Shown here: in pieces, positions 1 through 56,801 of the stretch | Layout of the letters: every line of letters begins with the position of its first letter | How positions within the stretch are numbered: position 1 is the stretch's first letter | Assembly (NCBI GenBank): GCA_039815185.1 | Contig: JBCBZT010000048.1 | Location: 1 to 56,801, forward strand | Direction of reading: 5' to 3' | Length of the DNA stretch: 56,801 bases | Source: Cyanobacteria bacterium P01_A01_bin.123 | Lineage (GTDB): Bacteria > Cyanobacteriota > Cyanobacteriia > Phormidesmidales > Phormidesmidaceae | The notes under the pieces: model-generated | Seen by the model: only the letters and a program-made list of their open reading frames with translations | The model's database searches: none | What the model was told of the DNA's origin: nothing | Position numbers and translations under genes: made by a program

Positions 1-1388
1 CGCCATCGCAAAAATAGAGATGAACTCAGTAGCAGAGTAAACAAGATTGCGGCGCTCCATCCACCAAAGATACCGACTCCTAATTGTGGCAGAAAATTAA
101 CCAGCCCCTCTCCTTGCTCAAATGTCAGGCTATGAGTGAGTGGCACAAAGCCCAGCCAACTTAATAGAACAGCCAACAGACTCGGCACCTTGACGTCGCC
201 GGTACCTTGAAGGCAAAAGGCGCTGCCAATATTCAATGCATTAAAAGCGTTGTAGACAACGGCTAGCCAGAGTAATGTCTGGCTCAGTTGAATAACAGCT
301 TCAACGTGGGCATCAGTCGTCGTGACGAATAGGGGTACTAGCCACTGCCCGTTAAAGGCAAGTAAGACATTCACTGAAATCGAGTACAGCACACATAAGG
401 CGATCGCTATATTGCCTAATCGCTTTGCCCAGCGGCGATTACCTGCTCCAATTGACTGTCCGACCAAGGTTGTTCCTGCCTGCGCGATGCCCAGCGTTGG
501 CATGTAGGCCGTCGAGGTCAGCATCATAACAACCTGGGTAGCAGCCCCTGGTACGACACCAAGCTTGACCTGCATGATTTGGAAGAAGGCAATCCCGGTT
601 AAATCAGCGGTCATGAGAAATCCGAGTGGAAGACCCGCCGCAAAAAGATAGCGAATCGTTTGCCACTGGGGCTTCCAGATCCGATGAGATTGGAAGTCTT
701 GACGAATCTCACGGCTGAGAAAAACCCAGAGAAAAAGCACCATGCCAGCCATGAGCGAAAGGGTTGTCGCCCATGCGGCCCCGGCCATTCCCATTCCCAA
801 CTGAAACATCAAGCCCTCATTCAAAACCACGTTGAGGAGGGCAATGGCGATCGATACCCACAGCGTAATCGTAGTTTTGCCAACGCCATTGAAGAAGGCA
901 GTCAATCCTAAATTTATAATTGCGATTGTCAAGCCCAGGAGACGGGGCATCCAGTAATCGATGGCTAGCTGCTCAACGACTGGAGAGAACTGAAACAGCT
1001 TAAGCAACTCAGCTCCTGAAATAGCCAGTAGAACGAACAGTGGGGTGAGCAAGAGTGCACCCCAAAATCCGGCCCCAACCGCTTGGGCGGCCTGGTGAGA
1101 TTTACCCTCTCCATAGGCTTGAGCCACTAAGGTTTGTACATACATGCCGACCCCGCCAAACAGGACGAACAGTACCAGGATAAGAAAGTACAGCGCCCCC
1201 ATTGCAGCGATCGCATCGGTCGAGAGGCGTCCAATAAACCAGGAGTCTGTAAGGTTCAGAACAGCTTGAACCCCGCTACTGAGAAACAGCGGAAACGCGA
1301 GAAGCAAGATGCCTCGATAATCCACACGACGTTTGCCTCGCCAGTCAACTTTTGCGACAGGGAGGAGTGATTCAGTTTGATAAGCCAT
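1..1388 (-). CDS. MATE family efflux transporter (3' end runs off window)
   Basis: Manual translation from ATG at 1388: MAYQTESLLPVAKVDWRGKRRVDYRGILLLAFPLFLSSGVQAVLNLTDSWFIGRLSTDAIAAMG...VAQAYGEG...GMAGAAWAT...VGQSIGAG; open to position 1; absent from ORF track. Confidence 0.9.
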   Translation of the reverse strand, partial: MAYQTESLLPVAKVDWRGKRRVDYRGILLLAFPLFLSSGVQAVLNLTDSWFIGRLSTDAIAAMGALYFLILVLFVLFGGVGMYVQTLVAQAYGEGKSHQAAQAVGAGFWGALLLTPLFVLLAISGAELLKLFQFSPVVEQLAIDYWMPRLLGLTIAIINLGLTAFFNGVGKTTITLWVSIAIALLNVVLNEGLMFQLGMGMAGAAWATTLSLMAGMVLFLWVFLSREIRQDFQSHRIWKPQWQTIRYLFAAGLPLGFLMTADLTGIAFFQIMQVKLGVVPGAATQVVMMLTSTAYMPTLGIAQAGTTLVGQSIGAGNRRWAKRLGNIAIALCVLYSISVNVLLAFNGQWLVPLFVTTTDAHVEAVIQLSQTLLWLAVVYNAFNALNIGSAFCLQGTGDVKVPSLLAVLLSWLGFVPLTHSLTFEQGEGLVNFLPQLGVGIFGGWSAAILFTLLLSSSLFLRW

Positions 1389-1413
1389 CGTAAAGCCCGC
1401 TTTTCCCTTCTTG

Positions 1414-2025
1414 TTACCAAGTTGTTGTCTTCTGGCGAATTAAGTCATGAGCTTTGGCTAGAGACTGCCGACGATAATCTTCTCCTGCGTTTAAGTTTTC
1501 AGCATAAATAAACGTGATGTTGCTCACGCCAATAAACCCAAAAACCGCACGCAGATAAGGTTCTTGAAAATCATAGCTGGCGAGGTCTGTGCCAGCGGCA
1601 TAGCTACTTCCTCGTGTACTAATGATCAACATCTTTTTATGCTTAAGTAACCCTTCCCAAGCTGGAGTAAATGTTCGGTTGATGCGCACAATCTGATCAA
1701 TATAAGCCTTAAAATTGGCCGGAATACTGAAGTTGTACATGGGAATGCCAAACATATAGCATTCTGCTTGCAATAATTCAGCAATTAGCTCATCAGATAT
1801 TTGTAGAGCCTCAGAAAGTTCGGCGGGCAAGATCTCAGACTTGTTGAACGCTGCAGCAATCCATGATTCATCGACGGGTGGTACCGGGTGCAGCCCAACA
1901 TCTCGATAGGTCACCGTACCTTGTGGATGATGCTGAACCCAATTAGAGACAAATTCTTTTGTTAGGGCGCGCGAAACTGAACGACTCTCTCTTGGACTAG
2001 AGTCGAGATGCAAAATATGTGACAT
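1414..2025 (-). CDS. azoR: FMN-dependent NADH-azoreductase
   Basis: MSHILHLDSSPR..SVSRAL, PMYNFSIPANFKAYIDQIVR, STRGSSY, QEPYLRAVFGFIG. Confidence 0.9.
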   Translation of the reverse strand: MSHILHLDSSPRESRSVSRALTKEFVSNWVQHHPQGTVTYRDVGLHPVPPVDESWIAAAFNKSEILPAELSEALQISDELIAELLQAECYMFGIPMYNFSIPANFKAYIDQIVRINRTFTPAWEGLLKHKKMLIISTRGSSYAAGTDLASYDFQEPYLRAVFGFIGVSNITFIYAENLNAGEDYRRQSLAKAHDLIRQKTTTW

Positions 2026-2083
2026 GTGCAACTCGTTCCTTTACCGATATTTCAGCAGATACCTACGAGTATGCAGTGGGTCA

Positions 2084-2121
2084 AGTCTTGATATCTTGCA
2101 GCTTTCTCCGATTTTTTGCAC
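2084..2121 (-). promoter_or_regulatory. putative AraC-type direct-repeat site upstream of azoR
   Basis: Minus strand TGCAAAAAATCGGAG...TGCAAGATATCAAG, TGCAA repeated at 20-bp spacing, between an AraC gene and azoR. Confidence 0.4.
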
Positions 2122-2128
2122 ATTCTCA

Positions 2129-3061
2129 CTAATGGTTGATAAAGATTTTAGGGGTCATACCAACCCATTGCTTAAAGTGTCGATTGAGATGGCTTTGGTG
2201 GGCAAATCCGACCTCAATTGCGATATCAGCGATGGCTAATTTGCCCTCACGTAAAAGGTGTTTTGCCCGTTCAACGCGCTGCTGAATCACATACTGATGT
2301 GGCGTAAGTCTAGTCGATTGTTTGAACAAGCGGGTGAAGTAATTGGGACTGAGCTGAGCGATCGCGGCAAGTTCAGCTAAGGTAAGGTCTTGGTCAAGAT
2401 GCGCATCTACATACTCGATGACCTGCCGCAGCTGATAACGTGGCAGTCCTCCTGCTGGAGCTGGCACAATGGTTTCTTCGGCTGTGTAGTGGCGAAGCAG
2501 ATGGACAAAAAGCGTCGTACAAAGGGTGTCGGCATATAACCGCCCTCCCAGGTTTCCTGACTCAAGTTCAGCTTTGAGTGATAACCCAATTCCGTGGACC
2601 AACGGATCCGCGTCTATAAAATGTGGGATTAGTTCAGCTGTATGGCTGTTACCAGCAGATCGTGCAGCGTGGAGGAATGCACTTGGCTCAAGACTCAGAA
2701 TCAAGTATCGATTTTCAGCATCCCAATTTGCATGGTGAGGTGTATGTGCTGGAACAATCAGAACGCTGCCAACTCGAAAATGATTTTTTTGATACTGGGT
2801 TCCCAACCATTGCTCAACTTGAGTAGATGCTTCCAAATGAACCAGGACTAAGTGGTGTTGAGAGGCGATCGCTGGAATTTCGTAAGCAGGATGGTGATAA
2901 TAGCTCAGGTGAACTCCACTCCATTGTCGTGGCTGGCTTGAAAGCAATGCTTCCGAAGGCAAGACTTGCACAACCTCACGATCTTGAGTGAAATCTATCG
3001 TCAGGGCACGATGAGTTGCTAGTTCTTGAGATCTGTAGAATAGCTGCTTCACTACAACCAA
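2129..3061 (-). CDS. AraC family transcriptional regulator
   Basis: C-terminal double HTH: LTLAELAAIAQLSPNYFTRLFKQS...IADIAIEVGFAHQSHLNRHFK. Confidence 0.93.
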   Translation of the reverse strand: MVVVKQLFYRSQELATHRALTIDFTQDREVVQVLPSEALLSSQPRQWSGVHLSYYHHPAYEIPAIASQHHLVLVHLEASTQVEQWLGTQYQKNHFRVGSVLIVPAHTPHHANWDAENRYLILSLEPSAFLHAARSAGNSHTAELIPHFIDADPLVHGIGLSLKAELESGNLGGRLYADTLCTTLFVHLLRHYTAEETIVPAPAGGLPRYQLRQVIEYVDAHLDQDLTLAELAAIAQLSPNYFTRLFKQSTRLTPHQYVIQQRVERAKHLLREGKLAIADIAIEVGFAHQSHLNRHFKQWVGMTPKIFINH

Positions 3062-3226
3062 TGCGTTTATGAACTTTTAAGGGCAATATCATTGCATCTC
3101 AATTATGACTCACTCTCATATAGCATTTGTAGTCTGAGCTAGCAGCCCAACCCTACTTTGGTGCGGGCGAAACAGAAGCTATCTGTGACTATTGGCGGGC
3201 ATCTGCCGCAGCACAACTTCACTGTT

Positions 3227-3457
3227 ATGCTGCGTTCTCATTCTGTGAGTGGAACTATCACGGAAAACGGAACATCCTACAGTTTTGGATATGCCTTAAT
3301 CCGCAATCAGCAACGCATCCGTCTCAAGATTGGCGATGACGGCGAAATTTTAGAAGATGTTGGCACAGCACTTGACGCCGAGAAGGAATTACTTGCAGAT
3401 ATGAACCGACCGCCGAAAGTATATCGGTATGGTGCAGAGGTTATCTGTGGCGGGTGA
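3227..3457 (+). CDS. hypothetical protein
   Basis: Short ORF filling an intergenic gap; protein-like composition; no recognised motif; start uncertain (3158 or 3227). Confidence 0.4.
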   Translation: MLRSHSVSGTITENGTSYSFGYALIRNQQRIRLKIGDDGEILEDVGTALDAEKELLADMNRPPKVYRYGAEVICGG

Positions 3458-3570
3458 TGCGAGGCGTTACGCTCCTCAAAGGTTTGATGCCTAGAGGGTT
3501 GAGCCTCTGACCCAGCTTTCCCTCACCGCTGCCTTGTAAAATAACGGGGTTATGCTACTGCATCTGCGCT

Positions 3571-4128
3571 ATGTCCCTTAATCAAGAACCGCCCCAGCTG
3601 CTCAAGCAGCGACTGTTTTACGAAGGTCGCAAATTTAATTTTGAAGTTAACCGTCTACGATTGCCCAACAAAGCCGTTGGCGATTGGGAATGTATCCGCC
3701 ACCCTGGCGGAGCCTTGGCGGTTCCGGTCACGGCTGAGGGAGAACTGGTGCTGGTACGGCAATATCGCTTTGCTGTGCAGGGGCGACTGCTTGAGTTTCC
3801 GGCGGGTACTGTTGAACTGGAAGAGTCCCCTGCTGAAACGATCAAGCGAGAAATTGAAGAAGAAACGGGCTACCACGCTAATACCTGGCAATCACTGGGC
3901 AAGTTTGCGCTGGCACCAGGGTATTCCGATGAGTTTATCTATGCTTTTCTCGCCACCGATTTAGAAAAACTTGATGTCCCAGTCGCCCAGGATGAAGACG
4001 AAGACATCGAAGTGGTGTTGATGACCCCCGAAGCGTTAGAAAAAGCGATTTTGACGGGAGAAGCGGTAGATGCCAAATCTATTTGTAGTTTTTTCTTAGC
4101 TAAACCGCACTTAGATAACAAGTTCTAG
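3571..4128 (+). CDS. NUDIX hydrolase (ADP-ribose pyrophosphatase-like)
   Basis: RQYRF..LEFPAG, Nudix box GTVELEESPAETIKREIEEETGY. Confidence 0.92.
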   Translation: MSLNQEPPQLLKQRLFYEGRKFNFEVNRLRLPNKAVGDWECIRHPGGALAVPVTAEGELVLVRQYRFAVQGRLLEFPAGTVELEESPAETIKREIEEETGYHANTWQSLGKFALAPGYSDEFIYAFLATDLEKLDVPVAQDEDEDIEVVLMTPEALEKAILTGEAVDAKSICSFFLAKPHLDNKF

Positions 4129-4262
4129 AGTTCTAAAGTGATTCTGTGTAAATAGTAGTGCCCGGCGGCATCTGGCCTGCGGTTGGTTACAATGCTGACG
4201 GGTAAGCCCACTGGAGACACCCAGGGGTACCCTGACTTTGGATCACACTTGTTTAGATCACG

Positions 4263-5399
4263 ATGACAACTCGAACGGGCATTGGCATTCGCACGGCACA
4301 AGACAACAGTGAGCGATTGACCGGGCAAATCCACGTCTACGATGGCGAAGGCAAAGGCAAATCTCAGGTGGCACTGGGGGTCGTATTACGCTCCATTGGC
4401 CTAGGCATTCAAAACTTTATGGAAAGCCGGGTGCTGCTGTTGCGGTTTCTTAAGGGGCCAGGACGAACCTACGACGAAGACGCCGCCATTGAAGCCCTAC
4501 AGCGAGGCTTTCCCCATTTAATTGATCAGGTACGCACCGGGCGGGCAGAGTTCTTTGGCCCCGAGGAGATTACTCGCTTTGATAAGCAAGAAGCCCAGCG
4601 GGGGTGGGATGTGGCTAAGGGCGCGATCGCGTCTGGGCTCTACTCTGTTGTGGTATTGGACGAACTCAACCCAGTGTTAGATCTGGGTCTGCTACCCATC
4701 GACGACGTGGTCCGCACCCTCAAGCGCAAACCCGACCATCTTGAAATTATCGCCACTGGGCGAGGCGCCCCCCAACCCCTCCTGGATGTCGCTAATCTGC
4801 ATTCTGAAATGAAGCCCCAAGCGCGGCTCAACAGCGATTTCCCTGGCCTTGAAGGCATTGAAATTTATACGGGTAGCGGTAAGGGTAAATCGACTAGCGC
4901 TCTGGGTAAAGCGTTGCAAGCCATTGGTCGTGGGATTAGCCAAGACAAGTCCCATCGGGTGCTGATTATGCAGTGGCTTAAAGGGGGACGGGGCTATACC
5001 GAAGACGCGGCGATCGCCGCCTTACGTCAAAGCTATCCTGACTTAGTAGATCACCAGCGCTGTGGCCGGGATGCCATCGTCTGGCGGGGTCAGCAGCAAG
5101 AGATTGACTATGTGGAAGCCGAGCGGGGGTGGGAAATTGCTTGTACCGCGATCGCCTCTGGGCTCTACAAAACCATCATTCTCGACGAGCTCAATCCTAC
5201 TGTTGACTTAGAACTGCTACCGGAAGAACCGATCGTCCAAGCCCTACTGCGCAAACCCCGCGACACCGAAGTCATCATTACTGGACGCTGCAAGAATCCC
5301 CCTGCCTATTTTGAACTCGCCAGTGCCCACTCGGAAGTGTTTAATCACAAACACTATGCCGAGAATGGCGTTGATCTAAAACGCGGCGTTGATTTCTAA
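4263..5399 (+). CDS. cobO: cob(I)yrinic acid a,c-diamide adenosyltransferase, tandem two-domain cyanobacterial form
   Basis: Two CobA/CobO/BtuR modules: YDGEGKGKS...VLDELN..TGRGAP and YTGSGKGKSTSALG...ILDELN..TGR. Confidence 0.9.
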   Translation: MTTRTGIGIRTAQDNSERLTGQIHVYDGEGKGKSQVALGVVLRSIGLGIQNFMESRVLLLRFLKGPGRTYDEDAAIEALQRGFPHLIDQVRTGRAEFFGPEEITRFDKQEAQRGWDVAKGAIASGLYSVVVLDELNPVLDLGLLPIDDVVRTLKRKPDHLEIIATGRGAPQPLLDVANLHSEMKPQARLNSDFPGLEGIEIYTGSGKGKSTSALGKALQAIGRGISQDKSHRVLIMQWLKGGRGYTEDAAIAALRQSYPDLVDHQRCGRDAIVWRGQQQEIDYVEAERGWEIACTAIASGLYKTIILDELNPTVDLELLPEEPIVQALLRKPRDTEVIITGRCKNPPAYFELASAHSEVFNHKHYAENGVDLKRGVDF

Positions 5400-5732
5400 G
5401 ACGACAGCGATCGCGTGCTACCTTAAATTTCTCCGACCTCAAACTTGACGGGATGACGTTCTGCTTCAATTGCGAATTATTCCCGTTAAAACTAGATTCC
5501 TTGTAGGAGAATAAAACACAATCAAGATTTAATCTCAATAAAATGCATAGAAATCCTAATAAATACATCAGGTCATACTTAGGCATAGTGCCGAGCTGAA
5601 TGCACTTCTTATCCATTAATATCCGTTAGTGTTCATTAAAAATGCCAAGAATACCAGAGTTCTCAGGCAACAAGATAAATTGTTAAGAATTCATTCCCCA
5701 ATCATTTGGCAATAAAAGTTAACCATTTTCTT

Positions 5733-5750
5733 ATTGAGAATAATTCTGAT
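5733..5750 (+). promoter_or_regulatory. putative Fur box upstream of isiA
   Basis: ATTGAGAAT-A-ATTCTGAT imperfect palindrome ~80 bp upstream of isiA, an established Fur target. Confidence 0.65.
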
Positions 5751-5831
5751 CTATGTTGAGATAGCTCTATTGCGAAATTGAGTCAATAAGACTCTCGCAA
5801 GCTACATTCTCTTCATAAAGGAATTGATTGC

Positions 5832-6857
5832 ATGCAAACCTATGGAAAAACAGACGTTGCCTACGACTGGTGGGCTGGCAACGCTCGATTTAGTAACCTT
5901 TCAGGGTTCTTTATTGCAGCCCATGTGGGGCAGACCGCTTTAATCACCTTGTGGGCAGGAGCTTTTACCCTGTTTGAGCTATCTTGGTTTGATCCCACTG
6001 TGCCCATGGGCGAACAGGGGCTAATTTTGCTTCCCCACCTTGCTACCCTGGGCTTTGGCGTCAGTGATGGTGGGCAAGTTGTGGATACCTATCCTTACTT
6101 CGTTATCGGGGTGCTGCACCTGATTTCTTCAGCTGTGCTGGGAGCTGGAGCGTTATTTCACACCTTCAAAGCACCAGCAGATTTGAACACAGCTAAAGGT
6201 CAAGCCCGCAAGTTTGATTTTGCCTGGGACGACCCGGCTAAACTCGGCCTGATTTTGGGGCATCATCTGCTGTTCCTGGGGGCGGGGGCGCTGCTGTTGG
6301 TGGCTAAGGCAACGACGTGGGGTGGCCTCTATGACTCGACGACTCAAACGGTACGCTTGGTTCAACCGACCCTCGATCCCTTGGTGATTTATGGCTATCA
6401 AACTCACTTTGCCAACGTCAGCAGTCTGGAAGATTTAGTTGGCGGTCATGTCTATGTGGGTACGTTGCTGATTGCTGGAGGCGTTTGGCATATTTTGGTA
6501 CCACCACTGAAGTGGGCAAAAAATGTCCTGCAATTTTCTGGCGAAGCGATTTTGTCTTATTCCTTGGGGGGTATTGCCCTAGCGGGTTTTGTAGCCGCTT
6601 ACTTCTGTGCTGTCAATACTTTGGCTTATCCAGTGGAATTCTACGGTCCTCCACTGGCTGTGAAGTTGGGGATTGCGCCTTACTTTGCCGATACAATTGC
6701 CCTGCCTTTGAACAGCCATACCTCGCGCTGTTGGCTTGCAAATGCTCACTTTTTCCTGGCATTTTTCTTTCTTCAAGGCCATCTCTGGCATGCGTTGCGA
6801 GCGATTGGTTTTGACTTCCGTCGGGTAGAGCAAGCCTTGAGTGCAGTTGAGTCCTAG
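5832..6857 (+). CDS. isiA: iron-stress-induced chlorophyll-binding protein (CP43'/Pcb family)
   Basis: MQTYG...[36 protein letters not shown]; 341 aa, lacks the large CP43 loop. Confidence 0.88.
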
Positions 6858-7093
6858 CAACTGAACCCTTTCTCTCCTCTCTACTTGGGGGATTAGAGCT
6901 GTCAAGCTTATATCCCCCTTTTCTGACCTTTTTGAGACTTTCTCCCGATGATTTGCCCTTGCTGTTCTGAAACTTTGCTCCATCACATTGACAGAAAAGG
7001 CACCTATTGGTTTTGCCCAGCTTGTCGTCAAGCCATGCCGTTGATCCCGTTGACCAGTCTCGATGCTGCTAAGTCAAGAAACGTATTACCGAC

Positions 7094-7399
7094 ATGACGT
7101 TGCAAACTTTAAGCCAACCCCTTGACAACTGGCTGGCGTTATTTGTTCCGCTGGTGATTTGGGCAGTCTTACTGCTGTTTGTTTTGGCCCTGTTTTTGTC
7201 AATACAGGACGGTATTCAGCGACTTAGGCGGCTGCATCAAATTCCGTGTCATCGGTGTCAGTATTACACTGGCAGTAACTATTTAAAGTGTCCCGTGCAT
7301 CCCGTATCAGCTTTTTCGGAAGACGCGATTCATTGCCGGGACTATGATCCTAAACCGCAGCATCCTCGTCCCATCAAGCACAAGCCGCTCAAAATTTAG
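7094..7399 (+). CDS. small membrane protein with Cys motif (cyanobacterial hypothetical)
   Basis: One TM segment followed by LHQIPCHRCQYY..YLKCPVHP..A..C.DY. Confidence 0.7.
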   Translation: MTLQTLSQPLDNWLALFVPLVIWAVLLLFVLALFLSIQDGIQRLRRLHQIPCHRCQYYTGSNYLKCPVHPVSAFSEDAIHCRDYDPKPQHPRPIKHKPLKI

Positions 7400-7808
7400 T
7401 AACCTCATCATCATGAGAAGCCAACCAGGTTTGCAAAGCTGGACTCAAAGGCTGTAACTTCCGCTCGACCGGATCGATACATAGATGTAGCGTCTGGGCA
7501 GTGGCGGCCAGCGTGTCGCTGAGATAAACCTGATACGCGATCGCGAACTTGCTCTCACCCAAAATTTTGGGGACAAGATCGACAGTGACCCGATCACCAC
7601 AGTGGAGCGGATGGCGAAAATCGACCTCAGCGTGAACGATTGGCACTGCCGTGGAGCCCCGGCTAAAAAACTGCCTAATGTCCACACCATTAGCTGCCAA
7701 AGCCGCCTCATAGGCTTCGTGGCATAGAGCCAATACATTGGCAAAGTAAACGACCCCCGCTGCATCGGTATCGGCAAACCGAATCACACGGGAATAGACA
7801 AACGCCAC
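7389..7808 (-). CDS. menI: acyl-CoA thioesterase, probable DHNA-CoA hydrolase
   Basis: RFADTDAAGVVYFANVLALCHEAYE hotdog-fold motif, PIVHAEVDF. Confidence 0.75.
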   Translation of the reverse strand: MAFVYSRVIRFADTDAAGVVYFANVLALCHEAYEAALAANGVDIRQFFSRGSTAVPIVHAEVDFRHPLHCGDRVTVDLVPKILGESKFAIAYQVYLSDTLAATAQTLHLCIDPVERKLQPLSPALQTWLASHDDEVTKF

Positions 7809-7810
7809 GC

Positions 7811-9073
7811 CTAGCTCGCGTTGGGTTGAGCAGGACGGAAGGGCACGTCAAAGTCAATAGATTCAGCGTCTTCTGCTTCTGTTTCAGGTGACATAAACGC
7901 TAGAGGATTCTCCAGCACAGCAGCAAAGTTATTGAGTGTGTACTGCAGCAACTCATTAGGATTCACCGCAATCCAGCCGTCCCCAGTCAACTGGCGGACT
8001 TCAAAGTGCAGGTGAGGGCCAGTTGAATTCCCCGTACTGCCGACCAAGCCGATCACTTCTCCTTGTTCGACCCATTCTCCAGCCTGAACCAACAGTCGAG
8101 ACATGTGGCCATAGAGCGTTTCTTGCTGGCCGTTGCGTTGGCGCAAAATCACGGTAAAGCCATAGCCTCCCATATAGTCAGAGACCACTACTTGCCCGTC
8201 GTGGGCCGCTAAGATCGGCGTCCCCAAAGGCGCGCCTAGGTCAGTCCCGGAGTGAAAGCGCGTTGTCCCAAAGATGGGATGCGTGCGCCAACCGAACAAA
8301 GAAGTAATCGGTGAGGGGGTCGCTAGCGGAAAAATAAAGGCTTCAGCCGTCTGCCGTAGGTTATTCAGCGGGCGTAGCATCCGGTTGTAATATTCACGGC
8401 TGGCAACTGTTGTGCCGCCAACACTGACCCCATTAGCACTGATGTTCACAGGGCCAATATTAACGCCGCCGCCACTGGTACCGCCGCCAGTCGCAATAGC
8501 CGCTTCAGGAAGCGCGCCCTCTACCGCCGCCACGCATCCATTACCGACCAATGATTCTCCCTCACTCAGCGTTACCTGACAGCCCGTGGAACGCTCAGCA
8601 AAAACAACATCTGGCGCGTCGGGATTCACTGTTTCGCCAACGCTGTACTCAGTGGGATCAATAAATATATCGTTGTAACCCGCAGGCACATCAGCACCCG
8701 CAGGCACCTCATCAGGCACAGCCGGGGCTTCAAACACAATGCTTGGCATTGGTTCTATAGAAGGAATGTCAGGTTCGCTAACCGGTGGCGTCGGGGCCGC
8801 CACCTCAGGGGCAGGTGCTGACTCCACAACCTGTTCTGGCTCAATAGACTGGGCGGTGTGGGTTGGAGGGACTGGGGCTGAGTCAATTGCGGGCAATGCC
8901 AAATCAGCCGCCTCAGTCGAGGGCGGCATAATCACTGTTGGGGTACTTTCTGACTGGGCCCAGCCCCAACCCCCACTGAGTAATCCAAAACCGCCGACTA
9001 AGCTCACTAAGCGAAGGATGAAGCGGGGGGAACTCATGCGGTTGGCGAGATTTGAATCAAACGGTCGGGTCAT
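7811..9073 (-). CDS. M23 family metallopeptidase
   Basis: ITSLFGWRTHP..FHSGTDL, YGHMS, GSTGNSTGPHLHFE; N-terminal signal-like segment. Confidence 0.92.
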   Translation of the reverse strand: MTRPFDSNLANRMSSPRFILRLVSLVGGFGLLSGGWGWAQSESTPTVIMPPSTEAADLALPAIDSAPVPPTHTAQSIEPEQVVESAPAPEVAAPTPPVSEPDIPSIEPMPSIVFEAPAVPDEVPAGADVPAGYNDIFIDPTEYSVGETVNPDAPDVVFAERSTGCQVTLSEGESLVGNGCVAAVEGALPEAAIATGGGTSGGGVNIGPVNISANGVSVGGTTVASREYYNRMLRPLNNLRQTAEAFIFPLATPSPITSLFGWRTHPIFGTTRFHSGTDLGAPLGTPILAAHDGQVVVSDYMGGYGFTVILRQRNGQQETLYGHMSRLLVQAGEWVEQGEVIGLVGSTGNSTGPHLHFEVRQLTGDGWIAVNPNELLQYTLNNFAAVLENPLAFMSPETEAEDAESIDFDVPFRPAQPNAS

Positions 9074-9145
9074 TAACGCTACTCCGAAACTGCCTTTTCT
9101 AAGGTGTCAGGCTGGGGTACCTGATTGAGGTGCCAGACTGGGGTG

Positions 9146-9967
9146 TCAGACATTGTATCCCAGAGCAATCTCGCCCGGTTGATACTCTATCTCATTAGCA
9201 CTACCTGTCGACTCTGTTGTTCGACGGATTCGCAGTGCGCCACTGCTAGAGACGCCAACCACCTCACCTAAGTGCCCATCGGCCGCAGTTACCCGCTGGC
9301 CTCGATTAGTCAGCAACCTTTCGTAGGCTCGAATAAAGGCGTTGGTCTCTATCGTCTGGTATTGGTGATAGCCGTGGACAATGCCCTGCAACGTTACCGC
9401 AACCAACCGTTCTAGGCTAGCAATTCTAGGCTGATCTGTGGCCATCAGGAAAGATTTGAGACCAATGGCCCTATCAGGTACCTGATTGCTCCAATTAAGG
9501 CCGACCCCCACCACGACCCAAGCAATTCGTCCGGCCACCAGCCGACTTTCAGTCAAAATGCCTCCCAGCTTACGCCCGCATAGAATTAAATCGTTAGGCC
9601 ATTTCAGCCGCACCGGAATATCAAGCGCGTTTAGGCTTTGGGCAACACCCCAGGCGCTAGCTAAAGTCAACACTGTGGCTTGATCTGCAGCGACATCGGG
9701 AGCCAAGGCCAAAGAGAAATACGCCCCCCCTCGGGGTGATTGCCACTGCCGTCCCCATTGCCCCCGTCCAGCAGTTTGACTGGCCGCTATCGCCACGGTT
9801 CCAGAGGGGGCTCCAGTATCGATTAACTGCCAAACCTGGGCGTTGGTCGAGGGTATCTGATCAAACCCGTGAATCTTGAACTGTGGCCGCCAGGTTGCCA
9901 TGGAGGGTGCCCCTGTCCCTTGGGGAGACAGTTGCTTGAGCGCTAAGTCAAGCTGCTGAAGATCCAC
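9146..9967 (-). CDS. birA: biotin--[acetyl-CoA-carboxylase] ligase
   Basis: STN, QTAGRGQWGRQWQSP, LKWPNDL, KLGGILTE, VGVGLN. Confidence 0.93.
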   Translation of the reverse strand: MDLQQLDLALKQLSPQGTGAPSMATWRPQFKIHGFDQIPSTNAQVWQLIDTGAPSGTVAIAASQTAGRGQWGRQWQSPRGGAYFSLALAPDVAADQATVLTLASAWGVAQSLNALDIPVRLKWPNDLILCGRKLGGILTESRLVAGRIAWVVVGVGLNWSNQVPDRAIGLKSFLMATDQPRIASLERLVAVTLQGIVHGYHQYQTIETNAFIRAYERLLTNRGQRVTAADGHLGEVVGVSSSGALRIRRTTESTGSANEIEYQPGEIALGYNV

Positions 9968-10171
9968 TGTAAATCTATAAGGAAATCGGACAATTTAGAC
10001 AGCTAGAACCCTCCTGAAATCTGGAGGCACCCCACCGTCGCTGCTACGATATCACGACTTGGCAATACTGCAATGCGTTAAGTCTTAACCTTAGGGAAGA
10101 GAGAGAAGAGATGAATCAGGGGTCGGGATAGGGTAAGGCGGTCATCAGAACCGGCTTGGTCAAGCATTCAC

Positions 10172-11068
10172 TCACGACTCACGACCTTGAATGAATTGAA
10201 GGATGGCTTTGGCGGTGGCTTCGGGCTTTTCTAAGTGGGGGACGTGGCCGCACTGATTAATCCAAACCAACTGTTCTTTAGGGAGGGAGGTTTGGAAGCG
10301 TTCGGCATCGCGGGTGCCCAGAATCTGGTCTTGCTGGCCCCAAATAACTAGGGTCGGGGGCTTAATTTGGGCAACCTTCTGACTTAAAAAGTTGTAACCT
10401 CCACTTTTAGTAAAAGAGATTAGCGCTGCTTGCCACCCAGGGCAGGCGGTATGTAGCCTGGCACAGAGTTCTGCGTCGGGCGTTACAAGGGTGCGATCGC
10501 AGTAAGCCTTTAGACTGACCTGCCGCCGCACCCACGGATTTTTGAGAAACGTGGTGGCCCAACGATCCAAGGGCGAAAACATCAATTTTTCCATCGCTGG
10601 CCCACTCGTAAACCCGGCGCTGTCGATTAGCACCAGCCGGGTCACGGCGGCTGGATAGGTCAAGGTAAAGTCAAGCGCTGCGGCTCCGCCCATGGACGCC
10701 CCCACCAAAATCATCGGCTGCTGAATCAACTGCTGCCAAACGCTGTGTAAATGCAGCTTAATTGCATCGGGGGCAAAGCTTGGGCTGGTGGCGCGATCGC
10801 TAAAGCCAAAACCCAGTAAATCTAAAGCCCAGGTCGTTTGATAGGACGCTAACTGGGGCAACAATCGTCGAAATTCAAGTAGGGAACTGTCAAACCCATG
10901 AATCAACACCACGGGTGGATCACCAGTCCCATGCTTGACAAAGGTGGTCGGAATCGGTCGATCGGTTAAAGGCGTAGCAATAGAGCACTGCTGAATTTGT
11001 TGGGCTAATGCAATCGAGGTTGATTCTGAAAGCGCTGCAACGGCAGCAGGCAAAAAATCAGGGAACAT
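10172..11068 (-). CDS. alpha/beta fold hydrolase
   Basis: IHGFDSS, GASMGG nucleophile elbow, WG..D, CGHVPHLE; start re-assigned to MFPDFLP to avoid overlap with holB. Confidence 0.88.
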   Translation of the reverse strand: MFPDFLPAAVAALSESTSIALAQQIQQCSIATPLTDRPIPTTFVKHGTGDPPVVLIHGFDSSLLEFRRLLPQLASYQTTWALDLLGFGFSDRATSPSFAPDAIKLHLHSVWQQLIQQPMILVGASMGGAAALDFTLTYPAAVTRLVLIDSAGFTSGPAMEKLMFSPLDRWATTFLKNPWVRRQVSLKAYCDRTLVTPDAELCARLHTACPGWQAALISFTKSGGYNFLSQKVAQIKPPTLVIWGQQDQILGTRDAERFQTSLPKEQLVWINQCGHVPHLEKPEATAKAILQFIQGRES

Positions 11069-11154
11069 AGTTGAAGGGGGGACAATGGCGATATCCTTAG
11101 CCATTCTGCCTGAACCTGGGATCAAGGGTGAGACGGAGGTGTACCGGGTGTCGC

Positions 11155-12120
11155 TTAATCCCCCGAAACCAAGTCCATTAGGGTCACCTCCCAAACCAAA
11201 CGCGGCTGGCCGTAACCCAGCAGGTGCCGACGGGCTTGCTCTAGCCTTTCTAGCCAGGGAATGGCCTGAACCTGAACCTGTTGCCAATAATGGTGTTGGA
11301 GATAATCAATCAGCCAAAGCTGGGCTTCGGTGTCAAGTTCTTTGGCAATCGAGCGGGCTTGATCTAGGGCCTGGCGTAGGTTTTGGGGCGGTTGAGCCAA
11401 ATCCTGGAGTAAGTCGGTAGGAATGGCTTGATGTTGTTGCCAACTGGCGATCGCTTGACCGGGGCTCCCCTGGGCGATCGCCAAAATTTCAGGCTGGGCC
11501 AAGATGTCTTCATGCCCGGTGCGCTGCAACACGGTTGCCATTGTGTCTGGATCCAGTCGTGAGAAAGGCACGCATTGGCAGCGCGACACCAAAGTGGGCA
11601 GCAGGGTATGGGTATCCGGGGCTAACAAAATCAAAGTGGCCTGCCCCGGTTCTTCCAGGGTTTTGAGCAATCCATTGGCAGCGGCTTCTGCCATCGTTGC
11701 AGCTTGGTCGATCACCACTAGCGATCGCTGGGCTTCCAGCGGTGGACGGCTGAGAAAGCGGGCCAGCTCACGAATTTGCTCAAGCCGGATTTGGGGCGGG
11801 CTCTTGCGTTTTATCCCTAGCTCTGCCGCTTCTGCCGGAGTAATTCGCTTTCCCTGGTGCAGATAGGTCGGTTCTACCCAGAGTAAATCAGGATGATTGC
11901 GCTGATGAATGCGCCGCCGGATGTCCTGGGAATTTTCGGCCACGCTGGAGCGATGGACTAATACTAATTCAGCAAACGCCGCCGCTGCTAACCGCCGCCC
12001 AACCCCCGCAGGCCCCACGAATAAGTAGGCGGGGGCAATGCGATTACAGTCAACTGCCCGTAGGAGTAATTCGATCCCGGTGGACTGTCCTAAAAGCGTG
12101 TCGAATGGGGATGATACCAC
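11155..12120 (-). CDS. holB: DNA polymerase III subunit delta'
   Basis: PAYLFVGPAGVG, NHPDL, AANGLLKTLEEP, LLPTLVSRCQ; follows tmk. Confidence 0.93.
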   Translation of the reverse strand: MVSSPFDTLLGQSTGIELLLRAVDCNRIAPAYLFVGPAGVGRRLAAAAFAELVLVHRSSVAENSQDIRRRIHQRNHPDLLWVEPTYLHQGKRITPAEAAELGIKRKSPPQIRLEQIRELARFLSRPPLEAQRSLVVIDQAATMAEAAANGLLKTLEEPGQATLILLAPDTHTLLPTLVSRCQCVPFSRLDPDTMATVLQRTGHEDILAQPEILAIAQGSPGQAIASWQQHQAIPTDLLQDLAQPPQNLRQALDQARSIAKELDTEAQLWLIDYLQHHYWQQVQVQAIPWLERLEQARRHLLGYGQPRLVWEVTLMDLVSGD

Positions 12121-12788
12121 TGGATAAGCCGTTGTTGAATAATCTGCTGAATCTCTGCTGCGATCGCCGCCTCATCGCCATCGGCTGCAATGGCGACAAT
12201 CCGATTTGAATCGGTTTGGGCCAAACTTTCAAACCCTTGCTGGACTCGTTGGTGAAAATCGAGCTGATTCTGCTCGATTCGATCCGCTGCACCCCGCCGT
12301 TGGGTTCTGGCCAAGCCCGCCGTCACATCGAGCTTCAACCAGAAAGTTAAATCACTGTGCAGTCCCCCAGTGGCAATTTCATTCAGCCGATCAATCAACG
12401 ACAGGTTGAGCCCCCGACCATAGCCTTGATAGGCCACCGTTGAATCTGTATAGCGATCGCAGAGCACAATGAATCCTGCCTCCAGCTGGGGTCGAATCAC
12501 TTCAGCCACGTGCTGAGCCCGATCTGCCGCGTAAAGTAGCAATTCAGCCGTGTCTTCAATCGGCTGTTCTAAGACTTCAGTTAATAGCAACTGCCGTAGC
12601 CGTCCTCCTAGCTCCGTCCCCCCCGGTTGGCGCGTCAGCTTAATACCCGCAACATGACCTTGAGACTGGAGCTGCTTTAACGTATTGCAATGCTTCAACC
12701 ATTCAAACAGCCGATGGAGCTGGGTCGTTTTCCCAACGCCCTCCCCCCCCTCAAACACAATTAACTTTCCGCGCGACTGATTTAGCAT
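12090..12788 (-). CDS. tmk: thymidylate kinase
   Basis: FEGGEGVGKTTQ, LLYAADRAQH, LCDRYTDSTVAYQGYGRG. Confidence 0.95.
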   Translation of the reverse strand: MLNQSRGKLIVFEGGEGVGKTTQLHRLFEWLKHCNTLKQLQSQGHVAGIKLTRQPGGTELGGRLRQLLLTEVLEQPIEDTAELLLYAADRAQHVAEVIRPQLEAGFIVLCDRYTDSTVAYQGYGRGLNLSLIDRLNEIATGGLHSDLTFWLKLDVTAGLARTQRRGAADRIEQNQLDFHQRVQQGFESLAQTDSNRIVAIAADGDEAAIAAEIQQIIQQRLIQWYHPHSTRF

Positions 12789-13179
12789 TCAACTCACCAA
12801 GAGAAGACCTAGGGAGGATGATTAACATTTCCTCAAAAGGATTGCAATTGACTTAAAAATAAGTAACATGCAATCATAGCCATGATAGAGCCTGGCCTCA
12901 AACCATAGTGGTCAACTTGCTTTATCTGTCTTGGTACGCGGTCTATGAGGAGTGTCAGGGTGGTAGTAACGTAGAAGGAGTGTCATCGGCTATCTAAGGA
13001 TACAGAGTTTCCTGAGCTTAAGGCGCTAGTGGCGTAAGCCTGTATAAGCAGTTAACGTCAAGCCAGCCGTGACGCATTTAAGGGTACTTGAGCTTAAGGC
13101 ATCATAAGGATTAACCAGCATCAGGCGTAGTCTTCTGTAAAGAGTTTCTTGGTGACGCATTTTAGAGAGATAGACTTCT

Positions 13180-13518
13180 ATGGCTCGTTACACGAACTTA
13201 TTTACCACGACAGCAGCAGATTCAGTCCCAGAGCTGAAAGTCGCTTTGGCTGAAACGTTAAAATCTTGTGACCTGAACCTAATCTACGAAGCACAAGACT
13301 ATTTAGTTGCTAAGGAAAAGCCAGGGCAGGTCTCCTACGCTAAGCTGGCAACCATTGAGGTGCTTATCAATCCTCCTCTAGCTGGCCAACACGAAGCTCG
13401 GGTGAATCTAGTGGTAAAAAACGAAGAACTACCCCTGAGTAACAATAACCATTGTCAACGGGTCTTCCAGCTTGTCAATCAGGCTATTCGTGCAACTAAC
13501 AGTTGGCAGTTTACCTGA
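13180..13518 (+). CDS. conserved cyanobacterial hypothetical protein
   Basis: MARYT..., KPGQV..AKL..IEVLI, VVKNEELPL..NNHC. Confidence 0.75.
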   Translation: MARYTNLFTTTAADSVPELKVALAETLKSCDLNLIYEAQDYLVAKEKPGQVSYAKLATIEVLINPPLAGQHEARVNLVVKNEELPLSNNNHCQRVFQLVNQAIRATNSWQFT

Positions 13519-13548
13519 ATAGACTTTTAAGTCACCGATAGACTAAGT

Positions 13549-14010
13549 TTAGCTCCCTTCATCAGGGAGATCCGTTGTCTTCTCCTTGAGCTCATCTTCA
13601 TCTTCCTCAACCATGTTGGGGCTAATTAGCGTAATGTCGAACTCATCTGGCGGCAGGGTTGAGGTCGCGTCTCGTTTGAGCTGGTAGTAGATAGCTCGGG
13701 CCTGGGGGCCAAAGACAATCTCATCTTCATTCTTTAGATCATGGGCTTGCAACTTACGTCCGTTGATCAGCATGCCGTTAGCGCTAGGTTTACCTTTCAA
13801 GTTGCCGTCTACGATCCGGTAGTAGAAAGTTTCATCATCTTTGGGCAACTGCACCAACGTCGCATGATGTCGAGAGACAAACTGCGAAGACAGGCGAATG
13901 TCACATTTCGGATCGCGACCAATGGAGTAAACAGAACCATCCAGAACGATCTCTCGCCGCCCCTTGCTGTCTTCGACAATTAAAATGCTGTTGAATTGAG
14001 ATTCTGCCAT
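13549..14010 (-). CDS. FHA domain protein
   Basis: SIGRDP, VSRHHA, SANG..ING FHA motifs; acidic tail. Confidence 0.9.
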   Translation of the reverse strand: MAESQFNSILIVEDSKGRREIVLDGSVYSIGRDPKCDIRLSSQFVSRHHATLVQLPKDDETFYYRIVDGNLKGKPSANGMLINGRKLQAHDLKNEDEIVFGPQARAIYYQLKRDATSTLPPDEFDITLISPNMVEEDEDELKEKTTDLPDEGS

Positions 14011-14352
14011 CGCCTAATGATAAGTCAGTGTTCAGTTTGAGCCGTTAACTGCAGAGCACTGAAAGCGAATGTTAGCGCATCCTGGCCCGTCGTGTCGCTT
14101 TTAATTGTGGCTTTTTTGGTGGCATTAACGCAATGGATATAATGATGAGCCAATATCAGGGCCCAAAACCAACCTAACGCCAAGCTTCCCAGCATCTAAC
14201 TTAGAATTGACACGGCCAATGGATGTCATATTTCTTGAAAGTTTGAGACTAAACCTGGATCTCATCTAGAACGATAGCTCTCCTGAGCTAAATTTCCTTG
14301 ATTGGAACATAACACCTTGCGCCCCGACTCAAGTTTTCAAATCGCAGGTAAT

Positions 14353-14907
14353 TTAGGAGCGGGCGGATTGTCCAATGTCACCATCTCGCAACCGCCTTAG
14401 CAACCAGTCAAATCGAATAGCGGCCAGGGAAATATCCATCTCACCATTCAAATCTGTTGGAGAGAGTTCCAAGGGCTGCCATTGACTGGCTTCATCCAGC
14501 TGCTGAATCATCCCCCGCAAGCGACTTGAGAGTAAAATCGCTAAAGCTCGGTAAAATCGAGCCGCAAATCCTAAATCTTGTTCGAGCTTTTGACTTAAGG
14601 CTTGGCGAGGAATCGTTAACACGAGAGAAGAAGTAGCTGCTTCAACGGTAGCAGAGGGCGGTCGTCGATCGACAAAAGACATTTCACCCACGACTTCTCC
14701 CGTGGAGAGACGGGCAATCACCTGATGCTTAAGCGAAGACACACATACGTGCAAAATCCCCTCTAACAAGATATAGATTGCATCTGTGGGTACCCCTTCT
14801 TGAATCAGTGTTGTACCTTGGGCAATCTCCTGGCGATCGCCTATGGTTACAAGCCAGTCGATGTCCTCATCTTCAAGTACACCTAAAATAAATAAAACTC
14901 GCTTCAT
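14353..14907 (-). CDS. cyclic nucleotide-binding domain protein
   Basis: LIQEG, GEVVGEMSFVD.RPPSATV phosphate-binding cassette. Confidence 0.88.
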   Translation of the reverse strand: MKRVLFILGVLEDEDIDWLVTIGDRQEIAQGTTLIQEGVPTDAIYILLEGILHVCVSSLKHQVIARLSTGEVVGEMSFVDRRPPSATVEAATSSLVLTIPRQALSQKLEQDLGFAARFYRALAILLSSRLRGMIQQLDEASQWQPLELSPTDLNGEMDISLAAIRFDWLLRRLRDGDIGQSARS

Positions 14908-14916
14908 TGGAATTGA

Positions 14917-15714
14917 ATGCTAACCGATCAGTTTACCGATGTTGACAGTCTTGCAGTCCGTGCCATTTTCCTAGGCCAAAGCATAGATCTTCAGCCATTT
15001 AACGGGGGCAGTACATGGGCTGTCGATCCCTTAATGGTGGCGGCAGGTGCTCGGGGTTGTGCTGTCTTGTTTAATTATGGAGCGGTTGTGCTAATCGGGC
15101 TGTCTCCGGTAGAAGAAGCAAGGTTTCTTAGTGATTTAGCCCCTTTAGTCAGTAATCCTTTTGAACAGCCAGAAACTGAAGGGGAAACCCTCAAGCGAGA
15201 CCTTGAAAAACCAGGTCGGGTTAGCAAGGATGTGATCTTGCTGCCTGACTTCAACCAGCCAAAACTACAAATCGTGGCAGATATCTTGGCAAAAAGCGTT
15301 GTGTTGGCCCACTACGAAGTGCAGACCGCAGCCGTCTTTGACCGGATTGAACCCTTTGCCGCCAGTTTGCAAAAGCCTTCAGGTCGGCGATTAAAAGGCC
15401 ATGCGCTATTGCAACAAATTGGAGATAATCTGCTGATTCAACACAAGATGGTGGGGCGAGTGGAAATCATCGACAAGCCAGAAATGCTCTGGGAGCATCC
15501 AGATCTCGATCATCTGTATCTGAGATTAGAAGATGAATATGAAATTCGTGAACGCCACACCGCCCTGGAACGTAAATTGGCGTTGGTTTCGCTCACGGCA
15601 GAAACGGCTCTAGAATTGCAGCACCAAAATACCAGCCTACGCTTGGAATGGTATGTGGTGATTTTGATTGTGATAGAAGTCTTGCTATCCCTCTACGAAT
15701 TATTCATTAAATAA
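14917..15714 (+). CDS. RMD1/DUF155 family protein
   Basis: VLFNYGAVV, LAKSVVL..YE, DKPEMLWE, EYEIRER, C-terminal TM LEWYVVILIVIEV. Confidence 0.85.
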   Translation: MLTDQFTDVDSLAVRAIFLGQSIDLQPFNGGSTWAVDPLMVAAGARGCAVLFNYGAVVLIGLSPVEEARFLSDLAPLVSNPFEQPETEGETLKRDLEKPGRVSKDVILLPDFNQPKLQIVADILAKSVVLAHYEVQTAAVFDRIEPFAASLQKPSGRRLKGHALLQQIGDNLLIQHKMVGRVEIIDKPEMLWEHPDLDHLYLRLEDEYEIRERHTALERKLALVSLTAETALELQHQNTSLRLEWYVVILIVIEVLLSLYELFIK

Positions 15715-16781
15715 ACAGGAATCATTGGATTTCGACCCGGGCGATCGCCCCCAGCAGTTTTTGCCGTTATCGGAGTGTCAATTACCGTGGGATGTTGACT
15801 GAGTTGCCATGTTGTTTTCCCATAGCCGGGATCAAGAATCATCGGGGGTAATTCATGGCGTTGCAACACGGCTTGGAGGCGGTCAAAGGCTTCAGGTAGG
15901 TGATTAGCGGGGATTTCTGGAAAGGCATGGTGAACCCCATGATACGGTAAGCCCCCCATCACCCCGTTCACCCAAAGGGGCACTTGCAGATTGCGGCAAG
16001 CATAAAGCTGGGTGAGTTGATAGTTACTGGTTTTGCCCCACAGTCCATAATGTTCAAGATGATCGCGAGTTTGCATGACCACCCCAATCACCCGTTCTAA
16101 CATCAGCCAGAACAGCAGGTAAGTCAGCAATTGCTGCTGCCAAAACGCCAGGGTAACTAGAACGCCTTGGACAACTACAATGCCCGTAATGTCTAACCTA
16201 AGCTGTTGCCGTAGACCAGGGGTAACCGCTTGGAGCCGAAGCGCATGGGCAAAAGTTTTAAGAATCAGCCCAATGCCCCCTAATAGCAAAATATCAATCA
16301 GCCACTGATGACGCACATACCAGCGCAAGAAGGGTATGGTGGTTTCGTATTCTGTAACTGTCCACTGCACCCGTTCTGGATCGCGCAGGTCAACCCCATT
16401 CCACCCGTGGTGGAGTCGATGAAGCTCAGCATAAAGCCCGTAAGGCCACCCCATAGGCCAACTGATGAGGCGGGGTAAAGCTGTCTCAAACCAAGGCCAG
16501 CCCGTTAAGGTTTGATGCACCATATCGTGGGTGCAAATTAGCCAAAAGGCATAGACCACACCAGCGATCGCGGTGGTCAAACAAAACGCGATCGGCTTGA
16601 TAGCTGCATTGCCAATCAGGCTCGAATATTGAAAGCCCCAAGCCAATGCCGCCAAGCTGAAGAATACGCCCCCAAAAATACTAAATCGCAACAGTCCTTC
16701 CCGAGGGTTGACGGGCGTTAAGTCTGCGATCGCAGCACGCAGATCGGGATTTAGCTGAGCGGAATTCATGGGAGTCACCAA
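15693..16781 (-). CDS. membrane fatty-acid-desaturase family protein
   Basis: His boxes HDMVH, HRLHH, YHGVHHAFP; several TM segments. Confidence 0.85.
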   Translation of the reverse strand: MVTPMNSAQLNPDLRAAIADLTPVNPREGLLRFSIFGGVFFSLAALAWGFQYSSLIGNAAIKPIAFCLTTAIAGVVYAFWLICTHDMVHQTLTGWPWFETALPRLISWPMGWPYGLYAELHRLHHGWNGVDLRDPERVQWTVTEYETTIPFLRWYVRHQWLIDILLLGGIGLILKTFAHALRLQAVTPGLRQQLRLDITGIVVVQGVLVTLAFWQQQLLTYLLFWLMLERVIGVVMQTRDHLEHYGLWGKTSNYQLTQLYACRNLQVPLWVNGVMGGLPYHGVHHAFPEIPANHLPEAFDRLQAVLQRHELPPMILDPGYGKTTWQLSQHPTVIDTPITAKTAGGDRPGRNPMIPVYLMNNS

Positions 16782-17014
16782 TACTGCCCTCTTTCTTTAT
16801 TCTGAATTGTCCTGACAAAGAAAATAATTCAGCATTGCAAAACCTTAAGTGACTGCCACGGGTCATATTACAGATAAACTACTTCTGATTTGAGAACTGG
16901 AGTTTTTAATTGAGGGAAAAACTGTGGATCTGGATGGGTTCAGAGGTTAGTTTCATCTGAGTAATCGGTTGCTTTCGGGTTAGGATGGCAAGGCGGTTAG
17001 GTAGGAGGGTAATC

Positions 17015-17674
17015 ATGGTTGAGCGACCTATTAAGAAATCAGAACGGGCGGCACGCGACAGTGAAGCCAAGACAGGTGAAGGACAGCGCGAAAATCGTAA
17101 AGAACGGGGCGACAAAGGTCGCAAAGACGGACGGCGTAAAGGCAAAGGCGATCGCGAAGAGCGAAAACCCGCTGTTCCCCTAGCCCTAATGCGCGGCCCC
17201 AAGCCCAAGCCTAAAGCAGAAGAACCGGAGCCGGAACCGGAAGTTGCGCCAGTAGAGGAACCCGTCGCAGAGGCTCCTCCAGAAGAAGCATCTGTAGCAG
17301 AAGCCCCGCCAACGGCAGAACCCGTAGCAGAAGCGTCTCCAATTGAAGCGCCTCCAACAGAGGAGCCGCCAGCGGCAGAACCTGTAGCAGAAGTACCGCC
17401 AGTAGAGGAACCAGTTACAGAAGTACCGCCGGTTGAAGCAGCTCCAGCAGCAGAACCTGTAGCAGAAATGCCTCCGGTTGAAGCAGCTCCAGCAGAGGAA
17501 CCCGTTGAAGCACCTCCGGCTGAAGAGCCAGTGGCAGAGGCACCTCCGGTTGAAGCAGCTCCAGCAGCAGAACCCGTAGCAGAAATGCCTCCGGTAGAGA
17601 CTCCTCCAGCGGAAACGCCAGTGACAGAAGCACCCCCAGTAGAAGCTGATAAACCTGCTGACGTCCCTAATTAA
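17015..17674 (+). CDS. hypothetical protein, basic N-terminus plus Pro/Glu/Ala repeat tail
   Basis: MVERPIKKSER...PLALMRGPKPKPK then ~140 aa of PPVE/EPVAE repeats. Confidence 0.8.
   Translation: MVERPIKKSERAARDSEAKTGEGQRENRKERGDKGRKDGRRKGKGDREERKPAVPLALMRGPKPKPKAEEPEPEPEVAPVEEPVAEAPPEEASVAEAPPTAEPVAEASPIEAPPTEEPPAAEPVAEVPPVEEPVTEVPPVEAAPAAEPVAEMPPVEAAPAEEPVEAPPAEEPVAEAPPVEAAPAAEPVAEMPPVETPPAETPVTEAPPVEADKPADVPN
17245..17645 (+). repeat. degenerate coding tandem repeats (PPVEAAPAAEPVAE-type)
   Basis: Recurrent CCGGTTGAAGCAGCTCCAGCAG and GAACCCGTAGCAGAA units. Confidence 0.85.
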
Positions 17675-17710
17675 ACGACATCCCTCAATTGGAACTGTTT
17701 AATTTGCCAA

Positions 17711-18904
17711 TCACGCTTTGCCTAAAAGCTGGTCATAAGCGTTGAGCATTTGCTGGGCGATCGCGTCCCAGTTGTAGTGACTTTCGGCATAGGTTTTAGC
17801 GTTAATGCCACGCTGCTGGCGCGCTTCTCCATCACTTAGGGCAGCACGCAAGGCTTCAGTCAGAGGCTCAACTTGGGTTGGGGTAACCCAGCCCGACGTG
17901 CTGCTTTTCACGTCTTTCCAAATGTCAACACCCTCGGAGATGACGACTGGTTTCCCGGCGAGCATAGCTTCGGCGACGGCGATGCCAAAGTTCTCGTAGT
18001 ACGACGGCAGCACGAATACATCAGCCGCCGCTAATAGGGCCGCTTTTAAATTGCCTGAGACAAAGCCAGTGAGTGTCGTCTGTTCGGCTAGGGGAGATGC
18101 TTCGATTTGTTGACGAATATTGTTTTCATATTCCCGATCTTGGGGGTTTGCACCACAAAGTAGAAAGTGAAACGGCAGATCGTCCTGGGTCAATTTTGCT
18201 AGGGCAGTTATCAACAACTCAATCCCTTTTTTCGGATCAATCCGCGACATATAGAGCAATATCGGGCGATCGCGGGAAATCGAGAAGCGATCGCGGACAT
18301 CAATCTCCTCCGTGATTGGGGTTGAACTTACCCCCAGAGGAATCACTAAATCTCGCGTGGTAGCTCCAAACCGCTCTGAGATTTTGGCCTCCTGTTGACT
18401 GGTAAAGTGCATTGCCGTAGCCCCGGCAATATTAGGCCCCTCTAACAAGGCCGCATAAATTTGCTTGAGCTGACGCTTCTTTTGTAAATCAGCCGGATCT
18501 AGGGTGCCTAAGGGTCGCAAAATATAAGGTAAGTGACGAGACCGCGCGATCGCCGCTGCCATAGAACTCACAGGCGAAAACAGCGCGTGAATATGGGCAA
18601 TGTCATACTCATGGGCATGGCTGAATAGCCAGCGCAGCAATCCTATCGAAAATTTGTAGCGCCGAAAGGGCGAACAGCGAAAATAGCAAATGTGATAGCC
18701 ATCTGTCGGCACGGGCTGATTCAACGGCACTTCTAGCGGTGGCTGGTCAATATCCCCATTTGAGTCGGTCGTCAGCACCATTACCTCAGCCCCGGCATGG
18801 GCTAATCCTGCTGATACCCCCCGCACCATCTGACTTGGGCCGCCGTAAACCAAAGAAATCGACGGCACAATTTGCAGCACTTTCAGGGGAGGAGCCATGA
18901 CCAA
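17711..18904 (-). CDS. hpsP: GT4 glycosyltransferase, hormogonium polysaccharide biosynthesis HpsP-like
   Basis: LQIVPSISLVYGGPSQMV, RPLGTLDPADL.KK, PSYYENFGIAVAEAM. Confidence 0.8.
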   Translation of the reverse strand: MVMAPPLKVLQIVPSISLVYGGPSQMVRGVSAGLAHAGAEVMVLTTDSNGDIDQPPLEVPLNQPVPTDGYHICYFRCSPFRRYKFSIGLLRWLFSHAHEYDIAHIHALFSPVSSMAAAIARSRHLPYILRPLGTLDPADLQKKRQLKQIYAALLEGPNIAGATAMHFTSQQEAKISERFGATTRDLVIPLGVSSTPITEEIDVRDRFSISRDRPILLYMSRIDPKKGIELLITALAKLTQDDLPFHFLLCGANPQDREYENNIRQQIEASPLAEQTTLTGFVSGNLKAALLAAADVFVLPSYYENFGIAVAEAMLAGKPVVISEGVDIWKDVKSSTSGWVTPTQVEPLTEALRAALSDGEARQQRGINAKTYAESHYNWDAIAQQMLNAYDQLLGKA

Positions 18905-19167
18905 TACCCAAATAACAGTTGACCAACACCAAAATTAAACCGTACCCATCGCCTCCAGTTTGCCCCTAGTTGGGATCAACCGTGCAATTCTCAAATCTCG
19001 CGTAGGGAAAGCAACAGTCGCTAAGTGTCATTTCACCGGATGCGCCTTTTCTCCAGGAAAATTTTGACGATGCGATCGCGCCCGGCTGCATGAAGCATTA
19101 ATGGCTCTCTCTTCTCCCTGACTCGCTTCCCCCTATCATGAAAGGAACCTCCTCACATTAAGGCTCA

Positions 19168-20352
19168 ATGCTAGGTCAAATTAAAGACATCGCCATTAAA
19201 CTGGCTCCCAGACTCACTGAAATTCGTCGTCACATCCACGCCCACCCTGAGCTCAGCGGGCAAGAATATCAAACGGCTGCGTATATTTCTGGGGTGCTGT
19301 CATCCTGCGGGCTACACGTACAGGAATTCGTCGGTAAAACTGGGGTGATGGCCGAATTGGAGGGAGCGCAAGATAGCTTGCCCGTCTTGGCAGTGCGGGC
19401 GGATATGGACGCCCTGCCGATTCCAGAGCAAACCGAGCTTGATTTTGCGTCACGAAAACTCGGCATCATGCACGCTTGCGGCCATGATGTACACTCCACA
19501 GTAGGATTGGGTACGGCGATGGTGCTGTCTCAACTTGAGGCGACACTCCCCGGGACAACGCGGTTTTTGTTTCAACCCGCAGAAGAAACCGCCCAAGGTG
19601 CTCGCTGGATGATCGGTGATGGGGTCATGGATAATGTGGCGGCCGCCTTTGGCGTACATGTGTTTCCCACGGTGCCAGGTGGATCGATTGGCATCCGCTA
19701 CGGGGCGTTGACGGCGGCAGCGGATGACATTGAAATTAAGATTATTGGTGAGTCAGGCCATGGGGCACGTCCCCATGAAGCAATTGATGCGATCTGGATT
19801 GCGGCTCAGGTCGTAACAACGCTGCAACAGTCTATCAGCCGGACTCAAAACCCGCTGCGGCCAGTCGTGTTGACCATTGGCCAAATTTCCGGGGGGCGTG
19901 CGCCCAACGTGATTGCTAACCAGGTGAATTTGCTGGGTACGGTGCGATCGCTCCATCCCGAAACTCGCGACACCCTACCCCAGTGGATTGAAAAGATTAT
20001 CGTCAGCGTCTGTCAACCTTACGGTGCAACCTATACCTTTGACTACCGTCCCGGGGTGCCTTCTGTGCAAAACGATCCGATGCTGACGCAAATTATGGAA
20101 ACGGCAGCACAAGAGGCTTGGGGGCGCGATCGCGTCCAGCGGTTGCTCGAACCCTCCCTAGGCGCAGAAGATTTTTCCCTCTATCTCGACCATGCCCCGG
20201 GCACTATGTTTCGTCTGGGGGTAGGATTTGCCGATCGCCCTAACTATCCCCTGCACCACCCTCAATTTGAAGTTGACGAAAGCGCTATCCTGACTGGCGT
20301 GGTGACTATGGCCTATGCCGTCTATCGCTATTGGCAACAGCAGACAGACTAA
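19168..20352 (+). CDS. M20 family amidohydrolase
   Basis: RRHIHAHPELS, RADMDALP, MHACGHD, FQPAEE, GAEDF, LHHP.F. Confidence 0.93.
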   Translation: MLGQIKDIAIKLAPRLTEIRRHIHAHPELSGQEYQTAAYISGVLSSCGLHVQEFVGKTGVMAELEGAQDSLPVLAVRADMDALPIPEQTELDFASRKLGIMHACGHDVHSTVGLGTAMVLSQLEATLPGTTRFLFQPAEETAQGARWMIGDGVMDNVAAAFGVHVFPTVPGGSIGIRYGALTAAADDIEIKIIGESGHGARPHEAIDAIWIAAQVVTTLQQSISRTQNPLRPVVLTIGQISGGRAPNVIANQVNLLGTVRSLHPETRDTLPQWIEKIIVSVCQPYGATYTFDYRPGVPSVQNDPMLTQIMETAAQEAWGRDRVQRLLEPSLGAEDFSLYLDHAPGTMFRLGVGFADRPNYPLHHPQFEVDESAILTGVVTMAYAVYRYWQQQTD

Positions 20353-20375
20353 ATCACAACGGACTAAACCATGCA

Positions 20376-20702
20376 TTAAGCTGTGGGAACACATCGTAGA
20401 GGTTGCGATATGTCATTGTTGTCGGTAGCAGGCGAAGAGGGCTGCAACTTCAGTTTAGGTGTCCAGGGCAAATCGATTTGCCAATCGCCCCAGACTTGAA
20501 ATGCCACTTCGCTAACTGTAATCACAACATTACTCCCGAGTTTGCATCCCAAAGCCGACGCTTGTAATCGCTGATCACTTGGGAAAACTCGAAGCAACCT
20601 ATACAGTTTGCCCCTATAAATCATGCCTTCATGGAGTGCCTGCTCTCTGTAGAAGTTGAAAACGCGGACGTTATCACGCTGGACAATCTTTGGAAGTGCC
20701 AT
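20376..20702 (-). CDS. hypothetical protein (cyanobacterial)
   Basis: F.FY....L.EGM.Y...LYRL...F....RLQA pattern; ATG start with purine-rich upstream sequence. Confidence 0.65.
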   Translation of the reverse strand: MALPKIVQRDNVRVFNFYREQALHEGMIYRGKLYRLLRVFPSDQRLQASALGCKLGSNVVITVSEVAFQVWGDWQIDLPWTPKLKLQPSSPATDNNDISQPLRCVPTA

Positions 20703-21406
20703 GGCTCTCTAAGCAATCAGTGCTAAAAATATTAGAATCCTTGCAACCCCTGATAAAGCTTTGAAACCCAGATGCTGAAAGGCGGTTTGAGTTCAGCCCT
20801 TTCAATTATTCCTTCTTCAGAATGATGAGTATCTAGGTATCTAGCCGCTTAGTAAAAGTAGCTATATCTTTAATGACTTTCTTCACTTGAAGATTACATC
20901 ATGCCGAGAGTGATGATGACGGACTCAACCCATTTCTTTTCGTACATGGCGTACATATTGAGCAAAACATCGCAGGGCAAACGATCGATTTTTAGAGATT
21001 CTTAAAGGGTATGTAAATTGTTGATGTAGCAACCGCCATAAAGTGTTGTGCGGTTGTGCCTCTCCATCGCATCGCTATCCACTAGTTCCGCCATGCTAAG
21101 TGCATTAGTCCAGTGGGGCAAAGCGATGAAAGGCCCGCAAGAGTGGACTCAAACAGGCTCACCGAGATAGTGCGACGTAGCGACCATGCCCAAAGTTGGG
21201 GATCTCTAAAGAGAGTTGTTCAACCTGAGACTTTGGGAAAGCTTAAACAATGCTCCCGAGATAGGGGATTCACCTCTCTTTAAGTAAGCTACCCTGTACT
21301 GGTAGCCTGTTGTTACTACCATCGCCTGTTTTGCCCATTGGGATATGTAGTCAACTGGCCATGGTTGTAAGGATAGGTTCTCACTTGCAAGAATGAGTGT
21401 TGTGCT

Positions 21407-22141
21407 ATGCAGTTAAGAGCTATTGACAGCATGAGTTTCACCACGGTTCAACCGGGTAAGTTGCTGATCATCACCAGCGACTTTGATGCTCGCCCCATGA
21501 GCTATCTAGACGGGGAGAAGCGGCTGGGCTATGAACCTGCAGTGGCCCGTGCTGTTTGCGACAAGCTAGGGTTAGACCCCGTATGGATTAACCATTCCAT
21601 TGGAGATTTCTACACCGAGTTGGCCACGGGCAATTACGATGTGATTTGGTTTAATCAGGCCGTTACCCAAGAAAAACGTGCCTGGGCAGACTTTACCCGA
21701 CCCTATGGGCGTTTTGATGAAGCCGTACTGGTGCTTGAAGAAAGCCCTATCGAAACGCCTGAGAACCTCAAGGGCAAACGCCTGGGCGGGCTTGAAAATC
21801 TCTCAAACGTGGAATTGACCCAACAATTCCCCGATCTGGAATTAGTGACATTCTCAGATAGCGACAACGTGCTGACTACAATGCTAGACGCGCTGAAACA
21901 AGGCGAAATCGATGCCATCATCAGCGATGCTCTAATGTTATTGACAGCAGAGGCGGAGGATCCAGCCTTGCGAGTTGCCTTTCAACTCCCCACTCAGATG
22001 CCTTTTGGTGTCGGTGTTCTCCCGGGTAACCGAGAACTGCTTGAAGCACTCAATGGTGCCCTGAATACGCTAATTGCCGAAGGCACGCTGGCAAAATTGT
22101 GGGCCCAATGGATTCCCTACAAGCCCTGCCCATTTGGTTAA
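21407..22141 (+). CDS. amino-acid ABC substrate-binding-like protein (SBP family 3), no signal peptide
   Basis: PMSY..G...GYE, DFTRPY, LKGKRLG, GEIDAII, LNGAL..L...GTL..L..QW; start 21407 or 21431. Confidence 0.85.
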   Translation: MQLRAIDSMSFTTVQPGKLLIITSDFDARPMSYLDGEKRLGYEPAVARAVCDKLGLDPVWINHSIGDFYTELATGNYDVIWFNQAVTQEKRAWADFTRPYGRFDEAVLVLEESPIETPENLKGKRLGGLENLSNVELTQQFPDLELVTFSDSDNVLTTMLDALKQGEIDAIISDALMLLTAEAEDPALRVAFQLPTQMPFGVGVLPGNRELLEALNGALNTLIAEGTLAKLWAQWIPYKPCPFG

Positions 22142-22156
22142 ATGCGAAAGGTAGCC

Positions 22157-25100
22157 TCACGCTAATAAAGTTTGATAAACCCGTTGGGTTTCAGGGCTGG
22201 GGTCGATGCCCAATTCGTCCCGCAGCATGATCATGCACTGATGATAGGTTTGGATGGCCGCGGCGCGATCGCCATGCTCACCCTGCAATTGCATTAACGT
22301 TTGATAAGTCGATTCTCGTAATGGCTCCGCTTGAAGTAATTGTTGCCCGTAGCGAATGGCTTGGCGGTATTGCTGTTGCTGCTCTAGCAAACGGATGAGC
22401 TCGTCTAATGCATTGAGATAACGTTGATGGAGTTGTTCTCTCGCTTGAACAATCCAGTCATAGTCTAACGAGGGCAATAACTCGCCGCGATATTGGGCGA
22501 TCGCGGCTTTCAACTGGCACTGTTTACCTGTGAGATCCTCAACAGCACGTTGCGCAACCTGATTGAGTGCGGCTTCAAAATCAATCATATCTAACGTGAA
22601 ACTGCCAGCCTTATTCCATTGAATAGTCTTTGCCTCAATTTGAATAAACTGTTCCGCATTGGGTAATGCTTGCCGCAGTTTGAATAAATCTTTGCGGAGA
22701 GCGGTGCGGGCATGGGCATCGTAGATATCAGGATAAAGTACGAACGCAAGGTGCTGACGCGGTTGCGGAGCGTGACGGTGAAGCACCAGGTAAGCTAATA
22801 AGGCCTGCGATCGCTCATTGGTCAAACCCGATAGTGGTTCACCGTTGTAATGGAGGCTAAATCCCCCCAAAACCTGGATTTGCAGCGTCGGTACTGGCTT
22901 TTGATTGGATTGCGCGTCTAATTCGTTTCGCTCCAAGGCCCGTTTGATGATGGAATCCGCCTGAGCTGAACCGGCCCAGGCTAAATCAGGGTTAGTGCCA
23001 GTCGGAACACTTGAATTAGCAGAGGTGTCGGCTTTGGACTGGTGAAACTTCGAACCATGCGATTCAAGCTTTTGGTCTGTCAGAATTGGTGAGAGGGGTG
23101 GGGGGTCAGCGATCGCTTCAGATCGATCAACCGCTCCCAATGCTTTAAGCACAACGAGTTGGCCTGCGGTCAGCCCCTGTACACCTTCGATATTCATCCC
23201 TTCATAGGGTCGGGTAGCTTGGAGCGATCGCAGACAGTCACCCGTGTCACGTTGCCAAAGTTTAATCGTGCCGTCGTTGCTGCCGCTAGCTAGGGTTCGC
23301 CCATCCGCAGTAAACGCCACTTTTTGCACCTGATTCGTATGTCCCACTAAGGTCTGGAGCACTTTTCCGGTCTCTAGATCCCAGAGTTTAAGGGTGGAAT
23401 CGCCGCTACCGCTGGCCAAAATCGGTTCAACTGGGCTAAAGACAACGGATTGCACCTGACTACTGTGGCCGATCAGTACCTGCAACAATTCGCCACTGTC
23501 GCCATTCCATAGACGAATCGTGTGATCGGCGCTGCCGCTAGCAAGGAGCTTACCGTTAGGATGCCAGGCGACGGTCAGCAACCATTTCTCATGGCCTTTT
23601 AGGAGCCGCAGTTGCTGTCCTGTCGTGGTGTCCCATATCCTCAAAGTTTCATCGTCTCCTACACTGGCTAGGCACGGCTGCACCGGATTCCAGGCAATCG
23701 ACCGAATCATCTTAGTGTGTCCCTGTAAGACGTGTCTGCACTCACCCGTACTGACTTGCCAAATTCGAATTGTGCGATCGCCGCTGCCGCTAGCCAGCTG
23801 TTCGCTATGAGGATGCCAAGCTAACGACCGGACCGAATCTGTGTGACCCTGTAGAATCTGGGTCGGTTGTTCCAGTCGCGGCTGGGCGTTCGCACTAACT
23901 TGCCACAGTCGAATCGTTTTGTCGAGACTGCCGCTGGCCAAGTATTGACCATCTGGGCTGAACTCGGTTGTCCGAATCCATAGGGTATGTCCAGTGAGCG
24001 CGGTCAATGTCGCCCCTGTCAGCCAGTTCCAAATTCGGGTAATCCTGTCTGAGCCACCACTGGCCAGCCAAGGTTGACCGGGATGAAAGGCGACTGAAAA
24101 GATTTGATTGGTAAACCCCCGCAAGGTCTTGAGGCATTGCCCTGTGTGTACATCCCAAAACTTGAGGATCTGATCGTCACCCCCACTCGCAAGCTGCTGG
24201 TTGCTGCTAAAAGCCAGTGCCCAAACCCAGTCTTGATGTTCTCTCAGGGTTCGCAAGCAATTGCCTGTCTGGACATCCCAAAGCTTGATAGTTTGACCAG
24301 AACTGCTGCTGCCTAATAGTTGGCCATTGGGGCTGAAATCAAGCGCTAACACCGCATGGACATGGCCTTCCCAGATTTGAGTACAGGTTTGCGTGGGGAC
24401 ATGCCAAAGCCGAATCGTCTGATCTGAGCTGCCACTGGCTAAGGTTTGACTATTGGGATGCCAGGCTACAGCCCAAATGCGATCGGTATGTCCCTGGAGT
24501 GTCGCAAGACAGGTTCCCGCGGGGTAATCCCAAAGTTTCACGGTGCAGTCAGAACTGCCGCTGGCTAAATAGTTTCCATCTGGGCTAAACGCCACAGATC
24601 TTACGGGGGCAGTATGCCCTAATAGCGTTTGGACTGCGTTACCGAATTGAACATCCCAGAGTTTGATAGTGCCATCATGGCTACCGCTGGCTAACTGCCC
24701 GTTGGGATGAAAGGCAATGGTTTGCACATAGTTGGTATGTCCTGACAGTGTTTTAAGTCGCTGTTGGGCAGTAATATCCCACAGATGGATCATGGCGTCA
24801 TCGCCACCGCTCGCTAATAGCTGCCCATCAGGACTAAAGGCAACCGCACCAGCCCAGTCTGTATGGCCCTGGATGATTAAGCGAGATTGATGGTCGGTGC
24901 TGCGCCAAATCCAGATTTGGCCGTTGCTGTCACCCGCAGCAAGCATCTGGCGATCGCAACTAAAGGCAATCGATAAAATGCTGCTGAAGGTTTGGGTAAA
25001 AACCGCGTGGGTCAACTTTGCATGGGCAAAATTGACGCGATGTAGCGTTGTTGTCGGTAGATAGGCGTGGCGAATGCTGAGGTTGGAAAAGTCATAATCC

Positions 25101-26725
25101 GTTAAATCCACGCCGAGATGGCAACAGAGATTGATCAGGTTGCCGCAGCCATAGCCTGAAAGCTGAGTTTCACTGCGGCGTAGGGCAGTCAACAAACGTA
25201 GAATTTGCTGTTCTAATGCGGCTTTAGCGCTAAAGGTTTGGCGGAACTGACTGGCGATGGGTTGCAGAATCAACCGCATTTGGCTGTCTCGAAGATAATC
25301 CTTGAGTGTCGTTTTAATCAGGGCATGTCGCAAGAATAGTGACAGTTCTACCGTGATCAGCTCGGTTGCAATCTGCTGATTGAGTTGATGGGTGGCATAC
25401 TCTATCACAACACCCTGCTGGGTATAATGTCCCGATCGGGTTTCAATCAGGCTTCTCCAGCAAAGCGATTCTAATACTGCCAAGACCTGGTGACGGGTTA
25501 TCGAGGGTTGAATATCATCGACCAGCTCTGAAATCGATGTCCAATCGCGGTTGATTGCCAGCCAATACATGACGGTTTGCTCTAGGGTAGACAACCGGTC
25601 AAACTGTTCATCTAGCAAGCGTTGGAGATCATTGAAGACGAGGGTATTTTCAGCCAGGAATAGCGCGATTTTCCCATCGAACAAACTCTGAATTGAGGTG
25701 GCTACAATCTTCAACGTCAGGGGGCTGCGACCGTAGCGATCGCAGAGTTGATGCTTTTCCGCTCCAGTGCCGATCAACCCTTTAGCATCGATTAGGGATA
25801 ATGCAGCTTCTAAAGATCCCGATAGCTGGAGCGATCGCACTGGAGAATCGATCCCTGCCAATGCCCCTACCACAGCAGGTTTCTCACGGCTGGTGAGGAT
25901 AACACTGCTTTGATGACGGGTTTCTGCCACCCACTGCAGCAGGTCACCGTACCCTTCATAGCCCGCACGAAAATAACCCGCGCGATCGCCGCCATGCAAA
26001 ATTGTCTCCATATTGTCGAGAATCAGCAGACACCGGGACTGCCGCAGCCAGTGGAGTAATCGCCTGGGCGTGGCTTTGCTGTCTTGCCGGTCAGACACAA
26101 AGGGCACTAACTCTTCTAACAGTTCCTCTAGCGGCGGGGCATTACGCAGCGATCGCCAGATAATGTGGGTGAAGGCACACCCTGACCCTGCCGTTAAGAC
26201 TTCTGCAAACTTCGTGGTGAGGGTTGTTTTACCAATGCCGCCCATGCCCAACACGATCACCAGCCGACAGCAGTTGTTCACCACCCATTGCTGTAGCGTA
26301 TCGAGTTCAGCTTGACGCCCATAAAACGTGGCCACATCGGGTGCGGCTCCCCAGTCAAGGTTAGGAGAGCTGTTGATCTGAGATGCAGTTGTCAGGGGGA
26401 TGATTGGCGCGATCGCAGGCGCTTGGGGGGTGCCCTGGGATGAATTTTCCGCTTCCCCCAACTGTCTACAGCGCTGCTCAATCGCGCTGCGAAAGCTGGA
26501 TTTGCTGACTTTTACAGCCAACGCCTGACTCAGAGATTTCCAAAACTTTGGTCCGGCAATGCGGGTGAGATAGCTAACGGCATAACCTGATTTTGCAGCG
26601 ATCGCCTCATAGGTTTGTCCGTACCAAGCCCCTTCGAACAATACCAACTCTACATCATTTAGAAGCCTGCCAAACTCGGCAGACATCGCGTCATTAACCG
26701 ATTTGAGAGCTGTCTTAAAGTCCAT
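22157..26725 (-). CDS. STAND-type regulator 1: N-terminal HTH, NB-ARC, WD40 repeats, C-terminal SARP (wHTH+BTAD)
   Basis: DWGAAPDV..FYGR, GMGGIGKTT, LLILDNME, LTSRE; ~14 GH...WD repeats; LQIQVLGGF...QALLAYLVL, YRGELL...W, EPLRE, ELGIDPSPET. Confidence 0.92.
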   Translation of the reverse strand: MDFKTALKSVNDAMSAEFGRLLNDVELVLFEGAWYGQTYEAIAAKSGYAVSYLTRIAGPKFWKSLSQALAVKVSKSSFRSAIEQRCRQLGEAENSSQGTPQAPAIAPIIPLTTASQINSSPNLDWGAAPDVATFYGRQAELDTLQQWVVNNCCRLVIVLGMGGIGKTTLTTKFAEVLTAGSGCAFTHIIWRSLRNAPPLEELLEELVPFVSDRQDSKATPRRLLHWLRQSRCLLILDNMETILHGGDRAGYFRAGYEGYGDLLQWVAETRHQSSVILTSREKPAVVGALAGIDSPVRSLQLSGSLEAALSLIDAKGLIGTGAEKHQLCDRYGRSPLTLKIVATSIQSLFDGKIALFLAENTLVFNDLQRLLDEQFDRLSTLEQTVMYWLAINRDWTSISELVDDIQPSITRHQVLAVLESLCWRSLIETRSGHYTQQGVVIEYATHQLNQQIATELITVELSLFLRHALIKTTLKDYLRDSQMRLILQPIASQFRQTFSAKAALEQQILRLLTALRRSETQLSGYGCGNLINLCCHLGVDLTDYDFSNLSIRHAYLPTTTLHRVNFAHAKLTHAVFTQTFSSILSIAFSCDRQMLAAGDSNGQIWIWRSTDHQSRLIIQGHTDWAGAVAFSPDGQLLASGGDDAMIHLWDITAQQRLKTLSGHTNYVQTIAFHPNGQLASGSHDGTIKLWDVQFGNAVQTLLGHTAPVRSVAFSPDGNYLASGSSDCTVKLWDYPAGTCLATLQGHTDRIWAVAWHPNSQTLASGSSDQTIRLWHVPTQTCTQIWEGHVHAVLALDFSPNGQLLGSSSSGQTIKLWDVQTGNCLRTLREHQDWVWALAFSSNQQLASGGDDQILKFWDVHTGQCLKTLRGFTNQIFSVAFHPGQPWLASGGSDRITRIWNWLTGATLTALTGHTLWIRTTEFSPDGQYLASGSLDKTIRLWQVSANAQPRLEQPTQILQGHTDSVRSLAWHPHSEQLASGSGDRTIRIWQVSTGECRHVLQGHTKMIRSIAWNPVQPCLASVGDDETLRIWDTTTGQQLRLLKGHEKWLLTVAWHPNGKLLASGSADHTIRLWNGDSGELLQVLIGHSSQVQSVVFSPVEPILASGSGDSTLKLWDLETGKVLQTLVGHTNQVQKVAFTADGRTLASGSNDGTIKLWQRDTGDCLRSLQATRPYEGMNIEGVQGLTAGQLVVLKALGAVDRSEAIADPPPLSPILTDQKLESHGSKFHQSKADTSANSSVPTGTNPDLAWAGSAQADSIIKRALERNELDAQSNQKPVPTLQIQVLGGFSLHYNGEPLSGLTNERSQALLAYLVLHRHAPQPRQHLAFVLYPDIYDAHARTALRKDLFKLRQALPNAEQFIQIEAKTIQWNKAGSFTLDMIDFEAALNQVAQRAVEDLTGKQCQLKAAIAQYRGELLPSLDYDWIVQAREQLHQRYLNALDELIRLLEQQQQYRQAIRYGQQLLQAEPLRESTYQTLMQLQGEHGDRAAAIQTYHQCMIMLRDELGIDPSPETQRVYQTLLA

Positions 26726-26777
26726 GCCAAGGCACTAGAAGCACAGGCTTACGATATGCAACTTCTGACCCAAACCA

Positions 26778-26803
26778 TAGCTGAGATTGTTTAGGGTTTG
26801 CCA
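26778..26803 (-). promoter_or_regulatory. conserved promoter block of STAND-SARP gene 1
   Basis: 20/26 identical to 33559-33584; both blocks lie 53 bp upstream of the respective ATG. Confidence 0.6.
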
Positions 26804-26983
26804 AGCCGAACATAAATCTAAACCACATCCGATCTGAAATCTAGAGTTTTAGCTTAAGGAAAAACTATGGATCTGGATGTAGACACGGTTTATTGATAGC
26901 TTTGGCAGATTCAAATGTATGTCGTGACGGAATATAGAAATTAAAATTCGCCTCAATCAATATATGAGATAATCACCTGAAAA

Positions 26984-27038
26984 TAGTGAGATTTTATGCA
27001 ACGACGCAGACAAATTTTCTGATTAGCCTTGGAGGTGT
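26984..27038 (+). promoter_or_regulatory. conserved 55-bp promoter/operator block, copy 1 (upstream of GNAT)
   Basis: 40/55 ungapped identity with 33608-33662; contains -10-like TAGCCT. Confidence 0.7.
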
Positions 27039-27073
27039 AAACGGGCAGTTGCTGTCCACTTTAGCGAACATTC

Positions 27074-27574
27074 ATGACGGGTCAAGATACCTTTTGGAAC
27101 ACGCGTGGATTAACGTTGCGTCCAGCGGTTGTTGATGATGCTGATGCTGTGAAGCAGCTCTCTTGCATCGCGTTTGAAAAATACATTGATCAAATCGGTC
27201 GCATGCCCCGCGTCATGTTAGCCGATTACCGCCAGGTGATTGCCCGCGATCGCGTTTGGGTCGTTGACGAACGGGCCCAACTGATAGCAGTACTGGTGCT
27301 GGCTATTAACGACACCCACTACCATATCAACAATATTGCCGTGCATCCTAACAGCCAAAGGCAAGGCATTGGGAAGGCACTTTTACTCCAGGCTGAGGCT
27401 CAGTCAATCCATGAAGGTTATGGTGAAATCTGGCTTCACACCAATGAAACCATGATTCACAATATTAGACTCTACACCTCAATTGGCTATCAAGAGATGT
27501 ATCGCAAAGCTTACCCAGGTAGCGAGAGTCTCTACATGAGAAAAACGCTAAAAAATAACGTTGCTGACAGATAG
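27074..27574 (+). CDS. GNAT family N-acetyltransferase
   Basis: NIAVHP..QRQGIGKALL motif A, LHTNETM..N..LY...GY. Confidence 0.9.
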   Translation: MTGQDTFWNTRGLTLRPAVVDDADAVKQLSCIAFEKYIDQIGRMPRVMLADYRQVIARDRVWVVDERAQLIAVLVLAINDTHYHINNIAVHPNSQRQGIGKALLLQAEAQSIHEGYGEIWLHTNETMIHNIRLYTSIGYQEMYRKAYPGSESLYMRKTLKNNVADR

Positions 27575-27966
27575 TGAGCGTAATACCCATTGCTTATTTA
27601 TATAGCCGTAGCCACAAAGCTTTATGCGCTACGGTGAGCCAAATTGCTTGTGTGCTGAGCATCCTAGCGCTACCCGATGCATCAAGCAATCTGGCCAGTG
27701 CCATATTTCAAGAACGCTTAGAGAACGCTCTCGGAACGGTCAAGATCCTATTGTTACGGGTGACATCCGGAGTCGAACAGGAGGTTACGATGGCAACTGC
27801 TAATTCCGCTAGTTCCCTACTTCAGACCAATATTCGATTTGTTGTGTTCAAACGAAAAATGGTGGATGAAATGCTGCTCTGGATAGTTGGGGCTTCCCGT
27901 CAGGGTTGTGCTACCGCTAACGCCGCTCAAGCAAAGACTTTGGCCAAGCTATAAGGATTCACCACC

Positions 27967-29004
27967 ATGTTGATACAACACCTTTTGCATAGGCTTGGAC
28001 GCCCACTGGGGCTGCTAAGCTGCCTTGTTCTCTTGGGCTGTGGCTCATCAAACGCCTCTAGTGCGACTGCCCGTCAGGACACCTGCGCTCCTGAGATCAC
28101 CGAGATCGAATTTGGCATCAGCTCGTCTGAATCACAGAGCAGCTTACAGCAGCAGTGGGAGCCTTTCCTTGCCGTGATGGCTGAAGCAATCGGACGTCCT
28201 GTGGTCGGATTTTATGCGACTGATTATGCTGGCGTGATTGAGGCGATGGGCACAGGTAAGCTACAGGTCGCCTGGTTTGGCGGAAAAGCTTATATCGAAG
28301 CCGCTGAGCGTTCGGGTGCGGAGGCGTTTTTGCGAACCGTCAATACCGATGGCACCCAGGGCTACTATTCTCATCTGGTGACCCATCGAGAGCATCCGAT
28401 GCTGGCCGAAATTGATGTTGAAGTGGGCAACGGTGACGCTTACGTGATCGAACATGCAGACGACCTGACCTTTGCCTTCAACGACCCCAACTCTACCTCT
28501 GGCTATCTGGTTCCCAGCCTCTATGTATTTGCTGAGAATGAGATTAACCCCAACCAAACCTTTCGAGCGTTATTCTTTGCAGGCAGCCACGAAGCGACAG
28601 CACTAGCGGTTGCCCATAACCAGGTGGACGTCGCAACCAACAACAGCGAAACGCTGAAAATGATGGCCCAGGCAGATCCAGAAGCCCGAAATAACATCCA
28701 GGTAATTTGGACGTCGCCGATGATTCCAACAGAACCGATTGCTTATCGTCACGATTTGCCAGACTGTCTGAAAGCAAAAATTAGGACTTTCTTCTATAAC
28801 TATCAAGACAGCGAGATCCTAGAGCCCCTGGGCTGGGCTGGCTTTACCCCTGCAGAAGACAAAGACTGGAACACCATTCGAGAATTGGATATTGGCAATC
28901 AGATTCTGGAGATTCAGAATAATCAGAGTCTCAATGATCAGGCCAAACAGCAAAAACTTGATCAGCTCAACCGACAGCTTGAGGTGCTTCAGCAAGGCGG
29001 TTAA
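27967..29004 (+). CDS. phnD: phosphonate ABC transporter substrate-binding lipoprotein
   Basis: Lipobox LLGC; ATDYAGVIEAM, GYYS.L, FNDPNSTSGYLVP, GSHEA, DVATNN, IWTSP.IP. Confidence 0.88.
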   Translation: MLIQHLLHRLGRPLGLLSCLVLLGCGSSNASSATARQDTCAPEITEIEFGISSSESQSSLQQQWEPFLAVMAEAIGRPVVGFYATDYAGVIEAMGTGKLQVAWFGGKAYIEAAERSGAEAFLRTVNTDGTQGYYSHLVTHREHPMLAEIDVEVGNGDAYVIEHADDLTFAFNDPNSTSGYLVPSLYVFAENEINPNQTFRALFFAGSHEATALAVAHNQVDVATNNSETLKMMAQADPEARNNIQVIWTSPMIPTEPIAYRHDLPDCLKAKIRTFFYNYQDSEILEPLGWAGFTPAEDKDWNTIRELDIGNQILEIQNNQSLNDQAKQQKLDQLNRQLEVLQQGG

Positions 29005-32000
29005 TTGAGCAGGGCACGATACATTTCCTGGGTGGTCGGGCTGGGATCTATCCCGAGTTCTTCTCGCAGAATGCTCATGCACTGCTGATAAATCTGGAGA
29101 GCCATAGCGCGATCGCCCAGCCGGTTACAAAGCTGCATCAGTTGTTGATAGGTCGGTTCTCTCAACGGATCAAGACGCAGCAGTTGTTCGGCATACGGTA
29201 ACGCGGTTTGATATTTTCCCGCTTGGTTCAGGGTTTCAACTAACTGTGCTAAAGCCTGTATAAATCGCTGATGTAAGGTTTCTCGAACCGGGAGTATCCA
29301 CTCATCATCAAGTGAGGGTAGCAACCCTCCCGTATAAAGCGCAACCGCTTGCTCTAACTGTTGTCTTGCCGTAGTGGTATCTGAACTGGTTTCTGCAGCG
29401 GTAAGCGATTGTTCAAATGTGGCGACATCTAGCCAGAAGGGTGAGCTCGTCTGCCATCCGAGCATGTTGGTATTGACCTGGAGATAATCATCAGCGTTGG
29501 GCAAATGACGGCGCAAATTATGGAGTTCTTTGCGGAGATTGGTGCGGCCTTGCCCATCTGGAGAGTCAGGCCAGAGTGAGTGAGCGATTTGCTGACGCGA
29601 TTGAGATGTATGTCGATAGGTCAGAAGATAAGCCAATAACGATTGGGTGCGGCTGGATCCAAGACTGTGGATAGCCTGGTGGTTATAGGTCAAACTCAAA
29701 TTCCCAAACAGTCGAATCACCAGGGGCGGATTGGCGGATACTGACAGACTGGAGACATGACTGGGAAGCGCAGCGTCTTCAGAGCTGGAAGGTGCTGCGG
29801 CTTTGGAATCGGTTGGCTGGAATGGCCCAAAGTTATCAGGCTGATGAGCAGACGTTGTGACGGCTCCTAATGCTTTCAGGTTTAGCTGCTGGGCTTCGGT
29901 GAGTCCCCTGACATCGGTGATGTTCATCCCTTCATAGGGACGTTGGGGGTGCATGACTTTGAGGCAGTTTCCTGCGATCGCATCCCAAAGCCGAATCGTT
30001 TCGTCAGAACCACCACTGGCAATGGTTCTGCCATCTGGACTTAAGGCCATGTGCCAAATCAGATTGGTGTGACCTGCGAGGGTATGGAGGCACTGACCGT
30101 CACTGACACGCCAAATGCGAACCGTTTGGTCGTGCGAACTGCTGATCAGAGTCTGCCCGTTGGGTCGCCAGGCCAAGGCCCAAACCGAATTTTGATGGCC
30201 TTTTAGGGTTTGCAGCAGGTTGCCCGTGGGTATCTCCCACAATTTGATATCGCCGTTGGTGCTGCCAGTGGCTAAGGTTTTGCCGTCGGGGCTAAACGCC
30301 ATCTGCCAGACCCAGTTATCTGGATCGTGAAGCACCTTTAGGCAACCGCCGGTTTCAGGTTGCCAAAGTCTTAAGGTTTGATCATAGCTGCCACTGGCAA
30401 GTAGCTGTCCGTTTGGGCTCCAGGCGATGGTGCGGACAAAGTTTTGATGTCCGGCGAGAACATTAAGGCAACGCCCCGTCTCAACATCCCAAAGTCTGAC
30501 CGTCTGGTCGTGGGAGGCACTGGCTAAAATTGCCGCCGTGGGATGCCAGGCAATTCCCCAGATGGTGCCCTGATGACCTTTCAACACAGCATCAACTTGT
30601 TTTGTGATCAGACTCCAAAGCCGAATCGTCTGATCATCGCCGCTGCTGGCTAGGATTTGGCCATTATTGCTCCAGGCGATCGCCCAGATGGGTTGAGTAT
30701 GACCTGCCAGTGCCATCAAGCATTTGCCGGTGCGAGTATCCCATAACCGGACTAGGCGATCGTGGCCGCCACTCGCGAGGCGTTGATCGGTGGGGTGCCA
30801 TGCCAAGGCTTGAATGGCATTACGGTATCCCTGCAAAATCTTGAGCGAGGCATCAGCCCGAGCACTCCACAGGCGCACGGTTTGGTCAAAAGAACCGCTG
30901 GCTAGGACTTCGGTATCATCTTGCGGCTGATTGGTTTGGAATTCTGATAACGTATCGGACTGCATCCGGCGAGCGGGCTGCCACTGCACCGCACGCACTG
31001 CATTTTGATGGGCTTGCAGAATGCGCAGGCACCGTCCTGTCTGAGGATCCCACAATCGAATGCTTTGGTCATCACCACCGCTGGCGAGGGCTTGACCATC
31101 GGCACTCCAGGAAACACTCCAAATACATTTTTGATGCCCCTGTAGGGTTTGCAGACACTCTCCGGTTAGACTATCCCAAATAAAAATGCTGCCATCCTTG
31201 GTTCCACTTGCGAGTTGTTGCCCATCTGGACTCCAGGCGATCGCAAAGATAGCATCCCCTACGTCGATCACTCGCAAACACTCCCCGCTAGAGACCTTCC
31301 ATACTTTGAGGGTTTGGTCAGCGCTGCCTGTTGCTAAGACGTCGGTGTTCCCATCTGCTGGGTAGGGACACCAAGCCAGCGCCGATGTTTTATTGGTGTG
31401 TGCTGCTATTGTCTTGATGCAGTTACCCGTTTCGGGGTTCCAGAGGCGAATAGCCCCATCTACACTGCTACTTGCGATCAGCTTTTGATCTGGGCTCCAC
31501 CCCACAGCTCGCACCCGACTGTCGGGACAGTCTAGGGTGCGTAAATGCTGGCCTGTCCGTGCGTCCCAAAGTTTAAGCGTGCCGTGCTCATCGTCGCAAC
31601 CGCTTGCCAGGATTTGACCGTCAGGGCTAAAGGCTAGCGACCAAACCCAGTTATTGTGCCCCTGCAAAGTAAGACAGGGCTGATCTAAATTGCCAACCCG
31701 CCATAGCCAAATCTGACCGCTGGTATCAGCAGCAGCCAAGAGCTGGGCATCGGAACTAAAGGTAACGGCAAGAACACTACCAAAGGTTTGAGTAAACGCA
31801 GCATCGACAAAGGCGGCACCCGCGAAATTGACTTGATGTAGGGTGAGATTTTGCAGATAGGCATGGTGGAGCGACAAGTTGGAGAAATTCATCCCGGCCA
31901 TGTCCATTTCAAGATCGAGGCACAGGTTTAGCAAGTTGCCCGCACCATAGCCAGAAAACGAGTTTTGTGATTGTCGCAACCCGGTTAAAATCCGCAACAC

Positions 32001-33506
32001 TTGCTGCTCAAGGACGGCCTGAGTCTCAAACGTTTTAGCGAATTGGTTGGCAATCGGCTTTAGAATCAGGCGCCTTTGGCTCAGGCGAATATAGTCTTTG
32101 ACCGTGGTTTTGATCAGCGCGTGATGTAGAAATAAAGCCAGATTTGCCGTATTCAGCTCTTCAACAACCTGCTGGATGAACTGAGCTGTGACATATTCCA
32201 TCACGACAGGCTGCTGAGTGTAGCGTCCGCCCTGTTTTTCAATCAGCGATCGCCAACTCAGCGACTCTAGGCTCTCTAACACTTGCATCCGCGACACCGA
32301 CGGCTGAATGTCGTCCACGAGTTCTGTAATAGAAGTCCATTCGCGGTTGATCGCGAGCCAAATCATGACCGTCTGTTCAAGTGCTGTTATGCGTGCAAAC
32401 TGCTGATCAAGCAACCGCTGCAATCCATTAAATACCAACGTATCTTCAGCGAGGAATAAGGTAATATCGCCGTCAAAAAGGCTTTGAATTGAGGTGGCCA
32501 CAATCTTAAGTGCCAGTGGACTATGGCCATAGCGATCGCCCAATTGCTGCTTTTCTGCCGCTGTGCCCATTAATCCTTTCGCATCCAGCAAGGTTTGGGC
32601 AGCTTCCGGCGAGCCTAAGAGCTGGAGCGATCGCACGGGTAACGCTATCCCTTCTAATGCACCCACAATGGCCGGTTTCTCGCGGCTAGTGAGTACCACA
32701 CAGCTTTGGTGGCGCGTCTCAGCCACGAGTTTCAGCAGGTCTCCATACTCGTCATAGTCCATGCGGAAGTAGCCCGCGCGATCGCCCCCCTGCAAAAGAG
32801 TTTCCAGATTGTCCAGAATCAATAGGCAGCGAGACTGTCGCAACCAGTGGAGCAATCGTTTTGGCGTGGCCTCAGTCTCTTGCTGATCCGAAACAAATGA
32901 CACGATCTCTGTCAATAATTCATGGAGTGGCGGGGCATTGCGCAGCGATCGCCAGATGATATGGGTAAACGGACAGCCGACCTGTGTTGTCAAAGCTTCC
33001 ACAAATTTCGCCGTCAGGGCAGTTTTGCCAATTCCCCCCATGCCTAACACGGCTACCAATCGACAGCATTGACTTTGCGGCGCTGCCGGCACCTCATTCG
33101 CCACCCACTGTCCAAGGGTTGCGATCTCCTGCGCTCGGCCAAAGAAAACAGAGACATCAGGGGCTTCGCCCCAGTCGGTTTGAGGGCAGGGTGCAGAAGC
33201 GGGGGCAGTGGGTAGGGGGGGATGAGGGGCGGGTCGTAACGGGGTGCGCCCCTGCTGTTCTATTGCAGCCCGAAAGCTGGTTTTGCTGACCTTTGCACCC
33301 AAGGCTTGGCTGAGGTGTTTCCAAAACCTGGGTCCGACGATGCGGGTGAGATAGCTGGTGGCATAGCCTGATTCTGTAGCAATGACCTCATAGGTTTTCC
33401 CGTGCCAGGCTCCTTTAAACAGCGCTAGCTCCACATCGTTCAATTGCCTGCCAAATTTGGCAGACATCGAATCATTAACAAGTTTGAGGACGGTCTCAAG
33501 GTCCAT
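29001..33506 (-). CDS. STAND-type regulator 2: N-terminal HTH, NB-ARC, WD40 repeats, C-terminal SARP (wHTH+BTAD)
   Basis: Paralog of 22157-26725; start MDLETVLK by alignment with MDFKTALK; GMGGIGKT, ILDNLE, WD40 array, IRLFGNL...QSLLAYLL, DPLRE, ELGIDPSP. Confidence 0.92.
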   Translation of the reverse strand: MDLETVLKLVNDSMSAKFGRQLNDVELALFKGAWHGKTYEVIATESGYATSYLTRIVGPRFWKHLSQALGAKVSKTSFRAAIEQQGRTPLRPAPHPPLPTAPASAPCPQTDWGEAPDVSVFFGRAQEIATLGQWVANEVPAAPQSQCCRLVAVLGMGGIGKTALTAKFVEALTTQVGCPFTHIIWRSLRNAPPLHELLTEIVSFVSDQQETEATPKRLLHWLRQSRCLLILDNLETLLQGGDRAGYFRMDYDEYGDLLKLVAETRHQSCVVLTSREKPAIVGALEGIALPVRSLQLLGSPEAAQTLLDAKGLMGTAAEKQQLGDRYGHSPLALKIVATSIQSLFDGDITLFLAEDTLVFNGLQRLLDQQFARITALEQTVMIWLAINREWTSITELVDDIQPSVSRMQVLESLESLSWRSLIEKQGGRYTQQPVVMEYVTAQFIQQVVEELNTANLALFLHHALIKTTVKDYIRLSQRRLILKPIANQFAKTFETQAVLEQQVLRILTGLRQSQNSFSGYGAGNLLNLCLDLEMDMAGMNFSNLSLHHAYLQNLTLHQVNFAGAAFVDAAFTQTFGSVLAVTFSSDAQLLAAADTSGQIWLWRVGNLDQPCLTLQGHNNWVWSLAFSPDGQILASGCDDEHGTLKLWDARTGQHLRTLDCPDSRVRAVGWSPDQKLIASSSVDGAIRLWNPETGNCIKTIAAHTNKTSALAWCPYPADGNTDVLATGSADQTLKVWKVSSGECLRVIDVGDAIFAIAWSPDGQQLASGTKDGSIFIWDSLTGECLQTLQGHQKCIWSVSWSADGQALASGGDDQSIRLWDPQTGRCLRILQAHQNAVRAVQWQPARRMQSDTLSEFQTNQPQDDTEVLASGSFDQTVRLWSARADASLKILQGYRNAIQALAWHPTDQRLASGGHDRLVRLWDTRTGKCLMALAGHTQPIWAIAWSNNGQILASSGDDQTIRLWSLITKQVDAVLKGHQGTIWGIAWHPTAAILASASHDQTVRLWDVETGRCLNVLAGHQNFVRTIAWSPNGQLLASGSYDQTLRLWQPETGGCLKVLHDPDNWVWQMAFSPDGKTLATGSTNGDIKLWEIPTGNLLQTLKGHQNSVWALAWRPNGQTLISSSHDQTVRIWRVSDGQCLHTLAGHTNLIWHMALSPDGRTIASGGSDETIRLWDAIAGNCLKVMHPQRPYEGMNITDVRGLTEAQQLNLKALGAVTTSAHQPDNFGPFQPTDSKAAAPSSSEDAALPSHVSSLSVSANPPLVIRLFGNLSLTYNHQAIHSLGSSRTQSLLAYLLTYRHTSQSRQQIAHSLWPDSPDGQGRTNLRKELHNLRRHLPNADDYLQVNTNMLGWQTSSPFWLDVATFEQSLTAAETSSDTTTARQQLEQAVALYTGGLLPSLDDEWILPVRETLHQRFIQALAQLVETLNQAGKYQTALPYAEQLLRLDPLREPTYQQLMQLCNRLGDRAMALQIYQQCMSILREELGIDPSPTTQEMYRALLN

Positions 33507-33558
33507 TCTCTTTGAGGCTAAAGGGATACAAGGATTGAGAGGGAGCTGACACAAGTCC

Positions 33559-33584
33559 TACCTGAGATTATATGAGGTTTGTCA
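33559..33584 (-). promoter_or_regulatory. conserved promoter block of STAND-SARP gene 2
   Basis: Minus strand contains TATAAT; 20/26 identical to 26778-26803. Confidence 0.6.
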
Positions 33585-33607
33585 TAGGTGAGGCGGTTGT
33601 CTCCAAT

Positions 33608-33662
33608 TAGTGAGTTTTTATGTAACGACAGTCACAAAATCCTCCGTTAGCGTTGGAAGTGT
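33608..33662 (+). promoter_or_regulatory. conserved 55-bp promoter/operator block, copy 2 (upstream of CMD gene)
   Basis: 40/55 ungapped identity with 26984-27038; contains -10-like TAGCGT. Confidence 0.7.
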
Positions 33663-33757
33663 TCGCAGGATAAATCCTCAACATAAGGGATTAAAACCTG
33701 TTGTTTTCCGATGCTGACTTAGTTTTTGTTCAGAACTTTAATTAGGAGTAAATAGCC

Positions 33758-34237
33758 ATGACTGCAATCCAACCTTGCGGTAACCCTTGTTCACGTGAAA
33801 TTGTTCAGGAAAAGATCAAAAAAGCGCTTTGCGGTGGTGTCCCGGGTTTGTTTTCCGATCGCGACCCCCAAAAAACAATGCCCGATAGCGTCTTGAATTT
33901 TGAATGGGAACTGTTCAGACACTTTGAATTGGCCCCTGTGGTTGAAGCGGATTATCCAGCGCCCAATCCAGTGATTCCCCTTAAGTATCGCCAGTTGATG
34001 GGAATTGCCATCCACGCTGAAACGAAGTGTAAATTCTGTGCGCCCTTTCATATTGCCCTGGCGAAGGTGTTTGGTGCGACTGATGCAGAAATTCAAGAAG
34101 CTGCGAACTATGCCAAGCACAGCGTTGGCATCAGTGCTTATCTCAACGGACTCGACTTCGATTTAGATGAATTTTTGAAAGAACTGGATGGGCTGGTCGC
34201 CTGCTTAAAAACCAAGATTCCACGCACTGGAGTTTAG
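33758..34237 (+). CDS. carboxymuconolactone decarboxylase / AhpD-like protein
   Basis: IPLKYRQLMGIAIHAETKCKFCAPFH..LAK..GATDAEIQEA (CxxC..H); RBS AGGAG. Confidence 0.88.
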   Translation: MTAIQPCGNPCSREIVQEKIKKALCGGVPGLFSDRDPQKTMPDSVLNFEWELFRHFELAPVVEADYPAPNPVIPLKYRQLMGIAIHAETKCKFCAPFHIALAKVFGATDAEIQEAANYAKHSVGISAYLNGLDFDLDEFLKELDGLVACLKTKIPRTGV

Positions 34238-34315
34238 GTCTTTTAGCCGCTATCGACGGCTCAGCCAAGGGTGAGATCGCAATTCCTATCTTGTGATACT
34301 CACGACAGTTTCACT

Positions 34316-34346
34316 GTCATGTCACTGCAAATTGCAGTGACATGAC
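34316..34346. promoter_or_regulatory. perfect 15-bp inverted repeat upstream of the repeat-protein gene
   Basis: GTCATGTCACTGCAA-A-TTGCAGTGACATGAC. Confidence 0.7.
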
Positions 34347-34397
34347 GACAATTTTGACTGCAAAGAACTACCGCTCATTGAGCAAGGAGATATCTCT

Positions 34398-34955
34398 ATG
34401 AAACGCCTCTTTTTTCTGCTCACCAGCACTTGTCTCATCACCCCATTACTGACCGCTGCAACAACAGCTAGCGCTAAAACCCAACTCCTGAACACCAATC
34501 TTGCCCACACAGGTGATGTTGTATCTGGGCTGCTACAACCTGTATTCCCGATCGTGATCGACTCGAACATCATTACCTATAACGGTGACTCTCTGACGGG
34601 GCAAGGTTCAAGCTCATTCTCAAAGGCACGACTTGCGACCGACTCGGACATCATTACCGTGAACGGTGCCTCCCTGACTGGTCAACGCTCCAGCCCATCC
34701 CCAAAGGGACTATCACTTAACGGCATCTCCCTAGAGGGGCAAACCGAGTCTAAAGGGCTGAGATTTCAAGGTACTGCTTTGGATGGCCAAACTGAGTCTA
34801 AGGGCTTCACGCTCAATTCGACGTCTCTAGACGGTCAAAGGATTGAGCCAAAGGGGGCAAGGATTCAAGGTACTGCTTTGGACGGCCAAACCGAGTTCAA
34901 TGGCTTCACCATCAACTCAACGTCTCTAGACGGTCAAAGCGCGATCGCTCAATAG
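34398..34955 (+). CDS. secreted protein with seven [NQ][GS]x[SA]LxGQ repeats
   Basis: RBS AAGGAG; signal peptide MKRLFFLL...ASA; repeats NGDSLTGQ, NGASLTGQ, NGISLEGQ, QGTALDGQ x2, NSTSLDGQ x2. Confidence 0.85.
   Translation: MKRLFFLLTSTCLITPLLTAATTASAKTQLLNTNLAHTGDVVSGLLQPVFPIVIDSNIITYNGDSLTGQGSSSFSKARLATDSDIITVNGASLTGQRSSPSPKGLSLNGISLEGQTESKGLRFQGTALDGQTESKGFTLNSTSLDGQRIEPKGARIQGTALDGQTEFNGFTINSTSLDGQSAIAQ
34560..34938 (+). repeat. coding tandem repeats (81-nt pair, then 48/51-nt units forming a 99-nt higher-order repeat)
   Basis: GACTCG.ACATCATTACC twice 81 nt apart; TTCAAGGTACTGCTTTGGA and ACGTCTCTAGACGGTCAAAG each twice 99 nt apart. Confidence 0.85.
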
Positions 34956-35069
34956 ATGCGAGTCTGCGCCAGCAGCGTGTCAAAGATCCGCGCTGAAACT
35001 CCCCAGGGACGGGAAATCTCTCGTCCCTGGACCAAACCTTTGCATTCAATTCATATCCCAGCGATTGCC

Positions 35070-35819
35070 ATGCAACACCACACGATTGAGTTACTGCTGC
35101 TAATTAGCGGTTGCAGCGTAGCGCTGACTGCCTTGCCCGCTCAAACCCAGCCTTCAACGGCCTTTGAAATTGGCACTACTCTCACGACTTCAAACGTTCA
35201 GGGTAACGCTCGCACGATCAAAATTCTTGATGCTGACGTTGTCTTAAATGCTTCTGGTTATGAAACGGTGCTCCATACCGTTGCCTACCAGAACTCAGAA
35301 CAGCTGTGGCAACCCCTATGCAATCCCAATGTTGAGGAAGACACCCGTGCGGTTGCCCTTCCTGGCCAGTGGGACAGCACTGGTTCGTACCTTGACAACA
35401 ATGAAATCACCTTTGCCTGCACCAGTGGCGTCATCGGGAAATGTGTTTTATGGGGCTACCATCCCCAACAAACAGTCGAGGGCTACTCGTTACAAGACTT
35501 GCACCAAGCCTGTACCCGCATGGCCCGCGCCGATTACTGCGGTGATGGTGTCAGCCATACTCGCGACGGCACTGAAATCGATATATACGATCGCCTCTCC
35601 ATTCAGATGCCCACTACCCACAGCGCCATGGCCTTTGAAGCGGCTTGGGGCCCCGACGGTGCAGTGTGGATCAGCCGCACCCGTTGGCCAGAGGCGATCA
35701 CCTATGTACACGCAAACTGCCCAGAACGCCTGCAAGCTGAGGGTTTAAGCCCAGAAGAAATCCAAGCTCGATTGCCCAACGCCCTGATTTTCAACGATTC
35801 CTTTGTGCGTTCTCGTTAG
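35070..35819 (+). CDS. secreted ADYC domain protein
   Basis: FACTSGVIGKCVLWGY.P, HQACTRMARADYCGDG.SHT.DGT.ID.YD, FEAAWGPDGA; signal-like N-terminus from ATG 35070. Confidence 0.85.
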   Translation: MQHHTIELLLLISGCSVALTALPAQTQPSTAFEIGTTLTTSNVQGNARTIKILDADVVLNASGYETVLHTVAYQNSEQLWQPLCNPNVEEDTRAVALPGQWDSTGSYLDNNEITFACTSGVIGKCVLWGYHPQQTVEGYSLQDLHQACTRMARADYCGDGVSHTRDGTEIDIYDRLSIQMPTTHSAMAFEAAWGPDGAVWISRTRWPEAITYVHANCPERLQAEGLSPEEIQARLPNALIFNDSFVRSR

Positions 35820-35884
35820 CCAGGGCAGGGTTCAGCAATACCCAATATTCACTCATACCAAACCTTCATTCAAGGAAAATCACA

Positions 35885-36109
35885 ATGATAAATAAAGTCA
35901 TGCAAGCTGTATTGATCGCGATCGCGATCGCAGCAACAGTGCATCGAACCCAAACGGCCCGAGCCGTTGCCTTGATTCATCCCGCTTGTGCGATCGCAGA
36001 ATACCCCCAAGAGGCGCAAGATGATGATACTCAAACCGGCAATGCATCACCGAACGACCCCTTCACCTGTCAAGACGATGATTGGGAAAAGATTCAGTAC
36101 GAAGATTAG
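35885..36109 (+). CDS. small putatively secreted acidic protein
   Basis: RBS AAGGA; hydrophobic N-terminus ending ARA; two Cys; acidic tail. Confidence 0.55.
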   Translation: MINKVMQAVLIAIAIAATVHRTQTARAVALIHPACAIAEYPQEAQDDDTQTGNASPNDPFTCQDDDWEKIQYED

Positions 36110-36689
36110 TCGTGTTGTCAAAATACTCATCTGTCATGCGAAACAGCCATCGTACCGAGCATCTATAGTGCTGGCCAGCTTGCTTAATGCACCGAGTATC
36201 GCTGTGGTGCTGAGTCTACAGGCAATCTGGCTTGCAGTCTTGCCCTAACCGGATTGGCGACTGCTATATCTAGAGCATCATTATACTTCAAGAGGCTAAG
36301 CGAGACCAAAAAGTCTCATTGTGAGTCTACAAGCGTATTTAATAAGTCTTAAAACGAGACAAACAGATTCCAGCCCTATTCCAGCACTGTTTGGATCAAC
36401 CTTTTTTCTTTCCCCTGCTCCCTGTTGCCCCCTGCTTGTCCTAATACATAGCGCTACTAACCGAACAGTATTGACCCTCTTCCCGTATTTCAGGCCAAAG
36501 AATCGATTAATGGCTTTGGCTGATTGTTAGGATGGCTGAATAGAATGGATTGAATTTGTGAGTGTTTGAACGCCAACGATAGTGGTGGCCCTTGGTTCGG
36601 TCTATGAATATCGCGCCTCGGGACTAATGTATTGTCTTAGGCATGTCTGTATGACTGTTTGGATATCGCTAAACATCGAGGAAACCAAC

Positions 36690-37433
36690 ATGAAAAAGTT
36701 AGCTCACTGGAGCGCCCGAATTACCCTAGTGACCACAGCGATAGCCAGTGCTTTGGGTATGACTGGAATACAGGCTTTTGCTTTAACAGAAGAAGAGGTC
36801 TTGCAGAAGCTAGCCCCGGTAACCGTATTCACCGTAACGAATGCTGAAGGGGCACCGCTGGTGGTCTCCGTTCCGATTGAAGAAGGTGAGCCTCTGGAAG
36901 TTGCTGGGGCCTTTATGAGTCAAGGGGATGCTGAAGCATTTGTGGCAAGACTACAGGAAGAGAATCCTGAGTTGAATGATCAGGTGCAGGTCATGCCTGC
37001 CTCCTTGGCAGAGGTCTATCAATTAGACTTCCAGTTTGAGGGAGAAGCTGACGACATTGATTTCATCTTTATTCCGGTAGAGGAGCAGGCGCAAACTGCA
37101 CAAACGTTACTGGAGTCAGATCAAGAGTTGCAAGGGGTACCCATGTTTGTGGCTCGCGGGGGTGAGCAAGGTGGATATTTGACGATTGAACGGGATGGCG
37201 AACAAGCTGTTCCTTTCTTTTTTGAATATGAGCAGGTGCAGCAAATTGCTAATGATTTTCAAGCGGCGAATCCAGAGCAGGCAGATACGGTGGAGATTCA
37301 AGTGGTGCCATTAGAAGGGGTGATTAATACCCTACGAACGCAGGATGAACCTGGTCTTGAGAGTATTGTTTTGATACCGAGCCGAGAAGGGCTGGAGTAT
37401 TTACAGCAGTTGAGACAGCAACAGCAACCCTAG
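36690..37433 (+). CDS. Tic22 family periplasmic protein (copy 1)
   Basis: Signal peptide ending AFA; L.EEEVLQKL.PV.VF.VTN..GAPL, GVPMF, YLTI, VPFFF, IQVV.LE.VI..L; start at ATG 36690 with RBS GAGG. Confidence 0.85.
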   Translation: MKKLAHWSARITLVTTAIASALGMTGIQAFALTEEEVLQKLAPVTVFTVTNAEGAPLVVSVPIEEGEPLEVAGAFMSQGDAEAFVARLQEENPELNDQVQVMPASLAEVYQLDFQFEGEADDIDFIFIPVEEQAQTAQTLLESDQELQGVPMFVARGGEQGGYLTIERDGEQAVPFFFEYEQVQQIANDFQAANPEQADTVEIQVVPLEGVINTLRTQDEPGLESIVLIPSREGLEYLQQLRQQQQP

Positions 37434-37492
37434 CTTTAACTGCTAAGAAACTTTTATTACCGTCATAGCCCATTTTGGTTTACCAAAATGGG

Positions 37493-39316
37493 CTATGAAA
37501 GGATATAGTTTCGAGCCTGAGTATTAAACAAGTGGGCATAAGTACCCTGTTGGCTCATGAGTTCAGCATGGGTACCGCTTTCAACAATACGGCCATGCTC
37601 CATCACATAAATACGATCAGCCATTCTGACAGTAGATAAGCGGTGGGTAATTAAAATTGCTGCCTGGTCTTGAATCAGCTCGCGGAATGATTTGAACACC
37701 TCATACTCAGCTTGAGGATCCATAGCACTGGTGGGTTCATCGAGTACAATGAGCTGGGAATCTCGCAAAAACGCTCGTGCCAGCGCCACCTTTTGCCACT
37801 GGCCAATGCTGAGTTCTTCACCATCTTGAAAAAGCTTACCGAGTCTGGTGTCATACCCTTCAGGCAAGTGGGTTATGACCTCATGTGCCCCAGCTCGTTT
37901 GGCAGCTGAAATAATGTGACTGTCTTGCTGTGGTAGACGAATATTACCCAGCCAAATATTGTCGTGAGCCGTAAGGTGATATTTGGCATAGTCTTGAAAG
38001 ATCACACTGATGTGCTGACGAAGATTGTTTACATCCATGTCACGCAGATCAACACCATCAAGGGTAATGCGCCCTTGGGTAGGATCGTAGAGTCGACACA
38101 GTAGCTTAATCAGTGTTGTCTTACCTGAGCCGTTTTCCCCAACTAGGGCAATAGTTTCACCAGGTTTAACCACTAATGAAATATCCCGAAGTGCTTGCCG
38201 AGGTGTGTCATCATATCTAAAACTTACCTGCTCAAACACAATTCCCTGGCGCATCGGCATGGGAACCATCTTAGGTACAGCAGGACTCGCAATCTTAGGG
38301 TTAAGATCGAGAAACTCGTACAAATTAGCAAGGAATAGATTATCTTCATAAAGGCCAGATACGCCAGAAACCATCCCTTTCAGAGAGGTTTGTCCCCGCT
38401 GTAGCGCCTGATGATAAAGGACTAAATCTCCTAGATTAAGCGAACCATAAAGTGTCTGATACAGAATAAAACCATAGATAGCCCCAACTAAAATACCCGT
38501 TAGCATTTGAGCTATAAAAAACGCCATCGAGCGTCGTGTTATCAGCCGCAGTTTGGCATTGTAAAGCTTGCTCCTGAGGTGATTAAACCGCTGACTAAAT
38601 AGGTGGCCCAAATCAAACAGGCGAATCTCTTTCGCAAACATCTCCCCGATGATTAACCAAGAAAGATACATCGACTCCCTTTCTATTGGTGTCCAGGCCC
38701 GCTGCCATCGATATAGTTTTCGAGTGTAGGTTAATCGCACCAGCACCGTAGGAATTGCCGCCACCAGTAATACACCGACAATACCCCAATGGAGGGTTAA
38801 TAGCAGCCCTACCATTGCCACTAAAGAAATACTACTTTGCCCAACCTGAGCTAACCGCGCAAGGATTTGGTTAGGGCGATGGGTGGCTTCTTGCTGGGCA
38901 CGCTGTAGGGTGTCGTGATAGCGGGGATTCTCATAATAGGCCAGATCAATTTCGATAGATTTGGTATGGAGAATACTGCGCATGTAATCAGTCACCCGCT
39001 GAGCTTGAGCCGTATTGACCAGTTCAGAGAAGGCTTGGCAGAATAGTGTCACTAGGGCAATTGCAGCAACCCCAATTAATAAGGGAGTAATTTGGCTTAA
39101 CACAAGCTGCGGATCAACCGCAGTTAATCCTTCTGTGAGCACATCAATTAGCAGCTTGACCAAATAAATTGAGGCTAATGGCAACAGACCCTGTAGGGTA
39201 ATCAACCCTAACCTAACAATCGTCCACCTAGGGCTACTTTGCCAAACCAGTCGCAGGGCTGGGATCAATCGCTGAGTATTTTGGGCAAAGGCACTGAGTT
39301 TGCGGACAATTCTCAT
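37493..39316 (-). CDS. ABC exporter (TMD+NBD), lasso peptide cluster
   Basis: GENGSGKTT, LSIGQWQKVALARAF, VLDEPTS; N-terminal TM domain. Confidence 0.92.
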   Translation of the reverse strand: MRIVRKLSAFAQNTQRLIPALRLVWQSSPRWTIVRLGLITLQGLLPLASIYLVKLLIDVLTEGLTAVDPQLVLSQITPLLIGVAAIALVTLFCQAFSELVNTAQAQRVTDYMRSILHTKSIEIDLAYYENPRYHDTLQRAQQEATHRPNQILARLAQVGQSSISLVAMVGLLLTLHWGIVGVLLVAAIPTVLVRLTYTRKLYRWQRAWTPIERESMYLSWLIIGEMFAKEIRLFDLGHLFSQRFNHLRSKLYNAKLRLITRRSMAFFIAQMLTGILVGAIYGFILYQTLYGSLNLGDLVLYHQALQRGQTSLKGMVSGVSGLYEDNLFLANLYEFLDLNPKIASPAVPKMVPMPMRQGIVFEQVSFRYDDTPRQALRDISLVVKPGETIALVGENGSGKTTLIKLLCRLYDPTQGRITLDGVDLRDMDVNNLRQHISVIFQDYAKYHLTAHDNIWLGNIRLPQQDSHIISAAKRAGAHEVITHLPEGYDTRLGKLFQDGEELSIGQWQKVALARAFLRDSQLIVLDEPTSAMDPQAEYEVFKSFRELIQDQAAILITHRLSTVRMADRIYVMEHGRIVESGTHAELMSQQGTYAHLFNTQARNYILS

Positions 39317-40230
39317 AATGAGCTCATTAAAGGGGCATCGATAAGATGGTTTTCAACCCGCCGTACTAGTTCTGAGAGCAAGGTCAGATCGCGAGGTCGA
39401 TTGAGCCGATAAAGCGCACACTCTTTAGCAAGATTGGCACACTGAAAGAAATGCTTGGCATCAGGCTTATGAAATAATGTCGAAGGCCGAGAATGCCTTG
39501 ATAGCTCAACAACGGCATCTTGAGGCTTCAGAGGCTCAATCCCAAAATCCGGACTAGATGTCAAAACGTAAATGTGTCCGATGGGTAGGGGTGTTTTGGC
39601 AAATCCTTGATCTAGGCGATAGCCTCGTTTCTTAGCAGACGGATACAGGGGTGATAACAACTCAAAATCATAGCCAAGGGCAGTCGTTATTTCTCGACTT
39701 AACTTGATTTGTGGAAAACCTGGGACGATAACAGGGGGGGATTGGCTCAAGATGACGGGTGCGACATCATCAGTCAGGGTATGATACCCAGATGCGTGGA
39801 AAGCTGCGGCTGTCGATGATTTCCCTTCTCCAGATACTCCCAAAAAAGCCACTGCTTTCCCGTTGATATTGACGGCACTAGCATGAAGGACTAGTAAACC
39901 ACGTTGATACAGCAAAATCCCCATAACAGTTCCCACAAGATAGAACCGTAGTAGAGATTCAGAGACTTCCGGTGCCGGAATAATCACGATGCTGCGACCA
40001 CCTTCGATCAAAAATACACCGGCATCTTTGATATAGAAAATGGCATGCTCTCGGGTTAGTTTGAGATAACCAAATTCTTCAGTTACTTGCGCGGGCAAAT
40101 ATTTAGCCAGGGGCTGACTCGTATTGAATCGAAGGGTGATATCCGCATCACATCTTGAGCCCGCATCTATGAATTCTGGAATGGCAATTTCAGATTGGAT
40201 TCCTAAACCATAGGCAAAATATGAAAACAC
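39313..40230 (-). CDS. HPr-kinase-like lasso peptide kinase
   Basis: Y.AYGL.I.S, LLYQRGLLVLHASAV, GVSGEGKSS, LTDD; adjacent to lasso precursor. Confidence 0.85.
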   Translation of the reverse strand: MFSYFAYGLGIQSEIAIPEFIDAGSRCDADITLRFNTSQPLAKYLPAQVTEEFGYLKLTREHAIFYIKDAGVFLIEGGRSIVIIPAPEVSESLLRFYLVGTVMGILLYQRGLLVLHASAVNINGKAVAFLGVSGEGKSSTAAAFHASGYHTLTDDVAPVILSQSPPVIVPGFPQIKLSREITTALGYDFELLSPLYPSAKKRGYRLDQGFAKTPLPIGHIYVLTSSPDFGIEPLKPQDAVVELSRHSRPSTLFHKPDAKHFFQCANLAKECALYRLNRPRDLTLLSELVRRVENHLIDAPLMSSL

Positions 40231-40270
40231 ATTTTTCTTCCTTTGTGATGTATTGGCGCTATAGATAAGG

Positions 40271-40298
40271 TGTTGTAGTAGCCTAGGCTACTACAACA
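40271..40298. repeat. perfect 28-bp palindrome between precursor and kinase
   Basis: TGTTGTAGTAGCCT|AGGCTACTACAACA. Confidence 0.9.
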
Positions 40299-40390
40299 TC
40301 TCATATCACCTGCTGCAGCAGATGACTTAAATCATTCGGAACCCCCTATGGGGTAGCACGATCACCCTATAGATCGTATTTGACTCCTTG

Positions 40391-40410
40391 TGCTGTAATC
40401 GTTTACAGCA
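40391..40410 (-). terminator. hairpin immediately after precursor stop codon
   Basis: TGCTGTAA-TCGT-TTACAGCA, 6 bp downstream of TAG; no U-tract. Confidence 0.5.
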
Positions 40411-40416
40411 AGCAAT

Positions 40417-40563
40417 CTACAATGAGCCAATGGCAATGTCGCTATCAACGCCAGGGATGATCAAGACGATGCCATCATCAGAGCCAAAGGTTTTTTGCTG
40501 TTGAGTCAAATTTTCGGCAGCACCATGATTCTTAAGTTCCGGTGTAATCCATGTTTTCTTCAT
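40417..40563 (-). CDS. lasso peptide precursor (48 aa)
   Basis: MKKTWITPELKNHGAAENLTQ-QQKTFGSDDGIVLIIPGVDSDIAIGSL; WxxPxL...G.....T leader; Asp at core positions 8 and 9; RBS GAGG; not in ORF track. Confidence 0.88.
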   Translation of the reverse strand: MKKTWITPELKNHGAAENLTQQQKTFGSDDGIVLIIPGVDSDIAIGSL

Positions 40564-40801
40564 TTTGAGATTTCCTCGTAATTGAACAACAACTTAGATC
40601 GAACTAAGGGCACTTTATATGCAATACAAAGCACCTACATAAGTAATCACGATCTAGAAGCAATATCCGGACTTTTTTCTGACTAAAAAAGATCAAAAAA
40701 CTGAATCTACGATGTCAACTTTATTCAGGAAATTGGCATCACAATAAGTGAGTGAAAATACTAAATATTAAGTACGAAAATCATAAAAATGGGATTTCTT
40801 G

Positions 40802-42709
40802 CTAAGAAAGTGTGTTGATGTCAGGAGTCTGATGCAGCCACTTTTCCAAAGTAACTCCTGCCAGTAAGGTCATGGCATCTTCCTTGCTTGACTTGTTATG
40901 AGTAACACAGCATTCATAAGCAGACTTTAAGATCTCGTCATTTACGTAGGATTGAAGCACCTGTGATTGAAGCATCATGTTTTCCAGTGAGGTTTTCTCA
41001 AGTTCTAAAAACCGGCGAACAAAATTTGCCCCCAATCGTCCTTTCCCAGGTCGCCATTGGATCTTGGCCGGTAAGATGTCCGTCATGGCAAAACGTAGAA
41101 TAGCCCGCGACCATCCTTGACGAAACTTCTGTTCTGACGGCAGAGCTAGACAAAATTCCATCAATCGCCGATCAAAAAATGGATAGCGTCCTTCTAAGGA
41201 AGATTTGGCAGCCGTTTTGTCAGTAATTTCCATAACATGGGGATATAGCGCTGTGGTGAGGCTGAGAAAGTGTTGTTTCCTGGGGCTAATTTGCCATAAT
41301 TGAGTATCCGTCAACCTCTGAAGATGAGCAGATAATTCAACTTGGTGGGCAAATGTTGAGTTAACCAAAGTATTATCTAGCTGAGGCTGATTGACCAGCT
41401 GGCATAGCCGCTGCCAAATATTGCTAACAGGGTCTATAAACAATGGCGATAGAACTTGCATCTGCAAAATTGTTTGGCGGGAAATTCGATGGTGTTTGGC
41501 TGCAGCTGCCATCACCTTAAATAAGGTGTACCAACGTCCGGTATATGCGAGCTCAGTCAAATAAGGCCAACCATGGGAAATGGTAGAGTCTCCATCAATG
41601 CCGTCTAGAAAAACCCGCACACCGTGTTGTTGGGCGCAATGGTAGAGTCCCTGATGTATGTAAAGATTAGGTGCACAAATGGGTTCTTCGTCTTGCCATA
41701 GGAGATCAATAAAAGGGTTGAGTTGATCCGCTCGCACATCATGAGAGTCAATGCCCTCAAGCTGTTTTACGGTGTCCATATACTGGCGCTCATCAATCCA
41801 ACGGCGATCTTCTAGGGGAAGACTCGGAAAAATGGCTGAGAAAGTATGAAGCTTTTGCCCTCCAGACTGTCTAAAGAGTTGACGAGCAGTACAAGCAATG
41901 GAGGAAGAATCTAGCCCTCCACTTAAGGTTGAACCCACGGGAAAAGCACTCCGTAACCGACAGCGTACTGCTTCAGTGAACACTTCTTGAAACGCCTCGA
42001 CATATTCCTGATCTGAGCTCAGCCGAATTTCTCGCTTGGGATCTAAAGACCAGTATTTCTGTATTTTCTTAGCTCGAGTATGGTCTATTGTGAGGTAATG
42101 AACTGCGGGTAACTTAAAGATCTCCTGATAAAAGGTATTGACGGGGTCACCGCCAAACATGGCTAGATGACAAGCAACCTTCAGCTCATTAAGTCGTCTG
42201 GGTACATCGGGTAAGCATAGAAGTGCTTTAATTTCGGATGCAAAATAAAAAACTTGATTGGAGTAGTAATAATAGAAGGGTTTAATGCCCATCGGATCCC
42301 TTGCACACAAGAGACTTTGCTTGCGTCCATCCCAAATCGCAAACGCGAAATCGCCAATGAGCTTATCCAGGCATTGATTTCCCCATCGTTCGTAGGCTGC
42401 TAATATCAGCTGACTATCCGCAATCTTTTCAGCAGGAAGACTCTTAAGACCTAGAATTTCAATCAAATCATCCCGGTTATCAATACGTGCATCGGCTGTA
42501 ATTGCCAACTCTCCTTTGACTAAAGGGAGTTGCTCATGTAGAGACTCTGGCGTTGTCCATAACATGCGATGGCCAAATCCCACAGCACCATTACACCAAA
42601 TGTCAGCTCCATCTGGGCCACGATGAGCTAATACATCCACCATCCGAGACAAGTCATGGGACTCAACCGGGCACTGATTCAGATGATAAATTCCGACGAT
42701 GCCGCTCAT
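40802..42709 (-). CDS. lasso peptide isopeptide-bond-forming cyclase (AsnB-like, C protein)
   Basis: MSGIVG (Ser replaces the glutaminase Cys), HRGPDG, ADARIDNR, LSGGLDSSS, GIDGD, YPFFDRRL.EF. Confidence 0.92.
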   Translation of the reverse strand: MSGIVGIYHLNQCPVESHDLSRMVDVLAHRGPDGADIWCNGAVGFGHRMLWTTPESLHEQLPLVKGELAITADARIDNRDDLIEILGLKSLPAEKIADSQLILAAYERWGNQCLDKLIGDFAFAIWDGRKQSLLCARDPMGIKPFYYYYSNQVFYFASEIKALLCLPDVPRRLNELKVACHLAMFGGDPVNTFYQEIFKLPAVHYLTIDHTRAKKIQKYWSLDPKREIRLSSDQEYVEAFQEVFTEAVRCRLRSAFPVGSTLSGGLDSSSIACTARQLFRQSGGQKLHTFSAIFPSLPLEDRRWIDERQYMDTVKQLEGIDSHDVRADQLNPFIDLLWQDEEPICAPNLYIHQGLYHCAQQHGVRVFLDGIDGDSTISHGWPYLTELAYTGRWYTLFKVMAAAAKHHRISRQTILQMQVLSPLFIDPVSNIWQRLCQLVNQPQLDNTLVNSTFAHQVELSAHLQRLTDTQLWQISPRKQHFLSLTTALYPHVMEITDKTAAKSSLEGRYPFFDRRLMEFCLALPSEQKFRQGWSRAILRFAMTDILPAKIQWRPGKGRLGANFVRRFLELEKTSLENMMLQSQVLQSYVNDEILKSAYECCVTHNKSSKEDAMTLLAGVTLEKWLHQTPDINTLS

Positions 42710-43149
42710 CGCTTTACCCCCGCAGCAGAAAGCGGCTTAAATCGACTCAGATCACTCAATCCACCAATAACAACCCGCCCTTCATATTCAATCCAGGCAT
42801 GGGCCTCGAGCTCTTGGGTAGTGCTCCTAGCAACCCCAATATGCAACTGATGAGAATATCCATATCGGTTCAGCAGTATCTGGGCTGTCAGGGCTCGAAC
42901 CAGACACATTGCCTTCCCAGGCGTGTAGCGGCCAGCCACGGCGACAGCCCACACAATGAAGTTTATGGGAATGGGTTGTGAAGCACTATTACATACCCAA
43001 ATCGATGATAGAGTCGTCACTTGCTGCCGAACCACTCCAAAAGGAAACAGCCATAAAGCTAAACGGATTCCATTTAGCAAGAGGCACGCATAGAGCAATA
43101 ACCTCCGTCCTCGCCAAGAAAGGGCAAATAGCTTACTGAATCGGTTCAT
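42706..43149 (-). CDS. lasso peptide leader peptidase (B2)
   Basis: Transglutaminase-like CLVRAL...IGV...AHAWIE. Confidence 0.92.
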   Translation of the reverse strand: MNRFSKLFALSWRGRRLLLYACLLLNGIRLALWLFPFGVVRQQVTTLSSIWVCNSASQPIPINFIVWAVAVAGRYTPGKAMCLVRALTAQILLNRYGYSHQLHIGVARSTTQELEAHAWIEYEGRVVIGGLSDLSRFKPLSAAGVKR

Positions 43150-43441
43150 CTCTTACCTCGATCAGATTGGCATTTTTCAACTCCAGAAGAATGTTGGTTA
43201 GCTCTTGTTTACAAACCTCTGCTGGAACGTCATATTCTTCAACCAAAATGCTGCACAGTGCGCCAAAGCTACGGGGTTGTTGAATCAGCTCCCAAATATA
43301 AGCCCCTACTTCATTTAAGCCATAGTAGATGCCTGAAACCATATTTAAGATGACAGCTTCGCCGGAAAGCTCACATGAAATCTGATCTTGAGTTAGTAAG
43401 ATAACAGCATTAGAAGAAATTTCTGATGATTGAGAAGGCAT
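43133..43441 (-). CDS. PqqD-family RiPP recognition element (B1)
   Basis: GEAVILN..SG.YYGLNEVG..IWELI..P.....L...L..EYDV. Confidence 0.92.
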   Translation of the reverse strand: MPSQSSEISSNAVILLTQDQISCELSGEAVILNMVSGIYYGLNEVGAYIWELIQQPRSFGALCSILVEEYDVPAEVCKQELTNILLELKNANLIEVRDEPIQ

Positions 43442-43626
43442 AGTCACTCTAACTAAAAAATCATAATTGAACGTGAATATATCGCACGTCAAGCCTCCTC
43501 CTATATTCGACAAGAAATCTATAAATCATGAGGATTAGCATCGAACTTATTAAAAGTTTATATTAGTGAAAAGACTCAGATTACAAATCTCACTATCTTA
43601 TAGTATGCCTGTTTTTAATCTATTAT

Positions 43627-44418
43627 TTAATTCGCAATTCCTACCGCATGACCATATTCATCTGTAGAATACATCTCTAGCTCAAATCCTCCTTCTTTGA
43701 GCTCATTAGCAATTTCTTCTTTAGTAAAATAGTGAACATAGTTAGGGGCTAGATAATCTCCAAGCTCCAAGCTTTCTCTTCTCAGGATCCATCGCATAAC
43801 ATTTCCAATGGCAACAATCGTCTTCAGTGCATTACTGTCTTGACGACGATGGAAGAAGGAGAGAAGAATGGGGGATTTTTCTTTTATTTGACTCTTTAGG
43901 TTTTTTAGAAATAAAATTCTCTGTGTTCTTCCTTGAATCAGCATGTAAGCGCCCCAGCCAACAATAATACCATCATATTTTCTATGATTCATAGGGCACT
44001 GGTCTCGCTCGACCCATATAATCTCGGACAAAAATCCTTCACTTTTTATTAAGTCATTGGCAAATTTAGCTAAACTAGGATTACATTCAAAACCATCAAC
44101 ACTGTATCCTGATTTAAGAAGCTCTAAAACTTCTCTACCACCTCCAGTACCACCAACCAATAGATGCTTGCAGTGGCAAAAATATTGATCTAATACTTTT
44201 CTTTCCCAATCCCAAAACCCGCTTTTATTATAGTCTTGATCATAGTAGTTTTTAGTTTTATCATAATAAGATTGATCAACCAAGTGTAAATGTTCTTTTT
44301 TGAGAAAACCCAACCAAAAACCGATGAAGCTTGCATTAGCTAAGGAAATTAATTTCTGTAGAATCTTTAAAGAAGAAGTATAAAGTCTGAGCTCTAAAGG
44401 TTGACTTTGAGTATTCAT
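43627..44418 (-). CDS. class I SAM-dependent methyltransferase-like protein
   Basis: LLVGGTGGGRE glycine motif, GY.VDGFE, YDGIIVGWG. Confidence 0.75.
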   Translation of the reverse strand: MNTQSQPLELRLYTSSLKILQKLISLANASFIGFWLGFLKKEHLHLVDQSYYDKTKNYYDQDYNKSGFWDWERKVLDQYFCHCKHLLVGGTGGGREVLELLKSGYSVDGFECNPSLAKFANDLIKSEGFLSEIIWVERDQCPMNHRKYDGIIVGWGAYMLIQGRTQRILFLKNLKSQIKEKSPILLSFFHRRQDSNALKTIVAIGNVMRWILRRESLELGDYLAPNYVHYFTKEEIANELKEGGFELEMYSTDEYGHAVGIAN

Positions 44419-44481
44419 ATTTATCCAATTTGGTAAACTCTATTTTACAGTTTGATTCAAACAAAGGTTGCTATTGTCAGT

Positions 44482-45549
44482 CTAAACCTGAAGAGGTATA
44501 CTCTTATCTTTTTCACAAATGATGATTTTTTCGTATAAGTATATTGCTCGTTTTAAGATTTGAGGGAAAGTATAAGTAACAGTGACTAATAATAGAGTTA
44601 GATCTATTTTATTCAATCTATTCTCTACGGAAGACGAGAGTTCTGACAGTGGGAAATTGTCATGGAGAAAATTTACGAGTTTCCGGATTAAGAAAGCTCT
44701 TATCGGATTGATCTTTAAGTCTTCAAAAATAGTTTTAGAAATATTACAGTTAACTGTATTTTGAGTCACTAGCAGTGCTGTATAGACAATATTTTTACAC
44801 TGGTAAATCTTGGCATCTTTTACTAATTTATCCCAACTTAAGTTTGGGTAAAAGTAAATGATTTCAGCAATGTCGCAAACTGACTTGAGTCGGAAATATC
44901 GCTTCCGACAAGCATTAATACATGTAAATAGCAGCATATCTTCTGGACACATAACAAATGTCTTTAGATTATTGTTACCAACTTCAATTGGAAAAGCATT
45001 TTTCCAGACATAATTAAAGTCAATTGGGAGTAGGCCATTAATGCTTAAATCATGATGTTCAGATCGTTCCCATTCAGGGTAGTAGTTTAAACCTTTGAAA
45101 AATCTGATGTCTGCTTTATCTTCTTTCGCAGAGACGTTTTCTTGATTATTTTTTAGCAATAAGTCAATATCGCCAGGAGTATATTGAACTGAATCTCTAT
45201 ATACAGTTAAATCTAAGGCTGTTCCCTTTGCTAGCAAAATATCAACGGATTTTTGGTTGAAATACTCTAAAATATTTTCGATGTCTGCTAAGAGATTTTT
45301 GCGATAATTCAAGTGTCGTGAAAAATTAAAAATATGCTTTTTTATCAGCTCTTTAGGTAAACTGATACCCTGTTCTCTGAGTTTTAATAGATTAGCAAAC
45401 ATAATTGATGCAACATTATGCTTCAACGCAGTATCGTAAATATTGTCCCAGTCAACTTCTCCTTGTTTGATGATTGCAGTAGCTTTATCCCTATGGGTTG
45501 AGCTAAAGTCTTTCCGTGTACATAGCCATAGGAGTTGATTCTCAACCAT
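44482..45549 (-). CDS. nucleotidyltransferase family protein (NTP_transf_5-like)
   Basis: DW......A.KH.V, LLAKG.AL...VY, GDIDLL, E.H, PED.LL, RLK..CDI. Confidence 0.8.
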   Translation of the reverse strand: MVENQLLWLCTRKDFSSTHRDKATAIIKQGEVDWDNIYDTALKHNVASIMFANLLKLREQGISLPKELIKKHIFNFSRHLNYRKNLLADIENILEYFNQKSVDILLAKGTALDLTVYRDSVQYTPGDIDLLLKNNQENVSAKEDKADIRFFKGLNYYPEWERSEHHDLSINGLLPIDFNYVWKNAFPIEVGNNNLKTFVMCPEDMLLFTCINACRKRYFRLKSVCDIAEIIYFYPNLSWDKLVKDAKIYQCKNIVYTALLVTQNTVNCNISKTIFEDLKINPIRAFLIRKLVNFLHDNFPLSELSSSVENRLNKIDLTLLLVTVTYTFPQILKRAIYLYEKIIICEKDKSIPLQV

Positions 45550-45651
45550 ACTTTTGAGCCCTATCACCTATAAAGAGTAGATTGTTAGAACCTATTAGTT
45601 GTTCCAACAAAGTCTACAAAACCTGAATTCTGGTTCCAACAAGAGTTTCAA

Positions 45652-45706
45652 CGCTAAGAAAGTTAGTTAGCCACACAAAACGTGTGGCTAACTAACTTTC
45701 TTAGCG
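45652..45706. repeat. perfect 25-bp inverted repeat
   Basis: CGCTAAGAAAGTTAGTTAGCCACAC-AAAAC-GTGTGGCTAACTAACTTTCTTAGCG. Confidence 0.9.
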
Positions 45707-45985
45707 ATCGCGGATAGAAACTTGTGTTTAATACGAGCGGTCAAACTAGCACATCCTCTTTTGGCGATGTCCCTGTCTTTGGAGGTATATCGCTGTGGTG
45801 CATGGCAGCGCAAGAACTTTAGTCTATTTCTACAGTGTTTTCACATAAGTGAGATATGGTCACATCAAACCCACACATCGATAGAAGTGTTTAAATTCCT
45901 CTGCCAATCAGTAATTAGATGTGCGGCAGGGCCTATTGGTTGTGAAAGCAGTTTTAACTGTATGAGCATTCTGGTCTTAGCAGCA

Positions 45986-46035
45986 TGTCTTATATTGAGA
46001 CTAAAAAGTCTATATCTTAGTCTCAATATAAGACA
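45986..46035. repeat. perfect 19-bp inverted repeat
   Basis: TGTCTTATATTGAGACTAA-(12 nt)-TTAGTCTCAATATAAGACA. Confidence 0.9.
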
Positions 46036-46099
46036 GGTAAATCTTAATTCTTGACTGTTAAGATATTGAAGTACAAGCTTACGATTTTGAGTAGAGCTC

Positions 46100-46786
46100 C
46101 TATTCCCTAGGCTTTTCAACGCTGATAAAGGCGTTGGACAAATGCCCCGTTTTGACATAGATCAAACAGCCTTCCTCACTGAATGGCGTATGGACGCTGC
46201 CCGGTGGATTACGCAGCCAGGTTCCTTGGGGATACACGCCCTGTTCGTCTGCAAAAACACCATCGATAACAAAGATTTCTTCGCCACCCCAGTGCCAGTG
46301 CTGTTGAAATTTGGTTTTGGGTGCCCATTTCACTAGCGCTACTTGCTCGGTACTGTAGGCGTGGAGGGGCAACACTTGTAAACCAGGGACTAAACCAGGA
46401 GACCAGGCTACCTTGTGCGTGTCAATCACAACCTGCTGTTGATCCGCTGGCTGCATTTGCCACAGTTTGACCAGGATAGTTGCGCCATCTTTACTATGAG
46501 GAGTGTGGCTGGAACCTACGGGATTACGGACATAGGTGCCGAGGCCAAAGTCTCCGTGCTCATCTGAGAACACACCGTCTAGCACCAAATACTCTTCGCC
46601 ACCGCCGTGGGTATGGGCTGAAAAATAACTACCGGGCGCATAGCGAACGATGGAGGTGGCGCGAGCAACTTCTTCTCCGTCCCGTTCTAACATGCGACGT
46701 TGGACACCTAGCATTGGAGAATCGATCCAGGGTAGTTCTTCGCTAAAAATGACGGCCCGTTGACTCAGATCAGCATGGATTTTCAT
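46100..46786 (-). CDS. ChrR-like double cupin protein
   Basis: GVQRRMLERDG.EVARATSIVRY.PGS.F..H.H.GGEE, repeated as H.H.GGEE..V.DG. Confidence 0.9.
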   Translation of the reverse strand: MKIHADLSQRAVIFSEELPWIDSPMLGVQRRMLERDGEEVARATSIVRYAPGSYFSAHTHGGGEEYLVLDGVFSDEHGDFGLGTYVRNPVGSSHTPHSKDGATILVKLWQMQPADQQQVVIDTHKVAWSPGLVPGLQVLPLHAYSTEQVALVKWAPKTKFQQHWHWGGEEIFVIDGVFADEQGVYPQGTWLRNPPGSVHTPFSEEGCLIYVKTGHLSNAFISVEKPRE

Positions 46787-46879
46787 AGCGTCTACCTCAT
46801 TAAAAAAACTTGGCGTTAACTTGGTTTTTTCATTTTGTAAGCAGGTAGCTTTGCCACCCGCTTAGGGGCTCACAAACGT

Positions 46880-47662
46880 TTAGCTATATTGGTTTCGACC
46901 CGCCATCACACCCCCGTCAACATCCCAAATCGCTCCGGTAACCCAAGTGGCTTTATTAGAGAGTAAAAAGGCGATCGCTTCTGCAACATCTTCGGGTGCC
47001 CCAACTCGACCGATGGGATGGAAAGTGTTGAAGCCTTGCAATGCGTCGTGAACCGCTGCTTTGGGGATGAACCCTTCGTAAATTGGGGTTTCAACGACGG
47101 CTGGAGAGACTGCATTCACGCGGATATTCTTATCTGCAAGCTCCATGGCCAGATGCTGGGTTAGAGAATGCAATCCTGCTTTAGCCATCGAGTAAGCCGA
47201 TGAGGGCGTCGCCTGAATTGCTTGCTTGGCCCACATGGAACCCACATTTACAATGGCTCCGTGAGCATTTTGATTGATGATGTTCTGGGCGATCGCCTGG
47301 GTAATAAAGAACGTGGCTTTGTTGAGGTCTAGGTAGAGATCATAGTCTGCTTCCGTATATTCCAAGAACGGCTTGGGCAGGAAGACCCCGGCTGAGTTCA
47401 CCAACAATGTGGCATCTACATAGGCTTGATTGATCCGCTCAATTAGGGCTTGACATTCCTCAGGCCTAGAAATGTCAACTCGCTCTCCCACAACAGAACC
47501 GTAACCTTTCAGTTCATCAATGGCTGCCTGCAACTTTTCTTCGCGACGCCCAATTAAAATAGCTGAACCGCCATTTTCGAGAACAATTCGGGCCACAGCT
47601 TTGCCCATACCACTGGTGCCACCGATAACGATAAGTTTCTGACCGGCAAATAATTGAGACAT
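46880..47662 (-). CDS. SDR family oxidoreductase
   Basis: [25 protein letters not shown]. Confidence 0.92.
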
Positions 47663-47701
47663 GATGACCTCTTTTGGGGAATTAGTAGTGGATCAATAAA
47701 C

Positions 47702-47717
47702 TATCTACTAGAAGGTA
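47702..47717. promoter_or_regulatory. TetR operator upstream of SDR
   Basis: TATCTACTAGAAGGTA, 2 mismatches from palindrome TACCTACTAGTAGGTA; second copy at 48324. Confidence 0.7.
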
Positions 47718-47735
47718 GATGTTAGAACAAAAAAA

Positions 47736-48311
47736 TTAACTGCCAGAAAATCTAGCTGTTAGCAATGGATAAACAATCTGCTCAAACGTGGCGGTGCTAT
47801 CCGCTGAGGAGCGGGCCAACAACTGTGCGCCTTGGAGCATCGCAATGACCCCTTTTGCTTCCTGTCCAACCGAGGGTTGACAGTCCCAAAGTTGGGCATC
47901 ACATCCCTGCTGGAGCAGGTTTGTCAGCCAGGCTTCGGTTTCTTGAAAGAAGATTTTGATCTCATCTTGAACTGGCTGGGGTAATACGGCAAAATCTGCA
48001 GCCAACATGGCACACAAACAAATTTGATTGTGTGCCAAACTATCCCGGTAGAGATGGGCAAATTGGATCATCTGTTGGTCAAGGCTGGCGGTAGATTTCG
48101 CGATGCGATCGCAGGCTCGAGCCATGCCTGCTCGATATCGCTTCACCAGTTCCCTGACCAATTCATCCTTTGCAGGAAAGTGGTAGTGAATGCTGGCTTT
48201 GCGAATCCCAACTTGCTTTGAGATATCGGCGTAACTAAAGGCGCTGTAGCCCCGGTTCCGCACCATATCTTGAGCAACATCTAATATTTGTTGAGCAGTA
48301 TTGTTTTCCAT
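47736..48311 (-). CDS. TetR/AcrR family regulator (NemR-like)
   Basis: ILDVA......GY..FSYADI...VGIRKASIHYHFP.K; CLC motif. Confidence 0.92.
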   Translation of the reverse strand: MENNTAQQILDVAQDMVRNRGYSAFSYADISKQVGIRKASIHYHFPAKDELVRELVKRYRAGMARACDRIAKSTASLDQQMIQFAHLYRDSLAHNQICLCAMLAADFAVLPQPVQDEIKIFFQETEAWLTNLLQQGCDAQLWDCQPSVGQEAKGVIAMLQGAQLLARSSADSTATFEQIVYPLLTARFSGS

Positions 48312-48323
48312 AGCTCAAGTATC

Positions 48324-48339
48324 TACCATCTAGTAGGTA
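48324..48339. promoter_or_regulatory. TetR autoregulatory operator
   Basis: TACCATCTAGTAGGTA, 12 bp upstream of the tetR ATG; matches 47702-47717. Confidence 0.7.
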
Positions 48340-48617
48340 GATGTCAAGAAGTAGAATTGCTATAGATCAGGATCGGCTACCTACAAAAGGTGAGTCCCTC
48401 AGCGCTTGCGTCTAGAGCTGCATGGGATTGTCTCAATTTTAGACCAAGCAGTCGAGTATTGAGTCTAAATTTGGTCTTTTTGAGTCTATAAGTGAGACAT
48501 CGCGGATCTGTTCTGCAGCGTTTCAAATTTCCCTCTCCCGTTGCTAGCCTGTTGAAACGCACCACAGCAGTAGGCGACGGCATCGAGCGCTCGACTGGAG
48601 GTGGAGCATTCTGTCAG

Positions 48618-48920
48618 CTAGGGTAGGGAGAAGAAAACCTCCTTTCCCTTCATCCTGAGGGCTTCTATGGCAAATCGATCAAGGTTGTCTCCTGTGGCTT
48701 GAGCCTCGAATCCAGAAAACCAGTGTTCGAAATCCGTCAGTGCTTCAGGAGAAAATCGAGCTATCTTTCCCTTTACTCTTAAAGCCTCAGTAGCAAACTG
48801 ATCGAGCCTATCGGCTGCTGAAGCCTGAGCCTCAAACTCGGCAAACCAGCGTCGGAATTCTGTCAGTTCCTGGGGCGAGAATCGTTCAATAGCCTGCTGG
48901 ACATCCTCAAGGGCAGTCAT
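48618..48920 (-). CDS. small protein with internal duplication, antitoxin-like
   Basis: RFSPQELTEFRRWFAEFEAQA..DRLDQFATEALRVKGK and RFSPEALTDFEHWFSGFEAQA.DNLDRFAIEALRMKGK. Confidence 0.7.
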   Translation of the reverse strand: MTALEDVQQAIERFSPQELTEFRRWFAEFEAQASAADRLDQFATEALRVKGKIARFSPEALTDFEHWFSGFEAQATGDNLDRFAIEALRMKGKEVFFSLP

Positions 48921-49181
48921 GGTGGGTTCTTATAGTTTGTTCTCATATTCAAGGTAGCTGAAGTAGACAAATCATTGTGTGAAATTTCTGCCTGTATTAA
49001 GTCTCGCGACAAGATATTGTGGAAGTGAATTTATGGTCACCCCATTTCCATCGGGATGATCACAGTATCGAGGATCGTTGAGAAGCTCAGGATGCGAGCA
49101 ACTTATCTAGCAGTCGATGCCCTAACCGTCATTGACTGCTGCCCTATGGGCGTATAAATCACCGCAGGTAATCAAATCAAA

Positions 49182-49925
49182 ATGAAATTGTTTGCGCACT
49201 GGGGTACTCAGATCACCTTAATGGCAACGGTGCTGATTGGCACATTGGGGATGGGCTCCCCCCCTTCCCTAGCGCTGCCAGAGGAAGAGGTTTTACAAAA
49301 GCTGGCCCCTGTGATTGTCTTTATGGTGACCAATAATGAGGGTGCCCCCGTAATTGTGTCGGTGCCGGTGGAAGGTGATGAGCCCGCAGAAGTTGCAGGG
49401 GCATTCATGAGTCGGAGCGATGCTGAGTCATTGGCTACCCAGCTACGCCAGGAAAGCCCGAACATTGCTGACCAGGTGCAAATTACGCCAACGTCCTTAG
49501 CAGAGGTGTATCAACTAGAGTTTGCAAGCGAGGGGCAAGACAACGATATTGACTTTGTCTTCATTCCGGTGCAGGAGCAGGTTGTCAATGCCGGAGATTT
49601 ACTCGGAGGAGATGAGCTGCGAGGTGTACCGCTCTTTGTCGCTCGTGGGGGGCCAAACCGGGGATACTTAACTATTGAGCAAGAAAATAGACCGCAAGCG
49701 GTCCCCTTTTACTTTGAGTATGAACAGGCCCAGGCGCTAGCCGATAGGTTTAAGGCTGCTAACCCAGAGCTGGCAGACACGGTTGTTATTCAGGTATTGC
49801 TGTTAGAGGGAATAATCAACACCCTGCGAACTGAGGACGACCCACAGCTTTCAAATATTGTGCTGGTGCCTAGTCAAGAGAGCCTTGGATATCTCCAGCA
49901 AATTCGGCAGCAACAACAGCAATAA
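49182..49925 (+). CDS. Tic22 family periplasmic protein (copy 2)
   Basis: Colinear paralog of 36690-37433, both 247 aa, both with a poly-Gln tail. Confidence 0.85.
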   Translation: MKLFAHWGTQITLMATVLIGTLGMGSPPSLALPEEEVLQKLAPVIVFMVTNNEGAPVIVSVPVEGDEPAEVAGAFMSRSDAESLATQLRQESPNIADQVQITPTSLAEVYQLEFASEGQDNDIDFVFIPVQEQVVNAGDLLGGDELRGVPLFVARGGPNRGYLTIEQENRPQAVPFYFEYEQAQALADRFKAANPELADTVVIQVLLLEGIINTLRTEDDPQLSNIVLVPSQESLGYLQQIRQQQQQ

Positions 49926-49943
49926 GCCCCTCAACCTAACCCG

Positions 49944-50306
49944 TTACTGCCCACTGACGTACTGTCCTGGCGTAACCCTCACAAACCGCTTAAAGTGACG
50001 GGTAAAGTGGCTCTGGTCAGCAAAGCCCGTATCGATCGCCACATCCGCGATCGCTTGTCCGTAGCGATCGCCATCTACTGTCCCACCCCAGTGGACCTGT
50101 CCTGGATTAATCACCAATACATCGCCAGGTTTGAGGAAATGATCGCCCGCTTCCGTCCGGTAGGCCAACCGTCCCTGGTCTACGACAGCCAGCCCAAATC
50201 CAGTGTGAATATGGCGATCAAAGGCATGGTTAATACCTACGGCTTTCAGGCATTCAACATCATTCAACGCTTGTACGCGCCAGAGTTTTGCCTGGGATTT
50301 GGCCAT
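49944..50306 (-). pseudogene. AraC family regulator with large in-frame internal deletion
   Basis: AraC ligand-binding start (FDRHIH..F, INPGQVH.G) joined directly to the last HTH (IADVAIDTGFADQSHFTRHFKR); 120 aa only. Confidence 0.75.
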
Positions 50307-50500
50307 ATGCAGCGTTCCTCAGCTTGCTTGAAGTTTCAATATATAGCGGTGTGCAGGTTAAGCACAATAGCAGCAGTGGGTAAACCAGTGACGGACATCC
50401 GGCAAGGTAATGAGGCTCAGTCCCTGAGTGATCGCCGTGTATTGTTTCAAAACTCAAACCGTATAACGATGCGATTGGATCTTGAGGGAAGTTTGACCGT

Positions 50501-50525
50501 ACGCTCAGCCCTCTAAGCTGAGCGT
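50501..50525 (+). terminator. hairpin, possible terminator
   Basis: ACGCTCAGC-CCTCTAA-GCTGAGCGT followed by TCTTT. Confidence 0.4.
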
Positions 50526-50857
50526 TCTTTGGCCTAAACCCATACAGCTGCTATATCATGTGTCAAGTTGTGGGAGCCTCCTGGGAGGCCAAACGGATCT
50601 GCCAGATAGAGCCGATGAAATAAGGGAGCAAGGGGTGCAAAATTTAGTCCAATTTCAGTCCAGGTTAAATAACTTCTCGCTCAAACCATCTGCCTGATTG
50701 AATTTAATGGGATTGAGTATTTGCTCGATACGCAACTAATCAATAGCAGTAAGACTGCCCAAAGGAATCCCACTCCAGTCACTCGGACGCTAGATAAAGC
50801 AGGCAGTACTCCGTCTGATGGCTTCATTGTTGCTCAGGCGACTCGATGTCTGAGCCC

Positions 50858-51736
50858 TTAGCCTCTGAAGGTTTTGGGCGCTACCCCTATCACTTTGCGA
50901 AATTGCTTGCTGAGGTGGCTGTGACTGTTGAATCCGCACTCCAGGGCAATATCGATGATGGCTTCATCACTGTGTTTAAGCAGGTGTTTAGCACGTTCTA
51001 ATCTTTGCTGAATCACGTATTGATGGGGCGAAATTCCCATGGACTGCTTGAACATGCGCCCAAAATGGAACGGACTCATGTTCAGTAATCCGGCTAGATC
51101 AGCCAGCTTGATTTCCCCGGCCAAACCGGCATCGATGTAGTCTAATACCTGATTCAGCTGATACGTCGGTAACCCACCTTCATAAGTTGGCAACTGGGCT
51201 GAGGTCGTCCCATAGTTGCGCAGCAGCTGCACCGCCAGCACATTTGCCAGTGAGTCTAAATACAGCCCGCCGCTGAGTTGACGCTGCTGCACCTCTGCCA
51301 ATAACAGTGTAGAGATCGCTTCAAGCTGTTGCTGGCGACTTTGAAAAGTCGGTACCAAGGTGAGGCGATCGCCATTCTTTCCCAGGGTTTCCTCTGCGAC
51401 TCGCTTCAGGAATGATGCTGGTAGCTGAATCATTAGGCAATTTTCATCCCCCTCCCATCGCGCAAAAAGCTGTGTGTTAGCAGGGGTGATCAACATATCG
51501 CCATGGCGATATAGACCGGTATGGGTTTTCCCATCCTGAGCGTGCAGGTAATGCAGGGGGCGCGACTTCAGATTCACAAACAGGGTGTGGGTCGCCTCAG
51601 CATGAAAGTCCGCTTCACCTGGAGGAAATACAAGATTTTCAACCTGAATTGTCTCTGTCTCCAGGACTAGAGCTGACTCACTTGGATGTGGGTCTTCAGG
51701 AAATGCATCGGCTGACTGGGATTGTTCAAGAGCCAT
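50858..51736 (-). CDS. AraC family transcriptional regulator
   Basis: LADLA.LLNMSPFHF.RMFKQS.G.SPHQYV...IALECGFNSHSHL. Confidence 0.93.
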   Translation of the reverse strand: MALEQSQSADAFPEDPHPSESALVLETETIQVENLVFPPGEADFHAEATHTLFVNLKSRPLHYLHAQDGKTHTGLYRHGDMLITPANTQLFARWEGDENCLMIQLPASFLKRVAEETLGKNGDRLTLVPTFQSRQQQLEAISTLLLAEVQQRQLSGGLYLDSLANVLAVQLLRNYGTTSAQLPTYEGGLPTYQLNQVLDYIDAGLAGEIKLADLAGLLNMSPFHFGRMFKQSMGISPHQYVIQQRLERAKHLLKHSDEAIIDIALECGFNSHSHLSKQFRKVIGVAPKTFRG

Positions 51737-51864
51737 AGGTTCAAGGCATAGGCACGTTGCTGATAGCGAGACCCTGTCAGCACCTTACATGTACATCTTG
51801 GACTTTTCTTTACACGCTGAAAATTTTCCTAATCTTAGCCGTTACCTTTCGGTCTCACAAGTCA

Positions 51865-51900
51865 CCGCAAGAAAGTGACAACCCCGCAAGAAATGGCAAG
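51865..51900 (+). promoter_or_regulatory. AraC-type direct repeat operator
   Basis: CCGCAAGAAA repeated at 51865 and 51884, upstream of -10-like TACGCT, in the divergent AraC/oxidoreductase gap. Confidence 0.6.
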
Positions 51901-51954
51901 CGCCGCCAGCTCACTCTCCGTACGCTATGAATGTCTTCATTGAGGAATCAATCC

Positions 51955-52584
51955 ATGAAACTCGTAATCTTTGGTGCAACCGGTACCGTTGGCGCTCAGG
52001 TAGTCCAACAAGCCCTTGAACAAGGACACACCGTCACGGCTTTTGCCCGCAGTCTAACCAAGCTCGATATCCAACACCCTCAACTCAGCCTTGCCCAGGG
52101 GGATGTGATGGATGCCTCGGCGGTAGAACAAGCCATCCGGGGACAAGACGCTGTGGTTTGCGTGCTGGGTTCTGGCAAAAAGTTAAAGAGCACCATTCGC
52201 TCAGAGGGTACCCAACAGATTATCCAAGCGATGGAAAAGGTCGGGGTGCGCCGATTGATTTGTCAGTCCACCTTAGGTACGGGCGATAGCTGGAGCAACC
52301 TTGACTTCTACTGGAAGTACGTCATGTTTGGCTTCATCTTGCGCCAAGTGTTTGCCGACCACGAGCGGCAGGAAGCCCTAGTACGCAACAGCAACTTGGA
52401 CTGGACCATAGTGCGGCCCAGCGCCTTTACCGATGGACCGCGTACGGGTCATTATCGCCACAGTTTCCCTAGCACCGACCGCAACATCACCCTCCAGATT
52501 TCTCGGGCAGATGTCGCAGATTTCATTCTGAAGCAACTCTTGGATCAATCATCCCTGCGCCAGACACCCAGTTTGTCGTACTAA
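51955..52584 (+). CDS. NAD(P)H-binding oxidoreductase (flavin reductase/BVR-B-like atypical SDR)
   Basis: MKLVIFGATGTVG, GH.VTAF.R, LDWTIVRP, ISRADVA. Confidence 0.9.
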   Translation: MKLVIFGATGTVGAQVVQQALEQGHTVTAFARSLTKLDIQHPQLSLAQGDVMDASAVEQAIRGQDAVVCVLGSGKKLKSTIRSEGTQQIIQAMEKVGVRRLICQSTLGTGDSWSNLDFYWKYVMFGFILRQVFADHERQEALVRNSNLDWTIVRPSAFTDGPRTGHYRHSFPSTDRNITLQISRADVADFILKQLLDQSSLRQTPSLSY

Positions 52585-52727
52585 ATTGCTCGCGGATGAA
52601 AAGCGACACGAAGGGGGATCGGCTGAGTAGCTCTTGCTCTCGCGGGTTCCCACACTGTTCACCTTGTCGATCAACCTGACACTTCGTCATTCCCAACTGC
52701 TGACGTTTCAATTAAGGAGCTTGAACC

Positions 52728-53231
52728 ATGTCAACTGAATCCACTTTCCAAATTGTTCTGATTGTGGCAACCTTGCTGTGTTCCCTCGTGGCAGGCTTTC
52801 TGTTTGCCTTTGCCACAGTCGTAATGCCGGGCATCAAAACGTTGAATGACCGAGAATTTATCCGAGCGTTTCAGGTGATTGATGGTGTCATCCAAAATAA
52901 CCAGCCGCTATTTGTAGCCGTCTGGATGGGTTCCGTGGTGGCGTCGATAGCGGCGGCTGGACTGGGCTTCGGACAACTGGATGGCACTCAGCGTCTGCTG
53001 TTGATCTCGGTTCCTCTCATTTATATTTTGGGTGTCCAATTGTCCACTTTCATGATTAACGTCCCGCTAAACAACCGACTCCAGGCGCTGAATGTCGATG
53101 CCATGGATGAAGTGGCCCTGAAGGCGGCTCGAATGGATTTCGAACCCGGTTGGAATCGATGGAACTTAGTCAGAACGCCTTTTGCTGGCTTGGCATCTGT
53201 CTTGTTCATGATTCTACTCTTCAGACTTTGA
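52728..53231 (+). CDS. DUF1772 / anthrone-oxygenase-like membrane protein
   Basis: L.AG..FAF...VMPG, NVPLNN.L, W..WN.VRT; RBS AAGGAG. Confidence 0.85.
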   Translation: MSTESTFQIVLIVATLLCSLVAGFLFAFATVVMPGIKTLNDREFIRAFQVIDGVIQNNQPLFVAVWMGSVVASIAAAGLGFGQLDGTQRLLLISVPLIYILGVQLSTFMINVPLNNRLQALNVDAMDEVALKAARMDFEPGWNRWNLVRTPFAGLASVLFMILLFRL

Positions 53232-53509
53232 AGAGCACCTAGTTAGGCTGCTACATGCAGCAATCAGTCCATATCTTTTAGGGCTGCGCACTAGGTGGTT
53301 TCAATGCTTGCAGAAATTGTTTGGCCAACTTATGGTTCCAAGGCTGGCCAACTTATAGTGCCATTTACACTTATAGTTCTAGAAAGTCATGAATCTTGCT
53401 GGGTGTTGGCTGGGCGGCGATCGCGCTTGATAGGATGGACTACGATTAGAAGCTGTTATGCAGGCTCATTGTTGATGGTGCGTGATTTAACAGCTACCCA
53501 AAGGGAAGG

Positions 53510-54994
53510 GTGATGCAGTTTCCCAGGATATCTTATCAAACTTGGATTATGCGCGTGATTCAACGGCTTAATCACGCTCGATGGCAGCCATTTGTTGCCG
53601 AAACCCGCAATCAAATCTTGCTGTGCTATATCGGTTTGATGGTGCTTTTTGTGGGTGTGGCTTTGCCCTGCATCTACTACATTCTGTTTCGTGAAGTCGA
53701 TCGCCGCGTAGAGGTTGATTTAATTGATGAAGTCCGAGAATTTCAGGACGCCCTACGCGAACAGCCACTCCAAACGGTACCCCAAATGCAGCGTCTCATG
53801 GTGGACTACATCAGGGATGAACTGGTTGAAGATGATCAGTATTTGATTTTCATGGTTAACGGGCAACCCTATGCCTTTGAACCAGACCCATTGCCGATCG
53901 TCATGCAGGCTGGCTCACCCCTGATGGAAGAATGGCGTCTGCTTGAGCAGCAAACTCAAGGAGATTGGATGACGACCGATCCACAAATGGGTAAGTTGCT
54001 GTATGCAGTAGAACCGATTTTGGTCGATGGGCAAGTCAGGGGCCTGTTTATCATTGCCCGTTCGACCTCGGCAGAACGGGCTGAAATTGATCGCATTGTC
54101 CGGACTGTCTTGTTGATTATGCTGGCGCTGTTGCTGCTCGCCGCTTCGGTAGCTTGGTGGTTGTCAGCTCGGATACTGCGGCCGTTGCGATCGCTGTCTT
54201 CCACTGCCCGTAGTATCAGCGAGACTGACCTATCGCAGCGCATCCCGGTTAGAGGTACGGGTGAGTTGGCAGAGGTGGCGACCACATTTAATGACATGAT
54301 GGATCGACTCCAGTTGGCCTTTACCAGTCAGCAAGACTTTATTCGGGATGCCAGTCACGAATTGCGGACACCTATCACCATCGTCCAAGGCCATTTAGAA
54401 CTGATGGGCGACGATCCAGAAGAACAGCGGGAAGTTCTGGAACTGGTGCTTGATGAGTTAGATCGGATGAACCGTTTTGTCAAAGATATGTTGATGCTGG
54501 CCAAAGCAGACCGACCAGACTTTATTGAGCCAGAAGCTTTAGATTTAGAGAAGTTGACGGGTGAAATCTATGACAAGGCAAAAGTCATCACCCAATGTCA
54601 TTGCAAACTTAGTCAGTCTGGACATGGAACAGTTTGGCTCGATCGCCAACGGATTACCCAAGCCATGGTCAATCTGGTCGAAAATGCCAATCAGCATACC
54701 CCTAAAGCAGGGCAGATTACCCTAGGTTCTTCGCGTAACCACCAGTATGTCCGGTTTTGGGTAACCGATACTGGGAAAGGAATTAGTCCCCAGGATCAAA
54801 CCCGGATCTTTGAGCGATTTGCCAGAGTAACCAGCGAATTCCGCCAGTCAGAAGGGGCTGGTTTGGGGTTACCGATTGTACATGCGATCGCGCAGGCGTC
54901 GGGCGGACGGGTTGAACTGCAAAGTGCATTGGGTCAAGGGTCAACCTTCATGCTAGTCTTTCCCTTGCGATCGCTACGCGCTTCAAAACCATAA
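53510..54994 (+). CDS. sensor histidine kinase (2 TM, HAMP, HisKA, HATPase)
   Basis: DASHELRTPIT, NLVENA, DTGKGI, GAGLGL. Confidence 0.93.
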   Translation: MMQFPRISYQTWIMRVIQRLNHARWQPFVAETRNQILLCYIGLMVLFVGVALPCIYYILFREVDRRVEVDLIDEVREFQDALREQPLQTVPQMQRLMVDYIRDELVEDDQYLIFMVNGQPYAFEPDPLPIVMQAGSPLMEEWRLLEQQTQGDWMTTDPQMGKLLYAVEPILVDGQVRGLFIIARSTSAERAEIDRIVRTVLLIMLALLLLAASVAWWLSARILRPLRSLSSTARSISETDLSQRIPVRGTGELAEVATTFNDMMDRLQLAFTSQQDFIRDASHELRTPITIVQGHLELMGDDPEEQREVLELVLDELDRMNRFVKDMLMLAKADRPDFIEPEALDLEKLTGEIYDKAKVITQCHCKLSQSGHGTVWLDRQRITQAMVNLVENANQHTPKAGQITLGSSRNHQYVRFWVTDTGKGISPQDQTRIFERFARVTSEFRQSEGAGLGLPIVHAIAQASGGRVELQSALGQGSTFMLVFPLRSLRASKP

Positions 54995-55202
54995 GCAGTC
55001 TACTACAACTGAGCAATGTTCTTACTCCACGCCATTGGGGCAAAGGCATCATCAAGCTTGGGTCTGACGATAGGAGTGGTGTAGTTGGAGCCATGGTTGC
55101 CATGAGATTCGGTATGAAGCCGAGTTTTTTCTTGGCAGCTTTCAGGATGGATTTAGAAGCTTCCGGTGCGCTTTCAATTGTGTGTATTGTAAAAGTTGTC
55201 AC
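54948..55202 (-). pseudogene. truncated CMD/AhpD-family gene (N-terminal ~38 aa only)
   Basis: RBS AAGGAG plus MTTFTIHTIESAPEASKSILKAAKKKLGFIPNLMATMA, then unrelated sequence and no CxxC region. Confidence 0.7.
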
Positions 55203-55279
55203 AGGTGTCTCCTTTGTTGGGAATAAAGTTGTTGTTGTCTTCTGGTTCTAACGATTGGATTCGCTGCAGGAGCTGAAAA

Positions 55280-56002
55280 TCAAAAGGAAGCAAAGTTCTG
55301 TTCCAGCTTCTTAGGCGAACTGAGGAAGAGCGGTCCTGTTTGTTGCGACATAGCGTCCGGGAAAATTTCCTCAACGCCGTTCTCGATGTCTTTCAGGATC
55401 TTTTCAGCAACCACCGGAGCTGGTGTCAGCTCCATATCGTAGCCTTCCGTCATGCGCGTCGCCACTGGACCGGGGTAAACGCCATGTACCGAGATGCCGT
55501 CGGCCTTCAACTCGCTGCGTATCGACTGCGTCATTGAATGGACAGCAGCCTTCGACGCGGAATACCCACCTAAACTCGGCATGGCCGCGAGGCTAGCGAT
55601 GCTCGCAACATTCACGATTGCGGCTGAGCTTTCTTTCTGGAGTGCGGGTAGCAGCACCTTGGTGACTGCGAGTGTTCCAAAGAAGTTGGTCTCGATGTCA
55701 TTACGCAATTGCTCTTCAGTGTCCTCCAGCAAACTAAGGGCGCTCATGATGCCCGCATTGTTGATGAGGATATTCAGTGAGGGCACTGATTGAGCAAGCT
55801 GCGCAATCGTCGCCGGAGCGCCGAGGTCGAGATGAACAGGAACTACCCGTTCACCCAACTCATTAAGCATCGAGCGGTTGTTCTCTGAACGATAAGTCGC
55901 GTAGACCTTAGCGGCTCCTTTTTCCAGCGACTTCTCGACTAAAGCGAGACCGATCCCGCGATTGGCACCGGTAACAAGAATTGTGCTATCTAAGATTTTC
56001 AT
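55280..56002 (-). CDS. SDR family oxidoreductase
   Basis: TGANRGIG, INNAG, YSASK. Confidence 0.92.
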   Translation of the reverse strand: MKILDSTILVTGANRGIGLALVEKSLEKGAAKVYATYRSENNRSMLNELGERVVPVHLDLGAPATIAQLAQSVPSLNILINNAGIMSALSLLEDTEEQLRNDIETNFFGTLAVTKVLLPALQKESSAAIVNVASIASLAAMPSLGGYSASKAAVHSMTQSIRSELKADGISVHGVYPGPVATRMTEGYDMELTPAPVVAEKILKDIENGVEEIFPDAMSQQTGPLFLSSPKKLEQNFASF

Positions 56003-56097
56003 TGGTTCTTTCCTTTATGTTGACTGTTACTGAATCATCGAGACATCGGGACGACTTCGTTGTTGCGAACAACGTGTTATTTTCTGGTTCTAGAAAA

Positions 56098-56801
56098 CTA
56101 GAATTGGTTTCGCTTCAAGAAATCACGCATCTTCTCAATGACCTGCGGGGCATTTTCTTCCAGCACAAAGTGCCCGGTATCGAACAGGTGGAAGTCAATG
56201 TCGTCGAGGTGCTTTCGATAAGCTTCAGCACCCGCAGCCACGAAAATCGGGTCGTTTGCGCCCCAGGCAATTAATGTTGGTGGCTGGTGCTCGCGAAGAA
56301 ACGTGTGCCACTGCGGGTAAAGCTTGACGTTGTTTTGGTAGTCGTAAAATAAATCCAACTGCACTTGCTGCTGACCAGGTCGATCAATTCGGGCGAAGTC
56401 GAGAACCCAGTTGTCCGGGTTAATGCCCTCGGGGTTCCGCGTGCCTTCGATGTACATCCATTTGATGCCTTCGAGACTCATGAGCTGGCCGACGATCATG
56501 GTTTCGTTTTCAGCAGTGCGGTTTTCCCAGTAATCGCTAACCGGCGCTGAGTTCTCTGGATGGAAACCCTCTTCATAGGCATTACCGTTCATCACGATCA
56601 GGCCCTTGACTCGGTCGGGGTATTTCGTTGCTAGCCGATAACCAACCGGTGCTCCGTAGTCCTGCATCACTAGCACAAACTCCGTAATGCCTTTTTGCTC
56701 AAGGAATTGGTCGATCGTTGTGGCCAGATTGTCGAACGTGTATTGGTAATCCTTGGAATCTGGAAAGTCACTGTTGCCAAAGCCTGGATAGTCGGGAGCG
56801 A
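56098..56801 (-). CDS. alpha/beta hydrolase (5' end beyond window)
   Basis: APDYPGFGNS at window edge, QDYGAPVG nucleophile motif, WG.ND, TGHF.LE. Confidence 0.88.
   Translation of the reverse strand, partial: APDYPGFGNSDFPDSKDYQYTFDNLATTIDQFLEQKGITEFVLVMQDYGAPVGYRLATKYPDRVKGLIVMNGNAYEEGFHPENSAPVSDYWENRTAENETMIVGQLMSLEGIKWMYIEGTRNPEGINPDNWVLDFARIDRPGQQQVQLDLFYDYQNNVKLYPQWHTFLREHQPPTLIAWGANDPIFVAAGAEAYRKHLDDIDFHLFDTGHFVLEENAPQVIEKMRDFLKRNQF

Follow-up and report, generated by a model that had tools for sequence, protein, structure and literature searches.

Predicted two-headed STAND-WD40 regulators and their candidate promoters in a cyanobacterial genome

Proteins that combine NB-ARC with WD40 abound in cyanobacteria. 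They are reported to be the bacterial proteins most closely related to Apaf-1, and most discussion casts them as immune or death receptors. The window analysed here, a stretch of 56,801 nucleotides of cyanobacterial DNA, holds two long paralogous genes of this kind, each lying head-to-head with a small gene of a different family. What do such proteins read at this locus, and with which of their domains?

Architecture of the two regulators

Regulator 1 (1522 aa; 22157-26725, minus strand) and regulator 2 (1501 aa; 29001-33506, minus strand, counted from the ATG that aligns with Met1 of regulator 1, the start in the ORF list being TTG 33554) are indeed the two paralogues of about 1500 residues that a preliminary description of this DNA had proposed. 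They are 51% identical (800 of 1559 alignment columns) and have a common domain set, in which an N-terminal HTH_VMAP-M9 domain is followed by an NB-ARC/NACHT STAND ATPase, WD40 repeats and a C-terminal SARP. NACHT and NB-ARC scored above cut-off in both proteins, and each has 13 WD40 stretches. The Walker motifs are intact in both, as expected of STAND NTPases (in regulator 1, Walker A GMGGIGKT at aa 160, Walker B LLILDN at aa 233 and TSRE at aa 278), and membership of this family suggests that nucleotide exchange and oligomerisation would be induced by a ligand. A sequence search of the PDB with the NB-ARC region returned nothing significant. The SARP (22160-22891, minus strand, in regulator 1) lies behind the WD40 repeats and combines the OmpR-type winged HTH and BTAD that define such proteins: BTAD was found in both regulators, while Trans_reg_C was weak and matched only in regulator 2. 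The C-terminus of regulator 2 matches AfsR at E 4e-12, AfsR and EmbR being among the matches, and the NF053617 score is far under its cut-off.

The first ~90 residues (26456-26725, minus strand, in regulator 1) gave no match in a Pfam copy that lacked the PF26355 model, but they match Atlas clusters of HTH_VMAP-M9 (PF26355) at 0.91-0.92, clusters that are 73-100% PF26355, and these clusters and the predicted fold together assign them to this N-terminal helical HTH of about 90 residues. A fold model built from a 97-sequence alignment reached a pLDDT of 94.9, against 65 from the single sequence. Its top structural matches are NarL/RcsB/LuxR-type HTHs (Z 6.9, a middling value; rmsd 2.7; 65 residues aligned), with sigma region-4 domains at Z 5-6; Foldseek gave no match at E<=0.001, and a PDB sequence search with the HTH alignment found nothing significant. 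The domain, present in 252 of 401 genomes of the class, is thus predicted to be LuxR/NarL-like, with a recognition helix from aa 50 onwards. Residues 51-56 of this helix read SYLTRI in genes 1 and 2 and SYLTRV in a third, SARP-less paralogue of the same genome (C70:41642), although WD40 identity among the three is just 43-47%.

Between regulators 1 and 2 the HTH and NB parts are 72% and 71% identical, and the WD and SARP parts 45% and 48%. Taken with the tracing of the targets described below, this suggests that the DNA-reading end was kept while the sensor diverged and the targets were re-wired. Four-fold degenerate sites are identical at 53/148 positions in NB, 35/122 in WD, 18/43 in SARP and 14/25 in the HTH, and the last value may mean that the HTH 5' ends of the two genes were exchanged more recently.

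The same layout could also be taken for that of an anti-phage or cell-death NLR (Avs/bNACHT/VMAP-like) beside which DNA motifs are incidental, a reading that we find scarcely credible. It would fit the Apaf-1-like STAND-WD40 architecture, the report of the closest Apaf-1 homologues in cyanobacteria (available text of PMC13581612) and an HTH family named for VMAP conflict systems. In the accessible parts of PMC7159879, VMAP-M regions are discussed as probable sensors of invaders, and in those of PMC13581612 cyanobacterial NB-ARC/WD40 STANDs are presented as immune-like. With the Apaf-1-like cyanobacterial proteins the regulators have the core and the N-terminal HTH_VMAP-M9 (PF26355) in common, and with the Avs/bNACHT NLRs a STAND core and a repeat sensor. 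But their outputs are predicted DNA-binding domains and not toxic ones: domain scans found no nuclease, TIR or protease effector domain in the regulators, PADLOC matched none of seven scanned sequences to any family, which places them outside Avs/bNACHT, and the helix-box co-variation described below would play no part in such a system. Nor were adjacent MoxR, vWA or VMAP-C genes, the partners of a ternary system, found among the 24 proteins scanned at 14917-45567. Transcription triggered by phage would be compatible with the regulators acting as activators.

Intergenic blocks and the promoter linked to the N-terminal HTH

The two conserved intergenic blocks of the preliminary description are real. 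Block B (26981-27038 versus 33605-33662) aligns with a score of 40 and is 76% identical, and block A (26765-26803 versus 33546-33584) scores 28, against a mean of 17.6 and a maximum of 26 in 500 dinucleotide shuffles; block A by itself only just exceeds chance. Because four-fold sites are only 29-42% identical in the NB, WD and SARP parts, neutral carry-over cannot explain a 76%-identical block, and these sites together with the clade placement of the two genes led us to reject the blocks as a neutral remnant of recent duplication.

Each copy of block B coincides with a predicted HTH-dependent promoter on the plus strand. That of the GNAT gene (26964-27029; 20.7 bits) has two boxes, one at 26964 and the other 22 bp further on at 26986, with TTTTATGCA-ACGACG, a 17-bp spacer and a -10 TAGCCT at 27024; that of the CMD gene (33588-33653; 29.7 bits) has boxes at 33588 and 33610, a -35 ACGACA and a -10 TAGCGT at 33648. 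The core of block A is a degenerate pair of TGAG boxes near the start of regulator 1 (26781-26798, plus strand) and two TGAG boxes spaced by 10 bp at its second copy (33562-33579, plus strand), where it overlaps, on the minus strand, a TATAAT about 60 nt ahead of the start of regulator 2. Block A is likely to be a distal operator able also to autoregulate the regulator gene, and its left half lies near the gene start in 14 of 114 family genes versus 92 of 5192 genes. The distances that separate blocks A and B give no evident sign of helical phasing. Block A as solely the regulator's own -10 was considered and rejected, since it is kept at GNAT promoters without a facing regulator in four of five genomes. 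In intergenic region 1 a 74-bp MITE-like repeat with TAAACC...GGTTTA ends (26819-26892) is inserted between the blocks; it has 150 BLAST matches in the genome, 89 of them of at least 60 nt. A generic sigma-70 and terminator scan found no more than in shuffled sequence and picked up none of the three promoters predicted here, and no RNA entry is listed for the region.

How far does this promoter extend beyond the locus? We gathered 140 loci, which take in the majority of the 150 matches listed (from a total of 709) and 20 of 71 SARP matches. Together with 14 loci of this genome they gave 148 genes, of which 144 had sufficient upstream sequence and 114 remained once dereplicated. A position weight matrix trained on 22 loci of other genomes (TTTYC-TGTAAnGACA, 17 bp, TAnnnT) reached at least 18 bits in 26 of the 114 upstream regions and in none on the opposite strand, a family count that is partly circular because 22 of the 26 also trained the matrix and the seed pattern came partly from this genome; the other 88 genes have no such promoter within 700 nt. 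In this genome the same threshold was passed ahead of only four of 5192 genes, namely genes 1 and 2 and the SARP-less HTH paralogues on C70 and C121. The paralogue at C70:41642, which faces RiPP-like precursor genes, has both blocks A and B, and C44:60779 and C121:133739 have the promoter core with other boxes; across the loci of the family matrix, too, the core is constant and the boxes vary. By contrast, the promoter is absent at all nine HTH-less SARP homologues (best score <=9.5 bits in 8-10 kb; all from one genus), which retain WD40, the SARP and an NB-ARC 66-71% identical to that of gene 1. Only three of eight dereplicated genes with both HTH and SARP have it directly upstream. A search of about a third of GTDB returned 120 loci with the promoter pattern (40 of them with just 300-nt flanks), of which 38 are cyanobacterial by title count; a divergent HTH gene is present at 9/38 of these versus 0/82 of the others. 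The exact TGAG-type promoter occurs in 6 of 173 genomes, this one and the five with GNAT orthologues. Genes under family promoters include RTX-repeat proteins (11 of 46 scanned), C39 transporters, DUF4278 proteins, redox enzymes and small precursor-like peptides. From these distributions, block B is a family promoter that tracks the N-terminal HTH and not the SARP. The proposal that the SARP reads the shared blocks is therefore not supported: the blocks follow the HTH, the SARP has a separate motif, and the C-terminal 270 aa are predicted not to bind blocks A/B.

The boxes change along with the predicted recognition helix, so that the DNA code appears partly readable. A mutual-information scan over 30 dereplicated pairs showed that the hexamer preceding the T run co-varies most with T54, V71, S51 and S74 (z 10.6 for T54 and 8.4 for S51). 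With the rest of the domain removed and a one-base shift allowed, residues 51/54/55/56 predict the box with a partial r of 0.61, and the triple 51/54/55 with 0.40, a value reached by none of 3000 random triples (maximum 0.397); the helix columns were picked after inspection of the scan, in which the non-helix columns 71 and 74 are also high. In fixed register, columns 52/55/56/57 gave a partial r of 0.22 versus 0.45 for the remaining domain. A CATA box accompanies N51 in 10/10 cases and other residues in 0/20; on a 27-row NB-ARC tree N51 and CATA change five times apiece, with just two independent pairs on starred branches, too few for a sign test. The corresponding pair test of S51+T54 against GAG had one pair and no signal. 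Upstream repeats of the box number 54 against 18.7 expected at the 30 loci, clustered at 21-25, 31-37 and 54-58 bp. Predictions written beforehand for genomes found by the promoter alone came out in 8 of 11 cases versus 2 of 29 unpredicted cells, the misses being G535, G537 and G539; this used 60 of 80 matches, with two helices unreadable and one predicted locus (L228) left out, and the kinship of the genomes overstates the significance.

Layout also bears on what reads the core. The HTH might be a repressor or modulator, and the reader of TGTAAnGACA-N17-TAnnnT might be NtcA, whose site is GTA-N8-TAC, or else an alternative sigma factor. Several promoter copies do read GTA-N8-TAC, the core stays constant while the boxes vary, and sigma region-4 domains are among the structural neighbours of the HTH model (Z 5-6, as above). 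Yet the TAC half-site, which would overlap the -35, is lost in the gene-1, L029 and L040 promoters, the core lacks the genome-wide spread expected of a sigma or NtcA regulon (whole-genome scan), and the boxes keep a nearly constant distance ahead of a poor -35, which is the layout of activation. We regard this reading as quite improbable.

A SARP-type promoter and the proposed switch

The second promoter class lies inside the region between GNAT and phnD. At 27711-27754 (plus strand) three (A/G)GAACG repeats with an 11-bp period precede a -10 TATTGT; this predicted SARP-dependent promoter scores 37.8 bits, ranks second in the genome and lies 212 nt ahead of phnD. It falls within an ORF (27574-27954) that is probably spurious, as it matches no family, has no match in related islands and overlaps the promoter. 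Upstream regions of methyltransferase genes in the islands carry the same three (A/G)GAACG repeats with an 11-bp period, 10 nt before TAnnnT. A matrix built from 16 sites, all from other genomes, finds six intergenic sites of at least 24.5 bits in this genome; 4 Mb of sequence generated from a Markov null gave no match of 20 bits or more. Among the genomes of the family, 13 of the 47 that have a close SARP match carry the exact pattern and none of the remaining 126 does, while its reversed form, a control, occurs in 0 of 173. By locus, it accompanies 9 of 13 HTH+SARP genes, 4 of 9 HTH-less genes and 2 of 7 SARP-first genes, some of these being training loci, and 2 of 37 loci without a visible SARP, where both genes have open frames that are cut short. 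After GNAT it is present in G424, G427 and G430 and absent in G426 and G530. The AfsR operator (afs box) consists of 11-bp direct repeats just ahead of the -10 (accessible part of PMC10936776), and such repeats between -35 and -10 are found at 27711-27754 but not in blocks A/B; the repeat centre lies at about -28.5, versus -29.5 for the afs box (same source). We therefore predict SARP binding and activation at 27711-27754.

Whether the fused SARP is itself the reader can be asked of two proteins elsewhere in the genome. If only the N-terminal HTH were DNA-active, AAA/TPR proteins with an N-terminal (SARP-first) domain would serve the GGAACG promoters and the fused SARP would be a passenger or auto-inhibitory. 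The two SARP-first ATPases of this genome (C115, C121) have similar helices (RTNLRKELHHLR, RTNLRKALSHLR), one SARP-type promoter adjoins the C115 gene, and SARP-first genes also occur in the islands of G424, G426 and G427. We nevertheless think this rather unlikely: the fused SARP is the sole recognisable DNA-binding domain in the HTH-less homologues, 4 of 9 of those loci have the promoter (three within ~200 nt of the stop codon), and the SARP helix is invariant in nine gene-2-clade proteins. Either the fused SARP or the SARP-first ATPases could serve the phnD promoter.

We consider it probable that the regulators are STAND switches with a DNA-binding head at each end, acting as MalT-like activators whose HTH reads the TGAG promoters and whose SARP reads the GGAACG promoter. 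A ligand would dock on the WD40 propellers, ADP would be swapped for ATP and the protein would oligomerise. Its N-terminal HTHs would recognise the TGAG-box promoters of GNAT and CMD, arrayed cooperatively on direct-repeat boxes with a spacing of ~11 or 22 bp; with the proximal box lying near -50 to -45, beside a weak -35 (ACGACA), RNA polymerase would be recruited. The C-terminal SARP would recognise the GGAACG-repeat promoter of phnD, its heads sitting between -35 and -10 in the fashion of AfsR. Because helices 51-56 are near-identical and the WD40 parts have diverged, genes 1 and 2 and C70:41642 would send different signals into one common promoter set. The observations behind this switch are the architecture, the intact Walker motifs, both motif types, their distributions and their co-variation with the two domains; oligomerisation, cooperative binding and polymerase recruitment are carried over from MalT (accessible text of PMC10427625) and AfsR. 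In this predicted form the original model, in which one-component STAND activators use a common operator and their outputs differ from lineage to lineage, gains support from architecture, motifs and target tracing.

The HTH of MalT is of the LuxR type, and like MalT of E. coli the regulators appear to be repeat-gated STAND ATPases with a predicted LuxR-type HTH and, as in the LAL family, several direct-repeat sites ahead of the core promoter (boxes 22 bp apart). MalT is a STAND ATPase gated by a repeat sensor that oligomerises on multi-site promoters and has its HTH at the C-terminus (available text of PMC10427625). Here, in contrast to MalT and the LALs, the LuxR-like fold sits at the N-terminus, where Apaf-1 has its effector, and the C-terminus is a SARP; the sensor consists of WD40 rather than TPR-like repeats, a second DNA-binding head is present, and the paralogues vary helix and box. 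With AfsR of Streptomyces coelicolor the regulators share a homologous SARP (E 4e-12) and an 11-bp direct-repeat operator, but AfsR is SARP-NOD-TPR with an N-terminal SARP, whereas here it is C-terminal after the propellers; the three GGAACG repeats, the cyanobacterial host and the targets (methyltransferase, RTX-repeat, SBP and CMD genes, none afsS-like) differ as well. The functional parallel to MalT and AfsR thus seems apt, but the domain order departs from both families. For this clade, the accessible parts of PMC7159879, PMC8195603, PMC13581612 and PMC11119718 name no operator or target, and those of PMC7159879 and PMC13581612 describe no C-terminal SARP fusion for Apaf-1-like/VMAP-M9 STANDs. 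Our literature search found no account of these operators, nor of any STAND protein in which two distinct DNA-binding heads have operators of their own; VMAP-M9 or the clade may be discussed in subscription papers or in the supplements of PMC7159879 and PMC13581612.

To a wider proposal we would give an even chance: that HTH_VMAP-M9 STAND-WD40 proteins of the Apaf-1-like kind, present in most of the cyanobacterial genomes sampled, form a large and so far unrecognised family of one-component activators with a re-programmable helix-to-box code. One branch would have gained a SARP head, letting one and the same ligand-triggered oligomer serve two promoter classes of different structure, with paralogues that differ in their propellers acting as an OR gate on common targets. 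With promoters and operators named and the recognition code known in part, the function becomes directly testable by reporters, and propeller ligands can be screened. Since RiPP precursors and secreted RTX-repeat proteins are among the targets, the family may give access to silent biosynthetic genes and supply orthogonal parts.

Target genes and their history

The neighbours are as first described. A GNAT acetyltransferase (27074-27574, plus strand) lies head-to-head with regulator 1, and a CMD/AhpD-family protein (33758-34237, plus strand) with regulator 2. The PhnD-family phosphonate/phosphate-binding protein (27967-29004, plus strand; TIGR03431 above cut-off), convergent with regulator 2, has no ABC partners beside it, and an ADYC-domain protein (34956-35819, plus strand) probably starts at ATG 35073, followed by a signal-peptide-like stretch. 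GNAT-phnD had been taken for a putative operon; phnD has its own predicted promoter motif.

The notion that regulator and promoter were duplicated as a private cassette fared worse. GNAT orthologues occur in 5 of 172 other genomes of the family, four of the five from one genus. Block B is kept in all five and block A in four, and no regulator lies head-to-head with GNAT in any; in four GNAT directly faces a methyltransferase gene, which in G424 lies ~0.8 kb off. In every one a regulator 1-14 kb downstream points at the GNAT-phnD unit, and these five regulators cluster with gene 2 and not gene 1 (SH-aLRT 99, NB-ARC and SARP trees). The conserved partner of GNAT is thus the gene-2 clade, and genes 1 and 2, which fall in different clades with near-saturated four-fold sites, appear to be old lineages. 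CMD orthologues were found in 3 of 172 genomes, with block B kept in none; the broken CMD of G530 lies opposite a regulator of the gene-2 clade, together with block A and a SARP-type promoter.

If the SARP read the shared blocks and regulator plus bidirectional promoter had been duplicated as a cassette, each with its own divergent operon, both regulators would be expected where they are, head-to-head with a gene carrying both blocks, and gene 1 by GNAT and gene 2 by CMD (also in G530) would reflect reshuffling. We judge this very improbable, given that the blocks occur beside SARP-less paralogues and are missing beside HTH-less SARP homologues, that the boxes lie upstream of the -35 while SARP sites lie between -35 and -10, and that block B travels with GNAT. 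Since the GNAT promoter is kept in 5/5 genomes without a head-to-head regulator and a gene-2 orthologue is present in all five, a small trans-acting regulon is likely, rather than two private cassettes.

Downstream of CMD lie a 185-aa repeat protein (34398-34955, plus strand) with GxxLxGQ-like repeats and a signal-peptide-like N-terminus, the ADYC gene and a 74-aa ORF (35885-36109, plus strand) with a hydrophobic N-terminus; the first and last matched no family. ADYC units have a family promoter with a different box at 2 of 8 loci examined. CMD-repeat-ADYC had been listed as a putative operon; behind CMD, ahead of the repeat protein, lies a 31-bp perfect palindrome (34316-34346), possibly a hairpin or operator.

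Dispersed promoters and candidate regulons

Several genomes carry multiple copies of the HTH-type promoter (the block B family, predicted target of the N-terminal HTH) at a distance from the regulator (loci L145/L146, L154, L185, L179/L193/L248/L252 and L194), upstream of genes for bacteriocin-like precursors, C39 transporters and CHAT/TPR proteins; these copies probably form trans regulons. Further SARP-type promoters, with three (A/G)GAACG repeats at an 11-bp period, occur in the source genome, G000, at C108:43913-44020, C108:58597, C115:185971 and C113:257441, and probably define a SARP regulon. They include two arranged back to back, with a methyltransferase gene on one side and an RTX-repeat gene on the other. 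The NB-ARC-WD40-SARP proteins of L121-L129 (genus code g17) lack the N-terminal HTH and are likely a SARP-only derivative; their WD40 region is 70% identical to that of gene 1 (three compared).

Related regulators elsewhere in the source genome

NB-ARC-WD40 paralogues with different N-termini (C121:173010, C70:23485, C70:10576 and C82:65112-67973) have their own upstream direct repeats, among them CTTAAGT-like repeats (5, 4 and 2 copies versus a mean of 0.41) and TCACTGAC-like repeats. At about 5-49 kb on C70, three HTH-NB-ARC-WD40 genes (at 10576, 23485 and 41642) each lie divergent and head-to-head with precursor genes, which we take to be of the double-glycine type; a presumably LanM-like gene comes next. 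This arrangement suggests control of RiPP clusters by these regulators.

Other features of the window

A lone gene for a family-3 solute-binding protein (21407-22141) converges on regulator 1, just as phnD does on regulator 2; neither an HTH-type nor a SARP-type promoter was detected upstream of it. Family and domain matches at 37493-45567 identify an ABC transporter, HprK-like kinase, asparagine-synthase-like cyclase, transglutaminase-like B2, PqqD B1 and nucleotidyltransferase, a cluster that we presume to be of the lasso-peptide type. A 74-bp MITE-like element with TAAACC...GGTTTA ends (26819-26892 and 16875-16936) gave 150 BLAST matches in its own genome. The 31-bp perfect palindrome 3' of CMD (34316-34346) gave two in the whole genome, both probably its own site read on each strand.
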